Shown here: one piece after another, positions 1 to 64,000 of the stretch
Numbering within the stretch: the first letter of the stretch is position 1
Layout: each line of letters starts with the position of its first letter
Assembly: GCA_039000725.1 (NCBI GenBank)
Contig: JAWBNO010000001.1
Location: forward strand, 130,446 to 194,445
From: Candidatus Aenigmatarchaeota archaeon
Lineage (GTDB): Archaea > Aenigmatarchaeota > Aenigmatarchaeia > CG10238-14 > SpSt-28
Direction: 5' to 3'
DNA length: 64,000 bases
Made by a program: the position numbers and the translations under genes
The notes under the pieces: generated by a model
The model's input: the letters and a program-made list of their open reading frames with translations, nothing else
Told to the model about the DNA's origin: nothing
The model's database searches: none

Positions 1-686
1 TTTTGAATTTCATAAATTTTCTTACAATTTTCCTCAGCTTTTTTAATTAATTCTAAAACCTCTTCTTTGCTCAATCTTCCATCCATTTGAAGAAGAGTAA
101 TTAAACCTTTTGAAGGAAGCATAGCTATTGCCATATCCGATTCTGAATAATTGTCCTCTTTTCCATTTAAATCCACAATCAAAGTATCTCCAATTTTTCC
201 GACAGAACAAGCAGCTATTAAATCTTTCATTGGAATACCGGCAGAAGCTAGAGCTAATGATGCAGCATTAATAGCTGTTACTCTTGTGCTACCATCTGCT
301 TGAATTATATACTCATAAACATCTATAACTGTTCGAGGAAATTCTTCTAAAAAAATGGCTCCACTTAAAGCTTCCTTTGTAACTTTAGAAATCTCTATGC
401 TTCTTCTATCTGGGGCTGGATTTTTTCTTTCATCTACAGAAAAAGGTGCCATATTATAAATTGCCCTAACTATAGCTGTATCTGTTTCTTGTAAAAATTT
501 GGGAAATAAAGATCTAGGACCATAAACTGCAACTAAAGCTTCTGTATTTCCGAACTTAACTCTAGCTGAGCCATCGGCATTTTCTATTTCGCCAATTTTC
601 ATTTCTATATTTCTTAGTTGATCTGGCAACCTTCCATCAATTCTTTTACCATCAACAATAAGAGGTATTTCTGGTTTTTTTCCCAT
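1..686 (-). CDS. rrp41: Exosome complex exonuclease Rrp41 (RNase PH domain), partial; C-terminus lies beyond the window start
   Basis: Not in the ORF track because it is open at the window edge. Hand translation of the minus strand gives MGKKPEIPLIVDGKRIDGRLPDQLRNIEMKIGEIENADGSARVKFGNTEALVAVYGPR...DGSTRVTAINAASLALASAGIPM..., an RNase PH pattern. It lies directly downstream of rrp4, as in the archaeal exosome superoperon. Confidence 0.85.
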   Translation of the reverse strand, partial: MGKKPEIPLIVDGKRIDGRLPDQLRNIEMKIGEIENADGSARVKFGNTEALVAVYGPRSLFPKFLQETDTAIVRAIYNMAPFSVDERKNPAPDRRSIEISKVTKEALSGAIFLEEFPRTVIDVYEYIIQADGSTRVTAINAASLALASAGIPMKDLIAACSVGKIGDTLIVDLNGKEDNYSESDMAIAMLPSKGLITLLQMDGRLSKEEVLELIKKAEENCKKIYEIQ

Positions 687-1355
687 CTACTCACCTTCAA
701 GCATTTTGCTTATTTTTTCAGTTAATCCAACAGTATGTGCTTCTCTTTCTATAGTCAATATGGCCTTTATAGCTTTTTCTTTATTATGCCCTTTAATCCA
801 AATTAAGCCATTTTGGCCAACATATATTTCGCATTTTGTCTTATTCTTTATCAATTCTATCATACTTCCTCCCTTACCTATAACTCTCGCAACTTTAAAT
901 GGAGTTATTTTTATAGTTACTCCACCAAAAAGTTTTCTTGCAATCATATCTTTCATACTGACTTGTACTATTTTGTTTTTTGTAACTTTAGATATTCTAC
1001 AAAAAATTACATCACCTATATCGTAAAACCTACTTAAATCTACTTTTTTTAAATCTACAAACTCTTCAACGGCTTCACCTAATGGTAAAAATGCTTTATA
1101 AGGAGAATTTATATCGACCCACCATCCCGAAACCTCTATTTCATCTATAATCCCAATTACTCTGTCTCCTACCTTTGGTATATACTTTCCGGCTAATGGA
1201 ATTACTGCTATTTCTTCTTCACTTATTTTCAAGATACCTAAAACTTTAGAATATACCTTTTCTCCTTCAACATAACAATTTATTAATTTTCTTCCTTTTC
1301 TTTCATCTATATAGCTTCCAGGTAAAACTATTTCTCTTAATGTCATAACTATCAC
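687..1355 (-). CDS. rrp4: Exosome complex RNA-binding cap subunit Rrp4 (S1 + KH domains)
   Basis: 222 aa with a GTG start. S1-like segment KYIPKVGDRVIGIIDEIEVSGWWVDINSPYKAFLPL and KH-like segment RVIGKGGSMIELIKNKTKCEIYVGQNG. Sits between SBDS and rrp41. Confidence 0.85.
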   Translation of the reverse strand: MIVMTLREIVLPGSYIDERKGRKLINCYVEGEKVYSKVLGILKISEEEIAVIPLAGKYIPKVGDRVIGIIDEIEVSGWWVDINSPYKAFLPLGEAVEEFVDLKKVDLSRFYDIGDVIFCRISKVTKNKIVQVSMKDMIARKLFGGVTIKITPFKVARVIGKGGSMIELIKNKTKCEIYVGQNGLIWIKGHNKEKAIKAILTIEREAHTVGLTEKISKMLEGE

Positions 1356-2071
1356 ACATCTATTTTTTTAATTATTTTGGACTCAAAATTTCCTTTTGTT
1401 ATTTCAGCTAGCTTTCTAAAGAGCTCGTCTTGAACTCCAGAAAAAATTTCAATTTCTAAAATCAAACTACCATCCGAAGAGTAATTTTCGTTTTTTATTT
1501 CTCCTGCAGACGAAATTATAGAGTATACTCTACCAACATATTGTGCAGGTATTTTAATTTGTAGTAAAGTTTTTTGAAACTTTATTGGCAAGATTTGTTT
1601 TATAGCTTTTAAAACTTTTTCTACTTGAACTTCTGCATCTAAAAAAGGATCTATATTAACTCCAACTTGCTCCATAGCATTCAATATTCTTTGAGGTGGA
1701 TGTGGGGTGTTTGTTTGAGGATTTATTGCCCTCTTAGAAATTAAAGTTGCTATTAGATTTTTCTTCTCCTCAATCATTTCTCTCTTTTGCTCTGTTGTTA
1801 ATGAAAATTCTCCCTTCTTTATTATTTCTTCTGCTATTCTATACAAATCTGTACTTCCAAAGGCTTTTTGAAGATCTTGTTGCTGAACCACTTCTCCCTT
1901 TCGAGCGTTCTTATATATGGCTGGATAAGCTAAAACTTCATCAATATTAATCTTTTTCCCATTTTTTATTTCCCAGGCTTTTTTTGGATCAACTAATATC
2001 TCAAACGTCATTCCTTTTAAACTTAATCTAGCAACTACAGCTTTATCTACACTTATCATGGTAAAACCCAA
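1352..2071 (-). CDS. SBDS/Sdo1 family ribosome maturation protein
   Basis: 239 aa. N-terminal AVVARLSLKGMTFEILVDPKKAWEIKNGK is typical of the SBDS family. Canonical position in the exosome superoperon; overlaps rrp4 by 4 nt. Confidence 0.85.
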   Translation of the reverse strand: MGFTMISVDKAVVARLSLKGMTFEILVDPKKAWEIKNGKKINIDEVLAYPAIYKNARKGEVVQQQDLQKAFGSTDLYRIAEEIIKKGEFSLTTEQKREMIEEKKNLIATLISKRAINPQTNTPHPPQRILNAMEQVGVNIDPFLDAEVQVEKVLKAIKQILPIKFQKTLLQIKIPAQYVGRVYSIISSAGEIKNENYSSDGSLILEIEIFSGVQDELFRKLAEITKGNFESKIIKKIDV

Positions 2072-2075
2072 ATAT

Positions 2076-2789
2076 TTACTTAATCAGTTTTTCTATTTCT
2101 TCTGTAGTCAAAATTTTAAAAGTCGAGTTTTCTACTATAGCGAGATCTATTTTGTCTATACTAACTTTTTCTGTTTTTTCCAGAATATCTATAGCCAATT
2201 TGATTGCATCTTTTTTAGTAATCTTATTACTCCATTCTTCTTTTAAAATTTTTATTGCATTTTGTGCTCCTCTTCCTATAGAATGTGCATACCATTCAAA
2301 TAGCATTCCGGAAGGATCACTTTCTATTAAATGTGGGCCTGTATCGTCTTCCCCACCAAATATTATTGATACACCATAAGGTCTTAATCCACCATATTGT
2401 GTTAAGAGTTGCATTCTATCTCCAACTTCTTTAGATAGACTCCAAACGTCTATAGGCTCTTCAAAAGTTACTCTATGTGTTTGAGCCTTAACTCTAGCAA
2501 AATCTATTAAAACTCGAGCATCCGCTAAATATCCTGCTGCTACTGCTCCTATATGTGTATCTACTTTAAATATTTTCTCTATTGAAGATGGTGCCATAAG
2601 ATCATCTAGTATTTTTGCTGTAGCTAAAAGAACTCCTTTATTAAAAATCATTCCTAAGGCTGTTACTCCTCTTTTAACAGCTTCTTTTGCGTATTCTACT
2701 TGAAATAGTCTTCCATCTGGGGAAAACATAGCTATTGTTCTATCATAACCCATAGCTTCAGCAAAGGTATCTGGCATATTATCACCCAA
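2076..2789 (-). CDS. psmA: Proteasome subunit alpha
   Basis: 237 aa. The YDRTIAMFSPDGRLFQVEYA signature of alpha-type proteasome subunits is present. Confidence 0.95.
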   Translation of the reverse strand: MGDNMPDTFAEAMGYDRTIAMFSPDGRLFQVEYAKEAVKRGVTALGMIFNKGVLLATAKILDDLMAPSSIEKIFKVDTHIGAVAAGYLADARVLIDFARVKAQTHRVTFEEPIDVWSLSKEVGDRMQLLTQYGGLRPYGVSIIFGGEDDTGPHLIESDPSGMLFEWYAHSIGRGAQNAIKILKEEWSNKITKKDAIKLAIDILEKTEKVSIDKIDLAIVENSTFKILTTEEIEKLIK

Positions 2790-2792
2790 ATC

Positions 2793-3158
2793 TCAATTTT
2801 TTAATTCTTTTCTATCTTTAAATTTTTCTATTAAAGTTTTAATTGTACCCGAAACTTTATAAATTTTTATATTAACTCTACTGTCTCCAATCCTAGAAAT
2901 TAAACCAAGCCCAACTATAGATTTGTATTTTCCCCTATTACTTATCCTTAATATACCTATTTGTTCTTCATCATCCCATAAATTTTCTAGAAATTTTGCA
3001 TTTATTTGGGCTAAACCTTTTTCTCCAAACATATTTAAAATAGAGTTAAAAAAGGCTTCTTTTATTTGTTCTAAATTTACTTTTTCTTCAGAAATAACTT
3101 TAAATAAGATATATCTCTTTTTTTCTCTTAAACTTGGTAATAAAGGTTTTAATCTCAT
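2793..3158 (-). CDS. rnp2: RNase P protein component 2 (Pop5/Rpp14 family)
   Basis: 121 aa. The N-terminus LPSLREKKRYILFKV matches the Pop5 pattern. Located upstream of psmA, as in the conserved superoperon. Confidence 0.7.
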   Translation of the reverse strand: MRLKPLLPSLREKKRYILFKVISEEKVNLEQIKEAFFNSILNMFGEKGLAQINAKFLENLWDDEEQIGILRISNRGKYKSIVGLGLISRIGDSRVNIKIYKVSGTIKTLIEKFKDRKELKN

Positions 3159-4022
3159 TTAAGATTTTGTACCAATAAGATTAATCTCTTTTATATATTC
3201 TGCCGCTTGCTCATTTGCAAATTCTAAACATTCTCTTAAATCGTATCCAAAATAATAATGATGCAAAAAGCTAGCATTAAAAACATCCCCAGCACCAGTT
3301 GTATTTAAAACTTTTTCAATTTTTACTCCTTCTACCTCTACCCTCTCTCCATTTTCTATTGCAAAAGCTCCTTTACTACCTCTCTTAATTACTATAGTTC
3401 TATTTTTAAACCAATCTAAATTTTTGCTTACCTTTTTACATTCTTCTTCATTCATAAACAAAACATCAACTTTTTTTACTAATTCAAAAAATTCTTCTTT
3501 ATTAAAATTTATATTTGCCTTTATGTCTGGATCTAAACATACAATCATTCCTTTTTCTTTAGCCCTATTCGCTAAAGTAATAAAATCCTTTCTAAGATTA
3601 TCAAGCAAATTGTATCCGGAAAGATAAAGTACCTCTCCTTCTAATAAATTTAAAGGTATGTGTTTAATAGAAAATAGAGTGTTGCTTCCTCTATAAGTTA
3701 ATAATTGCTTTCTTCCATTTTCTAGCTCATATGCCAATGTTATTCCAGTATTAGTGTTTTCTATTGCTATCTTTGTTTCTATACCAAATCTTTTTAACTC
3801 ATTAATTATAAAATTAGAAAAAATATCTTTTCCTAAACATCCAATAAGTCTTACTTTCATTTTTAGTTTGGACGCCCATATCGAAAAATTTGCTGCACCT
3901 CCACCTACTTTAATTATAATGTTATTAACAAACTCTTGTTCGTTTTTCGCATCTTTGGAAAAAACTTTACCTAAAATTAGTAAGTCTATATTTACATCTC
4001 CAATAGAAGTTATATCAACCAT
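3159..4022 (-). CDS. PfkB-family carbohydrate kinase (ribokinase-like)
   Basis: 287 aa. Contains GGGAANF and the C-terminal PfkB signature TTGAGDVFNASF. Confidence 0.8.
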   Translation of the reverse strand: MVDITSIGDVNIDLLILGKVFSKDAKNEQEFVNNIIIKVGGGAANFSIWASKLKMKVRLIGCLGKDIFSNFIINELKRFGIETKIAIENTNTGITLAYELENGRKQLLTYRGSNTLFSIKHIPLNLLEGEVLYLSGYNLLDNLRKDFITLANRAKEKGMIVCLDPDIKANINFNKEEFFELVKKVDVLFMNEEECKKVSKNLDWFKNRTIVIKRGSKGAFAIENGERVEVEGVKIEKVLNTTGAGDVFNASFLHHYYFGYDLRECLEFANEQAAEYIKEINLIGTKS

Positions 4023-4051
4023 ATTTTTTATTTAAGTCTTAGAATAATATT

Positions 4052-4798
4052 ATGAAAGTTATTATTCTTGCTGGCGGTTTTGGTCAAAGATTAAAACCAA
4101 TAAGTGAGTTCTTACCAAAAACTTTGTTACCAGTTAATGGTAAACCTCTTTTAGATTATATAATCTATAAGATAGAAGAAATAGAAGATATAGATGAAAT
4201 AATAATATCCACAAACAAGTATTTTGAAAATCACTTTAATTACTGGATAGAAAAATACAACGGAAATAAAAAAATCTTGCTTGTAGTTGAGCCTTCCCTT
4301 AAAGAAGAAGAAAAATTGGGTGCCATAGGTGGTTTAAATTATGCTTTGAAGACTTTAAATATTGAAGATGATATACTTGTAATTGCAAGTGACAACTTTT
4401 TAGATGTTAACCTTAAAGATATGGTCTATCTATTCAAAAAAGAAAGAAAGATTATAATTGGTGTTTATGAAATTATTAAAGATGATCCTTCTAGATTTGG
4501 AATAGTATTAATGCAAAACAATGTCATCATAGATTTTCAAGAAAAACCCAAGGAACCTAAAAGTAGATTAGTTTCAACTGGATGTTACATAATACCTAAG
4601 GAAAAAATTAAACTCATAGAAGATTATATAAACTCAAAAATGAATCCAGATGCATTGGGTTATTTCTTTGAGTGGATAGTAAAGAAAGAAACTGTTTTAG
4701 GTTTTAAATTCGATGGAATTTGGTTTGATATTGGAACTGTAGATGCGTATAAAGAGTTAGATAGATTAGTTAGAGGTGGTTTTATTAAGCATATTTAA
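4052..4798 (+). CDS. Sugar-1-phosphate nucleotidyltransferase (NDP-glucose pyrophosphorylase-like)
   Basis: 248 aa. The N-terminal KVIILAGGFGQRLKPISEFLPKTLLPVNGKPLLDY is the nucleotidyltransferase G-rich loop. Confidence 0.8.
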   Translation: MKVIILAGGFGQRLKPISEFLPKTLLPVNGKPLLDYIIYKIEEIEDIDEIIISTNKYFENHFNYWIEKYNGNKKILLVVEPSLKEEEKLGAIGGLNYALKTLNIEDDILVIASDNFLDVNLKDMVYLFKKERKIIIGVYEIIKDDPSRFGIVLMQNNVIIDFQEKPKEPKSRLVSTGCYIIPKEKIKLIEDYINSKMNPDALGYFFEWIVKKETVLGFKFDGIWFDIGTVDAYKELDRLVRGGFIKHI

Positions 4799-6116
4799 GC
4801 AATACGATATTAGAGGTGTTTATCCAAAAGAAATAAATGAAAAAATTTTTTACAAGTTAGCTAAAGCTTGTAGTAAATATTTTGAAGGTAAAACCGCTTT
4901 AATTGGTTGTGATGGTAGATTGTCTAGCCTAAATTTAAAAAATAGTGTCATTCAAGCTCTTCTAGATGATGGTATAGAAGTTTATGATGTAGGTCTTGTT
5001 TCTACTTCAACTTTCAATTTTTTAATTTCTCTTAAGAAATTTGACTTTGGTATTCAAATAACAGCATCCCACAATCCAAAGGATTATAATGGCATGAAAA
5101 TTTATGATAATAATGGAAACTCTATAGGTTTGGGGTTTGGCTTAGAAAAAATTAAAGAAATATTCGAAAATGAAAAATTTAATAGAAACAAAATTGGTGG
5201 AAAACTTGTCAATGGCGATTTTCTAAAAAAGCTTCACATAGATTTTTTAATCAAAAAGGCTGTTAAAAGTGATGTTAAATTTGCTTTAGATTTTTCAAAT
5301 GGAGTTGGTAGCATAGTACTTAAAGAAGTTTTAAATAATAACTACAATTTTATTTCAATAAATGAAAAAATTGATGGTAATTTTCCTTCCCATTCTCCAG
5401 AACCAAGTGAAGAAAGTTTATCAGAACTTAGAAATATAGTCAAAATTAAAAATTTGGATTTTGGAGCATGTTTTGATGGAGATGCTGATAGAATAGTTTT
5501 TGTCGATGATAAAGGAAATGTTATTAGAGGTGATCAAATCCTATATCTATTTTCTTATCATTTAAATGCTAAAAAAATAGTTTGTGAAGTTTCTTTTCCT
5601 CCCAAATTTTCAAAATTTTTAAAATCTTTAGGAAAGGAAATATACGAAACCAAAGTTGGTAGAACATTCATAATAAATAAAATGAGAGAAGTTGATGCTG
5701 ATGTTGGTGGAGAAATATCATCCCATTTTTATTTTAAAGAAACAAACTTTATGGAAGATGCCTTCTATTCTTTACTCATTTTAATTAGCATTTTAGAAAA
5801 AGAAAAGAAAAAACTTAGCGAGGTTTTAAAAGATTATACCTTGGGTAAATTTATTAATTATAAAATTGAAGTTGATGAAGATAAAAAATATACAATAATC
5901 GAAAAACTTAAAGACAATTTTAGAAAAGATTATGAAGTTTTAGAAATTGATGGTATTAAAGTCATAATTTCTGATGAAGATTGGTTTCTAATAAGAGCTT
6001 CTAATACTGAGCCTGTAATAAGAATTTATATTGAATCTTTAGAGGAGAAAAAAATTGAAGAATATAGAAAAATAATTGACAACTATATAAAAAGCTTCGC
6101 ATCTAATTTAAAGTAA
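4776..6116 (+). CDS. Phosphoglucomutase/phosphomannomutase
   Basis: 446 aa. Has FKQYDIRG at the N-terminus, the active-site loop TASHNP and the metal site DGDADR. The only available start is a GTG that overlaps the upstream gene by 23 nt. Confidence 0.85.
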   Translation: MVLLSIFKQYDIRGVYPKEINEKIFYKLAKACSKYFEGKTALIGCDGRLSSLNLKNSVIQALLDDGIEVYDVGLVSTSTFNFLISLKKFDFGIQITASHNPKDYNGMKIYDNNGNSIGLGFGLEKIKEIFENEKFNRNKIGGKLVNGDFLKKLHIDFLIKKAVKSDVKFALDFSNGVGSIVLKEVLNNNYNFISINEKIDGNFPSHSPEPSEESLSELRNIVKIKNLDFGACFDGDADRIVFVDDKGNVIRGDQILYLFSYHLNAKKIVCEVSFPPKFSKFLKSLGKEIYETKVGRTFIINKMREVDADVGGEISSHFYFKETNFMEDAFYSLLILISILEKEKKKLSEVLKDYTLGKFINYKIEVDEDKKYTIIEKLKDNFRKDYEVLEIDGIKVIISDEDWFLIRASNTEPVIRIYIESLEEKKIEEYRKIIDNYIKSFASNLK

Positions 6117-6133
6117 AAAAATATACCAAATTA

Positions 6134-7618
6134 ATGGAAGAAATTAAAGATAGAAAAATCCTTTTTGTAACTCCTGAACTAAAAACATTCAAATCTAGAG
6201 CTGGAGGATTAGGACAAGTAGCTGAAGAGTTGGTTAAGGCTTTTGGTGAACTAAATTTAAATTTGCATGTGGTGTCTTGCTTGTATAAATATACAATAAT
6301 AGATAGCTACAAGAAAGAAAACGACTTCAGCGATTTAAATCTAGAAGTTATTGATAGAATAAAAATAAAAATTGATAAAGAGTATGAAGCAACTATATAC
6401 AAAACTAAAAAATATGGGATTAACTTTTACTTTTTATATAATGATGAATTGACAGAAGGATTGTATATTGGAGATTTATTAAAATTTGCTATATTTCTAG
6501 GTAAAGGAACTGTTGAAATCATGAAAAAAATTAATTTGATTCCTGATATTATTCACTTACATGATGCCTTAACTTCTTTGGTTCTTTTCTATTCTAAGTA
6601 TGATCCATCTTATTCTGAGTTTAAAAAATGTAAATTTGTGTTTACAATACATAATGCTGGATACGCTTACCAACAAATTTATCCTGTAGATAGAATAAAT
6701 CTAATAAATCTTCCTCCATTTGAATTAAAAAAGCTAATATGGAATGGTAACATAAATTTACTTTATGGAGGAGTAGAAAATAGCGATTTAGTTAATACTG
6801 TTAGTGAAGATTATGCTATAAATTTAAAGGTTAATGGAGAAGGACTTAAAGACGTTTTTGAAAGAAAGAACGTTTTTGGTATAATAAATGGAATTGATAT
6901 AGATTATTGGAGAGACCCTTACTATAAAAATGCTACAAAAGAAAACATACTTAATTTGAAACTTGATAAGAAAATGGAACTAATAAATGAAATAAAGATT
7001 AGAACCGGAAAGAAACTTGATATAAATAAAATAATTGCTATTATGCCAAGAAGATTAAGTAGCCAAAAAGGTTTTGACACATTAATGCCAATTATGGAAA
7101 AACTTCATAATGATTTAGGAATTCAATTTATTGTTCTTGGTGTTGCCCATCCAAATGATGAAATTGGACACCAATGGGCAAATTACTTTTACGAACTTCA
7201 CAATAAGTTACCTGGCTTTGTATTTATTTATTCTTTTGACGAAAATCTAGCAAAACTTATGTATGCAGGAGCAGATATAATACTATATCCATCTTTACCA
7301 AATAAAGAACCATGTGGAACTGGATATATGATGGCTCTAGTAAATGGTACTCCAGTTGTAGGAACAAAAACTGGTGGATTAGCTGAAGTTATAAAAGAGT
7401 TTGATGAAACAACTCTAGAAGGAAATGGTTTCTTAATTTGGAAAGAAGAATATTCTACAGAAACGTTTTTAAGAAAAATTGAAAAAGCGAGAAAGATATT
7501 TGAAGATAGAGAAAAATGGAAATCTTTAGTTTGGAATGCATTTAAAACTGAGGTTGATATAAAGAGTTGTGCTATTGAATATATTAAAAGAGTTTATTTA
7601 CCTGTACTAAAAATTTAA
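6134..7618 (+). CDS. Glycogen/starch synthase-like glycosyltransferase (GT-B fold)
   Basis: 494 aa. N-terminal AGGLGQVAEEL and C-terminal EPCGTGYMMALVNGTPVVGTKTGGLAEVI (E-x7-E-type retaining GT motif). Confidence 0.7.
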   Translation: MEEIKDRKILFVTPELKTFKSRAGGLGQVAEELVKAFGELNLNLHVVSCLYKYTIIDSYKKENDFSDLNLEVIDRIKIKIDKEYEATIYKTKKYGINFYFLYNDELTEGLYIGDLLKFAIFLGKGTVEIMKKINLIPDIIHLHDALTSLVLFYSKYDPSYSEFKKCKFVFTIHNAGYAYQQIYPVDRINLINLPPFELKKLIWNGNINLLYGGVENSDLVNTVSEDYAINLKVNGEGLKDVFERKNVFGIINGIDIDYWRDPYYKNATKENILNLKLDKKMELINEIKIRTGKKLDINKIIAIMPRRLSSQKGFDTLMPIMEKLHNDLGIQFIVLGVAHPNDEIGHQWANYFYELHNKLPGFVFIYSFDENLAKLMYAGADIILYPSLPNKEPCGTGYMMALVNGTPVVGTKTGGLAEVIKEFDETTLEGNGFLIWKEEYSTETFLRKIEKARKIFEDREKWKSLVWNAFKTEVDIKSCAIEYIKRVYLPVLKI

Positions 7619-7619
7619 A

Positions 7620-8855
7620 ATGAAAATAGCGTTTTTTTGTTGGGAATTTTGGCCTAGATTAGTTGGTGGATTAGGGACTTATGCAATCGAAATCACAAAA
7701 AAGTTTGTTGAAATGGGAAACGAAGTTGTTGTTTTTACATTAAACGATGGAAACTATCCTACAAAAGATTATTGGAATAATGTAGAAATTCATAGACCAT
7801 TGATATTAGACAGTAGTGATACTTTTCCACTATTTGTCAAAGAAGATCTAAAAAGATGGGGGCATCATCTTAGATTTTTTTCAGATATCTATTCATATAA
7901 TTATCTCTCTGCTTCAAAACTTTTAAACCAAATAATAAAAAAAGAAGGTAGAAAATTTGATATAATTTCTTTTCATGATTGGCTATCTTCTTTTGCTGGC
8001 ATAATGCTTAAGAAAAACTCTAATTTACCAGCGGTTTTTCATATTCATTCTTTAGAAGAACAAAGAAATATGGGTGGTGGCTCAGATACAATTAAAGAAA
8101 TAGAAAGAGAAGCTGCCAAGGTCGCAGATAAAATAATAACTGTTTCATATTCAATGAAAGATTTTCTTATAAATGTTGGATATCCTAAAGAAAAGATAAA
8201 TGTTGTTTATAATGGAATAGATACAGAAAAATATAATCCCAAAAATGTAAATTGGTCTTTGGTAGAGAATCTAAAGAAAAAATATAATATAAATAATGAG
8301 AAAGTTGTTTTTTTCATAGGAAGATTAACTTGGATAAAAGGAATATTTAATTTAATAAAAGCTATTCCTATTGTTATTGAAAAACACAAAGATGTAAAGT
8401 TTATAATTTTGGGTAAAGGTGAAAATTATTTGGATTTAATTCATTTAGCACAATCTTTAAACATTAGTAAATATTTGGAAATTAGATCAGAATGGGTTAG
8501 TGAAGAAGAAAGAATAGCTCATTATGCCTTAGCTGACGTTTGTGTTTTTCCGAGTATAAGTGAACCGTTTGGTATAGTTAGTATAGAAGCTATGGCTATG
8601 GAAAGACCAGTTATTGTTGGTGCTAGAGGTGTTTCTGGATTAAGAGAGCAAGTAATTCCTGATGGTGAAAATAAATGTGGATTACATATAAATGGTGAAG
8701 ATCCGAACGATATTGCTTGGGGAATAAATGTGGTTCTAGATAATATAGAAGAGGCTAAAAAATGGGGTAAAAATGGAAGAAAAAGGGTAATAGAAAATTT
8801 TACAATAGAAAAGACTGCAAAAGAAACTTTAAAAATTTATGAATCTTTGCTATAA
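7620..8855 (+). CDS. GT4-type glycosyltransferase, glycogen-synthase-like
   Basis: 411 aa. Contains KIAFFCWEFWPRLVGGLGTY and SEPFGIVSIEAMAMERPVIVGARGVSGLRE. Starts 2 nt after the preceding GT. Confidence 0.7.
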   Translation: MKIAFFCWEFWPRLVGGLGTYAIEITKKFVEMGNEVVVFTLNDGNYPTKDYWNNVEIHRPLILDSSDTFPLFVKEDLKRWGHHLRFFSDIYSYNYLSASKLLNQIIKKEGRKFDIISFHDWLSSFAGIMLKKNSNLPAVFHIHSLEEQRNMGGGSDTIKEIEREAAKVADKIITVSYSMKDFLINVGYPKEKINVVYNGIDTEKYNPKNVNWSLVENLKKKYNINNEKVVFFIGRLTWIKGIFNLIKAIPIVIEKHKDVKFIILGKGENYLDLIHLAQSLNISKYLEIRSEWVSEEERIAHYALADVCVFPSISEPFGIVSIEAMAMERPVIVGARGVSGLREQVIPDGENKCGLHINGEDPNDIAWGINVVLDNIEEAKKWGKNGRKRVIENFTIEKTAKETLKIYESLL

Positions 8856-8882
8856 ATTTATTTTCAAAATTCAAGAAAAACT

Positions 8883-9656
8883 ATGATAATAGGTATTGTT
8901 TCTGGTAAGGGAGGGGTTGGCAAAACAACTATTGCCTCCAATTTAAGCTATTATCTTTCTCTTTTTGGAAAAAGAGTAACTCTAATAGATTGTAATATAA
9001 CAACTTCCCACTTAAATTTTAACTTCGGTTTATTTACTCCATATAACAATTTAAATGATGTTTTAAGAGGAGATAAAGAGTTGAGTGAAGTTATATATAA
9101 ATATGGAAACTTAAGCATAATTCCTGCTTCTTTACGTTTAGAAGACTTAAGTTATGTAAATTTACTAGAATTAAAAAACTTGGTAAAAAAGATAGATTCA
9201 GATTATGTAATTTTAGATTCTGCACCAGGATTTGGAAAAGAAGCAATTTCAGTTTTAAACTCAGTAGATACAGTTATTTTTGTAACTTTACCTTTTTTGA
9301 ACTCTGTTGTAGATATAATAAGAGCAAAAAAGATCTTAGAAGAGCTGCATATCTTTCCACTTGGAATAATAGTAAATATGGTAAAAGGTAAAAACTACGA
9401 ACTAAAAAAGGGAGAAATAGAAACTATAACAAAAATAAAAGTTTTGGGAGAAATACCTTATGATGAAAATGTAGAAATGTCTCTTTCTTTAGGAAAACCA
9501 TTTATTGAATTATATCCTAATTCTCCTGCAAGTCTTTCATTAAAGAGAATATGCAACTATATTTTTGGCACACCAGTTGAAGAAAAAAGAATTAGTTTTC
9601 TAGAAAAATTTTATGAAAAATTTAAGAGCATATCTAACAAATTTAAAGTTATCTAG
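8883..9656 (+). CDS. MinD/ParA-family P-loop ATPase
   Basis: 257 aa. Deviant Walker A motif GKGGVGKTT at the N-terminus. Confidence 0.8.
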   Translation: MIIGIVSGKGGVGKTTIASNLSYYLSLFGKRVTLIDCNITTSHLNFNFGLFTPYNNLNDVLRGDKELSEVIYKYGNLSIIPASLRLEDLSYVNLLELKNLVKKIDSDYVILDSAPGFGKEAISVLNSVDTVIFVTLPFLNSVVDIIRAKKILEELHIFPLGIIVNMVKGKNYELKKGEIETITKIKVLGEIPYDENVEMSLSLGKPFIELYPNSPASLSLKRICNYIFGTPVEEKRISFLEKFYEKFKSISNKFKVI

Positions 9657-10203
9657 AAACAAAAAAATTGTTTTTGGCGAAAAATCTTAAGTTCTTTTTT
9701 AAATCCTTTCTAACTCCTATTCTTTTAGAAGTTCCGATTTCATAATCAATCCCTCTATCTTCAATCCAAATATTACTTTCTTGTCCAAGAAATTTCCCAT
9801 TTAAAGATTTATCAATTCTCAATGTTTTTGTTAATCTTCCTGGACCACTAAACATTTTTTTTAATTCTTTATTATCAAGTTCTCTTACAATACTACCAAT
9901 TGGTTCTATTGCCCTAATCAAAACTGCTCCGATTTCGTTTTTTTCATGAGCTACTATATTAAACATCCAATACATATGAACATTGTATATGAAAATTTTA
10001 CCCGGCTCTTCCCACATTACTTTGTTATAATTTTTAATGCCGTTATAGGCTCTAGATGCTGGATCTTTAAGTCCAAAATATGCCTCAGTTTCAACTATTA
10101 TTCCTTCTATAAAATTATCATCTATTTTTCTAACCAATACCTTACCAATAAGCTCTTTAGCAACTAAATCCGTTTTTCTTTCAAAGAATTTTAATTCAAT
10201 CAT
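9649..10203 (-). CDS. DNA-3-methyladenine glycosylase (MPG/AAG family)
   Basis: 184 aa. Contains LAKELIGKVLVRK, GIIVETEAYFG and DPASRAYNG, which match the MPG family pattern. Confidence 0.85.
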   Translation of the reverse strand: MIELKFFERKTDLVAKELIGKVLVRKIDDNFIEGIIVETEAYFGLKDPASRAYNGIKNYNKVMWEEPGKIFIYNVHMYWMFNIVAHEKNEIGAVLIRAIEPIGSIVRELDNKELKKMFSGPGRLTKTLRIDKSLNGKFLGQESNIWIEDRGIDYEIGTSKRIGVRKDLKKNLRFFAKNNFFVSR

Positions 10204-10208
10204 AAATT

Positions 10209-11639
10209 TTATTCTAGTATTATTGGTCTTATCTTTTCTTTACTTAATTCTTCAATCTGCTTTATCTTCGCTTCCAAAAAACTAATTTTGTTCGTAATAT
10301 TTTGAATTATATTCTCTGGGATGAGCTTTGTTTTGATTTCATCCAAAATTCTTTTAATATCTTCTATTTCTCTTTTAAAGGAATCAACTTCTTCTTTTGT
10401 TAAGTAATTCAAACTATCTTTCTTAATTTTTTCAATTTCTGTCAAAGATTTTTTAACATCCGCAACAAGATTAGAAAAATCTTCAACTCTAACATAATTC
10501 TTAAGGTCAAAACCTTCCTTAACTTTACTAATTTCATATATTTTGTTATCTAAGTTGCTCAAAGCCTTCATTAAGCCATTAATATCGACTGTAACTTTAT
10601 TTATTTCTTTCTCACTATTATCTAACCTTTTTTTAATATCAATTAGATCTTTTTCTAGATATTCGAATTTTTCTTTTTCTATAACATTTCTTTTAATATT
10701 TTCCAAATTAGAAGATAAATTTTCTACTACTTTTTTAATTTCCTCTAAATCGTTTTTTGAAGAGAACAATGAAAGTTGAGTAGATATTAGCTCGATGTTA
10801 GATTTTATTTTGTTTAAATCTTTATAAATTTCTTCCACTTTGGCCTCTATAATAGGTATTTCTTTTATTTTTTCTTTACTACCAGAAATGCTAGATATTA
10901 ACGAAATCGTTTCTTGCATTTTGTTTTCTATCTCACCTTTAATTTCAATGACTCTAGCTAAAACTTCTTTTATAACATCTGGTTTTAATAATTGAACATC
11001 TGAAAAAATTCTTTCAACCTCTTTGGAAATAGAAGAAAAATTTACTTTCATCAAGGCGACCTCATTTTCTAATTTAACAAAATCTGTAAGAAAAGACTCT
11101 GGTAGTCTTTTGTTCAATTCTTCTTCCATTTTTTTCTTAGTTTCGTCCAATTTCTCTAATTTTTCATTAACTTCTTGACTCACGACGCTAAATGATAAGG
11201 AAATATCTTCTATTTTTTTCTTCATTTCCTCTAATAATTTTTTAATGTTTTCTATCTCTTCATTTAAATTTCGAATTTTCTGTTTTTCATTTAGGTAATC
11301 CTCTTTTACTTTTTGTAATCCCTCTATATTTTGCATAATTTCAGATATTTTGTTGCCAATTTCAGATATTTTCTCTTCGTTTAACTTTTTATAATTTTCT
11401 ATCTTGCTTTCCAGCTCTCCAGTTAATTCAGTTTCGAATAAGTTTTTTAATTCTGTCAGAGAAGCACTTTCTATCAAAAATAGGTCTTCCAATTCTTCAA
11501 CTTTGTCCAAAATCTCTCTAACACTTATATTTTCCGTATCTTTAAGCTTTTCTTTAATTGAGGAAATTGCCATCTCTAATTCAACTAATCTTTTTTCCAG
11601 TTCTAGAATTTTTATTTTGAGGTTATTTTCTTCTACCAT
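10209..11639 (-). CDS. Long coiled-coil protein, function unknown
   Basis: 476 aa, extremely E/K/L/I/N rich with heptad-like periodicity throughout. No enzymatic motif seen. Confidence 0.6.
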   Translation of the reverse strand: MVEENNLKIKILELEKRLVELEMAISSIKEKLKDTENISVREILDKVEELEDLFLIESASLTELKNLFETELTGELESKIENYKKLNEEKISEIGNKISEIMQNIEGLQKVKEDYLNEKQKIRNLNEEIENIKKLLEEMKKKIEDISLSFSVVSQEVNEKLEKLDETKKKMEEELNKRLPESFLTDFVKLENEVALMKVNFSSISKEVERIFSDVQLLKPDVIKEVLARVIEIKGEIENKMQETISLISSISGSKEKIKEIPIIEAKVEEIYKDLNKIKSNIELISTQLSLFSSKNDLEEIKKVVENLSSNLENIKRNVIEKEKFEYLEKDLIDIKKRLDNSEKEINKVTVDINGLMKALSNLDNKIYEISKVKEGFDLKNYVRVEDFSNLVADVKKSLTEIEKIKKDSLNYLTKEEVDSFKREIEDIKRILDEIKTKLIPENIIQNITNKISFLEAKIKQIEELSKEKIRPIILE

Positions 11640-12168
11640 ATAATCTTCCTAATATAGTTAATTCTTCACCAATATTATATTTTTGATTATAGATAAATAA
11701 AAACCAAAAAGTAAGAACATAAACTCCCATAAAATATCTCCAAAGAAATATGTGCAAAAATTTAAATTCAACCCCAAAAAATACGGTAGAATATATAGTT
11801 ATTAAAATTCTTGATAAATTCACTAGTATAGTTGCGAATATAGCCACTATTATATACTTGTATTTACGTTTGAAGCGAACTGGAGTTGCAAGAATTAGTG
11901 CAATCAATATGTATATACTTTTCCATCCTGTCGAATCCCAAGAAATCTCAAAAAAGCTATTATTTAATATAACGAAATTTTCTTCTGTGTAAACATTAAT
12001 ACCTAAAATCGAAAAAGCTAAAGAAACTAATTTTGCTTGGAATACTTTGAATGATCTTACTTCAAAATTGTAAATAATCAAAAAATAAAAAGGTATTAAG
12101 AAGAGGAGTAAAACAACTAAAAATTCTAAAAATATTAAGTCTATTTTAGTCTTTCTTCTTCTACCCAT
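11623..12168 (-). CDS. Small polytopic membrane protein, exosortase/archaeosortase-family-like (ArtE-sized)
   Basis: 181 aa with several hydrophobic spans. EISWDSTGWKSIYILIAL resembles the sortase CSG region, and VNLSRILI resembles the N-x-x-R region. See the finding on the Ser substitution. Confidence 0.4.
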   Translation of the reverse strand: MGRRRKTKIDLIFLEFLVVLLLFLIPFYFLIIYNFEVRSFKVFQAKLVSLAFSILGINVYTEENFVILNNSFFEISWDSTGWKSIYILIALILATPVRFKRKYKYIIVAIFATILVNLSRILITIYSTVFFGVEFKFLHIFLWRYFMGVYVLTFWFLFIYNQKYNIGEELTILGRLYGRRK

Positions 12169-13172
12169 CTTTTTATTTCCTCCTTTAATACTTCTTTCAT
12201 CATCTTTTCAAATTTTTTTCTCTCTATCCCATAAATACCATCAAAATTAACTAAATCACTTCTCTTAACTAAAAATACTGGATATTTGATATGTTGCTGA
12301 TCTTTAATATCAACTTCTGTAAATAGAGCTTTTATGCCAAAACCTTTAAGTAAAGGAAATTTCTTTTCATCGTTAGAAAATACTAACTTGTTTTCTAGAC
12401 CTATGTAATAGTTAAGATCATAAATGTCATATTTATCTATATCTATTATTGCTAAAATATTCTTGATTTCTAAATCGTATATTTTTTTCAGTAGATTAAA
12501 GTATTTTTCAATTTTTAAAAACTTTTCCTTGTACTCTATTAATTCTGAAAAAATTAAATTTATTTTTCTATAGTAGTTGAGTTCTTTTTCTAGATCTTTT
12601 ATTTTCTTTTTCAATCTTAAATTTTCCTCAAAAAAACTTATTTGTTTAACTATTTCTTCTTTCTCAGATTCTTCAATTTTTTCTTCAGACCTAGATACTA
12701 GCCTTTCCAATATATATATTAAATTTTTTCTATAATCTCTGAAAAATTTATATACAACTTCATCATAAAATTCTACTAAATTTTTTCTTTCTAAAAAAAC
12801 CTTAATTGTCTCCAATCTTTTTTTAATCTTTTTATAAGCATAATAAGCTGCTGCAACGGCATCTCTTTGATGTTCATCCTTAACCTCAATTCCGATCTTT
12901 CTAACCATCTCTTCTTTTTCTTCAACCAACAAATCTCTTTTAGGTTTGATTACTCTACAACCAAAAGATGAGGCCACTTCTTTAATACTTTTGGGAATCT
13001 TTCTTTTATCTGTAGAAATAATTATTGGCCTGCCGAATTTTAAAATCTCGCTAATTATTTTTTCTCTATCTTCTCCTCTATAAGTTTTTAAAAAAACGAC
13101 ATTTCCATTAGTATCTAAGATTGCCACCCCAACATTTAAGCCAGAATCATAGCCAATAATCAAATTTTTCAA
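12141..13172 (-). CDS. DUF460/COG2433-like protein (predicted RNase H-fold nuclease N-domain plus coiled coil)
   Basis: 343 aa. N-terminus IIGYDSGLNVGVAILDTNG...PIIISTDK...HQRDAVAAAYYAY resembles the RuvC/YqgF-like fold family found in archaea. Confidence 0.6.
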   Translation of the reverse strand: MKNLIIGYDSGLNVGVAILDTNGNVVFLKTYRGEDREKIISEILKFGRPIIISTDKRKIPKSIKEVASSFGCRVIKPKRDLLVEEKEEMVRKIGIEVKDEHQRDAVAAAYYAYKKIKKRLETIKVFLERKNLVEFYDEVVYKFFRDYRKNLIYILERLVSRSEEKIEESEKEEIVKQISFFEENLRLKKKIKDLEKELNYYRKINLIFSELIEYKEKFLKIEKYFNLLKKIYDLEIKNILAIIDIDKYDIYDLNYYIGLENKLVFSNDEKKFPLLKGFGIKALFTEVDIKDQQHIKYPVFLVKRSDLVNFDGIYGIERKKFEKMMKEVLKEEIKRWVEEERLK

Positions 13173-13832
13173 TTAATCACCCTTATACTCAAAATCTATT
13201 ATTTTTTTAATTTTTTTTGATAATTTTTCTCCAATTCCGTCTATCTTCATTAAGTCTCTTTCGGAAGCTAAAACGAAATTCCTTATACTCTTAAATTTCT
13301 TTATTATTCTTTCACTCAAAACTAAAGAAATTCCAGGAAAAGATGACAAAATTCTTTTTTGAATATCTACTAAATTTTCTTCTTTCTTTCTTATTCTATA
13401 TGAGAAATAGTTTTTCTTTCCACTATCATTTTCTTTTTTCAAAATCCAGTATATTAATTTTGCCGACTCCATTTTACTTTTAGTAAAAATAACACTTATC
13501 TTGTTTATAGCTAAATAACCTAAAATAGAAAGATAGTAATTTTCGTTTACTCTTTCCACATTTTCAAAACCCTCCACTATAATAATTCTCTTTTCATATG
13601 TTTCTATCATTTTTTTAGTTTGATGAAATATTCTACCATCCAAAATGGAAGAAATAAAATCTGAGAATGTTTTTCTTTCTATTCCTATATCATTATACAC
13701 AAAATCGCATACATCCAACTTAACAATATTTACTTTTATTCCAAGTTTTTCTAATAGCTCTATAATTTCTTTTTCTCTATAATCTGCAAATATTTGAATA
13801 TCTTTTGTTGGTAAGCTAAATTGTCTATCCAT
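13173..13832 (-). CDS. hef: Hef/XPF-type ERCC4 nuclease domain protein with C-terminal HhH2
   Basis: ERCC4 motif ADYREKEIIELLEKLGIKVNIVKLDVCDFVY..IGIERKTFSDF, and a C-terminal helix-hairpin-helix (LMKIDGIGEKLSKKI). I place the start at the ATG at 13830-13832; the track's TTG start is 12 nt further upstream. Confidence 0.8.
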   Translation of the reverse strand: MDRQFSLPTKDIQIFADYREKEIIELLEKLGIKVNIVKLDVCDFVYNDIGIERKTFSDFISSILDGRIFHQTKKMIETYEKRIIIVEGFENVERVNENYYLSILGYLAINKISVIFTKSKMESAKLIYWILKKENDSGKKNYFSYRIRKKEENLVDIQKRILSSFPGISLVLSERIIKKFKSIRNFVLASERDLMKIDGIGEKLSKKIKKIIDFEYKGD

Positions 13833-13834
13833 AC

Positions 13835-15358
13835 TTACAACCAATCCATTAAAGTCTTCTTTTTAATTAAGCCGTCTTTAAACATTTTCAAAGTTTTTTT
13901 CATTTTCTTTTCCTTATAGTAAGAAGAAAAGAAATACCCCTCATCGATACTTTTTTTAGTCAATAAAAATATAACTTTTCCCTCTGTTTGTCTCCCTATT
14001 CTTCCTCTTCTTTGAATAGCTCTTATTTCGCTAGGAACCGCCTCATAAAATATTGCATAATTTACTGCAGCTATATCTAAACCCTCTTCACCTATACTAG
14101 AACAAACCAAAACGTTGAATTCGTTGTTGGCAAATCTTCTAACTATTTCTATCTGCTGCTTTTGACTTAAACCTTTTCCCTCTTTCTTAGCTTGTCCTAT
14201 TAGCATCTCGGCTTTAATTCCGTTTTCTTTTAATAAATTGGTAATTCTTTCTACAGTATCTCTTAGGTTGGCGAACACAATAATCCTGACATTGGAATTT
14301 TCCTTAATTAGAGATTGTACTATCTCGATTAACTTTTTCATTTTTGGGTGCAATTTATATTTTTCTTCTAATATTGGCAACATTTTGTATATTTCTATAA
14401 ACTTTTTGTTGGATGCTAAAATTTTTTCAGCATGTTTTTTACTAGAATAAAGCTCCTTAACATACGATGAAAAAACACTAATATCTTGAGTTTCTAAAAG
14501 CTCTATCAAATAAAGAACTTTAATTGCTTGAGTTACTCTAATCATACCTAAAACGTATTTTTGATCCTTAATACCAGCTTCATAACTTTTGATTAAACTT
14601 TCTTGTAGTGTCAAGAGTTCTTTCTTACTTACATCTTTTGAGGTAATTATTGAATTTTGTTTCAAACTTTCTAAAATTTCGTCATAAATTTCATATAAAA
14701 TTTTTCTTACATATTCCATCTCTTCTGGCAAATCAACTTTAATGTACTCCTTTTCCACCTCCTTTATATATGGTTTAACATCTCTATCTTGTTCCGTCCT
14801 AATTTCTACAAATTTTATAAAAAGGTTTCTCATAACTTCTCTTATTCTTTCTTCTTCTCCTCCAGGAGATGCTGTTAATCCTATTATCAGTGGGTTTTCT
14901 GCTTGTGTAATATAAGCTTTAGCAACTTCTGTATAGGAATATTCTTTAACAGCTCTGTGGGCCTCGTCAAAAACTGCTAGAACAAAATCTTTGAGATTTA
15001 TTCTTCCATTTTTAATGTCATTATCTATAGTTTGTGGTGTTGCAATTATGACTTTACAATTCTCATAGAAAATCTTTCTTTTATCAGGTTTAATTTTTCC
15101 TGTAATTAAGCCGATTTCTTTTTCATCTAAGTCGGTAAATTTTAAAAAACTTCTAAAATGTTGTTCGTTTAAAGGTCTGGTTGGTGCCATAAACAAAATT
15201 TTTCCATTTGAATATTGTTCTAACCTTTTTACTGCAACATAAATTGCAATAATTGTTTTACCTAATCCTGTAGGTAAAACAACTAAGGTATTACCTTTTA
15301 AACATGTTTCAGCTATATTTTTTTGATATTCTCTCAACTCTATATCCTTAAGTTTCAT
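13835..15358 (-). CDS. hef: Hef-type SF2 helicase domain protein
   Basis: 507 aa. Helicase motifs PTGLGKT (I), FDEAH (II), TASPG (III) and QRRGRIGR (VI). Confidence 0.8.
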   Translation of the reverse strand: MKLKDIELREYQKNIAETCLKGNTLVVLPTGLGKTIIAIYVAVKRLEQYSNGKILFMAPTRPLNEQHFRSFLKFTDLDEKEIGLITGKIKPDKRKIFYENCKVIIATPQTIDNDIKNGRINLKDFVLAVFDEAHRAVKEYSYTEVAKAYITQAENPLIIGLTASPGGEEERIREVMRNLFIKFVEIRTEQDRDVKPYIKEVEKEYIKVDLPEEMEYVRKILYEIYDEILESLKQNSIITSKDVSKKELLTLQESLIKSYEAGIKDQKYVLGMIRVTQAIKVLYLIELLETQDISVFSSYVKELYSSKKHAEKILASNKKFIEIYKMLPILEEKYKLHPKMKKLIEIVQSLIKENSNVRIIVFANLRDTVERITNLLKENGIKAEMLIGQAKKEGKGLSQKQQIEIVRRFANNEFNVLVCSSIGEEGLDIAAVNYAIFYEAVPSEIRAIQRRGRIGRQTEGKVIFLLTKKSIDEGYFFSSYYKEKKMKKTLKMFKDGLIKKKTLMDWL

Positions 15359-15772
15359 CTAATCACCTATAATAGTAATATAAACTTTTCTTTCTCTTGG
15401 TTCAAAAAGTTCAATTAAAATTATTCTTTGCCATTGTCCTAAAATGAGTTTCCCGTTTTCTATAGGTATAACTAAATTTCTTGAAATAGTCAAATTTTTT
15501 AGATGCGCAGTAGCGTTAATGTTTCCTTCATATGAATGACTATATCTTTCATTTAAAGGAAGCATTTTTTCTAAAAAATTTTTAATATCTTCAAAAATTG
15601 TTTCATCGTTTTCTTGAATTAGTAGTGCTGCTGTATTATGTTTTAGAAAGAGAGAAATTAAACCATTATTTATTTTTGATTTTTTAACTTCTTTTTCAAT
15701 TTCGTCAGTTATGTCTATTGTATCGTAATAATTTTTTGTTTTAAATTTTAGTTCTTTTTGATAGATCCTCAT
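15359..15772 (-). CDS. YjbQ/UPF0047 family protein
   Basis: 137 aa. Contains HNTAALLIQENDE...INATAHLKN...GQWQRIILIELFEPRERKVYITIIG, typical of UPF0047. Confidence 0.8.
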   Translation of the reverse strand: MRIYQKELKFKTKNYYDTIDITDEIEKEVKKSKINNGLISLFLKHNTAALLIQENDETIFEDIKNFLEKMLPLNERYSHSYEGNINATAHLKNLTISRNLVIPIENGKLILGQWQRIILIELFEPRERKVYITIIGD

Positions 15773-15800
15773 AATTTTTAATTCGTTTTTAAAACTAATT

Positions 15801-16475
15801 ATGAAAATAGTTATCTCTATTGGTGGTTCTCTGCTTACTAAAGAAATTTCATGCAGAAATTTTAAAAATTATGCAAAAATAATCCAAAAAATATCCAATA
15901 ATAATAAGATTATAGTAGTGTGCGGTGGTGGAAGTATAGCCAGACAATATATAAAGATTGCTAAAATTTGTAAATGTAAAAGAGAAAATCAAGATTTTAT
16001 AGGAATAATGGCTACTCACCTAAATGCGTCGACTCTTTACTCACTCCTTAAAAATGCATATTTAATAAAATGGAAGCCTCTAAAGGAGGCAGAGAAAGAA
16101 GTTAAAAAATATTTTGGTAAAAAGATTTTAGTTGCTGCTGGTTATGATACTAAACACTCTACAGATTATAATGCTGCATATTTTGCTTCCATAGTTAATG
16201 CAGATATAGTCATAAATGTAACTAATGTTGATGGTGTTTATGATAAAGATCCGTCAAAGTATAAGAATGCTAGAAAATTTGAATTTTTAAGCTATGACGA
16301 TTTTATAAAAATAGTTTCTAAATTGAAACAATCTCCTGGAGAATATAGATTATTTGATATTGATGCTGCAAAAATTTTGAAAAAATATAAAATTCCTTTG
16401 AAAATAATAGATGGTCGAAACCCTAAAAACATAGAAAAGGCTTTAAAAGAAAATATAGGAACACTAATAAAGTAA
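15801..16475 (+). CDS. pyrH: UMP kinase (archaeal type)
   Basis: 224 aa. Amino-acid-kinase fold N-terminus MKIVISIGGS, then VVCGGGSIAR and DGVYDKDP. Confidence 0.85.
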   Translation: MKIVISIGGSLLTKEISCRNFKNYAKIIQKISNNNKIIVVCGGGSIARQYIKIAKICKCKRENQDFIGIMATHLNASTLYSLLKNAYLIKWKPLKEAEKEVKKYFGKKILVAAGYDTKHSTDYNAAYFASIVNADIVINVTNVDGVYDKDPSKYKNARKFEFLSYDDFIKIVSKLKQSPGEYRLFDIDAAKILKKYKIPLKIIDGRNPKNIEKALKENIGTLIK

Positions 16476-16517
16476 TTCTATAAACCCATTAAAAGAATCT
16501 ATAAGAAATTAATTTAT

Positions 16518-16613
16518 GCTGGGGTCGCCTAATCAGGTAGGGCGCCGGCCTCGAGTACAAAAGATAGCCGGTGGGGCTTTGGCCCTGTGTGGGTTCAAAT
16601 CCCACCCCCAGCG
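16518..16613 (+). tRNA. tRNA-Ser (anticodon CGA) with a short intron at the canonical 37/38 position
   Basis: Hand-folded. Acceptor gctgggg/ccccagc with G73. Anticodon stem ccggc/gccgg with loop ct-CGA-g...a. About 10 nt (16556-16565) interrupt the loop. Long variable arm tggggctttggccctgt. T arm gtggg-ttcaaat-cccac. GC-rich island. Confidence 0.85.
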
Positions 16614-17284
16614 AGATTTTTCGGATAAAGGTTTTTATAAAATTAAGTCGCAAAATAGTTACCTGAATTTCTTAAAAAATCAAAAATTTTAAACATTATT
16701 AAACAATTTACTTTACTATTTTCTTTGTAGTGTTTTTCTTAAATCCTCCATCACTTCTTTTACACTCTCTGAAGTGATAGCTAACTTAATTGCTTCTCGA
16801 CTATATCTTTTTCAAATCTGTATTTTTTAACTTTTCTACTGAAGTTCAGCTAAACCATCTAATAAAGTAGATTTTCTTTCAAAATTTGGTCATCTACATA
16901 TTGATGGTAAAAATTTACTTTTTACAATTTATTAATCTATCAAAAAGTTATTATAGCTTTTTCTTTTTAACTTATTCTTTCTATCTTAAGAGAATAAGAA
17001 GGACTATGTATTAGAAGTGAAGATATACTTATCTAACTCTATATTTTATTTAAAATTATTATTCTAAAGAAAGACTCTATAAAATATTGGATGCTCTTGC
17101 AATTTTTTCATTTCTTTAAAATATTTCTTCATAAAACTATTATACGTCTCATTAAAATGCTTAGATGAATAATACTTCTTATTAGATTAAATTACTTTTT
17201 GTAATAATACGTGCTGAAAACGTTGAAATATATAACCTTATAGTAATCTTAACAATTTTTATAATCTCGCTAATAAATCTTATT

Positions 17285-17935
17285 ATGGTAAGATTATCTA
17301 CAGGTTTTGTAATAGTTGGTGCATATGCAAAGAAATTGAGAAAAACCCTTTTTGCGCAACTTAAAGAAAAAATGAAAGATAAAGAAATCGCTAGTAAATT
17401 GGCTTATGCTTCAGCCCAACTAAATAAGCTTCTTTTTGAAGTTATAGTGAATAAATTAAAGCTAGAAAAAGGAGATCTGGTAAAAATAGTAATAGAGTAT
17501 GAATTTGATGAAAACAATAAAGAAGTTAATTGGAAATATGATACTTTAAAAATAATTAGCTATAAAAAAGTTCCTCAGGAAGAAATAGAAAAACATTTAG
17601 AAGAAACATTAAAAGAGCTAAAAGGTGAACCTATCTTTACAATTGAAAAAATTGGAGAAAGCGCTGATGGAGATTTGATTTTTTCTGTACTTAGTAATAA
17701 TAAAGATGTTGGTATAATGGTAATTACTCCGCTAGATGAAAAATCCTATCTACTAAAAAAAGCAGTTGTTGTAGATAAAGAGGCTTTTGAAATAGAAAAA
17801 GTTAAATTGGAAGAAGTAGAATCACTGTCTGAAACTTTAACTAACATAGTAAATTTTGAAACTAGTTTAAGAAAAACGATAAATAAAGAAGAAGGTTTAA
17901 ACTTAATAAACATGATAAAGAAAAAATTAAGTTAA
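17285..17935 (+). CDS. Hypothetical protein
   Basis: 216 aa ORF with normal coding composition. No motif recognised. Confidence 0.5.
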   Translation: MVRLSTGFVIVGAYAKKLRKTLFAQLKEKMKDKEIASKLAYASAQLNKLLFEVIVNKLKLEKGDLVKIVIEYEFDENNKEVNWKYDTLKIISYKKVPQEEIEKHLEETLKELKGEPIFTIEKIGESADGDLIFSVLSNNKDVGIMVITPLDEKSYLLKKAVVVDKEAFEIEKVKLEEVESLSETLTNIVNFETSLRKTINKEEGLNLINMIKKKLS

Positions 17936-18607
17936 CTTTGGCATTAATTCAACCTCTTCAAAAATTAAATTTCCAGAATAATTTTTGTAGATTTTTTTAG
18001 AAGATTTTATTATAATTTTTTTTCTAAAATTTGGCGCATCCAAAACAAAAGTTTCATATTCTCCTCCTTCACCACTTGGATTAATCCCAAATTTAGAACT
18101 AAGAATCTTCATATCCTCTATAAATTTTTCATCAATTTTTCTTCCTAAATAAGATTCATCTAAAGGATAAGCAGCAATTCCGGTTATTATTGCATCTATT
18201 TTTAATCTTAAAATTTCTTCCAGAACTTCAAATTCATTAACTTGCCACAAAGGAGTAACAAACTTTATTCCAAATTTTTCACAAATCTTTTTAAATTTTT
18301 CAAACTGAAATTTTGACTTTATTACACCACAAACAATTCCTTCTATTTTATATTCGGAAATAGCTATATTTAATAAATTTTCTAAAGTTTTAATTTCATT
18401 ATTTGCATCACTTTTTTCTTGAATTAAAGGAATCCCCATAGCTTCAGCTTGGTATTTTACAAATTTTGTGTTTGGATAATGAAAAAAATAGCTTTCTTCT
18501 GAAGAAGGAATTATATTTATCAAACATTCTATAGAGTTTTCCTTACTAGCTTTTAAAATAGCCAAAGTAGAATCTTTTCCACCAGAATATATTGCCGCTA
18601 GTCTCAT
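17927..18607 (-). CDS. Diphthine-ammonia ligase-like ATP pyrophosphatase (MJ0570/DUF71 family)
   Basis: 226 aa. PP-loop at the N-terminus (AAIYSGGKDST) and GEGGEYETFVLDAP near the C-terminus. Confidence 0.75.
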   Translation of the reverse strand: MRLAAIYSGGKDSTLAILKASKENSIECLINIIPSSEESYFFHYPNTKFVKYQAEAMGIPLIQEKSDANNEIKTLENLLNIAISEYKIEGIVCGVIKSKFQFEKFKKICEKFGIKFVTPLWQVNEFEVLEEILRLKIDAIITGIAAYPLDESYLGRKIDEKFIEDMKILSSKFGINPSGEGGEYETFVLDAPNFRKKIIIKSSKKIYKNYSGNLIFEEVELMPKLT

Positions 18608-18681
18608 TTTATTATTTTAATATCAGTGAAAAAACCTTATCCTTTTTTAAAATTATATATTAAAATTTTAAAATAAACTCT

Positions 18682-19611
18682 ATGAAAGTATTGGTAACTG
18701 GAATTGCCGGTTTTGTTGGTTCTCATATTGCTGAAGAATTAATTAAAAGAGGTTTCACAGTTTATGGAATAGACAATCTACATACTGGTAACATCGAGAA
18801 TATAAAAGAGATGAATATCGATTTTATTGAAGGTAGAGCTAAGAAAATTATAGAAATTAATGAAAAGTTTGATATTATATTTCACAATGGAATTTATTCT
18901 TCAAGTCCTATGTATAAAGAAAACCCCTTTCTTGTTAATGAAGTTATAGAAGATATGATTGCTATTTTAGAGTATGCAAAGAAAAATGGCTCTAAAATTA
19001 TTTTAGCTTCAACCTCTAGCCTATATAATCAAAATCCAATTCCCTGGAATGAAGATATGGAAATAAAAGTTACAGATTATTATACTGAAGCGAGATATGC
19101 ATGCGAAAGATTATGTCAATTATATTCAAAACTTTTCAAAATTAAATGTATTTCTTTAAGATACTTTAGTGTTTTTGGAGAAAGAGAGGAATATAAAAGA
19201 AAATATGCGAATGTGATAACTCAAATGATTTGGTGTGGCTTAAAAGGAAAAGAATTTGAAATTTTCGGAGATGGAAACCAAAGTAGAGATTTAATTTATG
19301 TAAAAGATGTAGTTGAAGCTAATATAAAAGCTATGAATTTTGAAGATTTTGATGAAAAATATTTTGAAGTTTTTAATGTTGGCTCTGGAAAAAATTATTC
19401 CTTTAATGAATTGGTTGAAATAGTTAGAAAGTTTTTAGACTTAAAAGTAAATTATAAGCCTAATCCTTTATCAAATTACGTTTATCATACTTTAGCAGAT
19501 ATCAAAAAATCTAAAGAAATACTCAAATTTGAAACTAAATTTGAAATCGAAAAAGTTATACCAAAAATAATAGAATACTACAAGAAGAAAATAGAAAAAA
19601 TAATAATATAA
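18682..19611 (+). CDS. NAD-dependent sugar epimerase/dehydratase (SDR, UDP-glucose 4-epimerase-like)
   Basis: 309 aa. Rossmann motif VLVTGIAGFVGSH and a YxxxK-type catalytic region (YTEARYACE). Confidence 0.85.
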   Translation: MKVLVTGIAGFVGSHIAEELIKRGFTVYGIDNLHTGNIENIKEMNIDFIEGRAKKIIEINEKFDIIFHNGIYSSSPMYKENPFLVNEVIEDMIAILEYAKKNGSKIILASTSSLYNQNPIPWNEDMEIKVTDYYTEARYACERLCQLYSKLFKIKCISLRYFSVFGEREEYKRKYANVITQMIWCGLKGKEFEIFGDGNQSRDLIYVKDVVEANIKAMNFEDFDEKYFEVFNVGSGKNYSFNELVEIVRKFLDLKVNYKPNPLSNYVYHTLADIKKSKEILKFETKFEIEKVIPKIIEYYKKKIEKIII

Positions 19612-19644
19612 AAATTTTTTATTAAATCATTCGAATAATATTTA

Positions 19645-21957
19645 ATGAAGTTTGTAAAATGGATTAAGGAGTTATCTAAAAATGATTTAAATTTAGTTGG
19701 AGGTAAAGCTGCAAACTTAGGAGAAATGATAAATGCTGGTTTGCCTGTTCCTAATGCTTTTGTTGTTACTGCAGAAGCATATAAACATTTTATCACAAAG
19801 AACAAGCTTATGGGTAAAATAAAAAAAATACTTAGAAGCGCTGATTTTAATGATCCTAAAAATTTAGAAGAATCTACACGAAAAATTAGAGAACTTATTG
19901 AAAATTCTCCAATGCAAAAAGAAATAGAAGACGAAATAAAAGAGGCTTACAGAATGTTGTCTGAAGAATTTGGAGAAAATGAAATATCTGTAGCTATAAG
20001 AAGTTCGGCCACTGCGGAAGATATTCCCAGTGCTAGTTTTGCTGGACTCCAACTAACCTTACTTAATGTAAAAGGAATAGAAAACGTTTTAAATGGAGTA
20101 AAAAAATGTTGGGCTTCTCTTTTTACACCCAGAGCAACTTTTTATAGAGAGCAAAAAGGGTTTAAGCATGAAAAAGTTTATATAGCAGTAATAATTCAAA
20201 AACAACTTGGCGTTTTAAATAGAAAAGAGTATGAGGAAGGTAAATACAAAGCTGGAGTTGGATTCACGATTCATCCTTCTACTGGAGAAAAAGATAAAAT
20301 TGTAATAGAATCATCTTATGGCCAAGGAGAAAGTGTAGTTAGTGGAGCTGTTAATCCCGACACTATAATAATAGATAAAAATACTGGAAATATTTTGGAG
20401 TTTCATGTTGGAAGAAAAGAAAAAATGAGAATAACTAGTGAATTAGGAGAATTGGAAGAAATTGAAACTCCACAAAATTTAAAAGAAAAACTTTCTTTAA
20501 ACGAAGATGAAATAAAACAACTTTGGGAATTAGCTTTAAAGCTTGAAAAACATTATAATTTCCCCCAGGATTTTGAATGGGTTTCCGAAAATGGAAAAGT
20601 TTACTTAGTTCAATCTAGACCGGTAACAGTTTTTTATGAAAAGAAGGAAAGCAAAACAATAACTGAAAAAAGTCCTTTAATTAAAGGTTTGGGTGCATCT
20701 CCTGGAGTAGCTATAGGAAAAGTTAAGATTGCATTAACTGTTGAAGAAGCAAGCAAAAAAATAGAAAGAGGAGATATATTAGTAACTAAAATGACTTCTC
20801 CTGATTGGACACCATTTATGAAAATTGCTTCTGCAATTATAACAACTGAAGGTGGGCTAACTTCTCATGCAAGCATAGTATCTAGAGAATTAGGAATACC
20901 ATGTATAGTTGGTGCTTCTGAGGCTTTGAATAAATTGAAAGATGGAATGTTAATAACAGTTGATGGAAGGAACGGTCTAGTTTATGAAGGCGAAATTAAA
21001 GAATTGATAGAAAGAGAAAAAGCTGAAGAGATTTCTTTAAAAGAAGTTGCTGGCTTAAAGACAAAAACAAAGATATTAATGAATTTGGGTGTACCAACGG
21101 AAATAGAGAAATATAAAGACTTACCTTTTGAAGGAATTGGATTGATGAGAGTTGAATTTATAATTGCAGAATGGATTAAAGAGCATCCCAATTATTTAAT
21201 TGAAAAAGGAGAAGAGCAAAAGTATGTTGATAAATTAGCTGAAGGAATAGCTATGGTTGCTAAATCTATTTATCCTAGATTTGTTGTTGTTAGATTTAGC
21301 GATTTCAAAACCAATGAATACAGAAAACTAAATGGTGGAGGAAAATTTGAACCAATAGAAGCTAATCCTATGATTGGATGGAGAGGTGTTTCAAGATATA
21401 TAAGCAAAGATTTTGAAAAAGCTTTTAGATTGGAATGTAAAGCTATTAAAAAAGTTAGAGAAGAATATAAACTTGATAATGTTTGGGTGATGCTTCCTTT
21501 TGTTAGAACAGTTTGGGAAGTTGAAAAAGTCCTTAAAATAATGGAAGAGGAAGGTTTGAAAAGAAGTGAAAATTTCAAAATTTGGATTATGGCTGAAGTT
21601 CCTAGTGTTGTATTTTTGGCTGATAAATTTGCAAAATATTGTGATGGATTTTCTATTGGGAGTAATGATTTAACTCAATTAATTTTGGGTGTAGATAGAG
21701 ATTCCGCAATTTTAACAAACATGGGTTATTTTGATGAAAGAAATGATGCCGTTTTAAAAGCAATTAGAGATTTAATAAAAAAGGCACATAGAGTAAAAGT
21801 TACAGTTTCTATATGTGGACAAGCTCCTAGCTTTTATCCTGAGTTTACTGAATTTTTAGTTAAATGTGGTATAGATTCGATTTCTGTTAATCCTGATGCT
21901 GTTCTAAAAACTAAGAAAATCGTTTATGATGTTGAAAGAAAATTGTATTCCCAATAA
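19645..21957 (+). CDS. ppsA: Phosphoenolpyruvate synthase
   Basis: 770 aa. Contains VGGKAANLGEM, the phosphohistidine region GGLTSHASIVSRELGIPCIVG and the C-terminal PEP-utilising TIM barrel (GFSIGSNDLTQ). Confidence 0.95.
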   Translation: MKFVKWIKELSKNDLNLVGGKAANLGEMINAGLPVPNAFVVTAEAYKHFITKNKLMGKIKKILRSADFNDPKNLEESTRKIRELIENSPMQKEIEDEIKEAYRMLSEEFGENEISVAIRSSATAEDIPSASFAGLQLTLLNVKGIENVLNGVKKCWASLFTPRATFYREQKGFKHEKVYIAVIIQKQLGVLNRKEYEEGKYKAGVGFTIHPSTGEKDKIVIESSYGQGESVVSGAVNPDTIIIDKNTGNILEFHVGRKEKMRITSELGELEEIETPQNLKEKLSLNEDEIKQLWELALKLEKHYNFPQDFEWVSENGKVYLVQSRPVTVFYEKKESKTITEKSPLIKGLGASPGVAIGKVKIALTVEEASKKIERGDILVTKMTSPDWTPFMKIASAIITTEGGLTSHASIVSRELGIPCIVGASEALNKLKDGMLITVDGRNGLVYEGEIKELIEREKAEEISLKEVAGLKTKTKILMNLGVPTEIEKYKDLPFEGIGLMRVEFIIAEWIKEHPNYLIEKGEEQKYVDKLAEGIAMVAKSIYPRFVVVRFSDFKTNEYRKLNGGGKFEPIEANPMIGWRGVSRYISKDFEKAFRLECKAIKKVREEYKLDNVWVMLPFVRTVWEVEKVLKIMEEEGLKRSENFKIWIMAEVPSVVFLADKFAKYCDGFSIGSNDLTQLILGVDRDSAILTNMGYFDERNDAVLKAIRDLIKKAHRVKVTVSICGQAPSFYPEFTEFLVKCGIDSISVNPDAVLKTKKIVYDVERKLYSQ

Positions 21958-22280
21958 CTTTTTTCTACTTTTTCTGATTTGTAAGCATCTATTATAATTT
22001 TCAATCCCTCTTCCAAATTTGAATCATCCTTACAAGTAGCTATTTCTACATCAATCAAAGAATATTCTGGCCAAGTATGAATAGCTATGTGACTTTCTTT
22101 AATTAAGTATATAACGCTCAAGCCTTCTGGTTCAAATTCATAGTATAACTTGTCTACATAAGTCATACCTAACTTCTTAACAACTTCATCAAGAACATTA
22201 AAAGCAAAAGACTTATCACTAAGTAAACTTCTTTCTACTCTACATTTTTCTAACTTTGCACACAAATGTTTTACCTTCAT
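21924..22280 (-). CDS. speH: S-adenosylmethionine decarboxylase proenzyme (small archaeal/bacterial type)
   Basis: 118 aa. Self-processing site context ESHIAIHTWPEY. Confidence 0.85.
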   Translation of the reverse strand: MKVKHLCAKLEKCRVERSLLSDKSFAFNVLDEVVKKLGMTYVDKLYYEFEPEGLSVIYLIKESHIAIHTWPEYSLIDVEIATCKDDSNLEEGLKIIIDAYKSEKVEKSYWEYNFLSTS

Positions 22281-22351
22281 CTTCTAACATCAATCCCGAA
22301 GTCTCCTCTTATATAAATTTACGTTTAATTAATATAAAAATTTTTAAAAAA

Positions 22352-23458
22352 TCACAGATAAGAATAAATTTCGCTAAAAATTTTAATTTTTTTAGGCTTA
22401 AAAGGAATTTTTTCTAAAATATACAAAGAGGCATTAAGATATTCTTTGTTCTCTATATTCAAACCAAATTTTTTAAAATTTTTTTCAAAAATAAAGCATT
22501 CTTTATGTATTTTTTGAAATAAATATGAAATTTTTCCTATTTCAATATCTCTTATTATGAAGTTCATTTTGGTAATATGCTCTTGGAAAAACAACATTCT
22601 ATTTCCTATTGCTTCATCTCCTAAAACAAGAAAACAAATACCTCCATCTTTTTCAATTATTTTTGATGAAAATCTTAAGAAAGCTATCAATCCAGAAAAA
22701 TTATATGGCGGGTTTATATATACTCCATAGAATTTATCGTCAAGGTATTTTTTTCTTATATCTCTTTTTTCTATTTCTATATTTGCGTTTAACTTTTCTT
22801 TTAAATTACACACAATATTTAAAAGATCCTCATCAATATCAAAAACTTTAAATCTAAATTCTTTATTAATCAAAGAAAGAATTAAATAAACAAAGTCGTC
22901 TGCACCAACAAAAACAAATTTCTCTTTAAATGGATAGAACTCAGTTATCTTACTAGCTAAAAATATTGAAGATTTTAAATTTATAGGAATCTGGTCATAG
23001 CTTCCTTTCCAATTATAAAATATACCAAAATTTTCTATTACAGACTTCTTGAGATTTATTTTACCTATAATCTTTTTAATTTTTTCAATAATTTTGTCCT
23101 CTGTTAAAGGTATAGAAAATATTTCATTCAATTTTATTTTAAACTTGACTTTTTCACTCTTTATTACAGCAATCCTCTTCTTGATTAAAAATTTGAGAAA
23201 AACTGTTAAAAATTCTGAATCGTGATTAAATTTCTTTATTATTAAAAACGGATTTTCATAAAACCAAAGATCTCTAATTATTAAGGAAAATCTTAAAAAA
23301 CTTATCTTTTCATAGTTTTCGAAAACTTCTTCTACTAAATTTTCTGAAAAATTTTTAACTTTATCTATACCTACTCTGTTTTTAACATTTTTTTTAAATT
23401 CTTTTCTATGAAATTCGACAAAATCTCTATACATTTCTTTAAGCTGATTCAGATTCAT
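22352..23458 (-). CDS. BpsA-like aminopropyltransferase (DUF43 family, branched-chain polyamine synthase-like)
   Basis: The C-terminal half reads FVGADDFVYLILSL..KVFDIDEDLLN..DIRKKYLD..VYINPPY. This parallels the GDDD / DIDE / DLRK / DPP blocks I recall for Thermococcus BpsA. Adjacent to speH on the same strand. Start moved to the first ATG (MNLNQL); the track's TTG start adds 12 codons. Confidence 0.55.
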   Translation of the reverse strand: MNLNQLKEMYRDFVEFHRKEFKKNVKNRVGIDKVKNFSENLVEEVFENYEKISFLRFSLIIRDLWFYENPFLIIKKFNHDSEFLTVFLKFLIKKRIAVIKSEKVKFKIKLNEIFSIPLTEDKIIEKIKKIIGKINLKKSVIENFGIFYNWKGSYDQIPINLKSSIFLASKITEFYPFKEKFVFVGADDFVYLILSLINKEFRFKVFDIDEDLLNIVCNLKEKLNANIEIEKRDIRKKYLDDKFYGVYINPPYNFSGLIAFLRFSSKIIEKDGGICFLVLGDEAIGNRMLFFQEHITKMNFIIRDIEIGKISYLFQKIHKECFIFEKNFKKFGLNIENKEYLNASLYILEKIPFKPKKIKIFSEIYSYL

Positions 23459-23510
23459 TATTTTATTTTTTGTGCTGATAAAATAAATTCTCAAAAGTAA
23501 AATTAAGACT

Positions 23511-23583
23511 CGCCCCCGCCGGGATTCGAACCCGGGTCTCAGGCGTGACAGGCCTGCATCCTAGGCCACTAGACGACGAGGGC
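23511..23583 (-). tRNA. tRNA-Asp (anticodon GUC)
   Basis: The reverse complement gccctcgtcgtctagtggcctaggatgcaggcctGTCacgcctgagacccgggttcgaatcccggcgggggcg folds as a cloverleaf. Anticodon loop ct-GTC-ac. GC-rich island. Confidence 0.9.
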
Positions 23584-23639
23584 ATTTTATATATTTAGTA
23601 AAAAATCAAAAGATAAATTTTACTGATTAATAAAAAATA

Positions 23640-23761
23640 GGATTGGCGGCGACGTGGATTTCCCGCTCCATAACGGAGCAGTACTTTCCACACCTCCGGG
23701 AGGCTTAACTTCCGGGTTCGGAACGAGACCGGGTGTTTCCCTCCCGATCTGGCCGCCAACC
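23640..23761 (-). rRNA. rrf: 5S ribosomal RNA
   Basis: The reverse complement contains the universal 5S core acacccggtctcgttccgaacccggaagttaagcc. The terminal helix ttggcggc/gccgccaa closes the molecule. About 122 nt. Confidence 0.9.
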
Positions 23762-23781
23762 AATATTATATTTGAGATTAA

Positions 23782-23789
23782 TATTTAAA
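23782..23789 (-). promoter_or_regulatory. Candidate TATA box (TTTAAATA on the minus strand) for the 5S rRNA/tRNA-Asp unit
   Basis: TTTAAATA is centred about 24-25 nt upstream of the inferred 5S 5' end. It lies in the divergent spacer shared with pfdA. The background is AT-rich, so this is weak. Confidence 0.35.
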
Positions 23790-23823
23790 GCTTACTTTTT
23801 AATTTAACTTTCAAATTTAAAAA

Positions 23824-24213
23824 ATGGAAAAAGATAAAAGAAAGGCTTTAGCAGAAAGATATACTTATTTACAAATTATTTTAGAAAACTTTATAAAACA
23901 AAGAGAATTAATATTAAAAAATCTGGAAGAAATAGAAGAAACTTTAGAAGCAATTCAAAACTTAAAGAAAGAGATGGAGGTTATTTTTTCTATTGGTGGG
24001 AACGTTTTTGGTTTTGGAAAAATAACTAGTGATAAATTTTTGGTAAACGTAGGCTATAATGTTGGGGTTGAATTTGAAAAAGATAAAGCATTAGAAATTT
24101 TGGAAAGAAATAAAGAAAGTTTAATTAAAAACTTAAACGAAATAGAAGAAAATATTAATAAGATCGTTTCTGAACAACAAAAAATATTAAATCTGATTCA
24201 AAATAAAGAATAA
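23824..24213 (+). CDS. pfdA: Prefoldin subunit alpha
   Basis: 129 aa with two coiled-coil arms flanking a beta-hairpin core (FSIGGNVFGFGKI). Conserved position upstream of ftsY. Confidence 0.75.
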   Translation: MEKDKRKALAERYTYLQIILENFIKQRELILKNLEEIEETLEAIQNLKKEMEVIFSIGGNVFGFGKITSDKFLVNVGYNVGVEFEKDKALEILERNKESLIKNLNEIEENINKIVSEQQKILNLIQNKE

Positions 24214-24216
24214 AGT

Positions 24217-25185
24217 ATGTTAGACTTTCTAAAGAAAAAACTAAAAAAAATTGTAGAAAGAATAACAAAAGAAGTTGAAGTTAAAGAAGAAAAAGAAGAG
24301 ATTATTAAAGAAGAAAAAACTCCAAAAATTATAAAGAAGCTATTTGTTAAAGTTTTGGAAGAAAAAGATATTAGACCAATATTAGAAGAATTGGAAATTG
24401 AACTAATAGAGGCTGATGTTGCCTTAGAGGTCTGCGAAAAAATTAAAGAAGATTTAATTAAAGAGCTTGTATCTAAAGAAATAAGAAGAGGTGAAGAAGA
24501 GAAATTCGTAAAAGATGCTTTAAGAAATAGTTTATTAAAAATTTTAGACTTACCTAAGATAGACTTAATAAGAGAAATTCAAAATAATAAACCCTATTTA
24601 ATAGTATTCTTCGGTTTTAATGGCTCGGGAAAAACCACTACAATAGCAAAAATAGCGAACTATCTTAAAAACAAAAACTTAAAGTGTGTGCTCGCTGCTG
24701 GAGATACATTTAGAGCAGCCTCCATTGAGCAACTAGAAGAACATGCAAAAAAATTAGGCATAGAAATTATAAAACAAAAATATGGTGCAGATTCTGCTGC
24801 AGTAATATATGATGCTAAAAAACATGCAGAAGCAAAAAAAATTGATGTTATACTAGCTGATACTGCTGGAAGAAGTTATTCAAATGAAAACTTGATGGAT
24901 GAGTTAAAAAAAATTATTAGGGTAAATAAACCAAATCTAAAAGTATTAGTTATAGATAGTTTAACAGGTAATGATGCTGTCAATCAAGCAAAATATTTCG
25001 GAGAAATAGGGGTTGATGCGTTAGTTTTTACTAAGCTTGATGTTAATGAAAAAGGTGGCGCTATTCTTAGTGTTAGTTATATTCTAAAAAAACCAATACT
25101 ATTTCTAGCGGATGGTCAATCTTATGATGATCTTAAAGAATTCGATGCAAAATACTTTGTAGATAATTTATTAGGAAAAGAATAA
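24217..25185 (+). CDS. ftsY: Signal recognition particle receptor FtsY
   Basis: 322 aa. SRP GTPase motifs GFNGSGKTTT, DTAGR and TKLD. Confidence 0.9.
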   Translation: MLDFLKKKLKKIVERITKEVEVKEEKEEIIKEEKTPKIIKKLFVKVLEEKDIRPILEELEIELIEADVALEVCEKIKEDLIKELVSKEIRRGEEEKFVKDALRNSLLKILDLPKIDLIREIQNNKPYLIVFFGFNGSGKTTTIAKIANYLKNKNLKCVLAAGDTFRAASIEQLEEHAKKLGIEIIKQKYGADSAAVIYDAKKHAEAKKIDVILADTAGRSYSNENLMDELKKIIRVNKPNLKVLVIDSLTGNDAVNQAKYFGEIGVDALVFTKLDVNEKGGAILSVSYILKKPILFLADGQSYDDLKEFDAKYFVDNLLGKE

Positions 25186-25193
25186 TTTTAGTT

Positions 25194-26495
25194 ATGTTAG
25201 AAAGTTTTGCTGAAAAGCTTAAGAATAGTATAAGAAAACTAATGTGGAAAACTTCGGTAGACGAAAAGGCTGTAGAAGATTTACTAAAAGAGCTAAAAAT
25301 GATATTATTGGAAGCGGACGTTGAAATAGAAATTGTTAATTCTTTCTTGGAAAACGTAAGAAGAAAGTTATTTAAAGAAAAAATCCCAGCTGGTTTCACT
25401 TTGAGAGATTACACCATTAAAGTAGTTTATGAAGAGCTAGTAAAAATACTCGGAGATAAACCTTATGAGATTAATGGCAAAAAAATAATGTTAATAGGAC
25501 TTTATGGCTCGGGAAAAACAACGACTGCTGCTAAACTTGCAAATTATTTCAAAAAATTTGGTAAAGTTGTTTTAGTTGGTTTAGATTACCATAGACCTGC
25601 AGCACCAGAACAATTAAAACAGCTTGCCGAAAAAATAAATGTCAAATATTTGATTGGTAAAAATGCCTATGATGTTGCTAGAGAAAGTCTAGAAAAATTT
25701 AAAAATTATGATTATATAATCTACGACACTTCTGGTAGAGACGCCTTAGATGAAGAATTATCAAATGAGTTAAAAAAACTGGCAGAAATAATAAAGCCTG
25801 ATGAAAAAATACTTGTAATTCCTGCTGAAATTGGTAAAGTTGCAAAAAAACAAGCTGAAGAATTTAACAGAATAGTTGGAATTACTGGAATTATAGTCAC
25901 TAAAATGGATTCTTCTGCGAAAGCTGGTTCTGCAATTTCTGCATGTGTTGCAACTGGTGCTAAGGTTAAATTTGTTTGTTATGGTGAAAAATTAGATGCA
26001 ATAGAAAAATACGATCCAAAAAGATTTGTATCTAGAATTTTAGGATTAGGTGACTTGGAAACTTTGTTGGAAAAAGCTAAAGATGTTGTTAAGCCTGAGA
26101 AGGTTGAAAAAATTGTTGAAGGTGATTTCACTTTAGATGATTTTATAGAACAATTGGAAGCTTTTAAACAAATGGGTCCTTTGGATAAAATACTATCAAT
26201 GATACCTGGTTTTAGTTTACCGAAAGATTTAATATATAAACAAGAAGAAAGCATGAAAAAATGGAAATATATATATCAGTCTATGACTCCAAAAGAAAGA
26301 AAAAATCCAGAAATAATCGATGAAAGTAGAATAAAAAGAATTGCAAGAGGTAGTGGTGCTTCTGAAGAAGATGTGAGAAATCTTCTCTCTAACTATTTTA
26401 AAGTAAAAAAAATTATGAAAAGTGTTGGGGGTGCTAGAGGGATTAGTTTTAGCAATCTTCAAAAACTTATGAAACAATTTGGTTTTAAAATGTGA
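25194..26495 (+). CDS. srp54: Signal recognition particle protein SRP54
   Basis: 433 aa. N and G domains (GLYGSGKTTT, DTSGR, TKMD) plus a Met-rich M domain (ILSMIPG). Confidence 0.95.
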   Translation: MLESFAEKLKNSIRKLMWKTSVDEKAVEDLLKELKMILLEADVEIEIVNSFLENVRRKLFKEKIPAGFTLRDYTIKVVYEELVKILGDKPYEINGKKIMLIGLYGSGKTTTAAKLANYFKKFGKVVLVGLDYHRPAAPEQLKQLAEKINVKYLIGKNAYDVARESLEKFKNYDYIIYDTSGRDALDEELSNELKKLAEIIKPDEKILVIPAEIGKVAKKQAEEFNRIVGITGIIVTKMDSSAKAGSAISACVATGAKVKFVCYGEKLDAIEKYDPKRFVSRILGLGDLETLLEKAKDVVKPEKVEKIVEGDFTLDDFIEQLEAFKQMGPLDKILSMIPGFSLPKDLIYKQEESMKKWKYIYQSMTPKERKNPEIIDESRIKRIARGSGASEEDVRNLLSNYFKVKKIMKSVGGARGISFSNLQKLMKQFGFKM

Positions 26496-26499
26496 AAAT

Positions 26500-27084
26500 A
26501 TGAGAGAGTTTATTCTATTTTCTAGAGGTATAACTACAGACTTTAGCTTAAATGATTTAGTTAATGCTGGTAGGATGGATTTAGTTGCAAGATGTGTTTC
26601 AACAGCTATATTTCTTTCTTATTCTTTGAGAAAAGATGTTAAATTTCATGTTGTACTAAATGGTCCTCCTTCTCCACCAATAACTATAACTTTCTTTACA
26701 AATGAATTAAAAAATGTTTCTCCAGATGAAAGAAATATTGCATCACATATAAGAATTGCAATAAGAAATTTAGGAAAAAAAGAAAATAGTGAGCCTGGAA
26801 TATATGTGAGAAAGATAAGTTTTGAAAATTTAGTCAAAGAAAAAATAAATGAATATGGTAATTCAGTATTTTATCTTCATAAAGATGGAGAAGATATAAA
26901 AAAAATAATTATAAAGAAGGATTTTGTTGTAATATTAGGAGACAATAAAGGTGTTCCAAAAATTAATGAAAAGTTTTTAGAAAAAATGAATGTTAAAAAA
27001 GTTTCACTAGGGAGAATAGAATATCTAAGTTCGCAATGTATAGCAATATTCAATTATGAGGTTGATAGGATATGGATGTCATAG
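26500..27084 (+). CDS. trmY: tRNA (pseudouridine54-N1)-methyltransferase TrmY (SPOUT, DUF358)
   Basis: MREFILFSRGITTDFSLNDLVNAGRMDLVARCVSTAIFLS matches the TrmY family. Start set at the first ATG, 21 nt inside the track's TTG-initiated ORF. Confidence 0.75.
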   Translation: MREFILFSRGITTDFSLNDLVNAGRMDLVARCVSTAIFLSYSLRKDVKFHVVLNGPPSPPITITFFTNELKNVSPDERNIASHIRIAIRNLGKKENSEPGIYVRKISFENLVKEKINEYGNSVFYLHKDGEDIKKIIIKKDFVVILGDNKGVPKINEKFLEKMNVKKVSLGRIEYLSSQCIAIFNYEVDRIWMS

Positions 27085-28364
27085 AAAATGCAATAGAATT
27101 GATGAAAAGAGGTAAAATCTGTAATAATTGCTTAGGTAGAGTTTTTGCTAATTTATTGAGTGGCTATTCTAATGAAGAAAGAGGTAAATTTATAAGAAAT
27201 GTTATTGCGATGTTATATGATTCCGGAAAAAATATTGATATAGATATATCAAACTTTTATGGAATAAAATTTAGAAATAGAAAAATTGACGCATCTGATA
27301 AAAAATGTTATATATGCGACAATTTCTTCCAAGAAAAAATATTTGATATTTCAAATAGAGTAGTTGAAAAGTTAAAAGAATATGAATTTTCAACTTTTTT
27401 AGTAGGAACCAAGCTGTCAACAGAGATGAAAAGAAGAGAAGAAAGTCTTCTTGAAATTATTAATCCCGAATATTTCGAATCAATAAAAAATGAAATAAAC
27501 AGAGAAATAGGAAAAATTGTAGAAAAAAGATTGAATAAAAAAATGGACAGAAATAACCCAGAAATTACTGTATTAATAGATTTGGAAAAAGAAACTATAT
27601 CTCTAAATATTAAAAGCTTGTTTATAGCTGGAGAATATAAAAAACTAGTCAGAAACATACCTCAAGCAACATGGTATTGTCAAGAATGTAATGGCAAAGG
27701 TTGTGAAAAATGTGGAGGAAGAGGATTGTTGTATCCCAATTCTATTCAAATGATAATAGAAAAACCTTTGCTTAAGTTGACTAAAGGAAAAAAATCTAAG
27801 ATACATGCTGAAGGTAGAGAAGATATAGATGTAAGATGTTTAGGTTGGAGGCCATTTGTTATAGAGATTGTTAAGCCTAAAATTAGAAAAATGGACCTTA
27901 AAAAAGCTGAGAAAACAATAAATAAGTCAAAAAAAATAAAGGTTAAATTATTGAAAATACTGGAAGATGGAAAAAGAATAATAAAGTTTTTGAAAACAGA
28001 AAAATCTGATAAACTTTATAGAGCTGAAGTTGTTTTTGAGAGTAACATAGATTTGAATAGATTAAAAATATTAAAAGGTATTAAAAACTTAGTTGTTAAT
28101 CAACAGACACCTCTACGAGTATTGAGAAGAAGGAGTGATATAATTAGAAGAAGGATAGTTAAGAATATAAAATTCAAGTTAAAAGGTAAAAAAACCATAG
28201 TATTGGAAATACTAGCATCGTCTGGTCTGTATGTTAAAGAATTTATAACAGGGGATGGTGGCAGAACAAGACCAAGTATAGCTGAGATTTTAAATAATAA
28301 ACCAACTAAGGTTATATTAGATGTAATAAAAATATATAGTGGGTTTAGAGGAATGATTAAATGA
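27072..28364 (+). CDS. pus10: tRNA pseudouridine(54/55) synthase Pus10
   Basis: 430 aa. N-terminal Zn ribbon CNNCLGR, second cluster CQECNGKGCEKCGG, and a C-terminal TruD-like catalytic region. Overlaps trmY by 13 nt. Confidence 0.85.
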   Translation: MDVIENAIELMKRGKICNNCLGRVFANLLSGYSNEERGKFIRNVIAMLYDSGKNIDIDISNFYGIKFRNRKIDASDKKCYICDNFFQEKIFDISNRVVEKLKEYEFSTFLVGTKLSTEMKRREESLLEIINPEYFESIKNEINREIGKIVEKRLNKKMDRNNPEITVLIDLEKETISLNIKSLFIAGEYKKLVRNIPQATWYCQECNGKGCEKCGGRGLLYPNSIQMIIEKPLLKLTKGKKSKIHAEGREDIDVRCLGWRPFVIEIVKPKIRKMDLKKAEKTINKSKKIKVKLLKILEDGKRIIKFLKTEKSDKLYRAEVVFESNIDLNRLKILKGIKNLVVNQQTPLRVLRRRSDIIRRRIVKNIKFKLKGKKTIVLEILASSGLYVKEFITGDGGRTRPSIAEILNNKPTKVILDVIKIYSGFRGMIK

Positions 28365-28903
28365 AAGCTATAGTTCCTTTAGCGGAAGGGTTCGAAGAAA
28401 TTGAAGCCATAACTATAATAGACGTTCTTAGAAGAGCTGGGATAAAAGTAGATATAGTAGGAATTGAAGACGAAATAGTAGTTGGAAGAAATGGTATAAA
28501 AATTCTTTGTGAAAAAACCTTAAATGAAATTGAACAAATAGATTATGATCTGATCGTTTTACCGGGAGGTAATCCCGGATATAAAAATTTGATGAATTCT
28601 GAAACTCTTTTAAATATAATAAGAAATATGAATTCTAAAGGAAGAATTATAGGAGCTATCTGTGCTTCTCCGTTGGTTTTATTGAAGGCTGGAATACTAA
28701 AAGATAAAAAGGCAACTTGCTATCCAACTTTAAAAAATGAAATACCTAACTATGAAGATAAAAAAGTTGTTGTGGATGGGAATATAATTACTTCTCAGGG
28801 TCCTGCGACAGCAATAGAATTTTCATTAGAAATAGTAAAAATTTTAAAGCCAGAAATATATGAACAAATTAGAAAAGATCTGTTAAGTGATAGATATGGC
28901 TAA
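28361..28903 (+). CDS. DJ-1/PfpI/ThiJ family protein
   Basis: 180 aa. Contains LPGG and the nucleophile elbow AICASP. Confidence 0.85.
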   Translation: MKAIVPLAEGFEEIEAITIIDVLRRAGIKVDIVGIEDEIVVGRNGIKILCEKTLNEIEQIDYDLIVLPGGNPGYKNLMNSETLLNIIRNMNSKGRIIGAICASPLVLLKAGILKDKKATCYPTLKNEIPNYEDKKVVVDGNIITSQGPATAIEFSLEIVKILKPEIYEQIRKDLLSDRYG

Positions 28904-29183
28904 AAAATCACAAGGATTTAGAATAAAAACGAGGAAAAAATTTCAAAGAGAAGCGAGATACAGAACGCCTATAACTAAATTCTTACAAGAATTCAATATA
29001 GGAGATAAAGTTGCAATAGTTCAAGAACCTAGTAGTTTTAAAGGAATGCCATTTTCTAGATTTAGAGGATTAGTGGGGGAAATAATAGAAAAAAGAGGAA
29101 GGGCCTACGTAGTAAAAGTTAAAGTTGGAAATAAAATTAAAAAGGTTATCTCAAATCCTGAGCATTTAAAACCAATAGCTTAA
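28896..29183 (+). CDS. rpl21e: 50S ribosomal protein L21e
   Basis: MAKKSQGFRIKTRKKF...FRGLVGEIIEKRGRAYVVKV is typical of L21e. Start set at the ATG; the track's GTG start is 9 nt upstream. Confidence 0.85.
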   Translation: MAKKSQGFRIKTRKKFQREARYRTPITKFLQEFNIGDKVAIVQEPSSFKGMPFSRFRGLVGEIIEKRGRAYVVKVKVGNKIKKVISNPEHLKPIA

Positions 29184-29208
29184 AAATAGAAAAAACAATA
29201 ATTTTTTA

Positions 29209-29529
29209 ATGGAAGTTTTAGAGGAAAGGCCAATAACACTAGCGGAAGCTAAAGAAATTTTGGAAAAAAAGAAAGAAGAAAAAAGATACGAAATAATAAA
29301 TGCCTTAGATTATGTCAGAAAGTTTAGTTCTATTTCTATAGATGACATAAATAAGTTAAAAGAAGAATTAAAAACCATATCAAAATTAAGCGAAGATGAA
29401 ATAGTGAAAATATGCGATCTTTTACCTAAAAGTAAAGATGAACTTAAAGCTATTTTATATAAAAACTACAACAAGTTTGAAGATTCTGAATTAGATAAAA
29501 TTATTGAAATCGTAAAAAAACTCGGATAA
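29209..29529 (+). CDS. rpoF: DNA-directed RNA polymerase subunit Rpo4/F (probable)
   Basis: 106 aa acidic helical protein in the conserved archaeal L21e - RpoF - DUF655 order. The call rests mainly on context and size. Confidence 0.6.
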   Translation: MEVLEERPITLAEAKEILEKKKEEKRYEIINALDYVRKFSSISIDDINKLKEELKTISKLSEDEIVKICDLLPKSKDELKAILYKNYNKFEDSELDKIIEIVKKLG

Positions 29530-29542
29530 AGAGGTGTTTCTA

Positions 29543-30082
29543 ATGCCAAAAGAAGAATATTTGATAGTATTAGACTTTTTACCAAGTGGAAAACCAACTG
29601 ATAAAAAACCAGAACCTATAGCTCAAGGTATTGGAGAAAGATATTTTTCACTTTTGGAAGTTGTTATTAAAAGGGGTTTTATTGTAAAACCTAAAGAAAG
29701 AATATACATTGGTGAAGGAAAGAGGGATGTGGTTGAATATATAAAAAGAAAAATTAGATACGATGAATTGACTAGTTTAGCTAAAGACTTACTAGAAGAA
29801 GTTGTTTCTGAAATAGTTGAAAGGGATGAAAAAAGATTTGTGAATATAATAAACATGGCTCCACCTTTAAGCGCTAGGATGCATTCCTTAGAACTTTTAC
29901 CCGGCATAGGTAAAAAACATTTATTTACACTTATTCAGGAAAGAAAGAAAAAACCATTTGAAAGTTTTGAGGATATAAAAAACAGAGTTGAAATGATACC
30001 AGACCCAAAAAAAATGATTGTCAAAAGAATAATATCTGAGATAAAAAATGAAGATAGGCATAGACTTTTTGTTTTTGATTAA
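29543..30082 (+). CDS. DUF655/COG1491 predicted RNA-binding protein
   Basis: MPKEEYLIVLDFLPSGK at the N-terminus plus a C-terminal HhH-like region LELLPGIGKK. Conserved neighbour of rpoF. Confidence 0.7.
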   Translation: MPKEEYLIVLDFLPSGKPTDKKPEPIAQGIGERYFSLLEVVIKRGFIVKPKERIYIGEGKRDVVEYIKRKIRYDELTSLAKDLLEEVVSEIVERDEKRFVNIINMAPPLSARMHSLELLPGIGKKHLFTLIQERKKKPFESFEDIKNRVEMIPDPKKMIVKRIISEIKNEDRHRLFVFD

Positions 30083-30091
30083 AACTTTATA

Positions 30092-30204
30092 TAGCCCCGG
30101 GCGGATTCGAACCGCCGTCCCCGGGTTTCTTTCTCATCTAAATATCAAAGCTTTAGTCCTGCGAGACCAAAGCCCGGTATCCTTGGCCGCTAGACGACGG
30201 GGCT
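30092..30204 (-). tRNA. tRNA-Gln (anticodon UUG) with a ~40-nt intron
   Basis: The reverse complement starts agccccgtcgtctagcggccaaggat. A1-U72 is typical of archaeal tRNA-Gln. Anticodon stem ccggg/cccgg with loop ct-TTG-g...a. Intron about 30127-30166. T arm ggcgg-ttcgaat-ccgcc. Confidence 0.85.
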
Positions 30205-30247
30205 ATATTTTAATAATTATTATTCCTTTGATAAAGTTTTAAATATT

Positions 30248-30670
30248 CTAAGAAAACGCAATATACATTATTCCATTTGCTATTCTACTTATTCTTGATA
30301 GTTGCTCGGTGGGGTGTGCTCTATGATATAAAACTAAACTGTAGATACCATCAGATACATTCCAAACAAAAGGAATTATGGGTGAAATTATTCCACTCAA
30401 GTTTGCTATTATCCTTCCAAATCTAATAAACTGATAGGGGAAGGTTTTTTCTTCTTTGTACATTTTATATGAAACATATCCATCCAATACCCCCCAGGAT
30501 ATTAGAAGTGCTCTGATCCAACCTACGAAAGATACCATTATTCTTATAGCCAAACCACCTATTATAACAGTGGAGAGACCAAGACAAGAATAAATTCTTT
30601 CTTTTAATTTTTGAATTCTTTTTGAATTAAACTTTCTAAAGAGATTAAACAGCCCCTCAATTATCATCAT
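30248..30670 (-). CDS. Hypothetical membrane protein
   Basis: 140 aa with three or four hydrophobic spans. No motif recognised. Confidence 0.5.
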   Translation of the reverse strand: MMIIEGLFNLFRKFNSKRIQKLKERIYSCLGLSTVIIGGLAIRIMVSFVGWIRALLISWGVLDGYVSYKMYKEEKTFPYQFIRFGRIIANLSGIISPIIPFVWNVSDGIYSLVLYHRAHPTEQLSRISRIANGIMYIAFS

Positions 30671-30704
30671 TATAATTTTCAGGCAGAGATTTATAAACTT
30701 TAAA

Positions 30705-31529
30705 TTAGAGATAAAAAGAAAATAGATAAGCTAGAAGAGCTGGTAAAAATAGAAAAGGAAGGGCCGGTAATGGTTTTCCAAAATTCTTTTTAGAAGCAAA
30801 ATAGAAAAGTAGAAAAACTGAAACTGTACTCATAATTGAGAGAAGAATGGGTATTAAAATTCCCTTATCCAGCATAGAAACCGCCATAGTTGAAGGAAGA
30901 AAATAATCGCCAGAACCCAATGCTATTACTTTTATTTTTTTGGTTTTATCTTTAAAATTTACTTTTCTTAATTTTGAAGCTGGGAAGACTGAAATAAATG
31001 TCGATGGTCTCTCTATCAAATTTTGAGCCATGTAAACCATATGCTTAGTTACAAATACAGAAATTATATCGTATATAGAAAGAAACAAAAAGAGAATCAA
31101 AACTAATGTAGTTGATAAAGAAGATCCCATAAGAGCAGTTGCTGAACTTATTGAAAGGAAGATAATTATGTTTTTTAATAGATAGCTTTTTTTAATCTCA
31201 GCTAATATTACCAAAAACAAAGCAAGCGCTATAGAAGGCACTACAGGCAAAAAATAGGAAAATGTAGTTGTCGTTAAGAAAAATGCGGCAATATTTTCAA
31301 ACACTTTAACGAAAGAGAGTCTAACTTTTATTAGAAAAATAATTGTTAATGTACCAATTAAAATTAGAGAAAAAACTAACAAAATATTTCTAAAATCGTC
31401 TGGCGACGGAAATAATGGTTCTATCTCACCTGCTCTAATAGCTTCCTTTGTTATTAATCCTAAGTATAAAGAAAATAACATTACAGAAAGAAAAAATAAA
31501 GATACGAAAACTAACTCTTTTCTAAACAT
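30705..31529 (-). CDS. Presenilin/signal-peptide-peptidase homologue (A22 intramembrane aspartyl protease)
   Basis: 274 aa polytopic protein. All three family signatures occur in order: YD (LSIYDIISV), GxGD (ALGSGDYF) and PAL (LPALPFL). Confidence 0.75.
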   Translation of the reverse strand: MFRKELVFVSLFFLSVMLFSLYLGLITKEAIRAGEIEPLFPSPDDFRNILLVFSLILIGTLTIIFLIKVRLSFVKVFENIAAFFLTTTTFSYFLPVVPSIALALFLVILAEIKKSYLLKNIIIFLSISSATALMGSSLSTTLVLILFLFLSIYDIISVFVTKHMVYMAQNLIERPSTFISVFPASKLRKVNFKDKTKKIKVIALGSGDYFLPSTMAVSMLDKGILIPILLSIMSTVSVFLLFYFASKKNFGKPLPALPFLFLPALLAYLFSFYL

Positions 31530-31572
31530 TAAATTATTTTTTGCTTAAATAGTTATAAGTTAAATAATATGG

Positions 31573-31989
31573 ATGATATTAGGATACACTTTCACAGAAA
31601 TTGTGGGAAAAAGGGCTGAAATTTCTAGTAAGGTAGATATAAACTCTACTATAGACATATTAGAAGTAAAGGAAAACGAAATTGATATAGGAGAAAGGAA
31701 AAAGGTTATCGAAATAGCCTTCGAGTTTAAAGTTGAGTATAAACCGTCTGACGGAAAAATAGTTTTAAAAGGGAATGTTTTATATTATGCTAAAAATAGT
31801 AAAGATGTGGTAAAAGAATGGGAAAAAAATAAAAAATTACCCGAAGAGATAGATATTGAAGTAAAAAACTTTCTTTTGAAGAAGTGTCTTAGTTTTGCCT
31901 TAACTATATCAGAGGAAATCAGAATGCCCACACCAATACCTTTTCCTGTAATTGTTAAAAAGAAAGAAGAAAATAGCTATATTGGATAG
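31573..31989 (+). CDS. Hypothetical protein
   Basis: 138 aa soluble ORF with coding-like composition. No motif recognised. Confidence 0.5.
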   Translation: MILGYTFTEIVGKRAEISSKVDINSTIDILEVKENEIDIGERKKVIEIAFEFKVEYKPSDGKIVLKGNVLYYAKNSKDVVKEWEKNKKLPEEIDIEVKNFLLKKCLSFALTISEEIRMPTPIPFPVIVKKKEENSYIG

Positions 31990-32004
31990 AAAATAATTAT
32001 TTGT

Positions 32005-32469
32005 ATGTTGAGTATAATAAAAACTTTGGGATACTTTGGAATTTTTATAGTTAGTTTAGTTTCCACTTCTACAATTCTTCTACCATTACCATTATATTCA
32101 ATAATAACAATAGCAGCAAGTTTAGGAATGAATCCTTTATTAGTGTCGTTTTTTTCAGCTTTAGGGATGAGCATAGGAGAATTCACTGGGTATCTTATTG
32201 GATTGGGTGGTGGTTCTTTAATTGAAAAAAGGAATAGAAAATTAATAAATCGATTTGAAAAATTTTTTAAAAAATATGGAATATTAACTGTCTCTCTATT
32301 TGCATTTCTACCTTTTCCTTTTGATATAGTAGGAATTATGGCTGGTATGGGAAGGCATGATATTAAAAAGTTTTTCTTTGCAACCTTTATAGGAAAATTC
32401 TTTAAGGCTCTACTACTTTCTTATTCTGGTTATTTGATATCTAGAATTATTTGGCAATTCTATTTTTAA
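32005..32469 (+). CDS. DedA/YqaA-type (VTT domain) membrane protein
   Basis: 154 aa with four hydrophobic spans. Contains GYFGIFIVSLVSTSTILLPLP and FLPFPFD, typical of the short YqaA branch. Confidence 0.6.
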   Translation: MLSIIKTLGYFGIFIVSLVSTSTILLPLPLYSIITIAASLGMNPLLVSFFSALGMSIGEFTGYLIGLGGGSLIEKRNRKLINRFEKFFKKYGILTVSLFAFLPFPFDIVGIMAGMGRHDIKKFFFATFIGKFFKALLLSYSGYLISRIIWQFYF

Positions 32470-32489
32470 TATTACTAATAAATATTTTT

Positions 32490-33752
32490 ATGCCATCAAT
32501 AACTTTTTGTTTTCAAGTTCATCAACCCATAAGAATTTCTAATTTTCAATCAAATGGATTCTTAAAAAGAATCGATTATTACAACTCATATTTTAATCAT
32601 GGATTAAACAAATGGATTTTTGACAGAGTAGCAAATAAATGTTATTTACCAACAAACAGAATATTATTAGAAATTTTGGATAATTTAAAACATGAAAGAA
32701 AGAAATTTAAAATTGCATTTAGTTTAACGGGTACTTTTGTAGAGAGTGCAGAAAAATATAATAAAGACGTTTTGTCGACCTTCAAACAACTAGCAGAAAA
32801 ATCTGAAGTTGAATTTTTAGGTGAAACTTACTATCATTCTTTAGCTAGTTTGTATGAAAGTGAGGAAGAGTTTGTAGAGCAAGTTGAAATGCACAAACAA
32901 ATGCTTAAAGATTATTTTGGTGTTGTACCTAAGGTTTTCGTTAATACTGAGATGCTCTATAACAATAGAATAGCTAAGATTGTGGAAAGCTTAGGTTTTA
33001 AGGCTATTTACACAGAGGGGGCAGAAAGAATTTTGGAATGGAGAAGTCCAAACTACGTTTATGTGAGAAAATACTGTTTTCCTGACGATCCTCCACCAAA
33101 TAAAAGAATAAAAGTGTTGCTTAGAAACTATAGATTAAGCGATGACATTGGATACCGATTTTCCGCCAGAAATTGGGATCAGTGGCCATTAACTGCAGAA
33201 AAATATACTGCTTGGCTTAGTGCTACCTCAGGTCAAGTAATAAATATTTTTATGGATTATGAGACTTTTGGTGAGCATCAACCAGAAGATAGTGGAATAT
33301 TTTGGTTTTTAAAAGCACTACCTTACATGGTTTTAAGAGATCCAAACTTAGAATTTTTGAAACCCATAGAAGTTATAGAAAAATATCAGCCAATTGGGGA
33401 AATAGATGTTTTTGAATTTTCTACAGTATCTTGGGCTGACATGGAAAGAGATGTATCTGCATGGTTAGGAAATAAGATGCAACAAATCGCTTTTAATGAA
33501 GTAAAAAACTTGGAAAAATTAGTAAAGCAAACGAACAACGCTGAATTAATAAAAATCTGGAGACTCTTACAACAGAGTGATCACTACTACTATATATGTA
33601 ATAAATGGTGGGCTGACGGAGATGTTCATAAGTATTTTAGTATTTTTGGATCTCCCGAAGATGCTTTTGCAAACTTTATGAATATTATATCAGATTTTAA
33701 AACAAGGGTTCTTTTGGAATTAGATAAAAAAGAGGAGGTATCTAATAAATGA
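32490..33752 (+). CDS. GH57-family alpha-amylase
   Basis: GH57 blocks FCFQVHQP, GETYYHS, NTEMLY and MDYETFGEH are present. Start set at the ATG of MPSITF; the track ORF starts 13 codons earlier. Confidence 0.8.
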   Translation: MPSITFCFQVHQPIRISNFQSNGFLKRIDYYNSYFNHGLNKWIFDRVANKCYLPTNRILLEILDNLKHERKKFKIAFSLTGTFVESAEKYNKDVLSTFKQLAEKSEVEFLGETYYHSLASLYESEEEFVEQVEMHKQMLKDYFGVVPKVFVNTEMLYNNRIAKIVESLGFKAIYTEGAERILEWRSPNYVYVRKYCFPDDPPPNKRIKVLLRNYRLSDDIGYRFSARNWDQWPLTAEKYTAWLSATSGQVINIFMDYETFGEHQPEDSGIFWFLKALPYMVLRDPNLEFLKPIEVIEKYQPIGEIDVFEFSTVSWADMERDVSAWLGNKMQQIAFNEVKNLEKLVKQTNNAELIKIWRLLQQSDHYYYICNKWWADGDVHKYFSIFGSPEDAFANFMNIISDFKTRVLLELDKKEEVSNK

Positions 33753-34684
33753 AGGCAACAGTTGCCGGCTCCATTGTAATGGATATAACAATATACTCAA
33801 CTAAACATTTCAAAATTATAAAAGACTATTTTGCTTTTCCTTTTGATCATAAAATTCAAGTTGATAAGATTTTTGTCGAGGCTGGTGGTTCTGGTTATAA
33901 TGTTTCTTCAGCTATTACTAATTTTGGCAATAAAGTTCATTTGTTTGGTGCTATAGGTAAAGATACGTATGGACAAATCATTCTAAAATCTATGAAAAAA
34001 AATAAAATTAAAACAGATTGCATAAAAATTATAAATAATGAATTAACAGGATTTTCATTAATATTCTTGTATGGTTCTGAAAAAACTATAGTAACCTATA
34101 GAGGTGCCAATAACTATCTTTCTGAAGAAGATCTCATCGAAAGTAAAATAAAAAATAGTGACATATTCTTATTCACAAGCATGACTAGCAATCAAAATAT
34201 AAAATTCATTAGAAAGGCCATAAGCATAGGTAAAAAGTATGGGGTAAAAATCTTTTGTAATCCGAGCATTGCTATGGTTGAACATCAAAAAGATAATTTG
34301 AGAGAATTCATAAGAGAATCCGACTTTGTTATAATGAATAAAAAAGAAGCATTGAGTTTAACTAATGCTAAAGACTTGAAAGTGGCTATCTATAAATTAA
34401 AGAAAATTAGCGGTGGTATACCAATAGTAACAGCAGGCAAACTAGGTTGCTTTGTTTATGATGAAAAAATAAAAAACTTTAAAGCTTATGATGTTGATGT
34501 TATAGATACTACAGGTGCAGGAGATGCATTTACAGGAGCATTTGTGCATGCTCTCTATTTAACGGAAGATTTAGAATATTCATTAAGATTTGCCAATGCT
34601 GCAGCTGCTATAAAAATAAGTAGTCATAACAGAAAAATTCCTAGCGAAAAAGAAGTTGTAAAATTTATGGAGGAAAAATCATGA
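33749..34684 (+). CDS. PfkB-family sugar/sugar-phosphate kinase (candidate 6-phosphofructokinase by context)
   Basis: 311 aa. Contains GGSGYNV and DTTGAGDAFTGAF. ATGA overlaps with both neighbours. Confidence 0.8.
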   Translation: MKATVAGSIVMDITIYSTKHFKIIKDYFAFPFDHKIQVDKIFVEAGGSGYNVSSAITNFGNKVHLFGAIGKDTYGQIILKSMKKNKIKTDCIKIINNELTGFSLIFLYGSEKTIVTYRGANNYLSEEDLIESKIKNSDIFLFTSMTSNQNIKFIRKAISIGKKYGVKIFCNPSIAMVEHQKDNLREFIRESDFVIMNKKEALSLTNAKDLKVAIYKLKKISGGIPIVTAGKLGCFVYDEKIKNFKAYDVDVIDTTGAGDAFTGAFVHALYLTEDLEYSLRFANAAAAIKISSHNRKIPSEKEVVKFMEEKS

Positions 34685-35451
34685 TATTTTCATCTAAAGA
34701 AAAAAATTTAAAAAAAGTCTTAAAAGATGGAAAAGCCTTAATATTGGCATTTGACCATGCTGTAGAGCATGGACCACAAGAATATGAAGGAGTTGATCTT
34801 TCTCCTCAAAGAATAGGAAAAATTGCATATGAAGGTAAAGTTGATGGTTTAATAGTTCATATTGGGGTTGCAAAAATTGTGAAAAAATTATATCCAAAGG
34901 TACCTCTAATAATAAAGCTAACCGCAAGAAATGAATTATTAGATAGTAGAATTCAATTACAAGAAATTGTGACTAAAGTCAAAGAAGCAAAAAATGTTGG
35001 GGCTGTTGGAGTAGCTTATACAATTTATTTTGGATCTGATTTTGAAAATCAAATGATTAGAACATTTTCTGAAATAAAAGAAGAAGCCAATAAATATAAA
35101 ATGCCAATATTCGGTTTTGCTTATCCTCGAAGTAATAAATTTAAATCGAAGTATGATCCTATTGCTGTTAGGTATGCTGCTAGAGTTGGTGCTGAAATAG
35201 GATTCGATGTTGTTAAAACATATTACACTGGTGATAAAGAAAGTTTTTCCAAGGTTGTTAAAGATTGCTTTGTTCCAATATTAGTTGCAGGTGGTCCAAA
35301 AATAGAAGAGGAAAGGGAATTTATAAAAATTGTAGAAGATGTGATGAGTGTTGGTGCTGCTGGTATTGCTGTAGGTAGAAACGTTTGGGAAAGAAATGAT
35401 GAAGAAGCTCTAAAGATATTAGAAGATTTAAGGAGGATAATCCACAAATGA
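34681..35451 (+). CDS. Class I fructose-bisphosphate aldolase (archaeal DhnA/FbaB type)
   Basis: 256 aa. Contains LAFDHAVEHGP, IIKLT and DVVKTYYTGD, typical of the DhnA family. An AroA'-type paralogue cannot be excluded. Confidence 0.75.
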   Translation: MIFSSKEKNLKKVLKDGKALILAFDHAVEHGPQEYEGVDLSPQRIGKIAYEGKVDGLIVHIGVAKIVKKLYPKVPLIIKLTARNELLDSRIQLQEIVTKVKEAKNVGAVGVAYTIYFGSDFENQMIRTFSEIKEEANKYKMPIFGFAYPRSNKFKSKYDPIAVRYAARVGAEIGFDVVKTYYTGDKESFSKVVKDCFVPILVAGGPKIEEEREFIKIVEDVMSVGAAGIAVGRNVWERNDEEALKILEDLRRIIHK

Positions 35452-36104
35452 TAATAATTAATTTTAAAAATTATAAAGAGGCCTTAGGAAAAAATGCCTT
35501 GAAAATTTGTAGAATTATTGAAGATGTTTGCAAAAAAAGTAGAATTAAAATTTTTGTAGCTCCGCAATATACAGACATTCCATTAATTTCTAGAAATTTC
35601 TCTTTTCCTGTATTAGCTCAGCATGTAGATGATGTTGAAGAAGGAAAATTTACAGGAAGTGTGTCAATTTTTTCTTTAAAAGAATATAATGTATTTGGTT
35701 CTCTTTTAAACCACTCCGAAAGAAAAATATCTATAGAAAAAATCAAAAGAACTATAAAATTGGCTAAAAAAAATAATCTTAAAATATTCGCTCTTGCATC
35801 ATCACTAAAAGAAGCTAAAGAAATTTTAAAGTTTAAACCATATTCTTTGGCATATGAACCACCAGAATTAATAGGAACCGGTAGAGCTGTTTCAAAAGAA
35901 AAACCAGATATTCTAAAAAAATTTGTTGATTTGACAAAAAACAAAAAAGTTATTAAGCTTGCTGGAGCTGGCATTTCTAATAAAGAGGATGTTAAAAAGG
36001 CGCTAGAAATTGGATGTGATGGTGTTCTAATATCATCAGCTTTTGTTTTTTCTAAAAATAAAAAAGAATTCTTAGAAAAGGTTATTTCCGCTTTTTATAG
36101 ATAG
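35448..36104 (+). CDS. tpiA: Triosephosphate isomerase (archaeal short type)
   Basis: 218 aa. Contains IIINFKNY, LLNHSERK, YEPPELIGTG and AGAGIS. Confidence 0.85.
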   Translation: MIIINFKNYKEALGKNALKICRIIEDVCKKSRIKIFVAPQYTDIPLISRNFSFPVLAQHVDDVEEGKFTGSVSIFSLKEYNVFGSLLNHSERKISIEKIKRTIKLAKKNNLKIFALASSLKEAKEILKFKPYSLAYEPPELIGTGRAVSKEKPDILKKFVDLTKNKKVIKLAGAGISNKEDVKKALEIGCDGVLISSAFVFSKNKKEFLEKVISAFYR

Positions 36105-36139
36105 TCTCAATATTTTAAAATTTCAAAAAAATAAACATA

Positions 36140-37282
36140 ATGGATAAAGAAGAAATAATAAAATTAGTTGAAAAAGAACCCACAGAAGAAATATTAACAA
36201 AAGAAAGATTGGCGCAATATTTAGATGAAAAAAGAAAGATTAATCATTACATAGGCTTTGAAATTTCCGGCTTTGTTCATCTTGGAACTGGAATAATTTG
36301 CATGAGCAAAGTTGCGGACTTTCAAAAAGCAGGAATAAACACTACCATATTTTTAGCTGATTTTCATTCTTGGATAAATAAAAAATTGGGTGGTGATTTA
36401 TCTACAATAAAAAAAGTTGCAGGTGGATATTTCAAAGAAGCATTAAAGATTTCTTTAAAAATTGTTGGTGGTGACCCAGATAAATCTAAATTTGTTTTAG
36501 GCTCAGATCATTATAAAGAGGTTGGTTTAGAATACTTTGAAACTGTGTTAAAAGTTTCTATGAATACTAATTTGTCTAGAATTAAAAGGTCACTAACAAT
36601 TATGGGAAGAAAAGAAAGCGATTCTATAGATTTTGCCCAACTTATTTATCCGCCTATGCAAGTTGCAGATATTTTTTCTTTGAAAGTAAACTTAGCTCAC
36701 GGTGGTATGGACCAAAGAAAAGCACACGTAATAGCAATAGATGTGGGTGAAAAAGTTTCTGGCTACAAACCTATTGCTGTTCATCATCATTTACTAATTG
36801 GAATGCAAATAGATGAAAAAATTAGAGAAAATATTTTATCTGCTAAAAAAGAAGGAAAGAGAGAACTTTTTGAAGAAAGTATAATAGATATAAAAATGTC
36901 GAAATCTAAGCCTGAAAGTGCAATTTTTATACATGATTCAGAGGAAGAAATAAAGAGAAAAATAAGTAAAGCTTTTTGTCCTCCAAAAGAAATAGAACTA
37001 AATCCAGTAATAGATATTGTTAGATATGTAATATTTCCTTGGATTTCTAGATTAGAAAAAAAATTCGAAATAGAAAATCTTAAAAGTGGAAAAATAAAAG
37101 AATATAGTAGTTTATCTGAATTAATAGATGATTATAAAAATGGTAATATTCATCCTCTAGATTTGAAAAGCTCTACAACTAATTACCTAATAGAAATGCT
37201 TAAACCTGCTAGAGATTATTTCTTGTACGGAAGTGGAAAATCATATTTAGAAGAAATTCAAAATCTAAAAATAACTAGATAG
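36140..37282 (+). CDS. tyrS: Class I aminoacyl-tRNA synthetase, most likely tyrosine-tRNA ligase (long archaeal type)
   Basis: 380 aa. Contains [15 protein letters not shown] (HIGH region), [12 protein letters not shown] (TyrRS-like) and KMSKSKP. Confidence 0.7.
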
Positions 37283-38561
37283 TTTTACTGACAAATTTTT
37301 TATAAGAAGTTTCTAAAGCCTTTATTCCTGGTAACTCTCCTTTAGATAAATAATCTATCAAAGCCCCTCCAGCTAAACTAACATAAGAAAATTTGTTTTC
37401 AGGTATTCCAAATAGCTCTAATGCAGTTGATGTATCTCCTCCGCCAATTAAAGAAAATGTTTTTAATTCTGCTATCTTTTCTAAAATTTCTCTAGTTGAT
37501 TTTGCAAATGGTGCTTTTTCGTACATTCCCAAAGGACCTTTAACAATTATATATTTTGATGAGGATAAAATTTCTTTAAATTTTTCAACAGTCTTTTTTC
37601 CAACATCTAAAATCAAACCAGAAGATGGTATATTATTAACATCGTATTCAACTCTTTCTCCATTTTCTTCAATAGCAACATCTTCAGGAATTACTATCTG
37701 TTTTTTTCTTTCTTTTAACAACTCTTTTGCCCTATCTAAAAGATTTAAATATCCTAACTTTTCCAAAACTTTTAAATTGTCTTGATTTATATCAACTCCA
37801 TTAGCATATAAAAACAGATTTCCAATTAAGCCACCAAGTAAAATTTTCTTCATCTCTGTTCCTCTTTGATTTAAAATCCTTTCCATAACTTTTAAACAAT
37901 CATCAACTTTTGCTCCACCTAAAACAAAAGTATCCCATTTTAGTTGAAATCTTGGCAAATCGTGAACATAAATGTTTCCAATAATTTTAAAATTGTCTCC
38001 TAGTGAAAAAAACGCCTTGCTTATTGATTTTAACTCTTTCTCCATAACTCTTCCAGCTATAGATGGTAAAACCGTAGAAAAACCTACTATACTTGCATGT
38101 GCCCTATGAGAAGCTGAAAAACCGTCCAATATAAAATAATCGGCAAGTGGATATAATTCTCTAACTATTGTTGAATTAGCATGTTCCTCTATGCTTTTTT
38201 CCTTAGTTTCATCATCTAAAAATCTAACATTATCTAACAAGATTGCTTCTCCTTCCTTAAGATTTTTAATCTTACTTTTAGCTTTTTCTCCAACTACATC
38301 ATTAACAAACTCTATTTTTTTATCCAAGTATTTATTTAGAAGATCAGCATGTTTATCTAGGCTTATAAAATCTTCATCTCCCTTTCTACCTTGATGTGCT
38401 AAAACAACAACTTTTGCTCTTCTATCTTGAAGCTCTTTTATAGTTTTTGCATGAGCTTTAATTCTTGGAGAATCTATCAATCTTTTTGAATCCGAATCAT
38501 AAGGAGAATTTATATCAACTCTAATCAAAACTGTTTTTCCGCTAAAATCAAAGCAATCCAT
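37275..38561 (-). CDS. pgk: Phosphoglycerate kinase
   Basis: Contains [26 protein letters not shown] and GGGDT. Start moved to Met20 (MDCFDF). The track ORF runs to 38618, only 2 nt from tRNA-Ser. Confidence 0.9.
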
Positions 38562-38620
38562 AGTAAAGAAATTCATTAAAAATTTTTGTTTAAAATAATT
38601 AAAAATCTTTATAATCATAT

Positions 38621-38732
38621 GCTGGGGTCGCCTAACCAGGTAGGGCGCCGGTCTTGAGTTATCAAGATCTGATGAAAATGAAGAAAACCGGTGGGCTTAA
38701 CGCCCGTGTGGGTTCAAATCCCACCCCCAGCG
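38621..38732 (+). tRNA. tRNA-Ser (anticodon UGA) with a 27-nt intron
   Basis: Its exons are nearly identical to tRNA-Ser(CGA) at 16518. Anticodon stem ccggt/accgg with loop ct-TGA-g...a. Intron 38659-38685. Long variable arm tgggcttaacgcccgt. T arm gtggg-ttcaaat-cccac. G73. Confidence 0.85.
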
Positions 38733-38765
38733 ATATGTTTTTAAATCTATAAATCTTTACGATTT

Positions 38766-39947
38766 TTAAGAAGTCAATAATTTTCTTATTATTATTAAAA
38801 ATGTCATTGAAAATGTTTGAGAAAAAACTATGAAAAATGTCAAATATGTTAAAGAAATTTCGTAAAGATAACCAATTAATGAAGAACCTATAAACAAAGA
38901 TGCTCCTAAAATAAAAGAATAAATACCATATGCCATTCCTCTCTTTGAAATTGGAGAAACATCTGCAATGAAAGCTCTCATTATTGTTTCTTGCGTTCCA
39001 ATAACGAAACCATAAAGTAAAATTGCTATTATTATCAGGAATTTTGACTCAGAAAAAATAAAAAATGGTATCAATATGCTTAAGGATGGTATAATAAAAA
39101 GTAAATTTACTTTATAGACTTTTTTTACTCTATCATAAATTTTACCTATAAATGGCGCTATTAATGCATCAGAAAGCATAGCTAAAGAATACAAAAATAC
39201 TATTATGTAATCTGGAAATATTTTATTTAACTTAAAATGATAACCTAAAATAGCAAAATTTATGAAGCCCAAAAAAGTGAAAAAGGAAAACAAAGTATAA
39301 AACCAAAAAATTTTTGTTAATCTTTCTTTTTTTACATTTTTCGAAACTTCTATTTTAATCTTTCGAGAGTAAGAGTAAGCCAAAAATAAAACAAAAATCA
39401 ATATTATAAAGGGCAACGATAATATAGAGTAAGCAAATCTATAAATATTGATTTGGTTTTGAGAATAAACCAAAAACAAAAAACCTAATATAATTGGTCC
39501 TATTAAAGCCCCAACTTGATCTAACAGCTCTATTATACCAAAAGAAAATCCTATGTTTTTAGTTTTTTTAGTTAAAAAAGAAACAATAGTATCTCTAGCT
39601 GGACCTCTAATAGCTTTTCCTATTCTTTCAAATAGAATAAATATAAAAGCTACCTGCCAGGTTTTAGCCAAAGCAAGTAGTGGAATTGAAATTAAAAGAA
39701 AATAACCAAAAATTATGAAAAACCAATACTTTTTCGTTTTATCAGAAGCAAAACCGAATACGAATCTTAAAAAATTACTTAAAAGTTCTGTTAGTCCAGA
39801 AAAAAATCCTATAATAGAAGCTGAAGCGCCTAACAGAAGTAAATATTGACCATTAATGCTTTTTGCACTCTCATAAATTAAATCTCCAAAAAGACTAACT
39901 AATCCAAACATTATTATAAGCAATTGAATTTTTTTTATTTTCTCCAT
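38766..39947 (-). CDS. MFS-type transporter
   Basis: 393 aa with about 12 hydrophobic spans. Has the MFS-like loop GKAIRGPARD between the early helices. Confidence 0.75.
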   Translation of the reverse strand: MEKIKKIQLLIIMFGLVSLFGDLIYESAKSINGQYLLLLGASASIIGFFSGLTELLSNFLRFVFGFASDKTKKYWFFIIFGYFLLISIPLLALAKTWQVAFIFILFERIGKAIRGPARDTIVSFLTKKTKNIGFSFGIIELLDQVGALIGPIILGFLFLVYSQNQINIYRFAYSILSLPFIILIFVLFLAYSYSRKIKIEVSKNVKKERLTKIFWFYTLFSFFTFLGFINFAILGYHFKLNKIFPDYIIVFLYSLAMLSDALIAPFIGKIYDRVKKVYKVNLLFIIPSLSILIPFFIFSESKFLIIIAILLYGFVIGTQETIMRAFIADVSPISKRGMAYGIYSFILGASLFIGSSLIGYLYEISLTYLTFFIVFSQTFSMTFLIIIRKLLTS

Positions 39948-39981
39948 CTATTTATTTTTTCTAATGTAATTTAAGATAAAA

Positions 39982-40419
39982 ATGAGACTGTGGAGTATAC
40001 ATTCAAAATATTTGGACAGAATAGGTTTAATTGCTGAGTGGAGAGAAGGTCTACTGGCTCAAAAGGTTTTATTAGGTAAAACAAAAGGCTATAAAAATCA
40101 TCCACAACTAATAAGATTCAAAAATTATGAAGATCCTGTGCTTGCTATAGGAACCTTTCTATTCCACGTTTATTTAGAGGGTAAAAGAAGGAATTTTAGT
40201 TTTGATAAATCTAAAATTGTTAAGTTTGATGAAAAACTAGAAAAAATAATACCTATAACTAAGGGTCAAATAGAATATGAGTTTAAACTTTTAAAATATA
40301 AGATCAGTAAAAGAGAAGGAAGAATTATTAAAGAAGATGGAAAAATAGAAGTTAAGCCTATATTTTATGAAATAGATGGTCCTGTAGAAAGTTGGGAAAA
40401 AGTCAAAAATTATGTTTAA
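39982..40419 (+). CDS. Pyrimidine dimer DNA glycosylase (T4 endonuclease V / DenV-like family)
   Basis: 145 aa. MRLWSIHSKYLDRIGLIAEWREGLLAQKVLLGKTKGYKNHPQLIRF closely matches the family N-terminus. Confidence 0.8.
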   Translation: MRLWSIHSKYLDRIGLIAEWREGLLAQKVLLGKTKGYKNHPQLIRFKNYEDPVLAIGTFLFHVYLEGKRRNFSFDKSKIVKFDEKLEKIIPITKGQIEYEFKLLKYKISKREGRIIKEDGKIEVKPIFYEIDGPVESWEKVKNYV

Positions 40420-40425
40420 TATAAT

Positions 40426-41154
40426 TTAAGCAACGAAGAAATTTCCCAACAAAAATATGAATAAAATGCCGATTATAAAAAATAAAGCTGTCATAATATT
40501 TTTACCTTTATTGTTTTGATTCAATCTAGGAATTAGATCGGAAGCAGAAATGTACAGAAAACCACCTGCAGCAAAAGGCAATATCAAAAATACATACTCC
40601 TTAGGAAATCCGAACCAACCGTATAGTCCACCAATTATTGCACTAACTTGAGCTAAAAACTTTAATATCAACGCTTTTTTCTTACTGAATCCGCCATACA
40701 AAAGTGTTGCAAAACTTCCAAGCTCTTGTGGAATTTCGTGCAGTATTATTGCTAAAACTACAAATAATCCCAAATTAAAGTTTATTATAAATGTTGCTGC
40801 TATGGTTAACCCATCTATAAAATTATGAACAAAATCTCCTATTAGTAAAAGATAGCTAAAAGAATGAATTTTACACCTAATTTCATGACAATGATGCCAA
40901 TTTATTACTTTTTCTAAAAAGAAAAACGAAACAAAGCCTATTAATAAAAGCGTAATTGCTTCTTTAGCCTCTATTTCTTCTATACTTTCCAAAAGCAAAT
41001 GGTACAATCCTGCTGATAACAAAACACCTGCTGAAAAAGCAACTAAAGGCAAAATTATTTTTCTTATAGTTTTATCTTTTAATAAAAAGGAAAAAACTCC
41101 TATAAGACCCAAAAAGCTAACTATTAGAGTTGAAATTAGTATCCATATTAACAT
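40426..41154 (-). CDS. ZIP-family divalent metal transporter
   Basis: 242 aa. Contains HNFIDGL and HEIPQELG, the ZIP signature helices. Confidence 0.85.
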   Translation of the reverse strand: MLIWILISTLIVSFLGLIGVFSFLLKDKTIRKIILPLVAFSAGVLLSAGLYHLLLESIEEIEAKEAITLLLIGFVSFFFLEKVINWHHCHEIRCKIHSFSYLLLIGDFVHNFIDGLTIAATFIINFNLGLFVVLAIILHEIPQELGSFATLLYGGFSKKKALILKFLAQVSAIIGGLYGWFGFPKEYVFLILPFAAGGFLYISASDLIPRLNQNNKGKNIMTALFFIIGILFIFLLGNFFVA

Positions 41155-41200
41155 ACTTAGTAATTTGTTTATTATTTAAAATTTAAAAATAATTGGTAAG

Positions 41201-41485
41201 ATGAAGATTAATCAAATAAAAAATGGTATGAAAAACATTGAAATAGAAGCTAAAGTTATAGAGAAATCGAAAGAAAAGACTGTTCTAACTAGATATGGAG
41301 AAAAAAGAGTAGCAGACATTGTTCTAGAAGATGAAACAGGGAAGATAAAAGCTTCACTCTGGGAGGATCAAATAGATAGATTTAAAGTCGGCGATAAAGT
41401 AAAGATTTCTGGGGCATATTCAACAGAATTTAGAAATAATGTTCAATTAAATATTCCAAAAAAAGGAAAAATAGAGAAATTGTAG
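41201..41485 (+). CDS. Small OB-fold nucleic-acid-binding protein
   Basis: 94 aa. The pattern IEAKVIEKS...VADIVLEDETGKIKASLWEDQ...GDKVKISGAY is typical of a single OB domain. Confidence 0.6.
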   Translation: MKINQIKNGMKNIEIEAKVIEKSKEKTVLTRYGEKRVADIVLEDETGKIKASLWEDQIDRFKVGDKVKISGAYSTEFRNNVQLNIPKKGKIEKL

Positions 41486-41486
41486 A

Positions 41487-42056
41487 CTACATTTTTTCTT
41501 CTATAATTTCTGCTTCGAATTTGTAAAATTCCATACCCTCCTTTGTCCATTCATTTGGAGGTAAGCCAGCCTTAATGCATAGCTGAGATAAAAAAGTTTC
41601 TTTCTTTGGTAACTCGTCCCAAACTTGAGGTAAAAATAGAGCAGACCTTATCCCTTTTTTTATTATTATACCATCTTTAAATGGTCTAATCTTTTCTAAA
41701 ATTTCCTTATAATCTTTTCCTTCTATTTTTTCTGGCTTACTTAATATAGAGACTTCTATGAATATTTCTTTAAGCTCTTTTTCGTTTAAAGGTGCAAATC
41801 TAGGATCTTTAGTTGCTGATATGGCAGCCTCGATTATTCCATCTATTAATGGTTTTGTTGGATATGGCAAACCTATACAGCCTCTTAAATAACTCTGATT
41901 ATTTACCTTTTTGTATATTGTTACAAAAACTCCTCTCTTTTCATTTAACTCGTTAGGATATTCCTTAGGTTTTGAAATTATCCTATTTGTTTTTACATAA
42001 ATTTCAATTGCTTTTTTAGCAAGGTTTATAATGAATTTTTTAGTTTCTTCTTCCAT
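41487..42056 (-). CDS. AMMECR1 domain protein
   Basis: 189 aa. Contains GVFVTIYK and LRGCIG motifs. Confidence 0.85.
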   Translation of the reverse strand: MEEETKKFIINLAKKAIEIYVKTNRIISKPKEYPNELNEKRGVFVTIYKKVNNQSYLRGCIGLPYPTKPLIDGIIEAAISATKDPRFAPLNEKELKEIFIEVSILSKPEKIEGKDYKEILEKIRPFKDGIIIKKGIRSALFLPQVWDELPKKETFLSQLCIKAGLPPNEWTKEGMEFYKFEAEIIEEKM

Positions 42057-42379
42057 TATCTAATTTTACTTCCTTCCTTTACATCTTTTACTGGTTGAAG
42101 CAAAGCGATGTTGCTATCATCTTCAGCGGCAAGAATCATGCACTCAGATTCTATACCCATAATTTTTCTTTTTTCCAAATTTGTTACAAAAATAAACTTT
42201 TTACCTAGAAGTTCTTCCGGTTTATAATACTGTTTTATTCCAGAAACTGCTACTCTTTTTTCATTGCCAAAATCAACAATTAACTTATACAATTTATTTG
42301 AATTTGGAATATCCTCTACTTTAATAACCTTCCCGACTCTAATCTCAATTTTTGAAAAATCGTCGTAGCTTACAACCAT
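42056..42379 (-). CDS. tRNA-binding domain protein (CsaA/Trbp111/EMAP-like OB fold)
   Basis: 107 aa. Contains IEIRVGKVIKVEDIPNSNKLYKLIVDFG. Confidence 0.8.
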   Translation of the reverse strand: MVVSYDDFSKIEIRVGKVIKVEDIPNSNKLYKLIVDFGNEKRVAVSGIKQYYKPEELLGKKFIFVTNLEKRKIMGIESECMILAAEDDSNIALLQPVKDVKEGSKIR

Positions 42380-42415
42380 TCTAAAAAATTAAAAAGAAAA
42401 AATAAAAATTTTATA

Positions 42416-42679
42416 CTACTTTTTTCTTCTAGATTTTCTTTCTTTTTTCTCCATCTCTTTTTCTTCCTTTTGAAGTTCTTTCTCAATTTTCCACTCGTCC
42501 CATTCTAACCAAACTATCAAAACTCCTAACAGAAGAACAAACAATGGTAAAGCCCCGTTTATTACTGTTAATACATCTTTTAAAGCTGGTGCCAAAACTC
42601 CTGGAATTCCTGCAAAAATATAGTATATGCTCGCTAGAACCAATATTACTCCTATCAATGCTTTTGTCAGCGGATGCAT
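42416..42679 (-). CDS. Small membrane protein with K/E-rich tail
   Basis: 87 aa with two hydrophobic spans followed by a charged C-terminus. No homology recognised. Confidence 0.45.
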   Translation of the reverse strand: MHPLTKALIGVILVLASIYYIFAGIPGVLAPALKDVLTVINGALPLFVLLLGVLIVWLEWDEWKIEKELQKEEKEMEKKERKSRRKK

Positions 42680-42740
42680 ACTATCACTAAAAATAATTTC
42701 GAATTAAAACATTTAAATCTAAAGAAACAATTGGTTTTTT

Positions 42741-43277
42741 ATGATAAACTTGTATGATGCACTAGCAAAATTGTGGAAAATGAGATTTAAAAAGAATGAA
42801 CTAGAAACGTTAGTAAAAAAAAGACTAGAAGAATGGAGAAAACAACCAGCTGTCATTAGAGTTGAAAAACCTACGAGATTGGATAGAGCTAGAGCCTTAG
42901 GTTACAAAGCTAAACAAGGATTTATAATTGCTAGAGTTAGAGTTAGAAAAGGAGGAAAGCCAAGAAGATTGTATGAAAGATCTGGAGGTAGAAAACCGTC
43001 TTCTGCAGGCTTACTTAAATTTACAGCAAGAAAATCTGACAGATGGATAGCAGAAGAGAGGGCAGCGAGAAAATTCCCCAATTTGGAAGTATTAAATTCT
43101 TATTATGTTGGTGAGGATGGAACGTATAAATGGTTTGAAGTAATATTAGTTGATCCTCACCATCCTAATATACAAAATGATCCAAAAATAAACTGGATTT
43201 GCTCCTCAAAAAATAGAAGAAGAGTTTTTAGAGGTTTAACGAGTGCTGGTAAAAAATCAAGGGGATTAAAGTCATAA
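42741..43277 (+). CDS. rpl15e: 50S ribosomal protein L15e
   Basis: 178 aa. Contains [43 protein letters not shown]. Confidence 0.9.
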
Positions 43278-43303
43278 ATTTTTGAAGAACAAAAATAAAT
43301 TCT

Positions 43304-44587
43304 ATGCCTAAACTAGAAAAAAAATTTGATATTCCACAGTTGATATTTTTAGGAATAGCAAACATAATTGGAGCCGGAATATATGTAGTTGGTGGTATAG
43401 CGGCTGGGATTGCTGGTCCGTCTGTAATAATTTCTTTTATAATAGCTGGGATTATTGCAACTTTAACTGCACTTGTTATCGCAGAGCTATCTTCCGCTAT
43501 AACAGATATTGGAGAATCTTACACATATTCAAAAAAGGCATTTGGAAATTATATTGGTTTTATTGTTGGTTTTATCAGATTATTAAGTTCTATATTTTCA
43601 ACTACCTCTGTGGCAATAGGGTTTTCGGCTTATTTAATGACATTCTTTTTTTCTACTTATAATTCTTCATTTTTTCTATACATGATTTCTATATCAGTAA
43701 TAGTTCTTTCGTGTATACTAAATATTGTAGGAATTTCTAAAATGATTAAATTCGCCACAATTTTAACTATTTTTAAAATATTTGCCCTGTCTTTTTTTGT
43801 AATTCTTGGATTTTATTATTTAATAGAGAATTTTGATCCAAATAAATTAATTCCGCCATTTCCAAACGGATTTAAATCCACTTTAGAGGCATCCAGTTTG
43901 GTTTTTTTCGCTTACATAGGCTTTCAGACTATCGCCTTAGCTTCTGAAGAAACAAAAAATCCTAAAAAAAATATTCCTTTAGCTATTTTTTTCACCATGC
44001 TATTTTGTTCCATTCTATATGTCTTAATATCTTTAATTCAGGTCGCCTCTGTACATTGGTATGAGTTAAAAAATGTGGAATATTCCTTACTTTATATAAC
44101 GAGAAAAATAACTGATAATTACATCGTAAATCTTTTAATAACCTCTTCTGCTTTAGCTGCAATGCTCTCTGTATTACTAACAACAGTATATTCAAGCTCA
44201 AGAATTGCTTACGCTCTAGCAAAGGATGGTTTTCTTCCCTCTTTTTTCAAAAAAATTAATGAAAAATATAAAACTCCACTGTATTCTGTTATAATTTCTT
44301 CTCTTTTAAGTATTTTTGTTTTGACAATAAAAAACTTATCAACTCTAATATCTTTCGTGAGCTTTGGTTATTTGGTAATATTTTTAATTACACACCTGAG
44401 TTTGATGAAACTTAAGAAAAAAATTAGACCAAAATTTGAATTGCCATTTTATCCATCAATACCAATAATTTCTATATTTTTAATAATTGTTTTGTTACTG
44501 TTTTTAGAAAATACAGCTAAGATATTAGGTATTGCCTTTATTTTAGTGGGAACTTTAATATATTTTTTCTTAACAAAAAAGAAATAG
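43304..44587 (+). CDS. APC-superfamily amino acid permease
   Basis: 427 aa with about 12 spans. N-terminal GIANIIGAGIYVVGG is typical of APC transporters. Confidence 0.85.
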   Translation: MPKLEKKFDIPQLIFLGIANIIGAGIYVVGGIAAGIAGPSVIISFIIAGIIATLTALVIAELSSAITDIGESYTYSKKAFGNYIGFIVGFIRLLSSIFSTTSVAIGFSAYLMTFFFSTYNSSFFLYMISISVIVLSCILNIVGISKMIKFATILTIFKIFALSFFVILGFYYLIENFDPNKLIPPFPNGFKSTLEASSLVFFAYIGFQTIALASEETKNPKKNIPLAIFFTMLFCSILYVLISLIQVASVHWYELKNVEYSLLYITRKITDNYIVNLLITSSALAAMLSVLLTTVYSSSRIAYALAKDGFLPSFFKKINEKYKTPLYSVIISSLLSIFVLTIKNLSTLISFVSFGYLVIFLITHLSLMKLKKKIRPKFELPFYPSIPIISIFLIIVLLLFLENTAKILGIAFILVGTLIYFFLTKKK

Positions 44588-44593
44588 AGAGTT

Positions 44594-45304
44594 ATGTATG
44601 ATTTACATGTACACAGTACATTCAGCGGCGGAGAATCTAACCTAGAAGAAATAGTTAAAACAGCGAAAGAATTGGGTTATAAGGGAATTGGGTTTATTTC
44701 ATATTTATTAAAAAAAGAAGAAGAAAACATTTTAATTGCCGAAATAAAAAGAGTCTCATCAGAATTCAATTTTGAAATATTTTTTGGATACGAAGCAACA
44801 AATAGAAAAGAAGTTTTTCAAATACTTAAAAGAAGAAAAGAATTAGACCTTCTTTTGGTTAGAGGAGGAAAAATAGAAATTAACAGAATTGCTGTAGAAA
44901 ACAGAGGAATAGATATTTTAACTCATCCAGATTTGGAAAGAAAAGACTGTGGAATAAATCATGTTATAGCAAATTTTGCAAAAGAAAACGAAGTCGCAAT
45001 TGAAATAAATTTTAGAGAGGTTTTAAACTCTGAAAAAGTTAAAAGAGCACAAGTAATAAAAAATCATAATCAAATAATAAACTTATATAAAAAATTTAAG
45101 TTTCCCTTAATTATTTCTTCTGGATCCTTATCACATTGGCAAATAAAAGATCCAAAAGTTCTAATTTCTTACTTGGTAACACTTGGCTTAGATATCCATG
45201 AATCAAAAAAAATTTTGAAAGAATATCCAAAAAAGATTATAGAAAGATCAAAAGAATGGAAAAATGAAAAATGGATTATAAGAGGAGTTAAATTACTAGA
45301 TTAA
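44594..45304 (+). CDS. rnp3: RNase P protein component 3 (Rpp30 family, PHP-like barrel)
   Basis: 236 aa. The segment GIDILTHPDLERKDCGINHVIANFAKENEVAIEINF...PLIISSGS parallels the Pyrococcus Rpp30 pattern I recall (GVDAIISP..RKDPGIDHVLAKL...FLTSSA). Confidence 0.7.
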   Translation: MYDLHVHSTFSGGESNLEEIVKTAKELGYKGIGFISYLLKKEEENILIAEIKRVSSEFNFEIFFGYEATNRKEVFQILKRRKELDLLLVRGGKIEINRIAVENRGIDILTHPDLERKDCGINHVIANFAKENEVAIEINFREVLNSEKVKRAQVIKNHNQIINLYKKFKFPLIISSGSLSHWQIKDPKVLISYLVTLGLDIHESKKILKEYPKKIIERSKEWKNEKWIIRGVKLLD

Positions 45305-45526
45305 TTATGTCCTAACAATCTTTTTTCCACCTTCCCAACTTTCCCATTCTATCCATTCATCTGGAGCTAAAACTACATTATGAACCCATTCGTATGTTGC
45401 GTAGCCTGTACTAGTATCGGATTTTGCAAAACATATTCTATCAATTACATTTGCATGTTCTCTACACACTGCTTTTCCTCCCATAGAAATAGCAACAGCA
45501 TCCTTATCACAAAACCAACACTTCAT
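45305..45526 (-). CDS. Small Cys/Trp-rich protein (CxxC...CxxH, putative zinc ribbon)
   Basis: 73 aa. MKCWFCDKD...VCREH, then a Trp-rich tail YEWVHNVVLAPDEWIEWESWEGG. 4-nt overlap with the upstream gene. Confidence 0.5.
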   Translation of the reverse strand: MKCWFCDKDAVAISMGGKAVCREHANVIDRICFAKSDTSTGYATYEWVHNVVLAPDEWIEWESWEGGKKIVRT

Positions 45527-45744
45527 TTTTTCACCTCCATTAAAAGCAAGTATGGTATTTGTTTATAAGAAACAAAAAACAAAACAAAAAGGACTATAAC
45601 AAAAAGAATAATAGTTGATATTAAATCAAAAGGAGAAACCTTTTGATTTGAGTATGCATAATACATTTGAAGAGACACTAATAAGAAAATTACTAAAACG
45701 AACCATGCGACCCACTTTGGTAAAATAATTTTTTTTAACTTCAT
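45523..45744 (-). CDS. Small two-span membrane protein
   Basis: 73 aa with two hydrophobic helices. 4-nt overlaps on both sides suggest translational coupling within the GT operon. Confidence 0.45.
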   Translation of the reverse strand: MKLKKIILPKWVAWFVLVIFLLVSLQMYYAYSNQKVSPFDLISTIILFVIVLFVLFFVSYKQIPYLLLMEVKK

Positions 45745-46910
45745 ACAATCTCACCATATACTTGCTCAGTTTTCTTAGCGATTTCATCCCAATTGAAAAC
45801 TGTTTCAGCGGCGTATCTTCCCTTTTCACCCATCCATCTTGCATGTTCCAAATTTCTTAAAATTTCTTTAATACCCCACGCTATTGAATTTGGTGCTTGA
45901 TAAACTTTATATCCTGTAACATTATGCCACATTAATTCGCCTGCACCTGTACCATGAGTAGCTATAACTGGTTTTTTACAAGCCCAAGCCTCTAAAACTA
46001 CAATTCCGAATGGCTCATTTCTACTTGGAACAACAACAACTTCACTAGCTTTAATAATCTTAGTTTTCCAATCATCCGAAACATAGCCAGTAAATCTAAC
46101 TGCGTGCCATAAATTCAATTCAGAAACTCTTTTTTCTAGTTGGTGTTTCATATATCCATCACCAATAAATACAAACTTAGCATTTGGAAAATCTTTCAAA
46201 ACATCTGGTATAGCTTCAACTAACAAATCTGGACCCTTTTGATATGTCATTCTACCAACAAAAACTATAACCGGATCATAAACACCAAAGCCAAAATGTT
46301 TCTTTACATCATTCCATGCATCTATTTCTCCATCAAATTTGTGTGCCCAAATTCCGTTTGGAACAATTCTAATTTTCCAATCCGGAACCCTATATAACCT
46401 CATAACTTCGTCTTTCATAACATTAGAGCAAACTATAAGTCTGTCTGCTATATAAGTTCCGTACCATTCTAAATTTGCTATATCTTGAGCGCAGCCACCA
46501 TTAAAATGATTACCGTCTCTCCCATATTGTGTTGAATGAAGAGTAAAAACTATCTTTCTTCCTCTAGCTTTTTTTATTTCATCTAATGCCATAACTACAT
46601 GCCAATCATGACCATGAACTATATCAAATTTTCCTATATAGTTTTCTGTTTCAAAAAAATAGTAAGCCATTGATTTACACATATTATTACTCATTTCATA
46701 AATAAAATTTCTATCAAAATTGAATGGACACCTATGATAATGTACACCATCAATATTTTGGTATAAACTTTGATTGTTTCCTATTCTCGTAAAAACATGA
46801 ACTTCGTGCCCTAATCTTTGTAATGCTGCAGCTAATTCTGTAACATGAACTGCTAAACCACCGCAAGCGATAGAATGTAAAGATTCCCAACTAAAAAAAG
46901 CGATTCTCAT
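45741..46910 (-). CDS. Glycogen-synthase-like GT-B glycosyltransferase
   Basis: 389 aa. Contains MRIAFFSWESLHSIACGGLAVHVTELAAAL and NEPFGIVVLEAWACKKPVIATHGTGAGE. Confidence 0.75.
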   Translation of the reverse strand: MRIAFFSWESLHSIACGGLAVHVTELAAALQRLGHEVHVFTRIGNNQSLYQNIDGVHYHRCPFNFDRNFIYEMSNNMCKSMAYYFFETENYIGKFDIVHGHDWHVVMALDEIKKARGRKIVFTLHSTQYGRDGNHFNGGCAQDIANLEWYGTYIADRLIVCSNVMKDEVMRLYRVPDWKIRIVPNGIWAHKFDGEIDAWNDVKKHFGFGVYDPVIVFVGRMTYQKGPDLLVEAIPDVLKDFPNAKFVFIGDGYMKHQLEKRVSELNLWHAVRFTGYVSDDWKTKIIKASEVVVVPSRNEPFGIVVLEAWACKKPVIATHGTGAGELMWHNVTGYKVYQAPNSIAWGIKEILRNLEHARWMGEKGRYAAETVFNWDEIAKKTEQVYGEIV

Positions 46911-46953
46911 TTTTTAAATTAAACAATGTATTTAAATCTTTTCAATAAATTTT

Positions 46954-48153
46954 TTAAAGATTTCTTATCTTTTCTTTAATTTTACTTAATATTTTCTTTC
47001 CCTGTTCAAACCAATAATCAGTACCCCAATAAACATAGCAACTAGTTTCGGCTATAAGCAAAAGTTTTAATAGTTCTGCATCGTTTATTTCGTTAACAAT
47101 CTTGCTTATTTCTTCTATTTCTCTAGCAATATTGGCTCTTTTTTCTCCCCATATCCATCTTTCATGACCAACTACCCAAGAAGCTCCAATTAACTTTAAT
47201 TCTACTCTTTCCATTTTTTCATCCTTGTAATATTTTTCCAAAAAATCTGAAACTAGAATAGAAGAAACTTTACTATCTTTAAATTTAGAAAAGAAATCAG
47301 TATAAGTTTCTGGAAAAAATTGATTCATCATCACATTACCGTTTTCTCCATCACTTGCTGTTATTATCAGAGCTGGCTTGTTACAACCTAAAATTTCCTT
47401 AGCCTTAAGGCATTGAGTATAAATATAATTAGCAGTAACTCCAGCTTGTTGATCTAAAAAATAGTATGGAGCAGAAAAAAATACTATAATTTCTTGATCA
47501 TTTACTGAAACCTTATAAGGCTTTGAAAAATATCTTATTCTTTCTTCAAAACTCAGTTTTTCGTAATTAGCTAAAGAAAAGATTGGTAATATTACCCACT
47601 CATAACCAAAATCTCTAAGAATTTTTATTAAATTTCCTAGCTTATCTCCATAAGATGGAACCCCCATTTCTGGTAACCAAAATCCTTTAATGTTCTTAAG
47701 TTGGTTTTTTCCAAATATGGATGAAAAAACGTTTTGCCACTCTCTAATTTGCCATTTCCAATCTCTTTCTGGAGTAACAGGAAAGTAACAATGAGAATAT
47801 GCTGTACCTGCAAATTCTATACTTTTAGGAAAATTTTTTATAACCCTTCTATAAGCTTCAATTATGTTACCTATTTTTTCTCCTTGAACCTCTATATTTT
47901 CTAAAAAATCTGAAAGTCTTTCTAAAGATTCTAAAAGAATTCCTGAAAAATCTAACATAATTTTTGGCTTATAATTGTTAAGTTTTTCAATGTAAGTTGC
48001 AGGATTTTTGTAAGCTCTAGCAATCAACTTTCCATCCCAACTTTCTATTGAATCTTTTGATAAGATCATTTTTTTCAAATTGCTCTCAAGAATATTATCA
48101 ACCCAAACTAAAGGTTGATGCATATGTAACCAAGGGATCCAGAAAGCTTCCAT
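46954..48153 (-). CDS. GH57-family glycoside hydrolase (second, divergent copy)
   Basis: 399 aa. GH57 blocks HMHQP, AGTAYSH, WLPEMG (nucleophile Glu region) and ASDGENG (acid/base Asp region). Confidence 0.7.
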   Translation of the reverse strand: MEAFWIPWLHMHQPLVWVDNILESNLKKMILSKDSIESWDGKLIARAYKNPATYIEKLNNYKPKIMLDFSGILLESLERLSDFLENIEVQGEKIGNIIEAYRRVIKNFPKSIEFAGTAYSHCYFPVTPERDWKWQIREWQNVFSSIFGKNQLKNIKGFWLPEMGVPSYGDKLGNLIKILRDFGYEWVILPIFSLANYEKLSFEERIRYFSKPYKVSVNDQEIIVFFSAPYYFLDQQAGVTANYIYTQCLKAKEILGCNKPALIITASDGENGNVMMNQFFPETYTDFFSKFKDSKVSSILVSDFLEKYYKDEKMERVELKLIGASWVVGHERWIWGEKRANIAREIEEISKIVNEINDAELLKLLLIAETSCYVYWGTDYWFEQGKKILSKIKEKIRNL

Positions 48154-48195
48154 AAGAAAAATTGAAAAATAAAAATTAATTTAACCTTAATAAAA

Positions 48196-48267
48196 TGGAC
48201 CGGCCGGGATTCGAACCCGGAGCCTCCGCCTTGCGAAGGCGGCGTCCTACCATTAGACCACCGGCCC
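48196..48267 (-). tRNA. tRNA-Ala (anticodon CGC)
   Basis: The reverse complement is gggccggtggtctaatggtaggacgccgccttCGCaaggcggaggctccgggttcgaatcccggccggtcca. The G3:U70 identity pair is present. No intron. Confidence 0.9.
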
Positions 48268-48295
48268 ATTTTATTTTTTATAAACAAAGATTATA

Positions 48296-49021
48296 ATGAA
48301 ACTAAATTGTATTAAAATAAGGGGGAATTCTAACCTAAATTTAGATTTTGAAGAAGAACCGTTTTCTTGGAAAAGAAATATGAGTGAATTGATAAAAGAT
48401 AAAGTCATTTTAGATTTAAAAAATGGGAAAAGGGCCTTAGAATTTTTTGGTGATAGAATTGTTTATATTGTTTATAATTTATGGAAAGGCATAAGAAAAT
48501 ATAGGATTATTAAAGAAAAAATAGGATTAAATTTCGATTTAACATTACTCAAAAAAGGCACATTTTCCTTAGAAAAAAATGGAGAACTATTTTTAACATA
48601 TGGACATAAACATGAAGAAGAAAGAGGGGAGTTTTACAAAGTTATTAAAAATGAATGTATAATTCTTCTTTCCGACATAGAAAAAAAGAAATCATATTTT
48701 GTTGAACTAAAAGAAGGTGATTCTATTTTAATACACCCTAGATATGTTCATAGATTAATTTCAAAAAATGTTGATTGTTTAGTTTTGGGTATTGTTCCAG
48801 AAGATGCTGGTCATAACTATGAAATTGTTAAAAATAGAGGATTTCCTTTTCATTTTTTCCTAAAAGATAGTTGGATAAAAATAGTTGAAAATAAAAAATA
48901 TAAAAATCATAAGATATTCAAAGCTTTTCCGAAAAATAGAGAAATACCAATAGAAAAATTAAAAAAAGTTTTGTACAATCCTAAAAATTATAAGAATCTA
49001 TACAGCTTAAATTTCCTCTAA
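48296..49021 (+). CDS. pgiA: Cupin-type glucose-6-phosphate isomerase (cPGI)-like protein
   Basis: 241 aa. TYGHKHEEERGEFY fits the cPGI signature TxGHxHx(6-11)ExY. The second cupin block IHPRYVHRLISKN parallels PPyWAHRtvN. Confidence 0.7.
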   Translation: MKLNCIKIRGNSNLNLDFEEEPFSWKRNMSELIKDKVILDLKNGKRALEFFGDRIVYIVYNLWKGIRKYRIIKEKIGLNFDLTLLKKGTFSLEKNGELFLTYGHKHEEERGEFYKVIKNECIILLSDIEKKKSYFVELKEGDSILIHPRYVHRLISKNVDCLVLGIVPEDAGHNYEIVKNRGFPFHFFLKDSWIKIVENKKYKNHKIFKAFPKNREIPIEKLKKVLYNPKNYKNLYSLNFL

Positions 49022-50947
49022 AGCAAAAATCTTGTATTCTTTTCCTAAGCTACTTTTATAATTTACTCTTATTTTTTTTTCTTTAAACTCGATAGAAATA
49101 GTAACTATATCATCTCCTATTCTTATGGTTCTTACAAAATTTCCTTCAATTTTTGGAGAAACTTTAATAACTTTCGAAATTGCATCATATTCTAAACCTA
49201 ATAATCCTTCATCTATTGCTTTTATTATCATCGCAGAACTCCATAGTTGAATAAATGCACTTTCTTCTCTACCAATTGGTTTTTCTACTATTAAATCTCC
49301 GTTTTCTGAATTCCACACTTCTGGGATTGAAGAAATAGCCAAAGAATTGCACTTATTATAAATTCTTCTCAAATTCTCCAAAGCTCTTTCTATTCTTCCT
49401 ACTTTAAATTCAAGAAATGATAATAAAGCTAATAAGTGAGACCAACTAGCCCCTTTGTGATAAGATGTAGGACTGTATTCTTTAGAATTTTTTGGCAATG
49501 TAGATAAACCTACATCTGTGAGAAAAGTTTCTTCTAACTTAATAACGAAATCTTTCTTTAAAGGAATAACTTCAGCTAAAGGTAAAAATATCTGATTAAT
49601 TGATGTGTATTCTTTACCAAGAACATCTAAGTAATACTCATCCTTTCTAAAGTATTTAGCTATGTTTTTCTTAAGAATTTTCTTCGCTTGCTCTATCTCT
49701 TTTAAAATTTCTTTTTCTTCTATCAAGCTAAAAATTTTAGACATACAATCTAAAGCATAATACCAAAATGCTTGAACTTCTAAACAATAGCCTTCTCTTT
49801 CTAAGGAGTCCATCCAAGTTGAATTTTTATTAGAATAAATGAAGCCATTTTCGTTTTTATTTTTTTGGTAAAATCTGAAAATTTCTATTAATTTTTCTTT
49901 AATTTCCTCAATAAGAAAAACTTTTCCAGTCCTTATTATGTATTTGTAAAGAGCTATTACAAATAATGGAGTTGAATCTGAAGAATTGTAATCTATATAA
50001 TCTTTAGTAATAAAGTTTGGAATTATTCCATTCTTCAAGTTCTTGGCAAACAATAAAATGGTGTTTTTAGCTGCATCAGCATCAAAAATATAACTCCAAA
50101 TTGATATAAAAGAATCTCTACCCCAAACTTGAGTAAACCATGGATAGCCAGCTACAAATACTCTTTTATCTTCGAACTCAACAATATTCTTCTTCATATT
50201 GAGAATTGCTATTTTGAAAAGTTCATTTAAGTAATTAATATCACTAGAAAACATGTTTTCTTTTAAAACTTTTTCATATACTTCTCTTTTCTCTTTTTCT
50301 AAATTTTCCACATTTTTTATTATAGTCTCTACTTCAAAAACCTCCAAATTTATAGCAAAAGCAAAATATAATACCTTAACTTCTTTGCCTTCAAGATACA
50401 AATTAATCAAAAAATTTTTCGTAACAAAACATCTTTGTGTCTCATTACTAGGATAATGCGTTTTATAAAAATGATAACCAATAAATTCTCCTTGATAACT
50501 TGAGTAAAATATTACCTTTCCTTTTTCGCATTTAGCAACATAATAGTTGTTTCTATAACTTATTTCATACTCTCTCTCATTCCAATTTTCATTCCAATCT
50601 CTTATGTTTAAGGCTGTTTCTAATTCTATTTTAACATTCTCTTTATTTTCATTTTTGTTTTCAATTCTAAGTTTTATAATCAAACATCTTTCTTTTTCTG
50701 GAACAAATAGTGTTTCTTCAATTTTTAAATTTTGAGTTTCATAAAAATGTTTAAATTTTTCTAGACCTTCTTCAACAGCTTTTTGAATAGAAGGTAGCCA
50801 AACATCGTTTATCTTTATTGCATAATATTCCAAAAACTTTCTGCTCAAAGACCACAGCCCATTCCATTTGGATTTAAAACCACAATCTGTAAATCTGTTA
50901 AAAAAACATTTTTCTCCAACAAGAAAATAAATTTTGCTATCGTTCAT
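49007..50947 (-). CDS. Glycogen debranching enzyme (amylo-alpha-1,6-glucosidase, GDE_C type)
   Basis: 646 aa. VAGYPWFTQVWGRDSFISI is the hallmark GDE_C motif, with an (alpha/alpha)6-like C-terminal half. Confidence 0.8.
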   Translation of the reverse strand: MNDSKIYFLVGEKCFFNRFTDCGFKSKWNGLWSLSRKFLEYYAIKINDVWLPSIQKAVEEGLEKFKHFYETQNLKIEETLFVPEKERCLIIKLRIENKNENKENVKIELETALNIRDWNENWNEREYEISYRNNYYVAKCEKGKVIFYSSYQGEFIGYHFYKTHYPSNETQRCFVTKNFLINLYLEGKEVKVLYFAFAINLEVFEVETIIKNVENLEKEKREVYEKVLKENMFSSDINYLNELFKIAILNMKKNIVEFEDKRVFVAGYPWFTQVWGRDSFISIWSYIFDADAAKNTILLFAKNLKNGIIPNFITKDYIDYNSSDSTPLFVIALYKYIIRTGKVFLIEEIKEKLIEIFRFYQKNKNENGFIYSNKNSTWMDSLEREGYCLEVQAFWYYALDCMSKIFSLIEEKEILKEIEQAKKILKKNIAKYFRKDEYYLDVLGKEYTSINQIFLPLAEVIPLKKDFVIKLEETFLTDVGLSTLPKNSKEYSPTSYHKGASWSHLLALLSFLEFKVGRIERALENLRRIYNKCNSLAISSIPEVWNSENGDLIVEKPIGREESAFIQLWSSAMIIKAIDEGLLGLEYDAISKVIKVSPKIEGNFVRTIRIGDDIVTISIEFKEKKIRVNYKSSLGKEYKIFALEEI

Positions 50948-50993
50948 TTATAAATTTTATGCTGTTCTTTAAATTGCTTTATTAAATTATTTT

Positions 50994-51335
50994 ATGTTAA
51001 AACAAGTTATAATAGTAAGAAAGGATTTAGATTGGAGCAAAGGTAAGCTAGCTGCACATGTAGCTCACGCTAGTTTAGAAGCAGCCCTAAGTGTTGATAG
51101 AGAATTATTAGAAAAATGGAGAAGGTCTGGTGCAAAAAAAGTTGTTCTTAAAGTTAAAGATCTAAAGGAGTTGAAAAAAATAGAAAAAGAGTTGAAAAAA
51201 GAAAAAATAAGTTATGTAAAAATTTCTGATGCTGGACTAACTCAATTAAGAAAAGGAACTATAACTTGTATAGGAATTGGACCTATAGAAGAAAAAAGAA
51301 TTGATAAAATAACTGGAAATTTAAGTCTTTTTTGA
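50994..51335 (+). CDS. pth2: Peptidyl-tRNA hydrolase, archaeal type (Pth2)
   Basis: 113 aa. Contains QVIIVRKDLDWSKGKLAAHVAHAS and DAGLTQL. Confidence 0.9.
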   Translation: MLKQVIIVRKDLDWSKGKLAAHVAHASLEAALSVDRELLEKWRRSGAKKVVLKVKDLKELKKIEKELKKEKISYVKISDAGLTQLRKGTITCIGIGPIEEKRIDKITGNLSLF

Positions 51336-51800
51336 AAGTTTATTTTTTAATAATATGTTTAATGCGCTTTCTATTATCCTTACTTGATCCTCTCTAGGAA
51401 TGTATAGGTATGTAGTATATTCGAAAACCTCTCTTACAACGTTATAAACATATAATATTGCGTCTGAATAACCTACTAGATAACAGTAAATAGCTAGCTG
51501 ATATTTTCCTTTTCTTTTTTGAAAATCTAGATTTTCTTTAAACCTATAAGTCTTAAGCTCTTCCACGACCTTTTTTTCTCTATCTACCCTGTCAGGAGAG
51601 CCATAAATTCTAATTGTATAACCATCATACATGATAACATTCTCATAAATTTTTTCATTTTCAAATCCCAAAATTTTATGATAATATTTTCCGTTTTCTG
51701 AGCTTTTGTGTCTCTTGTACTTTTCTTCTAACTTTAATTCATGTTCAATTAAAGAATTTACCAATCTTGTTACTGAGTAGGAAAAATCAACACTACCCAT
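51321..51800 (-). CDS. PD-(D/E)xK nuclease-superfamily protein, Cas4/RecB-like core without Fe-S cysteines
   Basis: 159 aa. IYGSPDRVD...VVEELKT provides D...ExK, and QLAIYCYLVGY provides a QxxxY motif. Confidence 0.5.
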   Translation of the reverse strand: MGSVDFSYSVTRLVNSLIEHELKLEEKYKRHKSSENGKYYHKILGFENEKIYENVIMYDGYTIRIYGSPDRVDREKKVVEELKTYRFKENLDFQKRKGKYQLAIYCYLVGYSDAILYVYNVVREVFEYTTYLYIPREDQVRIIESALNILLKNKLSKKT

Positions 51801-51832
51801 TTTTTATTAAGTTGGAGAAAAACTTAAATATT

Positions 51833-52423
51833 TTATACCCTAATTCCTAAAACTGTTATAATAAATCTTATTGTTGCTAAATCTAATTCTTTTAAACTTT
51901 TTCCAGAAATAAATACAGTGTAATTTTCTATTCTTACTAAAGTCTCATTTGCAATTACTGGTGGTATTATATATATTACTGGATTCGTATAATTTCCTTT
52001 TAACTCTAAAATATCTGAAACTTCTTTTCCCTTTATTTCAACTGATAAACCATTTAAAGTGTAAAAACTTGCTAATTTAAACGTTATTTCATAAGCTTCT
52101 ACTCCAATATAATGAGTTTCATTTGTTGTGTTCAATACGGCTATTGTTATTCTATTTAATTCCTGATTCCAAAAAATTTCTCTAATAATTTCCTCGTTTG
52201 GATAAACACCTATATTTTTCGCTAATCTTAAATCTTCTCTAAATTCCATTGGAACGTTAAAATAAACTATCTTTTTAACTGGTTGACTATATTTATACCA
52301 GTTATAAATTTGAGGATAATAGAAGTAAATTGCAAAAATTATAAATAACGTAGTAGCCAATATTGTTACTCTTTTAATGCTAATATTTATTTTAATATCA
52401 TCATTTTTCTTTTTTTCAACCAT
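51833..52423 (-). CDS. N-terminally anchored extracytoplasmic protein, sequon-rich
   Basis: 196 aa with one N-terminal span. Five N-x-S/T sequons (NTT, NET, NYT, NET, NYT) lie in the exposed domain. Confidence 0.5.
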   Translation of the reverse strand: MVEKKKNDDIKINISIKRVTILATTLFIIFAIYFYYPQIYNWYKYSQPVKKIVYFNVPMEFREDLRLAKNIGVYPNEEIIREIFWNQELNRITIAVLNTTNETHYIGVEAYEITFKLASFYTLNGLSVEIKGKEVSDILELKGNYTNPVIYIIPPVIANETLVRIENYTVFISGKSLKELDLATIRFIITVLGIRV

Positions 52424-52436
52424 AAATTTATTTTAC

Positions 52437-53096
52437 TCAATCAATAAATTCTTTTAATTTTTCCTCGCTATAAAATCCTTCGAGCTTTACTTTTTCATTT
52501 ATTATGATTGTAGGAAGATAATTTACAGAGAAATATTGTTTAAGTGTTGAAACTATTCCTAACTTAGAATCTGCATCTATTGCAAAAATCATATACTTTT
52601 CTGGGTTCTGTTTCTTTAATCTAGATAAAATTATACCTTGCGCTATACAATCGTCACATCTGTATAAAGATGTGTAGAAAAACAAAATAGTAGTTACATT
52701 ATAATTACATTTTTCTCTCAAGTTTTTCATATGTAACCAAAGTTGAAGGTTTGTTAAAAAATATTTTTGTTTCAATATCTCCAAATCATAAGACTTTAGT
52801 TTAGTAGTTTCTTTAAAAGTTTCTAAGTAACTACCTAATTTACCAGCTTCTTCTGCTAATTTTGTAGTTTTTTCATTATATATCTCACAAATTTTTTCAT
52901 TTTCTATTTCAAAAGATTTGAAAAATAATTCTTCTAGCATTAGATTTGAAAAATCTATTTGAAACTCTTCTAATTTTGACGCAAAAAAACCTATTCTTAT
53001 TGAGTCCAAATAAATACCTATTCCTATACCTACGACAAAAACTAAAATTGTTAAAAGTGCTGCTTTTAAATAAATTTTGGTGTCTATCTTTCCCAT
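52437..53096 (-). CDS. Membrane-anchored thioredoxin-fold-like protein (CxxC)
   Basis: 219 aa with an N-terminal span. TILFFYTSLYRCDDCIAQG resembles a Trx-fold active-site context, and a C-terminal Pro (YLPTIII) resembles a cis-Pro loop. Confidence 0.5.
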   Translation of the reverse strand: MGKIDTKIYLKAALLTILVFVVGIGIGIYLDSIRIGFFASKLEEFQIDFSNLMLEELFFKSFEIENEKICEIYNEKTTKLAEEAGKLGSYLETFKETTKLKSYDLEILKQKYFLTNLQLWLHMKNLREKCNYNVTTILFFYTSLYRCDDCIAQGIILSRLKKQNPEKYMIFAIDADSKLGIVSTLKQYFSVNYLPTIIINEKVKLEGFYSEEKLKEFID

Positions 53097-54328
53097 TTTG
53101 TTTTCGCCCTTAAAATTTCTTTAATTATACTCAAAAACCAACTGTAAGCTAGTACAAAAGGATAGATAAATATTTGTACTAGATAAGAAAATAAATTTTT
53201 CACAAAATTTTTCTCTTTACTCATTATTAGACTTAGATAAAAAATATAAGCGTACAAAATTATGTTTGCCAACCAAAACACATTAGAAACTGTTGTATAT
53301 AATATTGGTGAATCTAAATTTCTTAGATCTATTTCTGGTATTTCTATCCCTGTTTTGTAATATATAGAATACAAATCTAAAACAATTCTATAAATTGAAT
53401 AAACCAAAGAAGAAATATTTATGAAAAGCAATCCAACAAAAACTATATACAATGGTAATGTGTAAACTCCTAAATTTCCAAATTTTGGATTAAAAAACAT
53501 TTCCTTATATTCTCTAGATGTTATTATAAATCCTCTATACCACCTAACTCTTTGCCTTATTAGTCTTTTAAAAGTTTCTGGAGTTTTTGTATAAACTATT
53601 GAATTTAGGCATGTCTCAATCTTATATCCAGCTTTTTGTAACCTGAATGTTAATTCCATATCCTCAGTTATGTTTTTTTCGTCCCAACCACCAACTCTTT
53701 CTAATGCTTCCTTTCTATATAGCCCAAAAGGTCCCGGAACCACAAAAACTGAATCCATTAAAGCCAAAACTTTTCTTAAAAATATGTTATAAATGTATTC
53801 AACTGACTGAATTTTCTGCCAGAATGTTTTTGGTTTATATACCTTTAAACTGCTTGCGACTGCACCAACTTTTGGATCATTAAAATAACCTATTGTTTTT
53901 TTAAGAGCATCTCTTTTAACAATAGAGTCCGCATCCATGCAAACTATTATTTCTCCTTTTGCTTTTTTCAATCCAGCATTTAATGCAGAAGCTTTTCCCC
54001 CATTTGGTTTATCAATTATTTTAATACCATATTTTCTAAAGTTTTTCATAATTTCTAAAGTTTTGTCAGTTGAGCCGTCATTTATAGCAATTATTTCTAA
54101 CTTATTTTTTGGATAGTCTAAATTAAGTAAAGATTTTAAAGTAGAAGCTATAGTTTTTTCTTCATTATAAGCTGGGACCAAAATACTTACTTTTGGCAAT
54201 TTTTTTGGCGGTTTAGGATCTCTAAAAACTTTCTTTCTATTCTCCAAATAGAATAGTAAATACGTAAAAAATACAAAAAAAGAAATTATAGATGTTGCAA
54301 ATGTTAAATAGTCAAACCATTTTAGCAT
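53084..54328 (-). CDS. Processive family-2 glycosyltransferase (PgaC/IcaA/NodC-like synthase)
   Basis: 414 aa. Contains VSILVPAYNEE, DGSTD, MDADS, TEDMELTFR and the QRVRWYRG (QxxRW) motif, with C-terminal membrane spans. Confidence 0.85.
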   Translation of the reverse strand: MLKWFDYLTFATSIISFFVFFTYLLFYLENRKKVFRDPKPPKKLPKVSILVPAYNEEKTIASTLKSLLNLDYPKNKLEIIAINDGSTDKTLEIMKNFRKYGIKIIDKPNGGKASALNAGLKKAKGEIIVCMDADSIVKRDALKKTIGYFNDPKVGAVASSLKVYKPKTFWQKIQSVEYIYNIFLRKVLALMDSVFVVPGPFGLYRKEALERVGGWDEKNITEDMELTFRLQKAGYKIETCLNSIVYTKTPETFKRLIRQRVRWYRGFIITSREYKEMFFNPKFGNLGVYTLPLYIVFVGLLFINISSLVYSIYRIVLDLYSIYYKTGIEIPEIDLRNLDSPILYTTVSNVFWLANIILYAYIFYLSLIMSKEKNFVKNLFSYLVQIFIYPFVLAYSWFLSIIKEILRAKTKWER

Positions 54329-54359
54329 AAAATATTTTTGAAAATTAATAAATAAAGTT

Positions 54360-55691
54360 ATGGTGAAAGAAAAAATTGCAATAATTTTATCTTTTATTAT
54401 ATTTTTTATAACATACTATTTCTCTATAAATTCAAAAACTTACTGGTGGGATGAGGCTGTTTATTTAGGTTTGGCTAAAAACCTAGCAAAGAAATTTTCT
54501 TATTTCATAAACTATCAGTTTCCAGAAAAGTTAACAAACTACTATGGATACAAATTAGTTATAGATGAGTCATTTAGACAACCACTTTTTCCATTTTTGC
54601 TATCTGTTTTTTATTTTTTGGGAGAAAAGTTTCAAAGAGTTTTGCCACCTATTTTTGCTTCACTTTCTATATTTCTAACCTTTAAACTTGGAAAAAAAAT
54701 TAAAGATGAAAATTTAGGATTAATATCAGCTATTTTTTTATCTGTATCCCCTCTATTTCTTTTCTTTTCTTCTAAAATTCTAACAGAAAGTTTATCATCA
54801 TTTCTAATTGTTTCTTTCTTTTACTTCTTGACTTCATATAAAAACGACTTTAAATCTTTCTTTTTTTCATCTCTTTTTCTCTCTCTTTCAATTTTGACTA
54901 GATATACAAATTTTATTCTCTCTTTGCCTTTCCTTTTAGTATTCTTAAAATACAAAAATATTAAACATCTATTTTTAGCTGTTTTTATTGTTTTTTTAGT
55001 ATTTTTACCATTTCTTCTTTTTTCATATTATAGATATGGTAACCCATTTGAAGCCATTATTATTTCTTTTAAAGAGGCCTCAACAAAAAAATATTATCAG
55101 GAACCATTTTATTTTTACTTTATAAATTTAGTTCCAATTTTCGGCTTGCCAATTCTATTTTCCTTTTTTACAAAATTAAAAAAAGAAAACAAAATCTTAA
55201 TTTTTACAGTAATTTTAATTTTCTTAAGTTTTTCTATTCTTTCTAGAAAAGAATTTAGATATTTAGTTCCTTATTTTCCTTTGTTTTATATAGCTTCTTC
55301 CTTAGGGTTGGTTAATTTAGAAAAGAGCAAAAAAATTTGGATAATTGTTTTAGTCATAATTTTATTACAAATTTATCCTTGCTACAATCTTCTAACCATA
55401 AAAGAAGATAATTCAATTGTTTTGATTTCAAATTTCTTGAAAGATAAAGTTAGTGAAGATGATTTTGTAATTGCAGAAAATTATCCAGTTTTGAATTATT
55501 TAACTGGAGCAAAAGTTTTACCATACCCTAGCAGTATAGAAAACTTTTATAAATTATTAGAAATTTTTAAACCCAAATTTGCTGTTATTGACAAAGAAAT
55601 AACTTTACCAGAATATGCCAAAGAATTAGAAAAGTATGGCTTTGAAAAAATTTATGAAATAAATGAAATTAAAGTTTTGAAAATAGAATAA
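54360..55691 (+). CDS. GT-C fold glycosyltransferase (ArnT/PMT_2-like, GT39/83)
   Basis: 443 aa with more than 10 spans. The first-loop acidic motif is YWWDEAVYLGLAKNL. Confidence 0.75.
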   Translation: MVKEKIAIILSFIIFFITYYFSINSKTYWWDEAVYLGLAKNLAKKFSYFINYQFPEKLTNYYGYKLVIDESFRQPLFPFLLSVFYFLGEKFQRVLPPIFASLSIFLTFKLGKKIKDENLGLISAIFLSVSPLFLFFSSKILTESLSSFLIVSFFYFLTSYKNDFKSFFFSSLFLSLSILTRYTNFILSLPFLLVFLKYKNIKHLFLAVFIVFLVFLPFLLFSYYRYGNPFEAIIISFKEASTKKYYQEPFYFYFINLVPIFGLPILFSFFTKLKKENKILIFTVILIFLSFSILSRKEFRYLVPYFPLFYIASSLGLVNLEKSKKIWIIVLVIILLQIYPCYNLLTIKEDNSIVLISNFLKDKVSEDDFVIAENYPVLNYLTGAKVLPYPSSIENFYKLLEIFKPKFAVIDKEITLPEYAKELEKYGFEKIYEINEIKVLKIE

Positions 55692-55790
55692 AATTTTTTA
55701 ATAATCCTTATGACTAACTAAAATTCTTTTAATCTCTTTATTATTAACAATATTATAATCACAAGCTTTTTTAAAAACCTTGCAGTTATA

Positions 55791-56051
55791 TTACCTTTCT
55801 ATTAACCATTTCCACAACGGAATAAACTTAATTTTTTTATTTTCAATTTTCAATTCATCTTCATAATCCCAAGTTATTATTAACAAGTTTTTACATTTTA
55901 ATTGTTCACTAGCTTTAATTAATGCTCTTATTTCTCTTTTCTCTATTTCATCTTTACTAGAAGAATAAGTTACTTGAATTAATTGCTTTATTTCTAAACC
56001 TTCCTTTATAACGAAATCAACTTCATTTTGTTGATAATCTTTCCAATAGTA
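55791..56051 (-). repeat. Shared 3' module, copy 1 (long form, from YYWKDYQQNEVDF to the stop)
   Basis: Alignable by eye at nucleotide level with the other copies. Anchors: aaccatttcc, catcttcataatcccaagt, cactagctttt, acttgaattaattg, tttccaatagtaaat. Confidence 0.85.
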
Positions 56052-57065
56052 AATTTCAGCTAAGGGATTTTCGCTAATCTTTCTTTTAAGTTGCAAAAAT
56101 ACACAATTCTCCATTAACCTTCCAATATTTTCTGAAAATTTCGAAAATCTTTTTATGAAAAAATTATCAATAAACATAACTTTTCTTGGTGCTTTTAAAG
56201 AATTCTTTACTTTAGGTGTCAAAATCTCTAAAAATTCTACAAATAAAGAATTTTCTAAGTAGTAAAGATAGTTAGCAACTGTCTCTTTTCCTATTTTATG
56301 TCCAATAGATTTTAAAGTATCAAAAATTTTTGTTATGGTTATGTAAGTTGAGTTAAGTAAAAGTCTTATAAGATCCCTCATTAATTCTTTATTTCTTATA
56401 CCATAACGTTCAAAAATATCGCGAATAAGAAAAGTTTTGAAATATTCCTCAATAAGTAGATATTTTTTCGCTTCATCTGAGAGAACAATCTCAGGTAATC
56501 CACCAAAATTTATATACTCTCTTAATAGGTTTAATTTAAGAGCATTCGTTAATTCCTCTATATTTTCTCCTTTAAATCTTAAGAACTCTAAAAATGATAG
56601 TGGATAAACCTCAAAAGTTATACATCTTCCTCTCAATTCAGTTGGTATTTCTTTACTTGAAAGTTTTGATGATGAGCCAGATAAAATTATTTGATAATTA
56701 AAACTGTCTAACATTCTTCTTACCCATTTGCTCCAGTTAGGAATGTTTTGTATTTCATCTAACAAAAAAACAAGCTTTTTCTTTCCATAAATTTCTTTTA
56801 TAATCTCAGAAAAACAAGTCAAAACTTCTGTTTTCTTTGGCAATCTTTCATCTTCAAAATCTATATAAATTGTATTTTCTTTTCCTATTTTTCTTGCTGT
56901 ATTCAAAAGCAAAAATGTTTTTCCAACTCTTCTGAAACCAACTATTGGTATAGCCTTAACAATTTTCCAATCTATTAACTTACTAGGATCTTTATCTCTC
57001 TCAATTATCTTCGGTAACTCTCTTTCTTCCCATTCTTTCACAAGTTGTTTTAAAATTGTCTTCAT
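55791..57065 (-). CDS. COG1373-type AAA+ ATPase (AAA_14 - wHTH - DUF4143-like), array paralog 1
   Basis: 424 aa. Walker A GFRRVGKT, Walker B FLLDEIQ, sensor SGSSS, wHTH-like segment ITKIFDTLKSIGHKIGKETVANYLYYLENSLFV. Carries the shared C-terminal module YYWKDYQQNEVDFVIK...IPLWKWLIER. Confidence 0.85.
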   Translation of the reverse strand: MKTILKQLVKEWEERELPKIIERDKDPSKLIDWKIVKAIPIVGFRRVGKTFLLLNTARKIGKENTIYIDFEDERLPKKTEVLTCFSEIIKEIYGKKKLVFLLDEIQNIPNWSKWVRRMLDSFNYQIILSGSSSKLSSKEIPTELRGRCITFEVYPLSFLEFLRFKGENIEELTNALKLNLLREYINFGGLPEIVLSDEAKKYLLIEEYFKTFLIRDIFERYGIRNKELMRDLIRLLLNSTYITITKIFDTLKSIGHKIGKETVANYLYYLENSLFVEFLEILTPKVKNSLKAPRKVMFIDNFFIKRFSKFSENIGRLMENCVFLQLKRKISENPLAEIYYWKDYQQNEVDFVIKEGLEIKQLIQVTYSSSKDEIEKREIRALIKASEQLKCKNLLIITWDYEDELKIENKKIKFIPLWKWLIER

Positions 57066-57081
57066 AAAAAATTAGTGTAGA

Positions 57082-57101
57082 ACAATATTTATAAATATTG
57101 T
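57082..57101. promoter_or_regulatory. Perfect 20-bp palindrome acaatattta/taaatattgt upstream of array paralog 1 (TATA-like core)
   Basis: Read directly. The centre lies about 27 nt upstream of the ATG at 57065. The core tttataaa resembles an archaeal TATA box. Confidence 0.55.
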
Positions 57102-57136
57102 ACTATAATACTAGATTTATAGAACAAAATAACAAA

Positions 57137-57379
57137 CTATTGCCTTTCTATTAACCATTTCCATAATGGAAGGCATTTAATTTTTTTGTTCTGAACATTT
57201 AACTCATCTTCATAATCCCAAGTTATTATTAACAAGTTTTTGCATTTTAATTGCTCAGAAGCTTTTAACAAAGCTTTTATTTCCCTTTTCTCAATCTCAT
57301 CTTTACTTGAAGCGTAAGTTGCTTGAATTAGTTGTTTTATTTCTAAACCATTTTTAATTAAAAAATCAACTTCGTAATC
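57137..57379 (-). repeat. Shared 3' module, copy 2 (short form, from DYEVDF)
   Basis: Same anchors as the other copies. Diverges from the long form upstream of the EVDF codons. Confidence 0.85.
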
Positions 57380-58417
57380 ATTTGATTTAAAATAAAAAAT
57401 TTCATTAACTTTTCCTTCAAGTTTTTTCTTTAAAAGCTGTATAGCAACTAAATTTTCAATTTTTTTACCAACATCTTTAGAAAATCTTGGCTCAATTTGA
57501 AAATATATATTATCAACCAAATAACTTTTTACTGGATATTTTGCTCTTTCTCTATATTTAAAAGAAAATCTTTTTATAGGGAAAACAAAAAGAGCCTCTT
57601 CCACATATTTTAAATAATTAGCTAGAGTTTTTTTACTAATTTTTAAACCTATTGATTTTAATTCATTTTCAATTTTTGATATTGAAACATAAGAGGAGGA
57701 ATTAGATATGCAATATCTAACAAAATAATCCATAAGTGCGACATTTTTAATTTTAAATCTTTCTATTATATCTTTGAAAAAAATTGCATCGAAATAAGTT
57801 TTTGCAATATCTAGCTTTTTATTTTTTTCTTCCTGCAAAATAATTTCCGGATATCCGCCAAAATCTATATATTCTTTCAATAATCCTAAAATTTTTCCAA
57901 TTTTTGCTTCAGAAATTTCTTTTTCTATTTTAAATTCTTTAAAATCAAGAAATTCTTTAAAGCTAAATGGAAATAAAACGAAAGAAATACATCTTCCCCT
58001 CAGCTCTGTTGAAATTTCCCTACTTAAAAGTTTTGAAGAAGAGCCAGAAATTATTATTTTATATTTTTGAAAATTATGCAATGTTCTAACAAAAGAAGAC
58101 CAATTATCGAGCTCTTGAATTTCATCGAAAAAAAGAAATATGTTATCTTTAAATAGGTAATTTATTTCTTTCAAAAATTCAGAAATACTAACTTTTTTTA
58201 TTCTGGGGTCTGTAAAATCTAAGTAAACAATATTTTCCTTAGTGAAATTCTTTTCAAAAAGCTCTTTAATAAGCTGAAACATAAAATAAGTTTTTCCAGC
58301 TCTTCTTGGTCCTATAATTGAAACTATATGATTGTTCATCCAAATTTTTAGCTCTCTTTTAATTATTCTTCTTGGCAATTCTTTCTCTTTCCATTCTAAT
58401 AAGACTTCTCTTAACAT
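57137..58417 (-). CDS. COG1373-type AAA+ ATPase, array paralog 2
   Basis: 426 aa. Walker A GPRRAGKT, Walker B FFDEIQ, sensor SGSSS. The shared C-terminal module begins at SNDYEVDFLIK. Confidence 0.85.
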   Translation of the reverse strand: MLREVLLEWKEKELPRRIIKRELKIWMNNHIVSIIGPRRAGKTYFMFQLIKELFEKNFTKENIVYLDFTDPRIKKVSISEFLKEINYLFKDNIFLFFDEIQELDNWSSFVRTLHNFQKYKIIISGSSSKLLSREISTELRGRCISFVLFPFSFKEFLDFKEFKIEKEISEAKIGKILGLLKEYIDFGGYPEIILQEEKNKKLDIAKTYFDAIFFKDIIERFKIKNVALMDYFVRYCISNSSSYVSISKIENELKSIGLKISKKTLANYLKYVEEALFVFPIKRFSFKYRERAKYPVKSYLVDNIYFQIEPRFSKDVGKKIENLVAIQLLKKKLEGKVNEIFYFKSNDYEVDFLIKNGLEIKQLIQATYASSKDEIEKREIKALLKASEQLKCKNLLIITWDYEDELNVQNKKIKCLPLWKWLIERQ

Positions 58418-58428
58418 AAAAGAAATAT

Positions 58429-58459
58429 AGGAAACAAAAAATATATATTTTTGTTTCCT
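58429..58459. promoter_or_regulatory. Inverted repeat aggaaacaaaaa-N7-tttttgtttcct upstream of array paralog 2
   Basis: 12-bp arms with the spacer atatata. The centre lies about 27 nt upstream of the ATG at 58417. Confidence 0.55.
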
Positions 58460-58469
58460 CTAGAAACTA

Positions 58470-58742
58470 CTATAAACTTAGAGTATTTCCTAGCAACCAT
58501 TTCCATAAAGGAATGCATTTAATACTTTTATTTTCAATTTTCAATTCATCTTCATAATCCCAAGTTATTATAAGCAAGTTTTTACACTTTAGTCCTTCAC
58601 TAGCTTTTAGTAAAGCTTTAATTTCTCTTTTTTCAATTTCATCTTTGCTAGATGCATAAGTTACTTGAATTAATTGTTTAACATCTAAATTTTCCTTTAT
58701 AACAAAATCAACTTCATTTTGTTGATAATCTTTCCAATAGTA
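58470..58742 (-). repeat. Shared 3' module, copy 3 (long form plus 6-codon tail)
   Basis: Same anchors. The extreme 3' segment is nearly identical to copy 4. Confidence 0.85.
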
Positions 58743-59759
58743 AATTTCCCAATCACTAAACCAATAACTTTTTCTTCTTAACAACTCTATTGCAACCAAA
58801 TTTTCCATTAGCCTACCTGTATTCTCACTAGTTAAAAATCCGGCAACACCAATTAACCCATTATCAATACAATAAACTTTTTTTGGTGCAACAAATTTTT
58901 GTTTTAATTTAAAACTAAATCTCTCAAGCTTTATTATCAAATAAGCTTCCTCCAATGCACTAACCCAATTAGAAATAGTAAACAAATGTTTTACTGTAGA
59001 AATCTCTTTTAAGGATGAATAAGTGAACTCTTTTGAAAAATTACTAACCAAAAATCTTGCTATTTTTCTCAACTCTTCTTCTCTTTTAATTTTTTCTCTT
59101 TTAACAACATCTTTTTCTATAATATCTTCATAAATTGTTTTTAGTATTTTTTTCCCAAATTTCGGAAATTCTGGAAACCCGCTGTTAAATAAATAATCCT
59201 TAAGATGGTTAAAAATTTGTGCCCTTTCTAGTGTTGTATATGCCTCTAAGTTTAAGTTATTATACACCAAAAACTCTCTAAAGCTAAATGGAAATAAAGT
59301 AAAATCAATATGTCTTCCTGTTAAATGAGTTGCTAATTCGCCAGATAAAAGTTTTGAATTGCTCCCAGTAATTATAACTTTTTTTGTTCTCCTCAATCTA
59401 TTAGCAAAAAGTTCCCAACCTTCAATATTTTGAATCTCATCTAAAACTATGTTCTCTATATTTCCATAAAGCTCATAAAATACTTGTAAAACTTTGTTTA
59501 AATCATCAGCTTTTAATCCCTTCAGTCTCTCATCATCAAAATTTATATAACCAAATTTTTGATCTTTTAAAACTTGCCAAGAGAGAACAGACTTGCCACA
59601 TCTCCTAACACCCAATATTGCTAGAATATTTGGATATTTCAAAAACTTTTGTAATTCTCTTGTTAATTCTCTTTCTATTATTTTTTCTTTCTCAAATATT
59701 TTTTCTATATCTTTTTCTTGCTCTAAAACAACTTCTTTTATTATTTCTTTTGAAAACAT
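58470..59759 (-). CDS. COG1373-type AAA+ ATPase, array paralog 3
   Basis: 429 aa. Walker A GVRRCGKS, Walker B VLDEIQ, sensor TGSNS. Shared C-terminal module with a 6-residue tail extension (GNTLSL). Confidence 0.85.
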   Translation of the reverse strand: MFSKEIIKEVVLEQEKDIEKIFEKEKIIERELTRELQKFLKYPNILAILGVRRCGKSVLSWQVLKDQKFGYINFDDERLKGLKADDLNKVLQVFYELYGNIENIVLDEIQNIEGWELFANRLRRTKKVIITGSNSKLLSGELATHLTGRHIDFTLFPFSFREFLVYNNLNLEAYTTLERAQIFNHLKDYLFNSGFPEFPKFGKKILKTIYEDIIEKDVVKREKIKREEELRKIARFLVSNFSKEFTYSSLKEISTVKHLFTISNWVSALEEAYLIIKLERFSFKLKQKFVAPKKVYCIDNGLIGVAGFLTSENTGRLMENLVAIELLRRKSYWFSDWEIYYWKDYQQNEVDFVIKENLDVKQLIQVTYASSKDEIEKREIKALLKASEGLKCKNLLIITWDYEDELKIENKSIKCIPLWKWLLGNTLSL

Positions 59760-59771
59760 ATATAATTATAT

Positions 59772-59798
59772 TAGAAAGCTTTTTTAAAAAGCTTTCTA
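59772..59798. promoter_or_regulatory. Inverted repeat tagaaagcttttt-t-aaaaagctttcta upstream of array paralog 3
   Basis: 13-bp arms with a 1-nt spacer. The centre lies about 26 nt upstream of the ATG at 59759. Confidence 0.55.
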
Positions 59799-59813
59799 TT
59801 TATATTATTAAAC

Positions 59814-60050
59814 CTAAAACAATAACCATTTCCATAAAGGAATGCATTTAATACTTTTATTTTCAATTTCCAATTCATCTTCATAATCCCAAGTAATTAT
59901 AAGCAAGTTTTTGCACTTTAGTTCTTCACTAGCTTTTAACAAAGCTTTAATTTCCCTTTTTTCAATTTCATCTTTACTAGATGCATAAGTAACTTGAATT
60001 AATTGCTTTATTTCTAAACCTTCTTTTATAACAAAATCAACTTCATAATC
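59814..60050 (-). repeat. Shared 3' module, copy 4 (short form)
   Basis: Same anchors. By hand count, about 9 differences from copy 3 over the first ~185 nt after the aaccatttcc anchor. Confidence 0.85.
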
Positions 60051-61082
60051 ATTGCTGACTAGATAGTAGAATTCAAGCAATGGATTTTTATTCTGTTTTC
60101 TCTTTAATTCTAAAAACACACAATTTTCCATTAACTTTCCAAAATCTTGTGAAAACTTTACAACCTTTGTTAAACCGTTGTCTACAACATAAATTTTCTT
60201 TGGCCAAGATTCTCTAATATGCACCTTTACAGAATACCTATTAAGAAAGAAAAACACTAAGGTATCATTTAATTTATCTAAATAATCATAAACTGTATCT
60301 TTTGAAACTTTTAAATTAGAAGATTTAGTTTTATCGTAAATAGACTTAATTGATACTTCTTTTGAAAAATTTTGCAGAACAAAATTAAGTAAAAATTTTG
60401 AAAAACCTATGTTTCTTATTTCATGTCTCTCTATAAAATCTCTAAACAAAATTAAATCGTAATATTGCTTAATTATATTAATCTTAATTTGGTCATTCAA
60501 TATTACCTCGGGGAAACCACCAAATTCAATATATTCTCTTAAATTTCTTTTTATCTCAACCTCCTTTTCTTTAGACAAAAATTTTTCAATAGAAATTTTT
60601 TTAGCATCCAAAAACTCTCTGAAGCTAAACGGAAATAATACATAACTTAAAGTTCTACCTCTAAGTTTTGTTGAAATCTCTTTACTTAAAAGTTTGGAAG
60701 AAGAACCAGTAATAACTATTTTATAAAGTTTAAGATCATGAATTTCTCTTATTATAATCTCCCAGTTTTTAACATTATGTATTTCATCTAAAAGTAAATA
60801 CTGTGGTTTTATTCCATAAATTTCTTCAAACAATCTTATCATTTCTCTTATATCTCTAAAATTCGCTCCAATTAAACGAGAATCTTCAAAATTTAAATAT
60901 AAGCTATTTGGTTTTAAGTTTTTTATTTGAAAAAGATAATAGGTCTTACCGGCTCTTCTAGGACCTATAATTGAAATTATAAAATTTGTATCCAATGGTA
61001 TTTCTAGTTCTCTTTTTATTATTTGTGGTTGAAATTCTTCATATTCCTTAAAAAAATCTATTAAAGCTTCCCTATTTATCAT
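59814..61082 (-). CDS. COG1373-type AAA+ ATPase, array paralog 4
   Basis: 422 aa. Walker A GPRRAGKT, Walker B LLDEIH, sensor TGSSS. The shared C-terminal module begins at SNDYEVDFVIK. Confidence 0.85.
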   Translation of the reverse strand: MINREALIDFFKEYEEFQPQIIKRELEIPLDTNFIISIIGPRRAGKTYYLFQIKNLKPNSLYLNFEDSRLIGANFRDIREMIRLFEEIYGIKPQYLLLDEIHNVKNWEIIIREIHDLKLYKIVITGSSSKLLSKEISTKLRGRTLSYVLFPFSFREFLDAKKISIEKFLSKEKEVEIKRNLREYIEFGGFPEVILNDQIKINIIKQYYDLILFRDFIERHEIRNIGFSKFLLNFVLQNFSKEVSIKSIYDKTKSSNLKVSKDTVYDYLDKLNDTLVFFFLNRYSVKVHIRESWPKKIYVVDNGLTKVVKFSQDFGKLMENCVFLELKRKQNKNPLLEFYYLVSNDYEVDFVIKEGLEIKQLIQVTYASSKDEIEKREIKALLKASEELKCKNLLIITWDYEDELEIENKSIKCIPLWKWLLF

Positions 61083-61098
61083 AATATAGTATATTAGG

Positions 61099-61142
61099 AA
61101 GGAAAATATATTTAAAAATTTTCCTTATAGCAAGGAAAATAT
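61099..61142. promoter_or_regulatory. aaggaaaat motif in triplicate upstream of array paralog 4: inverted pair 61099-61107 / 61118-61126 plus direct copy 61132-61140
   Basis: 9-bp arms with the spacer atatttaaaa. A third direct copy (aaggaaaatat) lies 25 nt further upstream. Confidence 0.5.
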
Positions 61143-61159
61143 TATTCCAGTTAAGATAA

Positions 61160-61417
61160 CTACTCTAATAACCATTTCCACAACGGAATAAACTTAATTT
61201 TTTTATTTTCAATTTCCAATTCATCTTCATAATCCCAAGTTATTATTAACAAATTTTTACATTTTAATAGCTCACTAGCTTTTATTAACGCTTTTATTTC
61301 CCTTTTTTCAATCTCATCTTTGCTAGAAGCATAAGTAACTTGAATTAATTGTTTAACATCTAAACCTTCTTTTATAACAAAATCAACTTCATTTTGTTGA
61401 TAATCTTTCCAATAGTA
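61160..61417 (-). repeat. Shared 3' module, copy 5 (long form)
   Basis: Same anchors. The extreme 3' segment ccacaacggaataaacttaatttttttattttcaatt is shared with copy 1. Confidence 0.85.
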
Positions 61418-62416
61418 AATCTCTTGAAGAGGGGTAGAATTTGTTTTTCTTAATAATTCAAGAAAGACTATGTTTTCCATCAACTTTCCGACATCTTTAG
61501 AAAATCTTACTAAAACTGAAATTCCTGTATCTACAACATATACTTTTTTTGGCCAGCTTCTTCTAATATAAATGCTTTTTGAAAATCTGTCAACAAAAAA
61601 GACATTTAATGTATCTTGCAACTTATCAATATAATCATAAAGAGTTTTATTAGTAAAGTTAACCCTTTCTCTTATAGTCTTTCCTATTTTATTTATACTA
61701 ATTTCTTTTCCAAAATTTTGAAAAACAAATTCAAATAAAAATCTTCCCAACTCAAAACTCTTTATTTTATGTCTTTCAACAAAATCTGAAAGAAAAATTT
61801 CATCAAAATATCTTTTTAATAATTTTTCTTTTTCATCACTAAAAACAACTTCTGGATATCCACCCTCTTTTAAGTATCTATCCAAGAATTTCAACAAACT
61901 TCCCTTTTCTTCAAAAGTATAGTTTTGCTTAATTTCAAAATTATTGGCAACCAAAAACTCTCTAAAACTAAATGGTAATAATAAATAGTTTATTGTCCTT
62001 CCTCTTAATTGAGTCGCTATTTCTTTTGGCAATAATTTAGAAGAAGATCCAGTAATGAAAACCTTATACTCTCTATCTATTAAAGTTCTCACTAAACTTT
62101 CCCAACCTTCAACAATTTGAATTTCATCGAGAAGAATAGTTTTTGGAGAAAAACCTTTAACCTCAACAAAAATTTTTAGTATTTCAAAAAAATCCTCTGC
62201 TCTAACATTTCTAAAAGCTAGATCTTCAAAATTTATGTAAAGGGAATCTTTGTATAAAGTGTTTAAAAGATAAAGCATGTACCATGTTTTTCCGGCCCTT
62301 CTCGGTCCTAAAATAGAAATTGCCTTATCTTTAACATCTTTTATTTCCAATTCTCTTTTAATTCCTTTAAACTTCTTTTCTCTTATGAAATAATCTTTTA
62401 TCAGTTCTTTATTCAT
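61160..62416 (-). CDS. COG1373-type AAA+ ATPase, array paralog 5
   Basis: 418 aa. Walker A GPRRAGKT, Walker B LLDEIQ, sensor TGSSS. The shared C-terminal module begins at YYWKDYQQNEVDF. Confidence 0.85.
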   Translation of the reverse strand: MNKELIKDYFIREKKFKGIKRELEIKDVKDKAISILGPRRAGKTWYMLYLLNTLYKDSLYINFEDLAFRNVRAEDFFEILKIFVEVKGFSPKTILLDEIQIVEGWESLVRTLIDREYKVFITGSSSKLLPKEIATQLRGRTINYLLLPFSFREFLVANNFEIKQNYTFEEKGSLLKFLDRYLKEGGYPEVVFSDEKEKLLKRYFDEIFLSDFVERHKIKSFELGRFLFEFVFQNFGKEISINKIGKTIRERVNFTNKTLYDYIDKLQDTLNVFFVDRFSKSIYIRRSWPKKVYVVDTGISVLVRFSKDVGKLMENIVFLELLRKTNSTPLQEIYYWKDYQQNEVDFVIKEGLDVKQLIQVTYASSKDEIEKREIKALIKASELLKCKNLLIITWDYEDELEIENKKIKFIPLWKWLLE

Positions 62417-62420
62417 AATA

Positions 62421-62446
62421 ATATAAATTCTATTAAAAATTTATAT
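62421..62446. promoter_or_regulatory. Weak A/T-only inverted repeat atataaat-N10-atttatat upstream of array paralog 5
   Basis: 8-bp arms made only of A/T, so this could be chance in this genome. Listed for completeness. Confidence 0.25.
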
Positions 62447-62476
62447 CCTTGAAATACAAATTTTCATAACAAAATA

Positions 62477-62737
62477 TTACCTTTCTAACAACCATTTCCA
62501 TAATGGTATGCATTTAATTGTTTTTTCATTAACTTTTAACTCATCTTCATAGTCCCATGTAATTATTTGCAAGTTTTTACATTTTAATAGCTCGCTAGCT
62601 TTTATTAACGCTTTTATTTCTCTTTTATCAATTTCATCCTTGCTTGAAACATAAGTTACTTGGATTAGTTGTTTAATATTTAATCCTTGTTTTATTACAA
62701 AATCGACCTCATTTTGCTGATAATCTTTCCAATAATA
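62477..62737 (-). repeat. Shared 3' module, copy 6 (long form, most diverged)
   Basis: Same anchors but with more substitutions (for example catagtcccatgtaattatttgc). Confidence 0.8.
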
Positions 62738-63736
62738 AACTTCTTTATAACCCTTTCTCAATAACTCTATAGCAACCAAGTTTTCAATTAATCTACCAAT
62801 ATTTTCAGAAAATTTAAAACTGGTAAAATTCGGGAAAGATAAATCCATTGAATAAACTTTCTTCTTAGATTTAATTTGATTTTTAATACTAAAAGAAAAT
62901 GCATCTAAATGAAAAATTAAATAAGCTTCTTTGAGATATTCGAAATAATTTTGAACAGTATGGACGCTTCTAAAATTAAGAATTTCATTTATTTTATTAA
63001 AACTTTGTAGAGTTGAAATATTAGAAATTAAATATCTTGCCAGCTCATAAATTTTTGATGAAAATCTTAAATTATATCTCTTAACGATGTCTTTAAATAT
63101 AATGCTATCGAAAAGCATTCTAACATAATTCTCCGGCCTATACTTTTCTATTACAACTTCTGGAAGCCCACCAATTTTTAAATATTCATTCAATAAATTT
63201 AGCAATTTTCCTCTTAATTCTTTTATTTCTAATTCTTCCTTTCTTATCTTAAAATCCTTTGCTTTTAAAAACTCTCTAAAGCTGAATGGAAAATTTTCTA
63301 TTTCAATATATCTTCCTGTTAAATGAGTTGCTAGTTCTTTGCTAAGTAATTTTGCATTAGAGCCAGTAATTATAATATTATAACCGCTTCTTTGCAATCT
63401 GTTTACAAAAAGTTCCCATTTTTCTAAATTTTGGATCTCATCAAAAAACAAAAAATTAACTTTTCCATATATTTCATGCAAATTTTTTAATATTTCATCA
63501 TAATCTTTAACCTCTACTAATCTCTCGTCATCAAAATTTACATAACCAAAGTTAAATTTTTTTATTAAATGAATTCCTAAAAATGATTTCCCACTTCTTC
63601 TTAATCCTATAATAACCTTTATTAATTTTGTATTGAGATATGGTATTATTTTCTCTATGTTTTCTCTTTCAATAAATTTTCCTTTAACAATTTCTTCAAC
63701 TTCAATTTTCTGTCTTAACAATACTTCTTTTATCAT
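62477..63736 (-). CDS. COG1373-type AAA+ ATPase, array paralog 6
   Basis: Walker A GLRRSGKS, Walker B FFDEIQ, sensor TGSNA, shared C-terminal module. Start placed at the ATG (MIKEVLL); the track's GTG start at 63751 adds 5 codons. Confidence 0.8.
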   Translation of the reverse strand: MIKEVLLRQKIEVEEIVKGKFIERENIEKIIPYLNTKLIKVIIGLRRSGKSFLGIHLIKKFNFGYVNFDDERLVEVKDYDEILKNLHEIYGKVNFLFFDEIQNLEKWELFVNRLQRSGYNIIITGSNAKLLSKELATHLTGRYIEIENFPFSFREFLKAKDFKIRKEELEIKELRGKLLNLLNEYLKIGGLPEVVIEKYRPENYVRMLFDSIIFKDIVKRYNLRFSSKIYELARYLISNISTLQSFNKINEILNFRSVHTVQNYFEYLKEAYLIFHLDAFSFSIKNQIKSKKKVYSMDLSFPNFTSFKFSENIGRLIENLVAIELLRKGYKEVYYWKDYQQNEVDFVIKQGLNIKQLIQVTYVSSKDEIDKREIKALIKASELLKCKNLQIITWDYEDELKVNEKTIKCIPLWKWLLER

Positions 63737-63743
63737 AAAATTA

Positions 63744-63775
63744 TACTGCACAAAAATTTATAAATTTATGCAGTA
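63744..63775. promoter_or_regulatory. Inverted repeat tactgca-N18-tgcagta upstream of array paralog 6
   Basis: 7-bp G/C-containing arms around the partly palindromic core caaaaatttataaattta. The centre lies about 23 nt upstream of the ATG at 63736. Confidence 0.5.
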
Positions 63776-63793
63776 CAACTTTTTAACTGAAAT

Positions 63794-63925
63794 TTAAAAT
63801 TTTAACAACCATTTCCATAAAGGGATACATTTAATCGTTTTATTATTAACTTTCAATTCATCTTCATAATCCCAAGTTATTACAAGCAAGTTTTTGCATT
63901 TTAGCTCTTCACTAGCTTTTAGTAA
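63794..63925 (-). repeat. Shared 3' module, copy 7 (solo, truncated)
   Basis: Matches the distal half of the module only. Confidence 0.75.
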
Positions 63926-63937
63926 ATAATTACCTTT
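63794..63937 (-). pseudogene. Truncated 3' remnant of a seventh COG1373-type ATPase paralog (C-terminal ~43 codons only)
   Basis: Hand translation gives (TGA)KGNYLLKASEELKCKNLLVITWDYEDELKVNNKTIKCIPLWKWLLKF*. Homology to the shared module runs about 63794-63925, then stops abruptly. There is no start codon and no ATPase part. Confidence 0.75.
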
Positions 63938-64000
63938 TCAACTTTAGTTTCAAAAAATTCTTTATGTGTTATTTCTCTAAAGACAGAATGTTCCAAATCA
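63919..64000 (-). CDS. 3' end of an unidentified gene running off the window (partial)
   Basis: The minus-strand frame is open from the window edge and reads ...DLEHSVFREITHKEFFETKVEKVIIY* with a TAA at 63919-63921. That stop lies inside the last few nt of the remnant block. Too short to identify. Confidence 0.35.
   Translation of the reverse strand, partial: DLEHSVFREITHKEFFETKVEKVIIY

Follow-up and report, generated by a model that had tools for sequence, protein, structure and literature searches.

Six tandem AAA_14-DUF4143 (PDC-S01) paralogues with a shared 3' module and signs of concerted evolution in a Candidatus Aenigmatarchaeota genome

The stretch of DNA analysed here (64,000 nucleotides, hereafter the window) comes from a Candidatus Aenigmatarchaeota archaeon, a member of DPANN, and carries six intact minus-strand genes of one family, arranged head-to-tail between 55791 and 63751, together with one 3' stub. 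The full-length genes are g1 (55791..57065, 424 aa, Walker A GFRRVGKT), g2 (57137..58417, 426 aa, GPRRAGKT), g3 (58470..59759, 429 aa, VRRCGKS with ELATHLTGR), g4 (59814..61082, 422 aa, GPRRAGKT with DEIH; the copy used for the structure model), g5 (61160..62416, 418 aa, GPRRAGKT) and g6 (62477..63751, 424 aa, LRRSGKS). An earlier reading of the bare sequence (the sequence-only reading) had reported six full-length and one truncated same-strand paralogs with spacers of 50-80 bp. The ORFs lie exactly where it had placed them, the spacers measure 52-77 bp, and a family HMM run over the 64 kb window recovered the six genes and one 43-residue C-terminal fragment, with no further match. An ORF scan between 55791 and 63751 found family genes and nothing else among ORFs of at least 80 aa. 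The start of g6 is probably the ATG at 63736 (MIKEVLL...) and not the GTG at 63751, because the start is called there in a 99%-identical orthologue. The orphan 3' stub (63796..63938, minus strand) comprises ~47 codons from the very end of a g3-type copy (HMM positions 380-422, E 4e-21), and several in-frame stops just upstream of it mark it as a pseudogene remnant rather than the end of a longer gene. Neither the ATG at 63736 nor a second stub, at 55705-55748, had been noticed in the sequence-only reading.

A repeat finder returned a 260-nt direct repeat in six copies and a 137-nt repeat in seven, with a spacing of 1317-1349 bp, a repeat structure far beyond chance expectation. The g4/g3 spacer holds a perfect 12-bp palindrome (59772..59798, unstranded; RNA fold -13.1 kcal/mol), and a core resembling it, TTTTTAAAAAAGCTT, is found again after g1; a possible role would be that of a terminator or insulator separating units. 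The g3/g2 spacer contains a hairpin whose 12-bp stem is followed by a T-rich tail (58429..58459, minus strand; -13.3 kcal/mol). The downstream flank visible in the window consists of glycosyltransferase, glycan and glycogen metabolism genes and shows no defence island; since the second flank falls outside the 64 kb window, this description of the neighbourhood covers one flank.

All six proteins score above the Pfam gathering cutoffs for AAA_14 (114-124 bits, cutoff 27) and DUF4143 (60-94 bits, cutoff 28.1), with E values of 2.3e-34 and 3e-17 in g1, and Pfam and the g4 model agree on the domain order that had been proposed from the sequence, AAA_14 followed by a winged-helix-like segment and DUF4143. 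The proposed Walker A subtypes were likewise recovered (GPRRAGKT in g2, g4 and g5; RR[CS]GKS with ELATHLTGR in g3 and g6; GFRRVGKT in g1), as were Walker B (DEIQ or DEIH) and the SGSSS/TGSNS motif, which additionally occurs as TGSNA. Across the six copies and 107 relatives, the Walker A pattern G-x-RR-x-GK[TS] and the Walker B DE are invariant, and in all six copies Walker A, Walker B, an RGR motif, E319, E347-x-D349, Q363 and R376-E377 are invariant. Given this invariance of motif and catalytic residues, all six copies look functional, and orthologue dN/dS values of about 0.06-0.23 indicate purifying selection.

Additionally, the PADLOC model PDLC04787 for PDC-S01 matches every copy at E about 1e-92 to 1e-113 (2.2e-99 for g1), covering about positions 8-408 of 412. 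The statement in the sequence-only reading that the family has no assigned function is therefore out of date, as it is catalogued as the candidate defence type PDC-S01 (PMC12988326). In its published description PDC-S01 joins an ATPase to a domain of the PD-(D/E)XK superfamily; it is the fourth most common (candidate) defence type in prokaryotes and is enriched in Archaea, and several PDCs are enriched in DPANN (PMC12988326). Its nomination came from its embedding in RM, BREX and DISARM systems (10.1101/2024.01.29.577857), and DUF4143 is listed within the PD-(D/E)XK superfamily (PMC3424549). No copy exceeded threshold against STAND NTPase profiles, the sole match being g2 to nSTAND3 (18.5 bits, cutoff 27.2), and Avs4 was only at rank 20 among the Foldseek fold matches of modelled g4.

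The AlphaFold2 model of g4 (pLDDT 91.5, pTM 0.91) indicates that each protein consists of an AAA+ ATPase resembling Orc1/Cdc6, its helical lid and winged helix, and a predicted PD-(D/E)XK-like nuclease domain fused behind them. Sequence searches of the PDB gave no match to an array protein; by fold, the best PDB neighbours of the model are the archaeal AAA+ protein SSO1545 and Orc1/Cdc6 (Foldseek probability 1.0). In the full-length model the C-domain has the topology alpha-beta-beta-beta-alpha-beta (H314-332, E336-342, E347-354, E357-364, H375-388 and E393-397). Modelled by itself, the domain came out poorly (pLDDT 61), and its best matches are PD-(D/E)XK nucleases at E 0.015 or weaker, with the nuclease domains of Can2, McrC and Hjc among these weak fold matches; the Mrr_cat profile matched above cutoff in g6. 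The canonical D...(D/E)-x-K motif is absent, and the clade has E319, E347-x-D349 and Q363-V-T365 instead. Of the 107 sequences compared at these sites (six copies and relatives), 89 have Q at position 363, 14 have N and 4 have E there; 100 carry T, C or S at position 365, and I-E-V-K is kept by only a few distant family members. With D...(D/E)xK replaced by E-x-D...Q-V-[T/C/S], nuclease activity is not assured, and this variant site may or may not be active.

Similarity between the window copies is distributed unevenly along the genes. Over the first ~345 residues, which take in the ATPase, the lid, the winged helix and the front half of the nuclease domain, the copies are 34-47% identical; over the last ~77, which make up the rear half of the PD-(D/E)XK-like domain, they are 80-93% identical (79-92% in another alignment). 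The corresponding DNA forms the homogenised 3' modules of repeat family D1, all on the minus strand: 55798..56057 in g1 (the reference copy), 57147..57406 in g2, 58489..58748 in g3, 59818..60077 in g4, 61164..61423 in g5 and 62484..62743 in g6, whose module diverges most. These six 260-nt copies are 76-92% identical to the g1 reference, and g4 and g3 have 87-98% nucleotide identity across their final ~70 codons and ~50% upstream. The common C-terminal module put forward in the sequence-only reading thus holds for variable N-parts on a shared tail but not for the whole DUF4143 domain, since the shared module is confined to the last ~77 codons and starts inside the nuclease fold.

As a baseline, unlinked members of the same two subfamilies (g3- and g4-type) from unrelated sources were compared. 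Between subfamilies, baseline identity is 35% in the N part and 59% in the C part (99th percentile for the C part, 76%), and 0.17% of baseline pairs attain the lowest C-part identity of the window; within subfamilies, the C part is 67-69% identical versus 59-60% for the N part. Orthologues between genomes share 74-84% of their C part, which is below the value for paralogues within a genome. Both subfamilies are 54-66% identical overall to homologues in other phyla, bacteria included, and the N parts are old, distinct subfamilies under purifying selection. The window C-modules differ at many synonymous sites (dS 0.44-2.8, dN/dS about 0.1), so that conversion in this genome would be old or episodic, with protein-level selection holding much of the identity.

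These synonymous differences and the low dN/dS would fit an account in which purifying selection, acting without any recombination, made the C-terminus uniform. We consider this account scarcely credible, because it is contradicted by pairs of genes whose two parts have different histories. Between g6 and L2_3, a gene of the related array L002, the N part is 99% identical (dS 0.07) and the C part 78% (dS 1.60), and between L4_1 and L4_2 the N part is 37% identical (dS 1.28) and the C part 97% (dS 0.11), with both breakpoints at codons ~347-349. Selection alone is also at odds with C parts that are closer between paralogues than between orthologues, and with significant tracts shared with the g3 module in a permutation test (global P 0.007 for g5 and 0.029 for g1). 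A further contradiction comes from L034, in another Aenigmarchaeota lineage, where the last 231 nt are 93-96% identical between paralogues versus 51-54% for the remainder of the gene (93-95% in the C part and 29-33% in the N part). The modular pattern recurs independently in L034, and large modular arrays are present in several Aenigmatarchaeota lineages; the small clusters of other taxa lack the pattern. Altogether, these comparisons indicate that two processes together keep the C-modules alike, strong purifying selection on the one hand and, on the other, gene conversion and unequal crossing-over that have happened repeatedly, and that the uniformity of the shared module is probably in large part a product of recombination, a contribution that the sequence-only reading had not noticed. 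The 3' block acts as the homology arm because no other long stretch of the array is alike between copies at the DNA level. Homogenisation may serve no separate function and may simply occur where homology pre-exists.

Comparison with related genomes points to the same process at the level of whole units. The orthologues of g1 are L4_3 (88% in the N part) and L085 a2 (98%), those of g3 are L1_2 and L2_2 (89% in the N part) and L085 a0 (98%), those of g4 are L4_2 (92% in the N part) and L1_4 and L2_5 (83%), and those of g5 are L1_6 (88% in the N part) and L2_7 (87%). For g2, which is 98% identical to L085 a1, no orthologue was found in L001, L002 or L004, where the best N-part identity is at most 44%. 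L085 belongs to a near-identical strain, with flanking proteins mostly 94-98% identical and 97.7% agreement with the window over g3-g2-g1. Window positions 59298..55705 correspond to L085 1..3594 and window 55704..46825 to L085 5950..14835, leaving a 2,355-bp block, present in L085 only, that contains a further copy, a3 (428 aa), and an unrelated unknown 358-aa gene. At this junction lies the decayed 5' stub of an a3-type seventh copy (55705..55748, minus strand, ~45 nt, start codon lost), which on the L085 alignment is the remnant of a copy deleted from the window.

The other end of the array resembles L002. Homology between the 3' stub and the tail of L2_2 starts abruptly at 63938, the upstream stub and g6 repeat the gene order of L002, and the near-identical tract common to the window and L002 runs from within one 3' module to the next. 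In L001, L1_2 begins as L2_2 and ends as L2_3, and a g6-type unit is missing, which together form the signature of an unequal crossover. The sequence-only reading had opposed a special system to a stable, syntenic gene set; the same six genes are not kept, as L085 has an extra copy and more distant relatives carry 3 to 8 copies in another order and in other genomic neighbourhoods. HEPN and nucleotidyltransferase pairs lie 1-3.5 kb upstream of the array in L001-L003, with ThiI between in L002 and L003. These alignments indicate that whole units have been deleted, inserted or swapped between related genomes, with the ends of these changes inside the 3' block.

All comparison genomes identified are metagenome-assembled and the junctions lie in repeated sequence, so that collapsed or mis-joined repeats could mimic mosaics and differences in order. 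The longest exact match between any two window copies is at most 50 nt, below reads and typical final k-mers, which argues against assembly chimeras without excluding them. The same array was recovered in L002 and L003 from different samples, the window and L085 agree closely over three genes, and the stub at 55705-55748 is decayed and shows no clean join; an assembly artefact is thus very improbable.

A different origin for the variation would be mobile or selfish cargo, in which the genes belong to integrated elements or addiction-type systems and the array is a graveyard or hotspot of insertions. Consistent with this are the 54-66% identical relatives of the searched subfamilies in other phyla, relatives at 26-37% identity on 72 IMG/VR viral contigs, the varying neighbourhood of the array, and the g6 unit, which is common with the L002 lineage at a dS roughly ten-fold lower than that of other units. 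Against it, no integrase, transposase, terminal repeat or tRNA target was found in or adjoining the array, nor any tRNA nearby, and the head-to-tail units, 52-77 bp spacers and junctions inside a coding 3' module point to homologous rather than site-specific recombination, leaving this origin improbable. A site-specific shufflon or diversity-generating system found no counterpart either: the copies lie on one strand only, without inverted repeats or opposed cassettes, and neither a recombinase nor a reverse transcriptase was present among the array ORFs of at least 80 aa or in the 10 kb downstream.

The reading that we favour, and hold to be probably correct, is that of an AAA_14-DUF4143 (COG1373) array of six functional paralogues and two decayed stubs, under concerted evolution and with a putative role as ATPase-nuclease switches. 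Recombination in the 3' block deletes units, inserts units and replaces tails, and it also moves whole units between genomes, each made up of an N-part, the adjoining spacer and the closing piece of the tail that lies before that spacer. Each copy would be an ATP-dependent switch whose variable ATPase/lid/winged-helix part is tuned to a foreign cue of its own, nucleic acid or protein, after which the predicted nuclease domain would cut DNA. CRISPR and restriction systems are reportedly scarce in DPANN, and the array would widen the range of invaders recognised by such an organism. A defence role is plausible, and the full-length PDC-S01 membership of all copies lends indirect support to an immune reading. 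The comparison with polymorphic immune receptors made in the sequence-only reading stands in this respect, but not as regards rapid diversification, as the N-parts evolve at dN/dS of about 0.06-0.23; variation between genomes arises when complete units are gained, lost or exchanged and not by rapid change of the N-part.

It is possible, though we rate it below the favoured reading, that the array is a neutral by-product, namely an accumulation of COG1373 genes, acquired horizontally or by duplication, whose function need not be immune (alternatives being DNA transactions or a selfish role), with array and module having no adaptive significance. Conversion would then strike the 3' block only as the most conserved segment of the family; because conservation across the family already peaks in the C part (59% versus 35% between subfamilies), recombination would by default begin there. 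The window shows no defence neighbours, and one heterologous PDC-S01 representative gave no protection against T4, T5 and T7 in E. coli B (10.1101/2024.09.26.614923). This account sits poorly with the retention of every catalytic residue in all six copies under purifying selection, with the costly load that eight kilobases place on a reduced DPANN genome, with the recurrence of large modular arrays in several Aenigmatarchaeota lineages rather than the small clusters of other taxa, and with the nomination of the family through embedding in defence systems. An extension of the favoured reading, in which the locus is a combinatorial immune locus whose 77-residue half-domain is kept uniform for mixed oligomers or a common effector interface, and also serves, as DNA, as an arm for swapping whole sensor units within a genome and between genomes, is unlikely; if true, it would mean recombination-based updating of specificity in archaea largely without CRISPR.

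Among known systems, Orc1/Cdc6 and Arch_ATPase proteins (PDB 2fna, SSO1545; 1fnn; 2v1u) have the same AAA+ core, lid and winged helix in the same order, but they lack a nuclease domain, their TM-scores and identities to the g4 model are 0.26-0.43 and 13-17%, and the Walker A GxRRxGK[TS] of the array is unusual. For Orc1/Cdc6-type proteins in particular (probability 1.0, TM 0.26-0.29, 13-15% identity), the model suggests a resemblance in architecture and not membership. The modelled C-domain topology, in which helix 1 bears an acidic residue and strand 2 the E-x-D, fits PD-(D/E)XK effectors coupled to NTPase or sensor domains, such as McrC of McrBC, Can2, Cap4, Mrr and Hjc; the array differs in its third motif, Q-V-[T/C/S] instead of (D/E)-x-K, and in an R-E pair co-conserved in the next helix.

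Recombining cassette loci are exemplified by Rhs and CDI orphan toxin arrays, hsdS shufflons of type I R-M systems and plant NLR clusters. In such loci a conserved block common to neighbours is the substrate for exchanging a variable specificity part, and flanking stubs or orphans and content that varies between close strains are typical, as in the array. Unlike them, the array has its conserved block at the 3' end, its units are complete, separately startable genes with no silent cassettes, invertase or recombinase genes are absent, inverted repeats are lacking because all copies lie on one strand, and its variable parts belong to old subfamilies on which purifying selection acts and are not hypervariable. 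PDC-S01 itself has the same two Pfam domains and an end-to-end PDLC04787 match; its definition and its counts treat it as a single-gene system, in contrast to the six tandem copies here and up to eight in relatives, and the recombining, shared 3' module sets the array apart from PDC-S01 as defined. No mention of arrays or modularity of PDC-S01 was found in the literature searched. What is new here is the modular evolution of the array, the family being already catalogued, and on the sequence comparisons above the array is a concerted-evolving, cassette-exchanging version of a known candidate family.

Six complete minus-strand open reading frames occupy positions 55791-63751: g1 (424 aa), g2 (426 aa), g3 (429 aa), g4 (422 aa), g5 (418 aa) and g6 (424 aa), with spacers of 52-77 bp between them. 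All six encoded proteins score far over the Pfam gathering cutoffs for AAA_14 (E ~1e-33 to 1e-36) and DUF4143 (E 1e-16 to 1e-26). A family HMM run over the 64-kb window recovered exactly these six genes and a 43-residue C-terminal fragment at 63797-63937, which was classified as a stub due to the in-frame stops ahead of it. Independently, a repeat finder returned two repeats at ~1.33 kb spacing, one of 260 nt present six times and one of 137 nt present seven times. The head-to-tail array described in the sequence-only reading was correct and statistically robust, and a motif check of the copies bore out all of the subtypes that it had distinguished by Walker A and other motifs. GC content is 23-31% across the whole window, from which the array is not compositionally distinct. 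The mechanical start of g6 is a GTG at 63751; its 99%-identical orthologue in the comparison array L002 is called from an ATG five codons downstream (63736, MIKEVLL), a start that places a TTTATAAA element ~27 nt upstream.

The PADLOC model PDLC04787 (PDC-S01) matches the six proteins over their whole length (E 1e-92 to 1e-113), and g1-g6 are ordinary members of this known candidate-defence family. NCBIfam contains no model for the array proteins and the PDB no sequence relative. An AlphaFold2 model of g4 built from 58 sequences was confident (pLDDT 91.5, pTM 0.91) and runs from an N-terminal helix through an AAA+ alpha/beta core (residues ~35-165), a lid of helices (~170-240) and a winged-helix-like unit (~245-300) to a C-terminal alpha-beta-beta-beta-alpha-beta domain (~302-422). 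Among PDB structures, the whole model came closest to the archaeal AAA+ protein SSO1545 (2fna) and Orc1/Cdc6, followed by RuvB, RFC, MuB and TnsC. The C-terminal domain appears to be of the PD-(D/E)XK type, as indicated by the listing of DUF4143 in that superfamily (PMC3424549), by the score of g6 above the Mrr_cat cutoff, by the topology of the g4 model and by weak fold matches. The latter came from a low-confidence model of the domain only (six sequences, pLDDT 61), which only weakly retrieved the nuclease domains of Can2, tRNA-splicing endonuclease, McrC and Hjc. Among 107 sequences (the six window copies and relatives), E319, E347-x-D349 and R376-E377 are invariant or nearly so, and the third nuclease motif is Q-V-[T/C/S], with I-E-V-K kept only by a few distant members; the predicted catalytic signature is therefore non-canonical. 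Every conserved ATPase and nuclease-site residue is kept in all six copies.

Averaged over all pairs of the six copies, identity is 35% in the N-terminal helix, 44% in the AAA+ core, 33% in the lid, 31% in the winged helix and 48% in the first half of the nuclease domain, and rises to 86% in the last 76 residues. The boundary falls at the E-V-D-F strand inside the nuclease fold and not at a domain border. Throughout the family the C part (the last ~77 residues) is the best-conserved region, though less strongly than in the window. As a baseline, g3-type and g4-type members from unrelated sources share 35% identity in the N part (the first ~345 residues) and, in the C part, 59% with a 99th percentile of 76%. 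The window pairs stand at 39% and 86% (range 80-93%), and the lowest of their C-part values is reached by only 0.17% of the baseline pairs. This excess was absent from small family clusters of other taxa (L014, L026, L029, L031 and L048), where C-part identity was 24-55%. Conservation of the 3' block as DNA or RNA, as would apply to a repeat element, RNA or antisense gene, was rejected because the block stops exactly at the stop codons, the spacers are unrelated and the opposite strand carries no ORF of at least 80 aa. A further reason was the many synonymous differences and a dN/dS of ~0.1 in the block, which argue for selection on the protein. Rapid diversifying selection on the N parts was also rejected, as the dN/dS of orthologues (0.06-0.23) indicates purifying selection on every copy.

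The arrays of four relatives served for comparison, namely L001 (GCA_038998885.1, 8 copies), L002 and L003 (at least 7 copies each) and L004 (at least 3 copies). By their N parts, the genes form clear orthologue groups: g1 with L4_3; g3 with L1_2 and L2_2; g4 with L1_4, L2_5 and L4_2; g5 with L1_6 and L2_7; and g6 with L2_3. No orthologue of g2 was found in the L001-L004 arrays. In their C parts, however, the copies resemble the paralogues of their own genome more closely than their orthologues in other genomes. For example, g6 and L2_3 differ by a dS of 0.07 in the N part and 1.60 in the C part, and L1_2 and L2_2 by 0.03 and 0.38, while the values for the paralogues L4_1 and L4_2 are 1.28 and 0.11. 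In two independent cases, sliding-window identity gave a breakpoint at codons ~347-349, and a GENECONV-style permutation of the window copies identified significant shared tracts between g3 and g5 (global P 0.007), g1 and g3 (0.029) and g1 and g5 (0.05). The pattern recurs in L034, which belongs to another Aenigmarchaeota lineage and has a module of different sequence; there, identity is 93-96% over the last 231 nt compared with 51-54% upstream. It is also seen in L004 (96.5% compared with 54.8%). Altogether, these comparisons indicate that the C-part uniformity reflects recombination and not selection alone. The window C parts have a dS of 0.44-2.8 and a dN/dS of ~0.1, indicating that conversion is older or episodic here and that purifying selection on the protein contributes as well. 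The uniform module may have been selected for a purpose, such as the formation of mixed oligomers or the binding of a common partner, or it may be a passive outcome of recombination seeding where homology is highest.

Whole units have also been gained, lost and exchanged. In the near-identical syntenic strain L085 (GCA_044343155.1), g3, g2 and g1 are 98% identical to those of the window, and two extra genes, a 428-aa family copy (a3) and a 358-aa gene, lie between g1 and the GT22 gene. Exactly 2,355 bp of this are missing in the window, where ~45 nt of a decayed a3 5' end remain (55705-55748) with the ATG lost. The 358-aa protein (L085 4870-5946), lost from the window along with this seventh array copy, has an N-terminal hydrophobic segment and no Pfam match. 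L002 has a g6-type unit between its g3-type and 435-aa-type genes, and L001 is without one; the L001 g3-type gene equals L2_2 up to its last ~25 codons and the L2_3 tail from there on, a junction of the kind left by unequal crossing-over between two 3' modules. The stub upstream of the window array is a g3-type tail followed by g6, the same arrangement as in L002, and a near-identical tract shared with L002 takes in the last ~50-70 nt of the g3-type tail and the spacer and extends to g6 codon ~349. As the remaining orthologues of the two lineages have a dS of 0.66-0.99, this tract indicates a recent exchange between lineages of a single unit with a conserved module at either end. The array order is g6-g5-g4-g3-g2-g1 in the window and A-g3-g6-X-g4-Y-g5 in L002, and comparison of the L001-L004 flanks with those of the window revealed no synteny, with only one GDE_C match at 23% identity. 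Misassembly is an unlikely source of these patterns, given that exact copy-to-copy matches are at most 50 nt and that independent assemblies agree with one another. The crossovers by which units are gained, lost and laterally exchanged between strains fall in the conserved 3' block.

Outside the array, most other flanking genes compared between the window and L085 are 94-98% identical with a dS of 0.03-0.15. Two minus-strand ORFs of 159 and 196 aa at 51321-52423, without Pfam match, are only 70-76% identical to their L085 counterparts (dS 0.43-0.63, dN/dS ~0.33), and this interval is a local hypervariable spot. The GH57 and GPI genes (46954-49021) have a dS of 0.57-0.79 against L085, compared with 0.08 for the neighbouring GDE_C gene, a difference that points to mosaic strain-level recombination beyond the array too. 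A GT4 glycosyltransferase gene (45741-46910) additionally reaches 48 bits with the Pfam 'GT4-conflict' model (cutoff 26); its placement in a glycogen-type cluster with a starch-synthase domain, GH57, GDE_C and GPI makes a metabolic role more likely. Three tRNA genes (16518-16613, 30092-30204 and 38621-38732) contain introns, judging by their lengths of 96-113 nt, which identifies the host as an archaeon, and the closest homologues of the array types searched (g3 and g4) all belong to Candidatus Aenigmatarchaeota, which is a lineage of DPANN. A 5S rRNA gene (23641-23760) adjoins a tRNA gene at 23511-23583.

Of six spacers counted within the array, four have a hairpin of -10 to -13.5 kcal/mol directly past the stop codon, and so does the spacer after g1. 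The spacers after g4 (59772-59798) and after g1 (55755-55785) carry a palindrome on the common core TTTTTAAAAAAGCTT. These elements may represent terminators or insulators. A sigma-70 promoter scan found 51 promoters against a shuffled expectation of 50.4, the sigma-70 model being uninformative for an archaeon, and since the TATA-like elements in the array spacers are expected by chance at 25% GC, no claim of separate transcription of the units is made.

PDC-S01 (COG1373) has been reported among the commonest candidate defence families in prokaryotes, especially archaea (PMC12988326), and was nominated through its embedding in R-M, BREX and DISARM loci (10.1101/2024.01.29.577857). From this nomination, the enrichment of PDC-S01 in Archaea and of multiple PDCs in DPANN (PMC12988326), the strain-level turnover of array content and the neighbours of the arrays in L001-L003, we infer a candidate role in defence as an ATP-driven sensor-nuclease. 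The neighbours are HEPN and nucleotidyltransferase (MNT-like) pairs located 1-3.5 kb upstream of the arrays (L001 145-447 and 1828-2920; L002 1146-1697; L003 1124-1675), with ThiI intervening in L002 and L003; such a pair is the architecture given for the candidate system PDC-M05 (PMC12988326). Counting against a defence role are the negative outcome of one test of a PDC-S01 representative (10.1101/2024.09.26.614923), the non-canonical nuclease motif and the metabolic nature of the array flank visible in the window. The family has spread horizontally across phyla, and relatives with 26-37% identity are found on 72 IMG/VR viral or proviral contigs (L087-L158). In another Aenigmatarchaeota genome (L086), two family copies adjoin a seryl-tRNA synthetase gene ~4 kb downstream of a T2SSE-type secretion/pilus ATPase (1350-4370) that is split by an intein with a LAGLIDADG endonuclease. 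Within the array proteins, the variable ATPase, lid and winged helix behave like a specificity module, and the second nuclease half, which the copies share, like a common module for output or interaction.

The extent of the array was compared with a survey of ~80 loci from GTDB species representatives, covering ~10 kb on either side and biased towards g4-like sequences. The family was present as a single copy in 62 of 79 non-redundant scan loci, with two or three copies in a few, and six or more intact same-strand copies were seen in this g4-biased survey only in this Aenigmatarchaeota group; a locus from an uncultured archaeon (L079) had six family matches, mixed-strand and mostly partial. 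PDC-S01 accounts for 9,986 genes in 7,747 archaeal genomes, or ~1.3 per genome (PMC12988326), so that 6-8 copies in a small DPANN genome represent a marked excess. The searchable literature on the family yielded no mention of arrays or modular evolution of PDC-S01. If no function emerges, the array would still caution that counts of 'single-gene systems' can conceal recombining arrays. It offers a natural dissection of the PDC-S01 protein into variable and shared parts, and a clean prokaryotic case of concerted evolution limited to one gene end, in a reduced-genome DPANN archaeon. Relative to the known family, the novelty lies in the organisation of units with a common recombining 3' half-domain into a large array, for which gene conversion, unequal crossing-over, stubs left by deletions and lateral exchange of units are documented.

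Follow-up and report, generated by a model that had tools for sequence, protein, structure and literature searches.

Within the window, i.e., the whole stretch of 64,000 nt analysed from the hot-spring genome of Candidatus Aenigmatarchaeota (DPANN), a tiny archaeon, six intact tandem paralogues on the minus strand, accompanied by an internally deleted pseudogene and a lost terminal copy, carry a conserved C-terminal module on strongly diverged gene bodies. We consider it likely that these tails are kept alike by purifying selection together with recombination among the resident copies, on gene bodies that are ancient. The locus represents a new case of concerted evolution limited to one domain: in the tail tract, paralogues of one genome or lineage exceed orthologues in likeness while the rest of the gene behaves in the opposite manner, and synonymous divergence is lower inside the tract than outside, a difference that is modest in the window and absent in two pairs. 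Each of the six genes is complete, with its own start codon, its own spacer and intact Walker A and Walker B motifs (Table 1). The near neighbours of the array include glycosyltransferases and an S-layer protein.

Table 1. Genes, tail modules, spacers and remnants of the array (positions counted from the first nucleotide of the window)
Feature	Position	Strand	Description	Evidence
g0 remnant	55705..55748	-	subfamily C; a seventh gene, of which the first ~44 nt persist in degenerate form	
g1	55791..57065	-	424 aa, subfamily I N-part	ORF, Pfam, PADLOC
g1 module	55791-56024	-		tblastn
g2-g1 spacer	57066..57136	-	71 nt; palindrome 57073-57121	
g2	57137..58417	-	426 aa, subfamily F, g1-like architecture	ORF, Pfam, PADLOC
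g2 module	57137-57373	-		tblastn
g3-g2 spacer	58418..58469	-	52 nt; palindrome 58426-58462	
g3	58470..59759	-	429 aa, subfamily C, g1-like architecture	ORF, Pfam, PADLOC
g3 module	58470-58715	-		tblastn
g4-g3 spacer	59760..59813	-	54 nt; palindrome 59762-59808	
g4	59814..61082	-	422 aa, subfamily A, g1-like architecture	ORF, Pfam, PADLOC
g4 module	59814-60044	-		tblastn
g5-g4 spacer	61083..61159	-	77 nt; palindrome 61115-61143	
g5	61160..62416	-	418 aa, subfamily E, g1-like architecture	ORF, Pfam, PADLOC
g5 module	61160-61390	-		tblastn
g6-g5 spacer	62417..62476	-	60 nt; palindrome 62423-62477	
g6	62477..63751	-	424 aa, GTG start as listed, subfamily H, g1-like architecture	ORF, Pfam, PADLOC
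g6 module	62477-62710	-		tblastn
relic-g6 spacer	63752..63796	-	45 nt; palindrome 63737-63782	
module relic (7th, truncated)	63797..63925	-	last 42 codons and stop, LLKASEELKCKNLLVITWDYEDELKVNNKTIKCIPLWKWLLKF*	
5' fragment of a decayed family gene	63926..64000	-	joined to the relic without a gap; truncated at the end of the window	

Family assignment and modelled fold

All six proteins matched the Pfam families AAA_14 (114-124 bits against a gathering score of 27) and, C-terminal to this ATPase, DUF4143 (60-93 bits against 28.1), with E-values of 2.3e-34 and 3e-17, respectively, for g1. The PADLOC profile PDLC04787 of PDC-S01 matched all six over positions ~8-408 of 412, at E-values from 2.2e-92 to 1e-112 (2.2e-99 for g1), and the columns invariant in all copies include Walker A, G-x-RR-x-GK[TS], and Walker B, DEIQ. 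The family architecture is an AAA_14 AAA+ core, followed by a helical/winged-helix DUF4143 part and a PD-(D/E)xK-like C-terminal domain; the combination of an ATPase with a domain of the PD-(D/E)xK superfamily has been reported for the family (PMC12988326; PMC3424549). Judged by its sequence, the array belongs to the PADLOC candidate defence family PDC-S01, and its putative role in defence is presumed. PDC-S01 is reported to rank fourth in frequency among prokaryotic defence candidates and to be enriched in Archaea, DPANN genomes are reported to be enriched in several such candidates, and validation is pending for most of them, including the antiviral activity of PDC-S01 (PMC12988326).

The AlphaFold2 model of g4 (pLDDT 92.2) comprises an AAA+ core, a helical/winged-helix part and a C-terminal domain (residues 314-421) of the order alpha-beta-beta-beta-alpha-beta (H314-332, E336-342, E347-354, E357-364, H375-388, E393-397), which fits a PD-(D/E)xK core; in this model the module starts at strand beta2 (E347). 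Mrr_cat exceeded its cut-off of 21 bits in g6 only, with 23.1-26.6 bits over residues 323-400. A Foldseek search with the whole g4 chain gave Orc1/Cdc6 as the best matches and also RFC and RuvB, all AAA+ proteins, and as this search is dominated by the AAA+ part, it is uninformative on the fold of the tail domain. A PDB sequence search with g4 returned nothing meaningful (best E 0.31). The invariant acidic residues are E319, E347 and D349. At the position of the ExK motif, which reads IPVEVK or AFEAK in distant members, the proteins have Q-V-T, with Q in 129 and T in 116 of 138 sequences; the catalytic D ... (D/E)xK motif of PD-(D/E)xK nucleases was therefore not found, and this replacement makes nuclease activity of the tail domain doubtful.

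Divergence of the gene bodies and conservation of the tail

Pairwise protein identity among the six copies was 0.33-0.48 (mean 0.38) over the ~345 residues upstream of the block, but 0.79-0.92 (mean 0.85) over the ~75 residues from EVDF to the stop, in agreement with the first-pass annotation, which had described a conserved block on diverged tandem genes. Upstream synonymous sites are saturated, with a same-codon fraction of 0.57 against 0.56 expected. Full-length homologues with 60-64% identity to g4 occur in Thermoplasmata, Altiarchaeales, Brockarchaeota and other groups, the N-part of the L033 orthologue of g2 is 99% identical, and in none of the 13 genomes with at least three copies was the nearest N-part relative located in the same genome. 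The N-terminal ~345 residues thus represent six ancient subfamilies, each with closer kin in other genomes, including those of other phyla, than next door.

At the DNA level, module identity ranged from 0.79 to 0.92 over all window pairs, with longest exact common runs of 14-47 nt. The near-identity of nucleotide sequence that was claimed earlier is an overstatement drawn from the best pair, g3 and g4: the reported 69 of 74 shared residues was close to the 70 of 75 counted here, whereas 12 rather than about 9 differences were found over 185 nt. Nor are third positions nearly identical, at 0.62-0.74 in the block against ~0.45 upstream. Module pS was 0.35-0.77 and module dS 0.5 to >2; dN was 0.035-0.16 in the module versus 0.44-0.73 upstream, with omega of 0.03-0.2. 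Synonymous divergence as high in the 3' part as in the 5' part, named beforehand as evidence against homogenisation, was encountered in part: the same-codon fraction for identical residues in the window modules was 0.70 against 0.56 expected, but the pairs g1-g6 and g4-g6 are saturated (0.57 and 0.52 against 0.56-0.57 expected) despite being 83% identical in protein. Recombination among the 3' modules is real, but its support comes from the cross-genome data below and not from the argument based on third positions within the window.

The module is conserved in other archaeal phyla, which indicates that purifying selection accounts for much of the likeness. Non-orthologous pairs from different genomes were 66% identical in the module versus ~35% upstream, and the modules of the window and of genome bin201 share 77% of their amino acids at a saturated same-codon fraction of 0.51.

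The variants noted in the first-pass annotation as a mosaic are distributed as it described, with YYWKDYQQN in the copies starting at 55791, 58470, 61160 and 62477, SNDY in 57137 and 59814, KKIKFIPLWKWL common to 55791 and 61160, and NKSIKCIPLWKWLL common to 58470 and 59814. In other genomes, however, the linker variants (SNDY and others) go with the N-terminal subfamily, and they lie outside the exchanged tract, whose start is EVDF. The 15-mer tttccaatagtaaat, earlier assigned to four copies, was found in three (56040, 58731, 61406).

Recombination among modules

The PHI test on modules was significant (p = 0.0004 and 0.003), with 48% of informative site pairs incompatible, whereas permutation of the six window modules in a GENECONV-like longest-fragment test gave no significant result (minimum global p 0.20); no long recent conversion tract stands out within the window alone. 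Comparison among genomes, all but one of them short-read MAGs, was more informative. Module tails were compared by pairwise alignment, since an end-anchored comparison is confounded by their variable length. Same-codon excess was confined to the module in 13 of 13 multi-copy genomes, with the upstream part at expectation, and module identity was 0.84 within genomes versus 0.66 between genomes at equal N-part identity.

Close orthologues showed the reverse pattern. The g4 orthologue L001_7103, from a 99.6% identical relative (L001), differs from g4 at 4 of 1020 nt upstream versus 39 in the last 250 nt, i.e., the two are 99.6% identical upstream and 84% in the module; the corresponding mismatches were 9 of 1020 versus 26 in the last ~250 nt for a g1 orthologue, and 16 of 1020 versus 52 for a g6 orthologue. 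In 22 of 36 close orthologue pairs the module was 3-42 times more diverged than the body (p<0.001), and no such excess was observed in lineages with only one or two copies recovered. Genome-specific signatures are shared by paralogues: in genomes bins47 and ZZQ25, every one of the 15 copies carries ASNK and CKD, while in the genomes of the window and bins23 each of the 11 intact copies has Ser for the Asn of ASNK and Asn for the Asp of CKD. In Nanoarchaeota YN1 (L007, a complete genome), four paralogues of different subfamilies have module-specific indels in common. In bins23, the module of the g1 orthologue is pieced together from stretches of g2 type and g0 type. Same-codon identity was 0.68 within the window versus 0.67 between the window and the related genome GXS18, a difference so small that the pool being homogenised corresponds to a genus-like group and not strictly to one genome.

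Spacers, remnants and rearrangement of the array

Array order varies among related genomes, even those that are 99.6% identical. The relic-g6 spacer is 98-100% identical in L001 and L002, and across three genomes the tail and spacer upstream of the H gene are likewise 98-100% identical, although the preceding body is the pseudogene, an A body or a C body; in the two genomes other than the window's, the relic-type tail and spacer are joined to intact A and C bodies. Similarly, the g5-g4 spacer and the terminal ~115 nt of the g5 module are also located upstream of the A gene in L001, where a different gene body precedes it. The last 85-115 nt of the module and the spacer therefore remain with the downstream gene as the upstream body changes, which places the crossovers inside the module. 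One arrangement, the order pseudogene-A-H in bins23, is possibly mis-joined; both bins23 contigs end inside array genes.

Upstream of the relic, a gene body in frame is absent, and the relic together with the fused 5' fragment is an internally deleted pseudogene. In L001 (6760-6907) the junction of pseudogene and relic is identical to that of the window, with a broken Walker A (IIGPRRSS*) upstream. A recombination hot spot at this junction was considered and rejected, because the identity of the two junctions indicates one ancestral event. The upstream end of the array, beyond position 64000, was inferred from L001. At the opposite end, g0 was lost from the window genome, and the 99.6% relative retains g0 and one more ORF (2355 bp) there. 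A sigma-70 promoter scan yielded 51 sites versus 50.4 expected, the sigma-70 model being inapplicable to an archaeon, and a tandem-repeat scan revealed only trivial low-score repeats.

Proposed mechanism and alternatives

Under the explanation that we favor, two forces, each of them shown by the data above, keep the last ~75 residues, from beta2 to the C-terminal helix, alike: clade-wide purifying selection on the protein and homologous recombination among the ~230-nt modules of resident copies. Such recombination takes the form of short gene-conversion patches of tens of nucleotides and of crossovers within the module by which units are inserted, deleted or relocated; a unit begins in the upstream module, with its tail, continues through the spacer and a gene body, and ends with the head of the module that belongs to that body. 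The 5' limit of exchange is the end of similarity (EVDF), which lies inside a structural domain, as homology-dependent rather than site-specific recombination would predict.

Were purifying selection acting alone, with the tail simply under stronger constraint than any other part of the protein and exchange unnecessary, the retention of the module across phyla, its low omega, the two pairs that are saturated yet alike in protein and the non-significant GENECONV-like test would all be accounted for. We nevertheless regard this as very improbable, as selection cannot give close orthologues with modules more diverged than the rest, genome-specific substitutions and indels common to paralogues of different subfamilies, a same-codon excess confined to the module, or the PHI result. 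An assembly artefact, in which short-read assemblers mis-threaded the repeated module and created false mosaics and false array orders, has to be weighed given the prevalence of MAGs and the two bins23 contigs with ends inside array genes. No two modules in the window, however, share an exact match longer than 47 nt, and most such matches are below 40, lengths that reads and final k-mers usually exceed; the pattern, including shared indels, also occurs in the record titled as the complete genome of YN1, MAGs of many samples and sites show it again, and g6 agrees with its bins23 orthologue at 1268 of 1272 nt, module included. It is thus hard to credit that mis-assembly generated the pattern.

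The first-pass annotation had rightly recognized variable cassettes flanked by a conserved recombinogenic stretch, and had likened them to contingency or variation loci, in which dedicated switching moves variable cassettes into an expressed copy via a conserved flank. Conserved repeats do bound variable cassettes here, and array order changes among genomes that are 99.6% identical, but the analogy fails in that all six copies are complete, with Walker motifs, start and spacer, and form no layout of silent cassettes and expression site; in addition, no recombinase was seen in the near flanks searched, notable tandem or simple repeats were not found, and the limits of exchange coincide with the end of similarity and not with a fixed site. 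Programmed variation is accordingly most unlikely. A stronger competitor, possible although we lean against it, is the capture of foreign gene bodies, in which incoming N-terminal cassettes recombine into resident genes that keep their tails, and which would be the main source of genome-specific tails rather than conversion between tails. It is favored by the comparison of the window with GXS18, where the H and F bodies are 98.4% and 97.3% identical but A, E and C only 74-85%, by the extent of the H segment of high similarity, which begins midway along the upstream module and reaches the head of the H gene's own module, and by the occurrence of the subfamilies across phyla. Patchy mosaics inside the modules of collinear orthologues (g1 and its bins23 orthologue) argue against it, and two substitutions fixed lineage-wide in 15 copies need exchange among resident modules too. 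Capture of foreign bodies and conversion of resident tails are not mutually exclusive.

Functional implications

With selection and resident-copy recombination as the preferred explanation, we infer that the variable ATPase/winged-helix part sets the recognition of each paralogue and that the common tail provides a shared output or assembly surface; a common partner, or co-assembly of the copies, may be what favors matched tails within a cell. A more far-reaching scenario, which we offer as speculation and consider unlikely, is that the tail serves as built-in homology arms around each gene body, by which recognition cassettes would be gained, lost and swapped within and between genomes of CRISPR-poor DPANN and other thermophilic archaea, producing a recombination-driven innate immune repertoire, with matched, catalytically altered PD-(D/E)xK-like tails allowing paralogues to co-assemble or to share one effector partner.

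PDC-S01 is common and has a candidate function only, and the locus reveals arrays of many ancient subfamilies with one lineage-specific tail. Recombination in the tail has two effects, homogenisation of the tail itself and rearrangement of the arrays, over times that correspond to 0.4% genome divergence. As gene trees of the family are mosaic, they should be built per segment. Testable ideas are that the variable part is the specificity determinant, that the constant tail is a shared surface, and that tails must match within a cell.

Comparison with known systems

The literature found on DUF4143, COG1373, PF13173/PF13635 and PDC-S01 contains no account of tandem arrays whose tails are homogenised. 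The genes resemble PDC-S01 (AAA_14 and DUF4143; COG1373) in their end-to-end profile match and identical architecture, and differ in that the clade of the window has QVT for the canonical ExK. [quoted passage not shown] The likeness lies in the homogenisation of one domain of duplicated archaeal genes whose remainder stays distinct; however, mtrA involves two copies in one operon, whereas in the present case the common tail pool serves at least 6-15 copies in each genome, which belong to dozens of ancient subfamilies, and the arrays are also rearranged by crossovers within the tail.

In Rhs/CDI toxin loci the conserved part is N-terminal, the tips are variable, and orphan cassettes lack starts. 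Both systems have tandem variable modules with a conserved coding stretch that serves as homology for exchange, but the polarity is reversed here and every copy is a complete gene; we know of no sequence relationship between the two. Plant and fungal NLR clusters evolve by unequal crossing-over and gene conversion, with the sensor repeats usually being the part that is exchanged and diversified. They share with the present array the tandem organization of nucleotide-binding, immune-type families and the turnover of the repertoire by recombination between paralogues, whereas the homogenised part here is the constant C-terminal domain, and the immune role is presumed.

Organization of the tandem array and its protein family

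The array comprises six complete tandem genes (g1–g6) and, at its upstream end, a truncated module that runs directly into the decayed 5' remnant of a family gene; together the two form an internally deleted pseudogene. Each of the six proteins scores above the curated Pfam cut-offs for both AAA_14 and DUF4143, and each matches the PADLOC profile PDC-S01 across the profile's full length (E 1e-92 to 1e-112). Close homologues come from hot-spring MAGs of Candidatus Aenigmatarchaeota. PDC-S01 has the status of an unvalidated defence candidate and is common in Archaea, and several candidates of this kind are reported to be enriched in DPANN genomes (PMC12988326). Its members combine an ATPase with a PD-(D/E)xK-superfamily domain in a single fusion protein (PMC12988326; PMC3424549). 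Glycosyltransferase genes adjoin the array, with an S-layer gene on the opposite side in a near-identical relative. The listed start of g6 (62477–63751) is GTG, and an in-frame ATG lies five codons further downstream (MIKEVLL...). Exact look-up of g6 and g4 in the gene-position collection returned neither; that collection may lack the contig, or its gene calls may begin at different starts.

Features of the array region (window positions)
Feature	Position	Strand	Remarks
Six complete tandem genes g1–g6	55791–63751	minus	418–429 aa, numbered by rising coordinate
Truncated seventh module	63797–63925	minus	42 codons + stop
Spacer palindrome	57073–57121		
Spacer palindrome	58426–58462		
Spacer palindrome	59762–59808		
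Spacer palindrome	61115–61143		
Spacer palindrome	62423–62477		
Spacer palindrome	63737–63782		

Every inter-gene spacer (45–77 nt) carries an AT-rich palindrome. The palindromes differ in sequence, often with a TTTTTAAAAA- or TATATA-like core at the centre, and two score as terminator-like hairpins. Another palindrome of this kind lies just past g1, near 55760. Their role could be that of terminators, or of operator/promoter elements each dedicated to the gene downstream of it.

Conservation and mosaic structure of the 3' module

Protein identity between copies was 0.33–0.48 in the gene bodies, upstream of the EVDF motif, versus 0.79–0.92 from EVDF to the end (the module, ~230 nt); module DNA identity among all pairs of the six copies was likewise 0.79–0.92. 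The first-pass annotation had described g3 and g4 (58470 and 59814) as sharing 69 of 74 residues here, with about 9 nucleotide differences over ~185 nt; our counts are close (70 of 75 residues, and 12 mismatches over the final 185 nt), but this is the best pair. A 15-mer attributed to four copies was present in three.

Upstream of the module, the same-codon fraction at identical residues was 0.57 versus 0.56 predicted by codon usage, and the gene bodies are therefore anciently diverged. Within the module it was 0.70 overall and 0.80–0.84 for g1–g3, g1–g5 and g3–g4. Synonymous divergence as high in the 3' block as in the 5' part, the result that had been named as speaking against homogenisation, was found for g4–g6 and g1–g6, which are fully saturated (0.52–0.57), and not for the others. 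These saturated pairs, together with a low module dN (0.035–0.16 vs 0.44–0.73 upstream) and omega (0.03–0.2), show that much of the similarity reflects protein-level constraint. The module nevertheless appears to be a mosaic. Rare codons common to different pairs occur in patches along it, the PHI test was significant (p = 0.0004 with a 40-nt window, 0.003 with 60 nt), and 48% of informative site pairs proved incompatible. A GENECONV-like longest-fragment test on the window modules detected no outstanding long tract (global p ≥ 0.20).

Modules in other genomes

We compared 138 homologous sequences from 76 loci. Homologues of g4 in other phyla keep the module and are 60–64% identical overall, above the identity of g4 to its own neighbours. 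The closest gene-body relative never came from the same genome, whereas the closest module relative often did; three genomes in which it did so for 4 of 4, 5 of 5 and 7 of 8 copies are examples. At equal gene-body identity (0.3–0.4), module identity was 84% within and 66% between genomes, and each of the 13 genomes holding at least three copies showed the same-codon excess in the module only. The substitutions ASNK and CKD occur in 15 of 15 copies of bins47 and ZZQ25, and the window and bins23 genomes have neither in any of their 11 intact copies; in the complete genome of Nanoarchaeota YN1, four paralogues of different subfamilies have module-specific indels in common. Selection alone cannot yield such patterns, and it is these other genomes that decide between selection and exchange. 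The module pools are common to genus-like groups rather than private to one genome.

Exchange between close relatives was examined with bins23 (L001, L033), a same-species MAG with a ~99.6% match to the window. While g6 differs from its orthologue at 4 of 1272 nt, g4 has 4 differences in the first 1020 nt and 39 in the last 250, and g1 has 9 and 26; between g6 and its orthologue in the related genome GXS18, the corresponding stretches hold 16 and 52. Among 36 close orthologue pairs (gene bodies at least 93% identical), the module was 3–42 times more diverged than the rest in 22 (p < 0.001); lineages with just one or two recovered copies had no such excess. The g1 pair is collinear, and its altered stretches copy the neighbouring modules of g2 type and of g0 type (g0 being a seventh gene lost from the window genome); they are short conversion patches.

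Cassette shuffling and array turnover

Clustering of gene bodies at 55% identity gave 42 subfamilies, designated by letters, and related genomes differ in their order: H-E-A-C-F-I in the window, pseudogene-A-H-E... and ...C-F-I-C in bins23, G-C-H-L-A-Q in GXS18 and L-A-D-H-B-Q-R-M-I in bins47. A downstream gene keeps the last 85–115 nt of the preceding module plus the spacer. Upstream of H, this tail and spacer are 98–100% identical in three genomes, where the preceding body is a pseudogene, subfamily A or C; those upstream of A are likewise retained behind either subfamily E or a pseudogene. Since tail and spacer travel with the downstream gene, crossovers must fall inside the module, and the exchanged unit is offset from the gene, running from the previous module's tail through spacer and gene body to the head of the gene's own module. 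On the 5' side, divergence extends as far as EVDF, where similarity among paralogues also stops. Gene-body identity between the window and GXS18 ranges from 74% to 98%, which suggests cassette flow between genomes.

It is conceivable that mosaics and array orders are artefacts of mis-joined short-read contigs, as all but one of the comparison genomes are short-read MAGs and both bins23 contigs terminate within array genes. However, the longest exact match between modules of the window is 47 nt, and the pattern is repeated in many samples and in one complete genome, making this explanation very improbable. As for the variation-locus behaviour raised by the first-pass annotation, nothing points to programmed switching, because all copies are complete, each has its own spacer, and no notable simple repeats are present.

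At 55704/55705 the window is missing 2355 bp that the 99.6% relative retains (L033 3551–5949). This stretch held g0 (subfamily C) and an ORF of ~370 aa whose N-terminus is hydrophobic. From the start of g0, just ~44 degenerate nt survive (55705–55748), and the deletion endpoint is not in a module. Family copies in related DPANN genomes (L005 8607–20942, L023, L002, L014, L022) number at least 12 in bins47 and at least 15 in GXS18, spread over two or three scaffolds. DPANN archaea typically have small genomes; if these are as small, the copies would occupy a large share of coding capacity. A contig assigned to a candidate division WOR-3 bacterium MAG (L020, JBDRXT010000052.1) carries two family genes with bodies 96–98% DNA-identical to those of Aenigmatarchaeota bins47 (L023); it has been mis-binned, or the genes have moved between domains very recently.

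Structure and possible function of the tail

In the AlphaFold2 model of g4 (pLDDT 92), an AAA+ core is followed by a helical/winged-helix part and then, at residues 314–421, by a C-terminal alpha-beta-beta-beta-alpha-beta domain; a whole-chain fold search matched Orc1/Cdc6 together with other AAA+ proteins. Strand beta2 within the C-terminal domain marks the start of the module, so in this model the module's limit does not correspond to a domain boundary. Gene-body conservation is lowest at alignment columns 241–330, which lie in the winged-helix part of the g4 model. Although E319, E347 and D349 are invariant, residues 363–365 of g4 (~59994–59986, minus strand) are Q-V-T in all six copies and the whole tail-bearing clade, where distant members have the catalytic E-x-K. 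Canonical nuclease chemistry is therefore doubtful, and the PD-(D/E)xK-like domain may have altered catalysis or none.

The tail is under strong purifying selection, and its copies undergo homologous recombination, as conversion patches and as crossovers, which results in concerted evolution and array turnover. Functionally, the variable part would set specificity and the common tail might provide a shared assembly or output surface, and matched tails would then be favoured within a cell.

We found no description of such tail-homogenised arrays in the literature on DUF4143, COG1373 and PDC-S01. Tandem immune-type gene families with recombination-driven turnover exist in eukaryotes. In archaea, long-lasting, domain-limited gene conversion between paralogues is already known for mtrA, which the array modules resemble in that conversion is limited to one domain (PMC4632066).

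What the first reader, a model, noticed from the sequence alone, without database searches (positions are those of the whole stretch)
57082..63775. Each array paralog has its own, sequence-distinct inverted repeat over a TATA-like core just upstream of its start
Each spacer holds a dyad centred roughly 17-30 nt upstream of the start codon. Most lie at 23-30 nt, where a leaderless archaeal promoter TATA/BRE would sit.
- 57082-57101: acaatattta/taaatattgt, a perfect 20-mer
- 58429-58459: aggaaacaaaaa-N7-tttttgtttcct
- 59772-59798: tagaaagcttttt-t-aaaaagctttcta
- 61099-61126: aaggaaaat-N10-attttcctt, plus a third direct copy at 61132
- 63744-63775: tactgca-N18-tgcagta
- 62421-62446: a weak A/T-only dyad

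The arm sequences are unrelated to each other, just as the wHTH-like segments of the downstream proteins differ. This suggests paralog-specific operators, that is autoregulation by each protein's own wHTH.

Alternatively the dyads could be hairpin insulators or terminators for the preceding copy.
Basis: partly seen in the sequence, partly recalled or inferred. Interest (0 to 1): 0.75.

Follow-up and report, generated by a model that had tools for sequence, protein, structure and literature searches.

The report
Private three-part operators around TATA boxes
Six tandem copies of an uncharacterised ATPase-nuclease gene (a very common candidate antiviral gene) in a tiny hot-spring archaeon each carry their own conserved set of repeated DNA words around the promoter's TATA box, most likely a private switch through which each protein controls its own gene.

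Summary
All six dyads sit at the stated coordinates, 17-30 nt upstream of the start codons of six minus-strand paralogues. They exceed dinucleotide shuffles and other spacers.

The genes encode AAA_14 + DUF4143 proteins, which PADLOC lists as candidate defence family PDC-S01. The host is a Candidatus Aenigmatarchaeota archaeon.

The dyads are part of a larger layout found across the family:
- half-site 1 (direct)
- about 5 nt
- half-site 2 (inverted, over the BRE position)
- a consensus TATA box centred about 26 nt before the ATG
- half-site 3 (direct, about -17)

Comparative evidence:
- Orthologues at 60-80% protein identity keep the sites at fixed distance while upstream flanks are unrelated.
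- Arm changes are compensated.
- In 71 non-redundant family promoters, the three-site layout occurs in 31%, against 2% of controls.
- The elements are just as frequent when the upstream neighbour is divergent, so they are not terminators of the preceding copy.

An AlphaFold model shows an Orc1/Cdc6-like AAA+-lid-winged-helix module followed by a PD-(D/E)xK nuclease.

Best reading: paralogue-specific operators mediating autoregulation, probably repression. The binder is inferred, not shown, and a test for winged-helix/operator covariation was inconclusive.

This is a new variant of a known kind and moderately interesting.

The parts
55791..57065 (-). Paralogue A, 424 aa, AAA_14 + DUF4143 (PADLOC PDC-S01)
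57078..57085 (-). A half-site 3 (TTGTTCTA in gene orientation), between the TATA box and the ATG
   Evidence: coordinates derived from the sequence
57088..57095 (-). A TATA box TTTATAAA, centre 26.5 nt upstream of the ATG; core of the perfect 20-mer palindrome 57082-57101
57098..57105 (-). A half-site 2 (TAGTACAA, inverted copy, 7 of 8 matches)
   Evidence: I1-I3
57120..57127 (-). A half-site 1 (TTGTTCTA, exact direct copy of site 3)
   Evidence: I3
57137..58417 (-). Paralogue B, 426 aa
58429..58440 (-). B half-site 3 (TTTTTGTTTCCT in gene orientation)
58441..58447 (-). B A/T core TATATAT (TATA-like), centre 27 nt upstream of the ATG
58448..58459 (-). B half-site 2 (AGGAAACAAAAA)
   Evidence: identical in orthologues at 80% protein identity
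58462..58467 (-). B half-site 1 (GTTTCT; TTTCC in orthologues)
58470..59759 (-). Paralogue C, 429 aa
59772..59784 (-). C half-site 3 arm (AAAAAGCTTTCTA in gene orientation); inner part belongs to the T5A6 TATA-like core 59780-59790, centre -26
59786..59798 (-). C half-site 2 arm (TAGAAAGCTTTTT); no convincing site 1 in this short spacer
59814..61082 (-). Paralogue D, 422 aa; AlphaFold model has AAA+ 1-165, lid 166-222, winged helix 225-300, PD-(D/E)xK 314-415
61099..61107 (-). D half-site 3 (ATTTTCCTT)
61109..61116 (-). D TATA box TTTAAATA, centre 30.5 nt upstream of the ATG
61118..61126 (-). D half-site 2 (AAGGAAAAT, inverted)
61132..61140 (-). D half-site 1 (ATTTTCCTT, exact direct copy of site 3)
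   Evidence: (D1, I1)
61160..62416 (-). Paralogue E, 418 aa
62421..62429 (-). E half-site 3 (AATTTATAT)
   Evidence: I3
62436..62446 (-). E half-site 2 (ATATAAATTTT). It contains ATATAAAT (62439-62446), centred 26.5 nt before the ATG, which is the likelier TATA box here
   Evidence: I2, I3
62454..62464 (-). E half-site 1 (AAAATTTGTAT), 91% complementary to site 2
   Evidence: (I2)
62477..63736 (-). Paralogue F, 419 aa from the ATG at 63736. The ORF list offers a GTG at 63751; the alignment supports the ATG
63744..63750 (-). F half-site 3 (TGCAGTA)
63757..63764 (-). F TATA box TTTATAAA, centre 24.5 nt upstream of the ATG
63769..63775 (-). F half-site 2 (TACTGCA)
63784..63791 (-). F candidate half-site 1 (TTCAGTTA, imperfect)
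   Evidence: (L018 row)
63794..63940 (-). 3' remnant of a seventh paralogue; only the last ~45 codons are in frame

Best explanation
**What it is.** Each paralogue has its own leaderless-type archaeal promoter, with a consensus TATA box centred about 26 nt before the ATG. Three copies of a paralogue-specific 7-9 bp word are wrapped around it:
- Site 1, direct, about one helical turn upstream of site 2.
- Site 2, inverted, about 10 bp upstream of the TATA centre. It overlaps the position where TFB reads the BRE.
- Site 3, direct, about 10 bp downstream of the TATA centre. It lies at about -17 from the ATG, where RNA polymerase is recruited and DNA melts.

**How it most likely works.** The product of the same gene is an Orc1/Cdc6-like AAA+-lid-winged-helix module fused to a PD-(D/E)xK nuclease. 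I propose that it binds these words through its winged helix as a dimer or higher oligomer. Occupying sites 2 and 3 would exclude TBP/TFB and polymerase. Each potentially toxic ATPase-nuclease would then hold its own level low and buffered. Private words would keep the six feedback loops insulated from each other.

**Shown here**
- The elements exist and are non-random.
- Their position relative to TATA and ATG is fixed.
- They are conserved with the downstream gene, with compensated arm changes.
- They do not depend on the upstream gene.
- The protein has a confidently predicted winged helix.

**Inferred**
- That the TATA box is used and the mRNA is leaderless.
- That the elements are bound by a protein.
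- That the binder is the cognate paralogue.
- That the effect is repression.
For: **Statistics**
- Dyads verified and significant against shuffles and against other spacers.
- Family against controls: shuffle p <= 0.01 in 20-23% against 1%.
- Three-site layout, 7-mers with at most 1 mismatch in total: 31% of 71 non-redundant family promoters against 2% of 230 controls, Fisher p = 6.5e-12. Shuffled family sequences give 2.3%.
- The two best 'control' triples turned out to be distant AAA_14/DUF4143 genes that the BLAST filter had missed.

**Geometry**
- Site 1 to site 2 centres about 12.5 nt apart; site 2 to site 3 about 20 nt, with the TATA box midway; site 3 at -17.
- Exact TTTAWAWA in 67 of 106 family promoters, centred -31 to -22 from the ATG. 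SD-like motifs occur in only 6%.

**Orthologues**
- The B operator is identical in genes at 80% protein identity whose further-upstream sequence is unrelated.
- The A operator changes on both arms: ACAATATT/AATATTGT becomes GTACAAAAAT/ATTTTTGTAC.
- C-type changes from TAGAAAGC/GCTTTCTA to CACAAGC/GYTTGTG.

**Covariation**
- C-lineage alignment: 8 pairs changed on both sides.
- Covariation score 0.239 against a shuffled mean of 0.115 (0 of 500 shuffles as high) and 0.04-0.135 for slid controls.

**Independence from the upstream gene**
- Shuffle p <= 0.05 in 50% of genes with a divergent neighbour, 40% in tandem arrays, 48% with an unrelated same-strand neighbour.

**Protein**
- AlphaFold pLDDT 92.8, with a canonical winged helix: H225-237, H245-254, recognition helix 261-273, and a beta wing.
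- Foldseek top hits are the archaeal AAA+ protein SSO1545 (2fna) and the Aeropyrum ORC1-DNA complex (2v1u).
- Among the six paralogues the winged helix is the most divergent region, at 30% identity. The last 77 residues are 86% identical.

**Parsimony**
- There is no other ORF in the 52-77 nt spacers. The only thing that co-varies with each promoter is its own gene.
- One bacterial homologue, on a Moraxella plasmid, repeats the layout: ATTGGAAA-4-TTTCCAAT-20-ATTGGAAA.
Against: - No binding data exist.
- Two scans that correlate operator similarity with protein-region similarity did not single out the winged helix. Peaks also appear at residues 31-50, 126-145, 196-225 and 356-385, so lineage signal dominates.
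- The half-sites share a family-wide degenerate consensus, GGRAAAA. It resembles an archaeal BRE and is mirrored downstream of the TATA box. Part of the symmetry could therefore reflect general-factor sites.
- The recognition helix of D is rather acidic (SKDTVYDYLDKLND).
- About 40% of family promoters show no clear triple under my criteria.
- C lacks a convincing site 1, and E is A/T-only and not individually significant.
- Five of six bacterial plasmid homologues gave no clear layout.
- The TSS is not mapped.
Confidence: 0.55

Rival explanations
1. The sites are operators, but the binder is not the gene's own product. It could be another paralogue, giving cross-regulation along the array, or an unlinked transcription factor.
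For: - The position and conservation of the sites do not say who binds.
- L035 carries a site 1 (TGTCATA) that is the half-site of another lineage.
- The covariation scans did not single out the winged helix.
Against: - Singleton genes with divergent or unrelated neighbours carry the same layout.
- At least 16 distinct half-site words with a stringent triple exist across small DPANN-type genomes. That would need as many dedicated regulators.
- Only the downstream gene co-varies with the promoter.
Confidence: 0.15
2. The repeats act as nucleic-acid structures. Candidates are RNA hairpins in read-through transcripts acting as terminators, insulators or processing sites, or DNA cruciforms, possibly with alternative 1:2 and 2:3 pairings.
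For: - Stable predicted hairpins: B -13.3 kcal/mol (z = -4.1), C -13.1 (z = -4.0), F -19.0 (z = -5.7), E z = -3.1.
- T-runs follow several stems.
- G-U cells are common among the mismatches.
- Site 2 can pair with either site 1 or site 3.
Against: - Equally frequent with divergent upstream neighbours, where no upstream transcript ends.
- The TATA box sits in the loop and the ATG lies about 26 nt downstream, so the gene's own mRNA would not contain the sites.
- A direct third copy is not needed for a terminator.
- A and D fold weakly (z = -1.1 and -1.8).
- From established knowledge of archaeal transcription, termination needs oligo-T and not a hairpin.
Confidence: 0.1
3. It is a symmetric promoter: a BRE, a palindromic TATA box and an inverted BRE. 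It is read by the general factors in both directions, giving sense mRNA plus an upstream-directed antisense or non-coding transcript.
For: - Family-wide consensus upstream of the TATA box is GGRAAAA, which is VRAAA-like as in BREs. Its mirror TTTTTKCC lies downstream. Control promoters lack this.
- The TATA boxes are themselves palindromic, for example TTTATAAA.
Against: - The lineage-specific outer 3-5 nt of each arm lie beyond the 6-7 bp BRE footprint, yet are mirrored and compensated. Examples are TATGAC, ATAGGG, TACTGC and CACAAG.
- A general factor would select one consensus rather than at least 16 distinct words.
- Site 1 is unexplained by this model.
Confidence: 0.1
4. The dyads are chance products of extreme A+T richness and of quasi-palindromic TATA boxes.
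For: - The spacers are 12-19% G+C.
- E is A/T-only, with shuffle p = 0.06-0.08.
- One unrelated spacer has a 10-nt A/T dyad.
Against: - Dinucleotide shuffles, window spacers, 230 control promoters and 86 AT-matched controls all reject this.
- The arms contain G/C positions that are conserved and compensated across genomes.
Confidence: 0.02

Closest known systems
Autoregulated archaeal winged-helix repressors with palindromic operators over BRE/TATA/TSS (for example Phr, LrpA, MDR1, TrmB/TrmBL1, NrpR with GGAA-N6-TTCC, SurR). Recalled from my own knowledge, not tested here.
   Same: - Dyad-symmetric sites placed over or beside the TATA box and start site of the regulator's own leaderless-type promoter.
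- The expected mechanism is exclusion of TBP/TFB or RNA polymerase.
   Different: - Those regulators are small dedicated transcription factors. Here the presumed binder is a 420-aa AAA+ ATPase-winged helix-nuclease.
- The site set is three half-sites (direct, inverted, direct) rather than one palindrome.
- Many paralogues per genome each have a private word.
Controller (C) proteins and C-boxes of restriction-modification systems (my own knowledge)
   Same: - Operator repeats in front of the gene give feedback control of a potentially toxic nuclease.
- Operator sequences differ between systems, which limits cross-talk.
   Different: - C proteins are separate small HTH proteins in bacteria with sigma-70 promoters and two full dyads.
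- Here the DNA-binding domain would be part of the ATPase-nuclease itself, and the promoter is archaeal.
Orc1/Cdc6 and origin recognition boxes at archaeal origins
   Same: - AAA+-lid-winged helix fold. Foldseek's second hit is the Aeropyrum ORC1-DNA complex 2v1u.
- Inverted recognition elements flank an A/T-rich core next to the protein's own gene.
   Different: - The A/T core is only 7-18 bp and is a TATA box at fixed distance from an ATG.
- There are six such units in tandem.
- The protein carries a C-terminal PD-(D/E)xK nuclease.
- No ORB consensus was sought or seen.
PADLOC PDC-S01 (AAA_14 + DUF4143; COG1373) candidate defence genes
   Same: All six proteins match PDC-S01 model PDLC04787 at E = 1e-92 to 1e-113 over their full length. 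They also match Pfam AAA_14 + DUF4143.
   Different: - PDC-S01 is only a candidate family. It was described as the fourth most common defence candidate, with no mechanism (PMC12988326).
- No promoter or operator feature was found in the literature searches.
Intrinsic (hairpin + U-tract) terminators
   Same: Stable stems, some followed by T-runs, lie between tandem genes.
   Different: - They travel with the downstream gene and occur with divergent neighbours.
- A TATA box sits in the loop.
- There is a third, direct copy.

Membership tests
PDC-S01 / AAA_14 + DUF4143 | Full-length match to the family HMMs | tested here: met
   - PADLOC PDLC04787 at E = 2e-92 to 7.5e-113.
- Pfam PF13173 at E about 1e-33 to 1e-36, and PF13635 at E = 1e-16 to 1e-26.
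PDC-S01 / AAA_14 + DUF4143 | Protection against viruses | not testable with these tools
   The family is unvalidated even in the literature (PMC12988326). The neighbours in the window are glycosyltransferases, not an obvious defence island.
Archaeal BRE/TATA promoter of a leaderless mRNA | TATA box (TTTAWAWA-like) centred about 26 nt upstream of the start | tested here: met
   - Window centres are at -24.5 to -30.5.
- Family: 62 of 72 exact hits are centred -31 to -22.
Archaeal BRE/TATA promoter of a leaderless mRNA | Purine-rich BRE abutting the TATA box on the upstream side only | tested here: inconclusive
   GGRAAAA is present upstream, but its mirror image is also present downstream.
Archaeal BRE/TATA promoter of a leaderless mRNA | Transcription start at or within a few nt of the ATG | not testable with these tools
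   No transcript data are available. Only 6% of family promoters have an SD-like motif.
Autoregulatory operator of a winged-helix protein | Repeated or dyad-symmetric site overlapping the core promoter, conserved among orthologues | tested here: met
Autoregulatory operator of a winged-helix protein | The gene product contains a DNA-binding winged helix | tested here: met
   - AlphaFold model with pLDDT 92.8 and a canonical winged-helix topology at residues 225-300.
- Structural match to the ORC1-DNA complex.
- This is a prediction only; DNA binding was not tested.
Autoregulatory operator of a winged-helix protein | Specificity residues co-vary with operator bases | tested here: inconclusive
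   - All-pairs scan: the H2-H3 region has partial rho 0.12-0.14.
- 53 independent sister pairs: residues 251-290 have partial r 0.24-0.32.
- Other regions peak equally or higher in both scans.
Autoregulatory operator of a winged-helix protein | Cognate protein binds the site and changes transcription | not testable with these tools
   Needs EMSA, footprinting or in vitro transcription.
Intrinsic terminator of the preceding gene | Element is tied to the 3' end of an upstream co-oriented gene | tested here: not met
   Shuffle p <= 0.05 in 50% of 30 genes with a divergent upstream neighbour, against 40% of 48 genes in tandem arrays. B orthologues keep the element in unrelated upstream contexts.
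Orc1/Cdc6-ORB replication origin | Long A/T-rich unwinding element flanked by ORB repeats, one per replicon region | tested here: not met
   The A/T cores are 7-18 bp and six units lie in 8 kb. Only the fold similarity is met.

The most novel reading that the evidence does not exclude
The array is a germline library of sequence-reading immune sensors.
- Each PDC-S01 paralogue's winged helix reads a private 7-9 bp word.
- The three copies of that word around its own TATA box make the gene self-titrating.
- Foreign DNA rich in the word draws the protein off its promoter. That de-represses the gene and becomes the substrate on which the AAA+ motor and PD-(D/E)xK nuclease act.
- Winged helix and operator co-diversify, in the way restriction specificities diversify.
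Probability: 0.12. Interest if true: 0.85.

Novelty: new variant of a known kind. Interest (0 to 1): 0.62.

Why it matters
- PDC-S01 (AAA_14 + DUF4143) is reported as the fourth most common candidate defence family in prokaryotes and is especially abundant in archaea. It has no known mechanism or regulation (PMC12988326).
- A conserved, lineage-specific three-word operator around its promoter gives the first concrete handle on the family. It predicts that these proteins are sequence-specific DNA binders whose specificity has diversified many times.
- It supplies, for each gene, a candidate recognition word that can be tested directly by gel shift.
- It is also a clean natural set of dozens of orthogonal archaeal promoter/operator pairs. 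That is useful for studying how repressors compete with TBP/TFB on leaderless promoters, and possibly for synthetic circuits in archaea.
- If the binder is not the cognate protein, the finding reduces to a well-conserved but ordinary promoter motif.

Tried and rejected
1. **Whole-family alignment of upstream regions (A3).** MAFFT aligned the TATA boxes, but the half-sites fall out of register because spacing varies. Column-based covariation was therefore done only on the C lineage (A4).
2. **Correlating operator k-mer sharing with identity of protein segments.** I used all pairs and 53 independent sister pairs. The winged-helix H3/wing region is among the peaks. So are the Walker A region, the lid and part of the nuclease domain. 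Lineage signal dominates, so the result is inconclusive.
3. **Looking for extra copies or avoidance of the half-sites in the window.** There is no avoidance. The excess of TTTTCCTT is probably due to coding bias. The window is too small to judge full dyads.
4. **Database annotation.** NCBIfam gave no hit. A PDB sequence search gave no hit. Rfam found nothing in the spacers.
5. **Literature on DUF4143, COG1373, PDC-S01 and AAA_14.** Only catalogue mentions; nothing on promoters or regulation.
6. **Bacterial plasmid homologues.** One of six (Moraxella) shows the tripartite layout. The rest are unclear. The sample is too small to generalise.
7. **Scanning viral contigs for the dyads.** Considered and not run. 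From my own estimate, a 16-base A/T-rich palindromic pattern would give hundreds of chance hits and would re-find family promoters.
8. **The bacterial promoter/terminator scanner.** Not used, because the organism is archaeal.

Full report
**Context**

- The window is archaeal. It contains three intron-containing tRNAs and a 5S rRNA next to tRNA-Asp, and is 27.7% G+C.
- The nearest genomes are Candidatus Aenigmatarchaeota MAGs from hot springs. They include one at 98-99.5% protein identity, JAVZSS.
- The finding lies in a tandem array of six complete genes on the minus strand:
  - A 55791-57065
  - B 57137-58417
  - C 58470-59759
  - D 59814-61082
  - E 61160-62416
  - F 62477-63736
- A 3' remnant of a seventh copy lies at 63794 to about 63940.
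- All six genes encode AAA_14 + DUF4143 proteins. They match PADLOC's candidate single-gene defence family PDC-S01 at E = 1e-92 to 1e-113.
- The literature holds only catalogue mentions of this family. PDC-S01 is called the fourth most common defence candidate, is enriched in archaea, and is unvalidated (PMC12988326).
- The paralogues are 30-48% identical over the first three quarters of the protein and 86% identical over the last 77 residues.
- At DNA level the last ~250 nt are 84% identical. Identity collapses immediately after each stop codon.

**Check of the observation**

- Because the genes are on the minus strand, each 52-77 nt spacer lies upstream of one gene's ATG and downstream of the previous gene's stop.
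Perfect arm lengths are 10 (A), 12 (B), 13 (C), 9 (D), 9 (E) and 7 nt (F). A and F extend to 19- and 18-nt arms at 83-84% complementarity.
- Dyad centres lie 26.5, 27, 26, 30.5, 17.5 and 23.5 nt before the ATG.
- Against 1000 dinucleotide shuffles, the composition-weighted score is exceeded with p <= 0.011 for A, B, C, D and F, and p = 0.08 for E.
- Other non-tRNA spacers in the window have best perfect arms of 4-7 nt, with one A/T-only exception.
E is not individually significant.

**What the element really is**

I collected 76 loci that encode relatives. I called family genes and start codons by alignment to the window paralogues. I then compared 106 distinct upstream regions, which form 71 clusters after removing near-duplicates, with 230 upstream regions of unrelated genes from the same contigs and the window.

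*Dyads are a family trait.*
- Shuffle p <= 0.05 in 39-44% of family regions against 9% of controls.
- Shuffle p <= 0.01 in 20-23% against 1%.
- Mann-Whitney p = 3e-10 to 2e-16.
- AT-matched controls give 6% and 0%.

*Their centres fall in two classes.* Among the 47 family dyads with shuffle p <= 0.05, 29 have centres at -30 to -20 and 8 at -45 to -40.

*The two classes are two faces of one layout.*
- The layout is three half-sites: site 1 (direct), site 2 (inverted) and site 3 (direct, same word as site 1).
- Using 7-mers with at most one mismatch in total, this triple occurs in 31% of non-redundant family promoters.
- It occurs in 2% of controls and in 2.3% of shuffled family sequences. Fisher p = 6.5e-12.
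- The two best 'control' triples proved to be distant AAA_14/DUF4143 genes that my filter had missed.

*Geometry.*
- Site 1 to site 2 centres are about 12.5 nt apart.
- Site 2 to site 3 centres are about 20 nt apart, with the TATA box midway.
- Site 3 is centred at -17 from the ATG.

A, B, E and, imperfectly, F also have a site 1. C does not. Coordinates are in the parts list.

**Promoter context**

- An exact TTTAWAWA occurs in 67 of 106 family promoters. Of 72 hits, 62 are centred -31 to -22 from the ATG. SD-like motifs are rare, at 6%.
- From established knowledge, archaeal TATA boxes sit about 26-27 nt upstream of the transcription start. This fits leaderless or near-leaderless mRNAs. The start itself is not mapped.
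- Site 2 occupies the BRE position.
- A position table anchored on the TATA box shows a family-wide degenerate consensus, GGRAAAA, upstream and its mirror, TTTTTKCC, downstream. Control promoters lack it.
- So the arms are not wholly unrelated. B and D share AGGAAA. Lineage-specific bases lie mostly in the outer 3-5 nt.

**Conservation and compensation**

- Orthologues keep the elements at fixed distance from the ATG while sequence further upstream is unrelated.
- The 47 nt before the B start codon, operator included, are essentially identical in genes at 80% protein identity from four other genomes with different upstream contexts.
- A-type arms change on both sides, from ACAATATT/AATATTGT to GTACAAAAAT/ATTTTTGTAC at 70% protein identity.
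- C-type arms change from TAGAAAGC/GCTTTCTA to CACAAGC/GYTTGTG.
- D-type triples change in concert, from TTTTCCTT to TTGTCCTT at sites 1 and 3.
- On an in-register alignment of ten C-lineage promoters:
  - 8 of 19 pairs have changes on both sides.
  - The covariation score is 0.239, against a shuffled mean of 0.115 (0 of 500 shuffles as high).
  - Slid controls give 0.04-0.135.
- The sequences are related, so this is supportive rather than a formal probability.
- Arrays in other Aenigmatarchaeota also give each paralogue a private word. One contig (L004) has five tandem genes with perfect dyads of 6, 13, 16, 13 and 17 nt.

**Terminator or insulator of the preceding copy?**

No.
- The dyads are as frequent when the upstream neighbour is divergent as in tandem arrays. 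The figures are 30 genes with 50% at p <= 0.05, against 48 genes with 40%. After unrelated co-oriented genes the figure is 48%.
- The B orthologues show the element travelling with the downstream gene.
- The stems are stable as RNA: B z = -4.1, C z = -4.0, F z = -5.7, E z = -3.1.
- However, with the TATA box in the loop and the ATG about 26 nt downstream, the gene's own mRNA would not contain them. A direct third copy also has no role in a terminator.

**The protein**

- An AlphaFold2 model of D, built on a 70-sequence alignment, is confident: pLDDT 92.8, pTM 0.91. It shows four modules:
  - an AAA+ core, residues 1-165
  - a helical lid, 166-222
  - a canonical winged helix: H225-237, H245-254, recognition helix 261-273 and a beta wing to about 300
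  - a PD-(D/E)xK fold, 314-415
- The best PDB matches are the archaeal AAA+ protein SSO1545 (2fna) and the Aeropyrum ORC1-DNA complex (2v1u).
- The recognition helix has the common pattern S/G-K-x-T-(V/L)-x-x-(Y/W)-(L/I). T263 and the aromatic residue are conserved. Positions 260-262, 265, 266 and 269-270 differ between paralogues.
- The winged helix is the least conserved region among the six copies, at 30% identity.

**Who binds?**

This is the inferred step.
- The spacers hold no other ORF. The only feature that co-varies with each promoter is its own gene.
- At least 16 distinct words with stringent triples occur in small genomes.
- The product carries a winged helix.
- Parsimony therefore favours cognate autoregulation. 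The position of sites 2 and 3 favours repression by exclusion of TBP/TFB and RNA polymerase.
- I tried to test covariation between protein and operator. In an all-pairs scan, the H2-H3 segment predicted shared operator 7-mers better than the ATPase, nuclease or C-terminal regions taken as whole regions (partial rho 0.14).
- Sliding windows also peaked at residues 31-50, 126-145 and 201-225.
- With 53 independent sister pairs, residues 251-290 formed the broadest plateau (partial r 0.24-0.32). Residues 36-50, 196-210 and 356-385 were as high.
- This is inconclusive.
- One anecdote: the helix motif T(L/V)I(E/D/K)(F/Y) accompanies the word GAACAA in three groups. Their independence was not established.

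**Rivals**

- Another binder, or cross-regulation: confidence 0.15.
- Nucleic-acid structure: 0.10.
- A symmetric, bidirectional BRE-TATA-BRE promoter: 0.10. The mirror consensus supports it. The mirrored, compensated, lineage-specific outer bases and site 1 argue against it.
- Chance: 0.02, and only E remains open.

**Comparison with known systems**

- Functionally, the layout resembles operators of autoregulated archaeal winged-helix repressors, and the C-box control of restriction-modification nucleases.
- Structurally, the protein resembles Orc1/Cdc6, which also reads inverted boxes flanking an A/T-rich core beside its own gene.
- It is not a replication origin, not a terminator, and not a member of any described regulator family. 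Membership in PDC-S01/AAA_14-DUF4143 is met by HMM.
- I found no description of promoter elements for this family.
- One bacterial homologue, on a Moraxella plasmid, shows the same tripartite layout, ATTGGAAA-4-TTTCCAAT-20-ATTGGAAA. Five others were unclear.

**Verdict**

- The promoter/operator interpretation is well supported.
- The terminator alternative is rejected.
- The identity of the binder and the sign of regulation are inferred.
- This is a new variant of a known kind. Interest is moderate to fairly high, because it gives a testable handle on an abundant, uncharacterised candidate defence family.

Noticed in passing
window 55791-63736 (last ~250 nt of each of the six CDS): The 3' ends of all six paralogues are 84% identical in DNA and 86% in protein. 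The rest of each gene is 30-48% identical in protein. Identity collapses right after each stop codon. The same C-terminus (…TWDYEDEL…IPLWKWLL) is kept in relatives from other genomes.
   Followed up: partly
window 63794-63940 (-): 3' remnant of a seventh paralogue. Only the last ~45 codons are in frame and stops lie upstream. Its stop is at 63794-63796, so F's spacer is really 63737-63793.
   Followed up: yes
L001 3551-4837 versus window 54360-55691: The closest relative (JAVZSS, 98-99.5% protein identity) has an extra paralogue downstream of A. It has its own operator. The window has a convergent glycosyltransferase gene there. Array content therefore differs between near-identical genomes.
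   Followed up: partly
L004 3125-10137 (JAHLMP010000001.1): Five tandem paralogues have private perfect dyads of 6, 13, 16, 13 and 17 nt around their TATA boxes. B-like and A-like genes are adjacent in the same order as in the window.
   Followed up: partly
L078 about 260-355 (Moraxella osloensis plasmid pYHS3): A bacterial homologue at 30% identity has ATTGGAAA-4-TTTCCAAT-20-ATTGGAAA upstream of its start. This is the same direct-inverted-direct layout. Five other bacterial plasmid homologues were unclear.
   Followed up: partly
L008 3371-4768 (-): A gene of the related archaeal ATPase_2 + DUF234 family shows a weaker three-site pattern upstream. The layout may extend to that family.
   Followed up: no
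family promoters, positions -9..-3 and +8..+15 relative to the TATA box: A family-wide degenerate mirror consensus, GGRAAAA - TTTAWAWA - TTTTTKCC, is absent from control promoters. The upstream half looks like a BRE.
   Followed up: partly
L023_283, L034_6001, L004_3125; L002_3209, L046_5974; L015_6001: The recognition-helix motif T(L/V)I(E/D/K)(F/Y) co-occurs with the half-site GAACAA in three groups. This could be convergence. The independence of the groups was not tested.
   Followed up: no
window 18608-18681: A divergent spacer holds a perfect 10-nt A/T-only dyad, TTTTAAAATT-N9-AATTTTAAAA. It is the only comparable dyad outside the array.
   Followed up: no
window 16518-16613, 30092-30204, 38621-38732; 23641-23760: Three tRNA genes are long enough to carry introns. 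Rfam finds them but ARAGORN misses them. A 5S rRNA gene lies beside tRNA-Asp.
   Followed up: no
window 51321-51800 (-): A small 159-aa protein has a weak PD-(D/E)XK (PDDEXK_1) match. It lies a few kb from the array, among glycosyltransferase and glycoside hydrolase genes.
   Followed up: no
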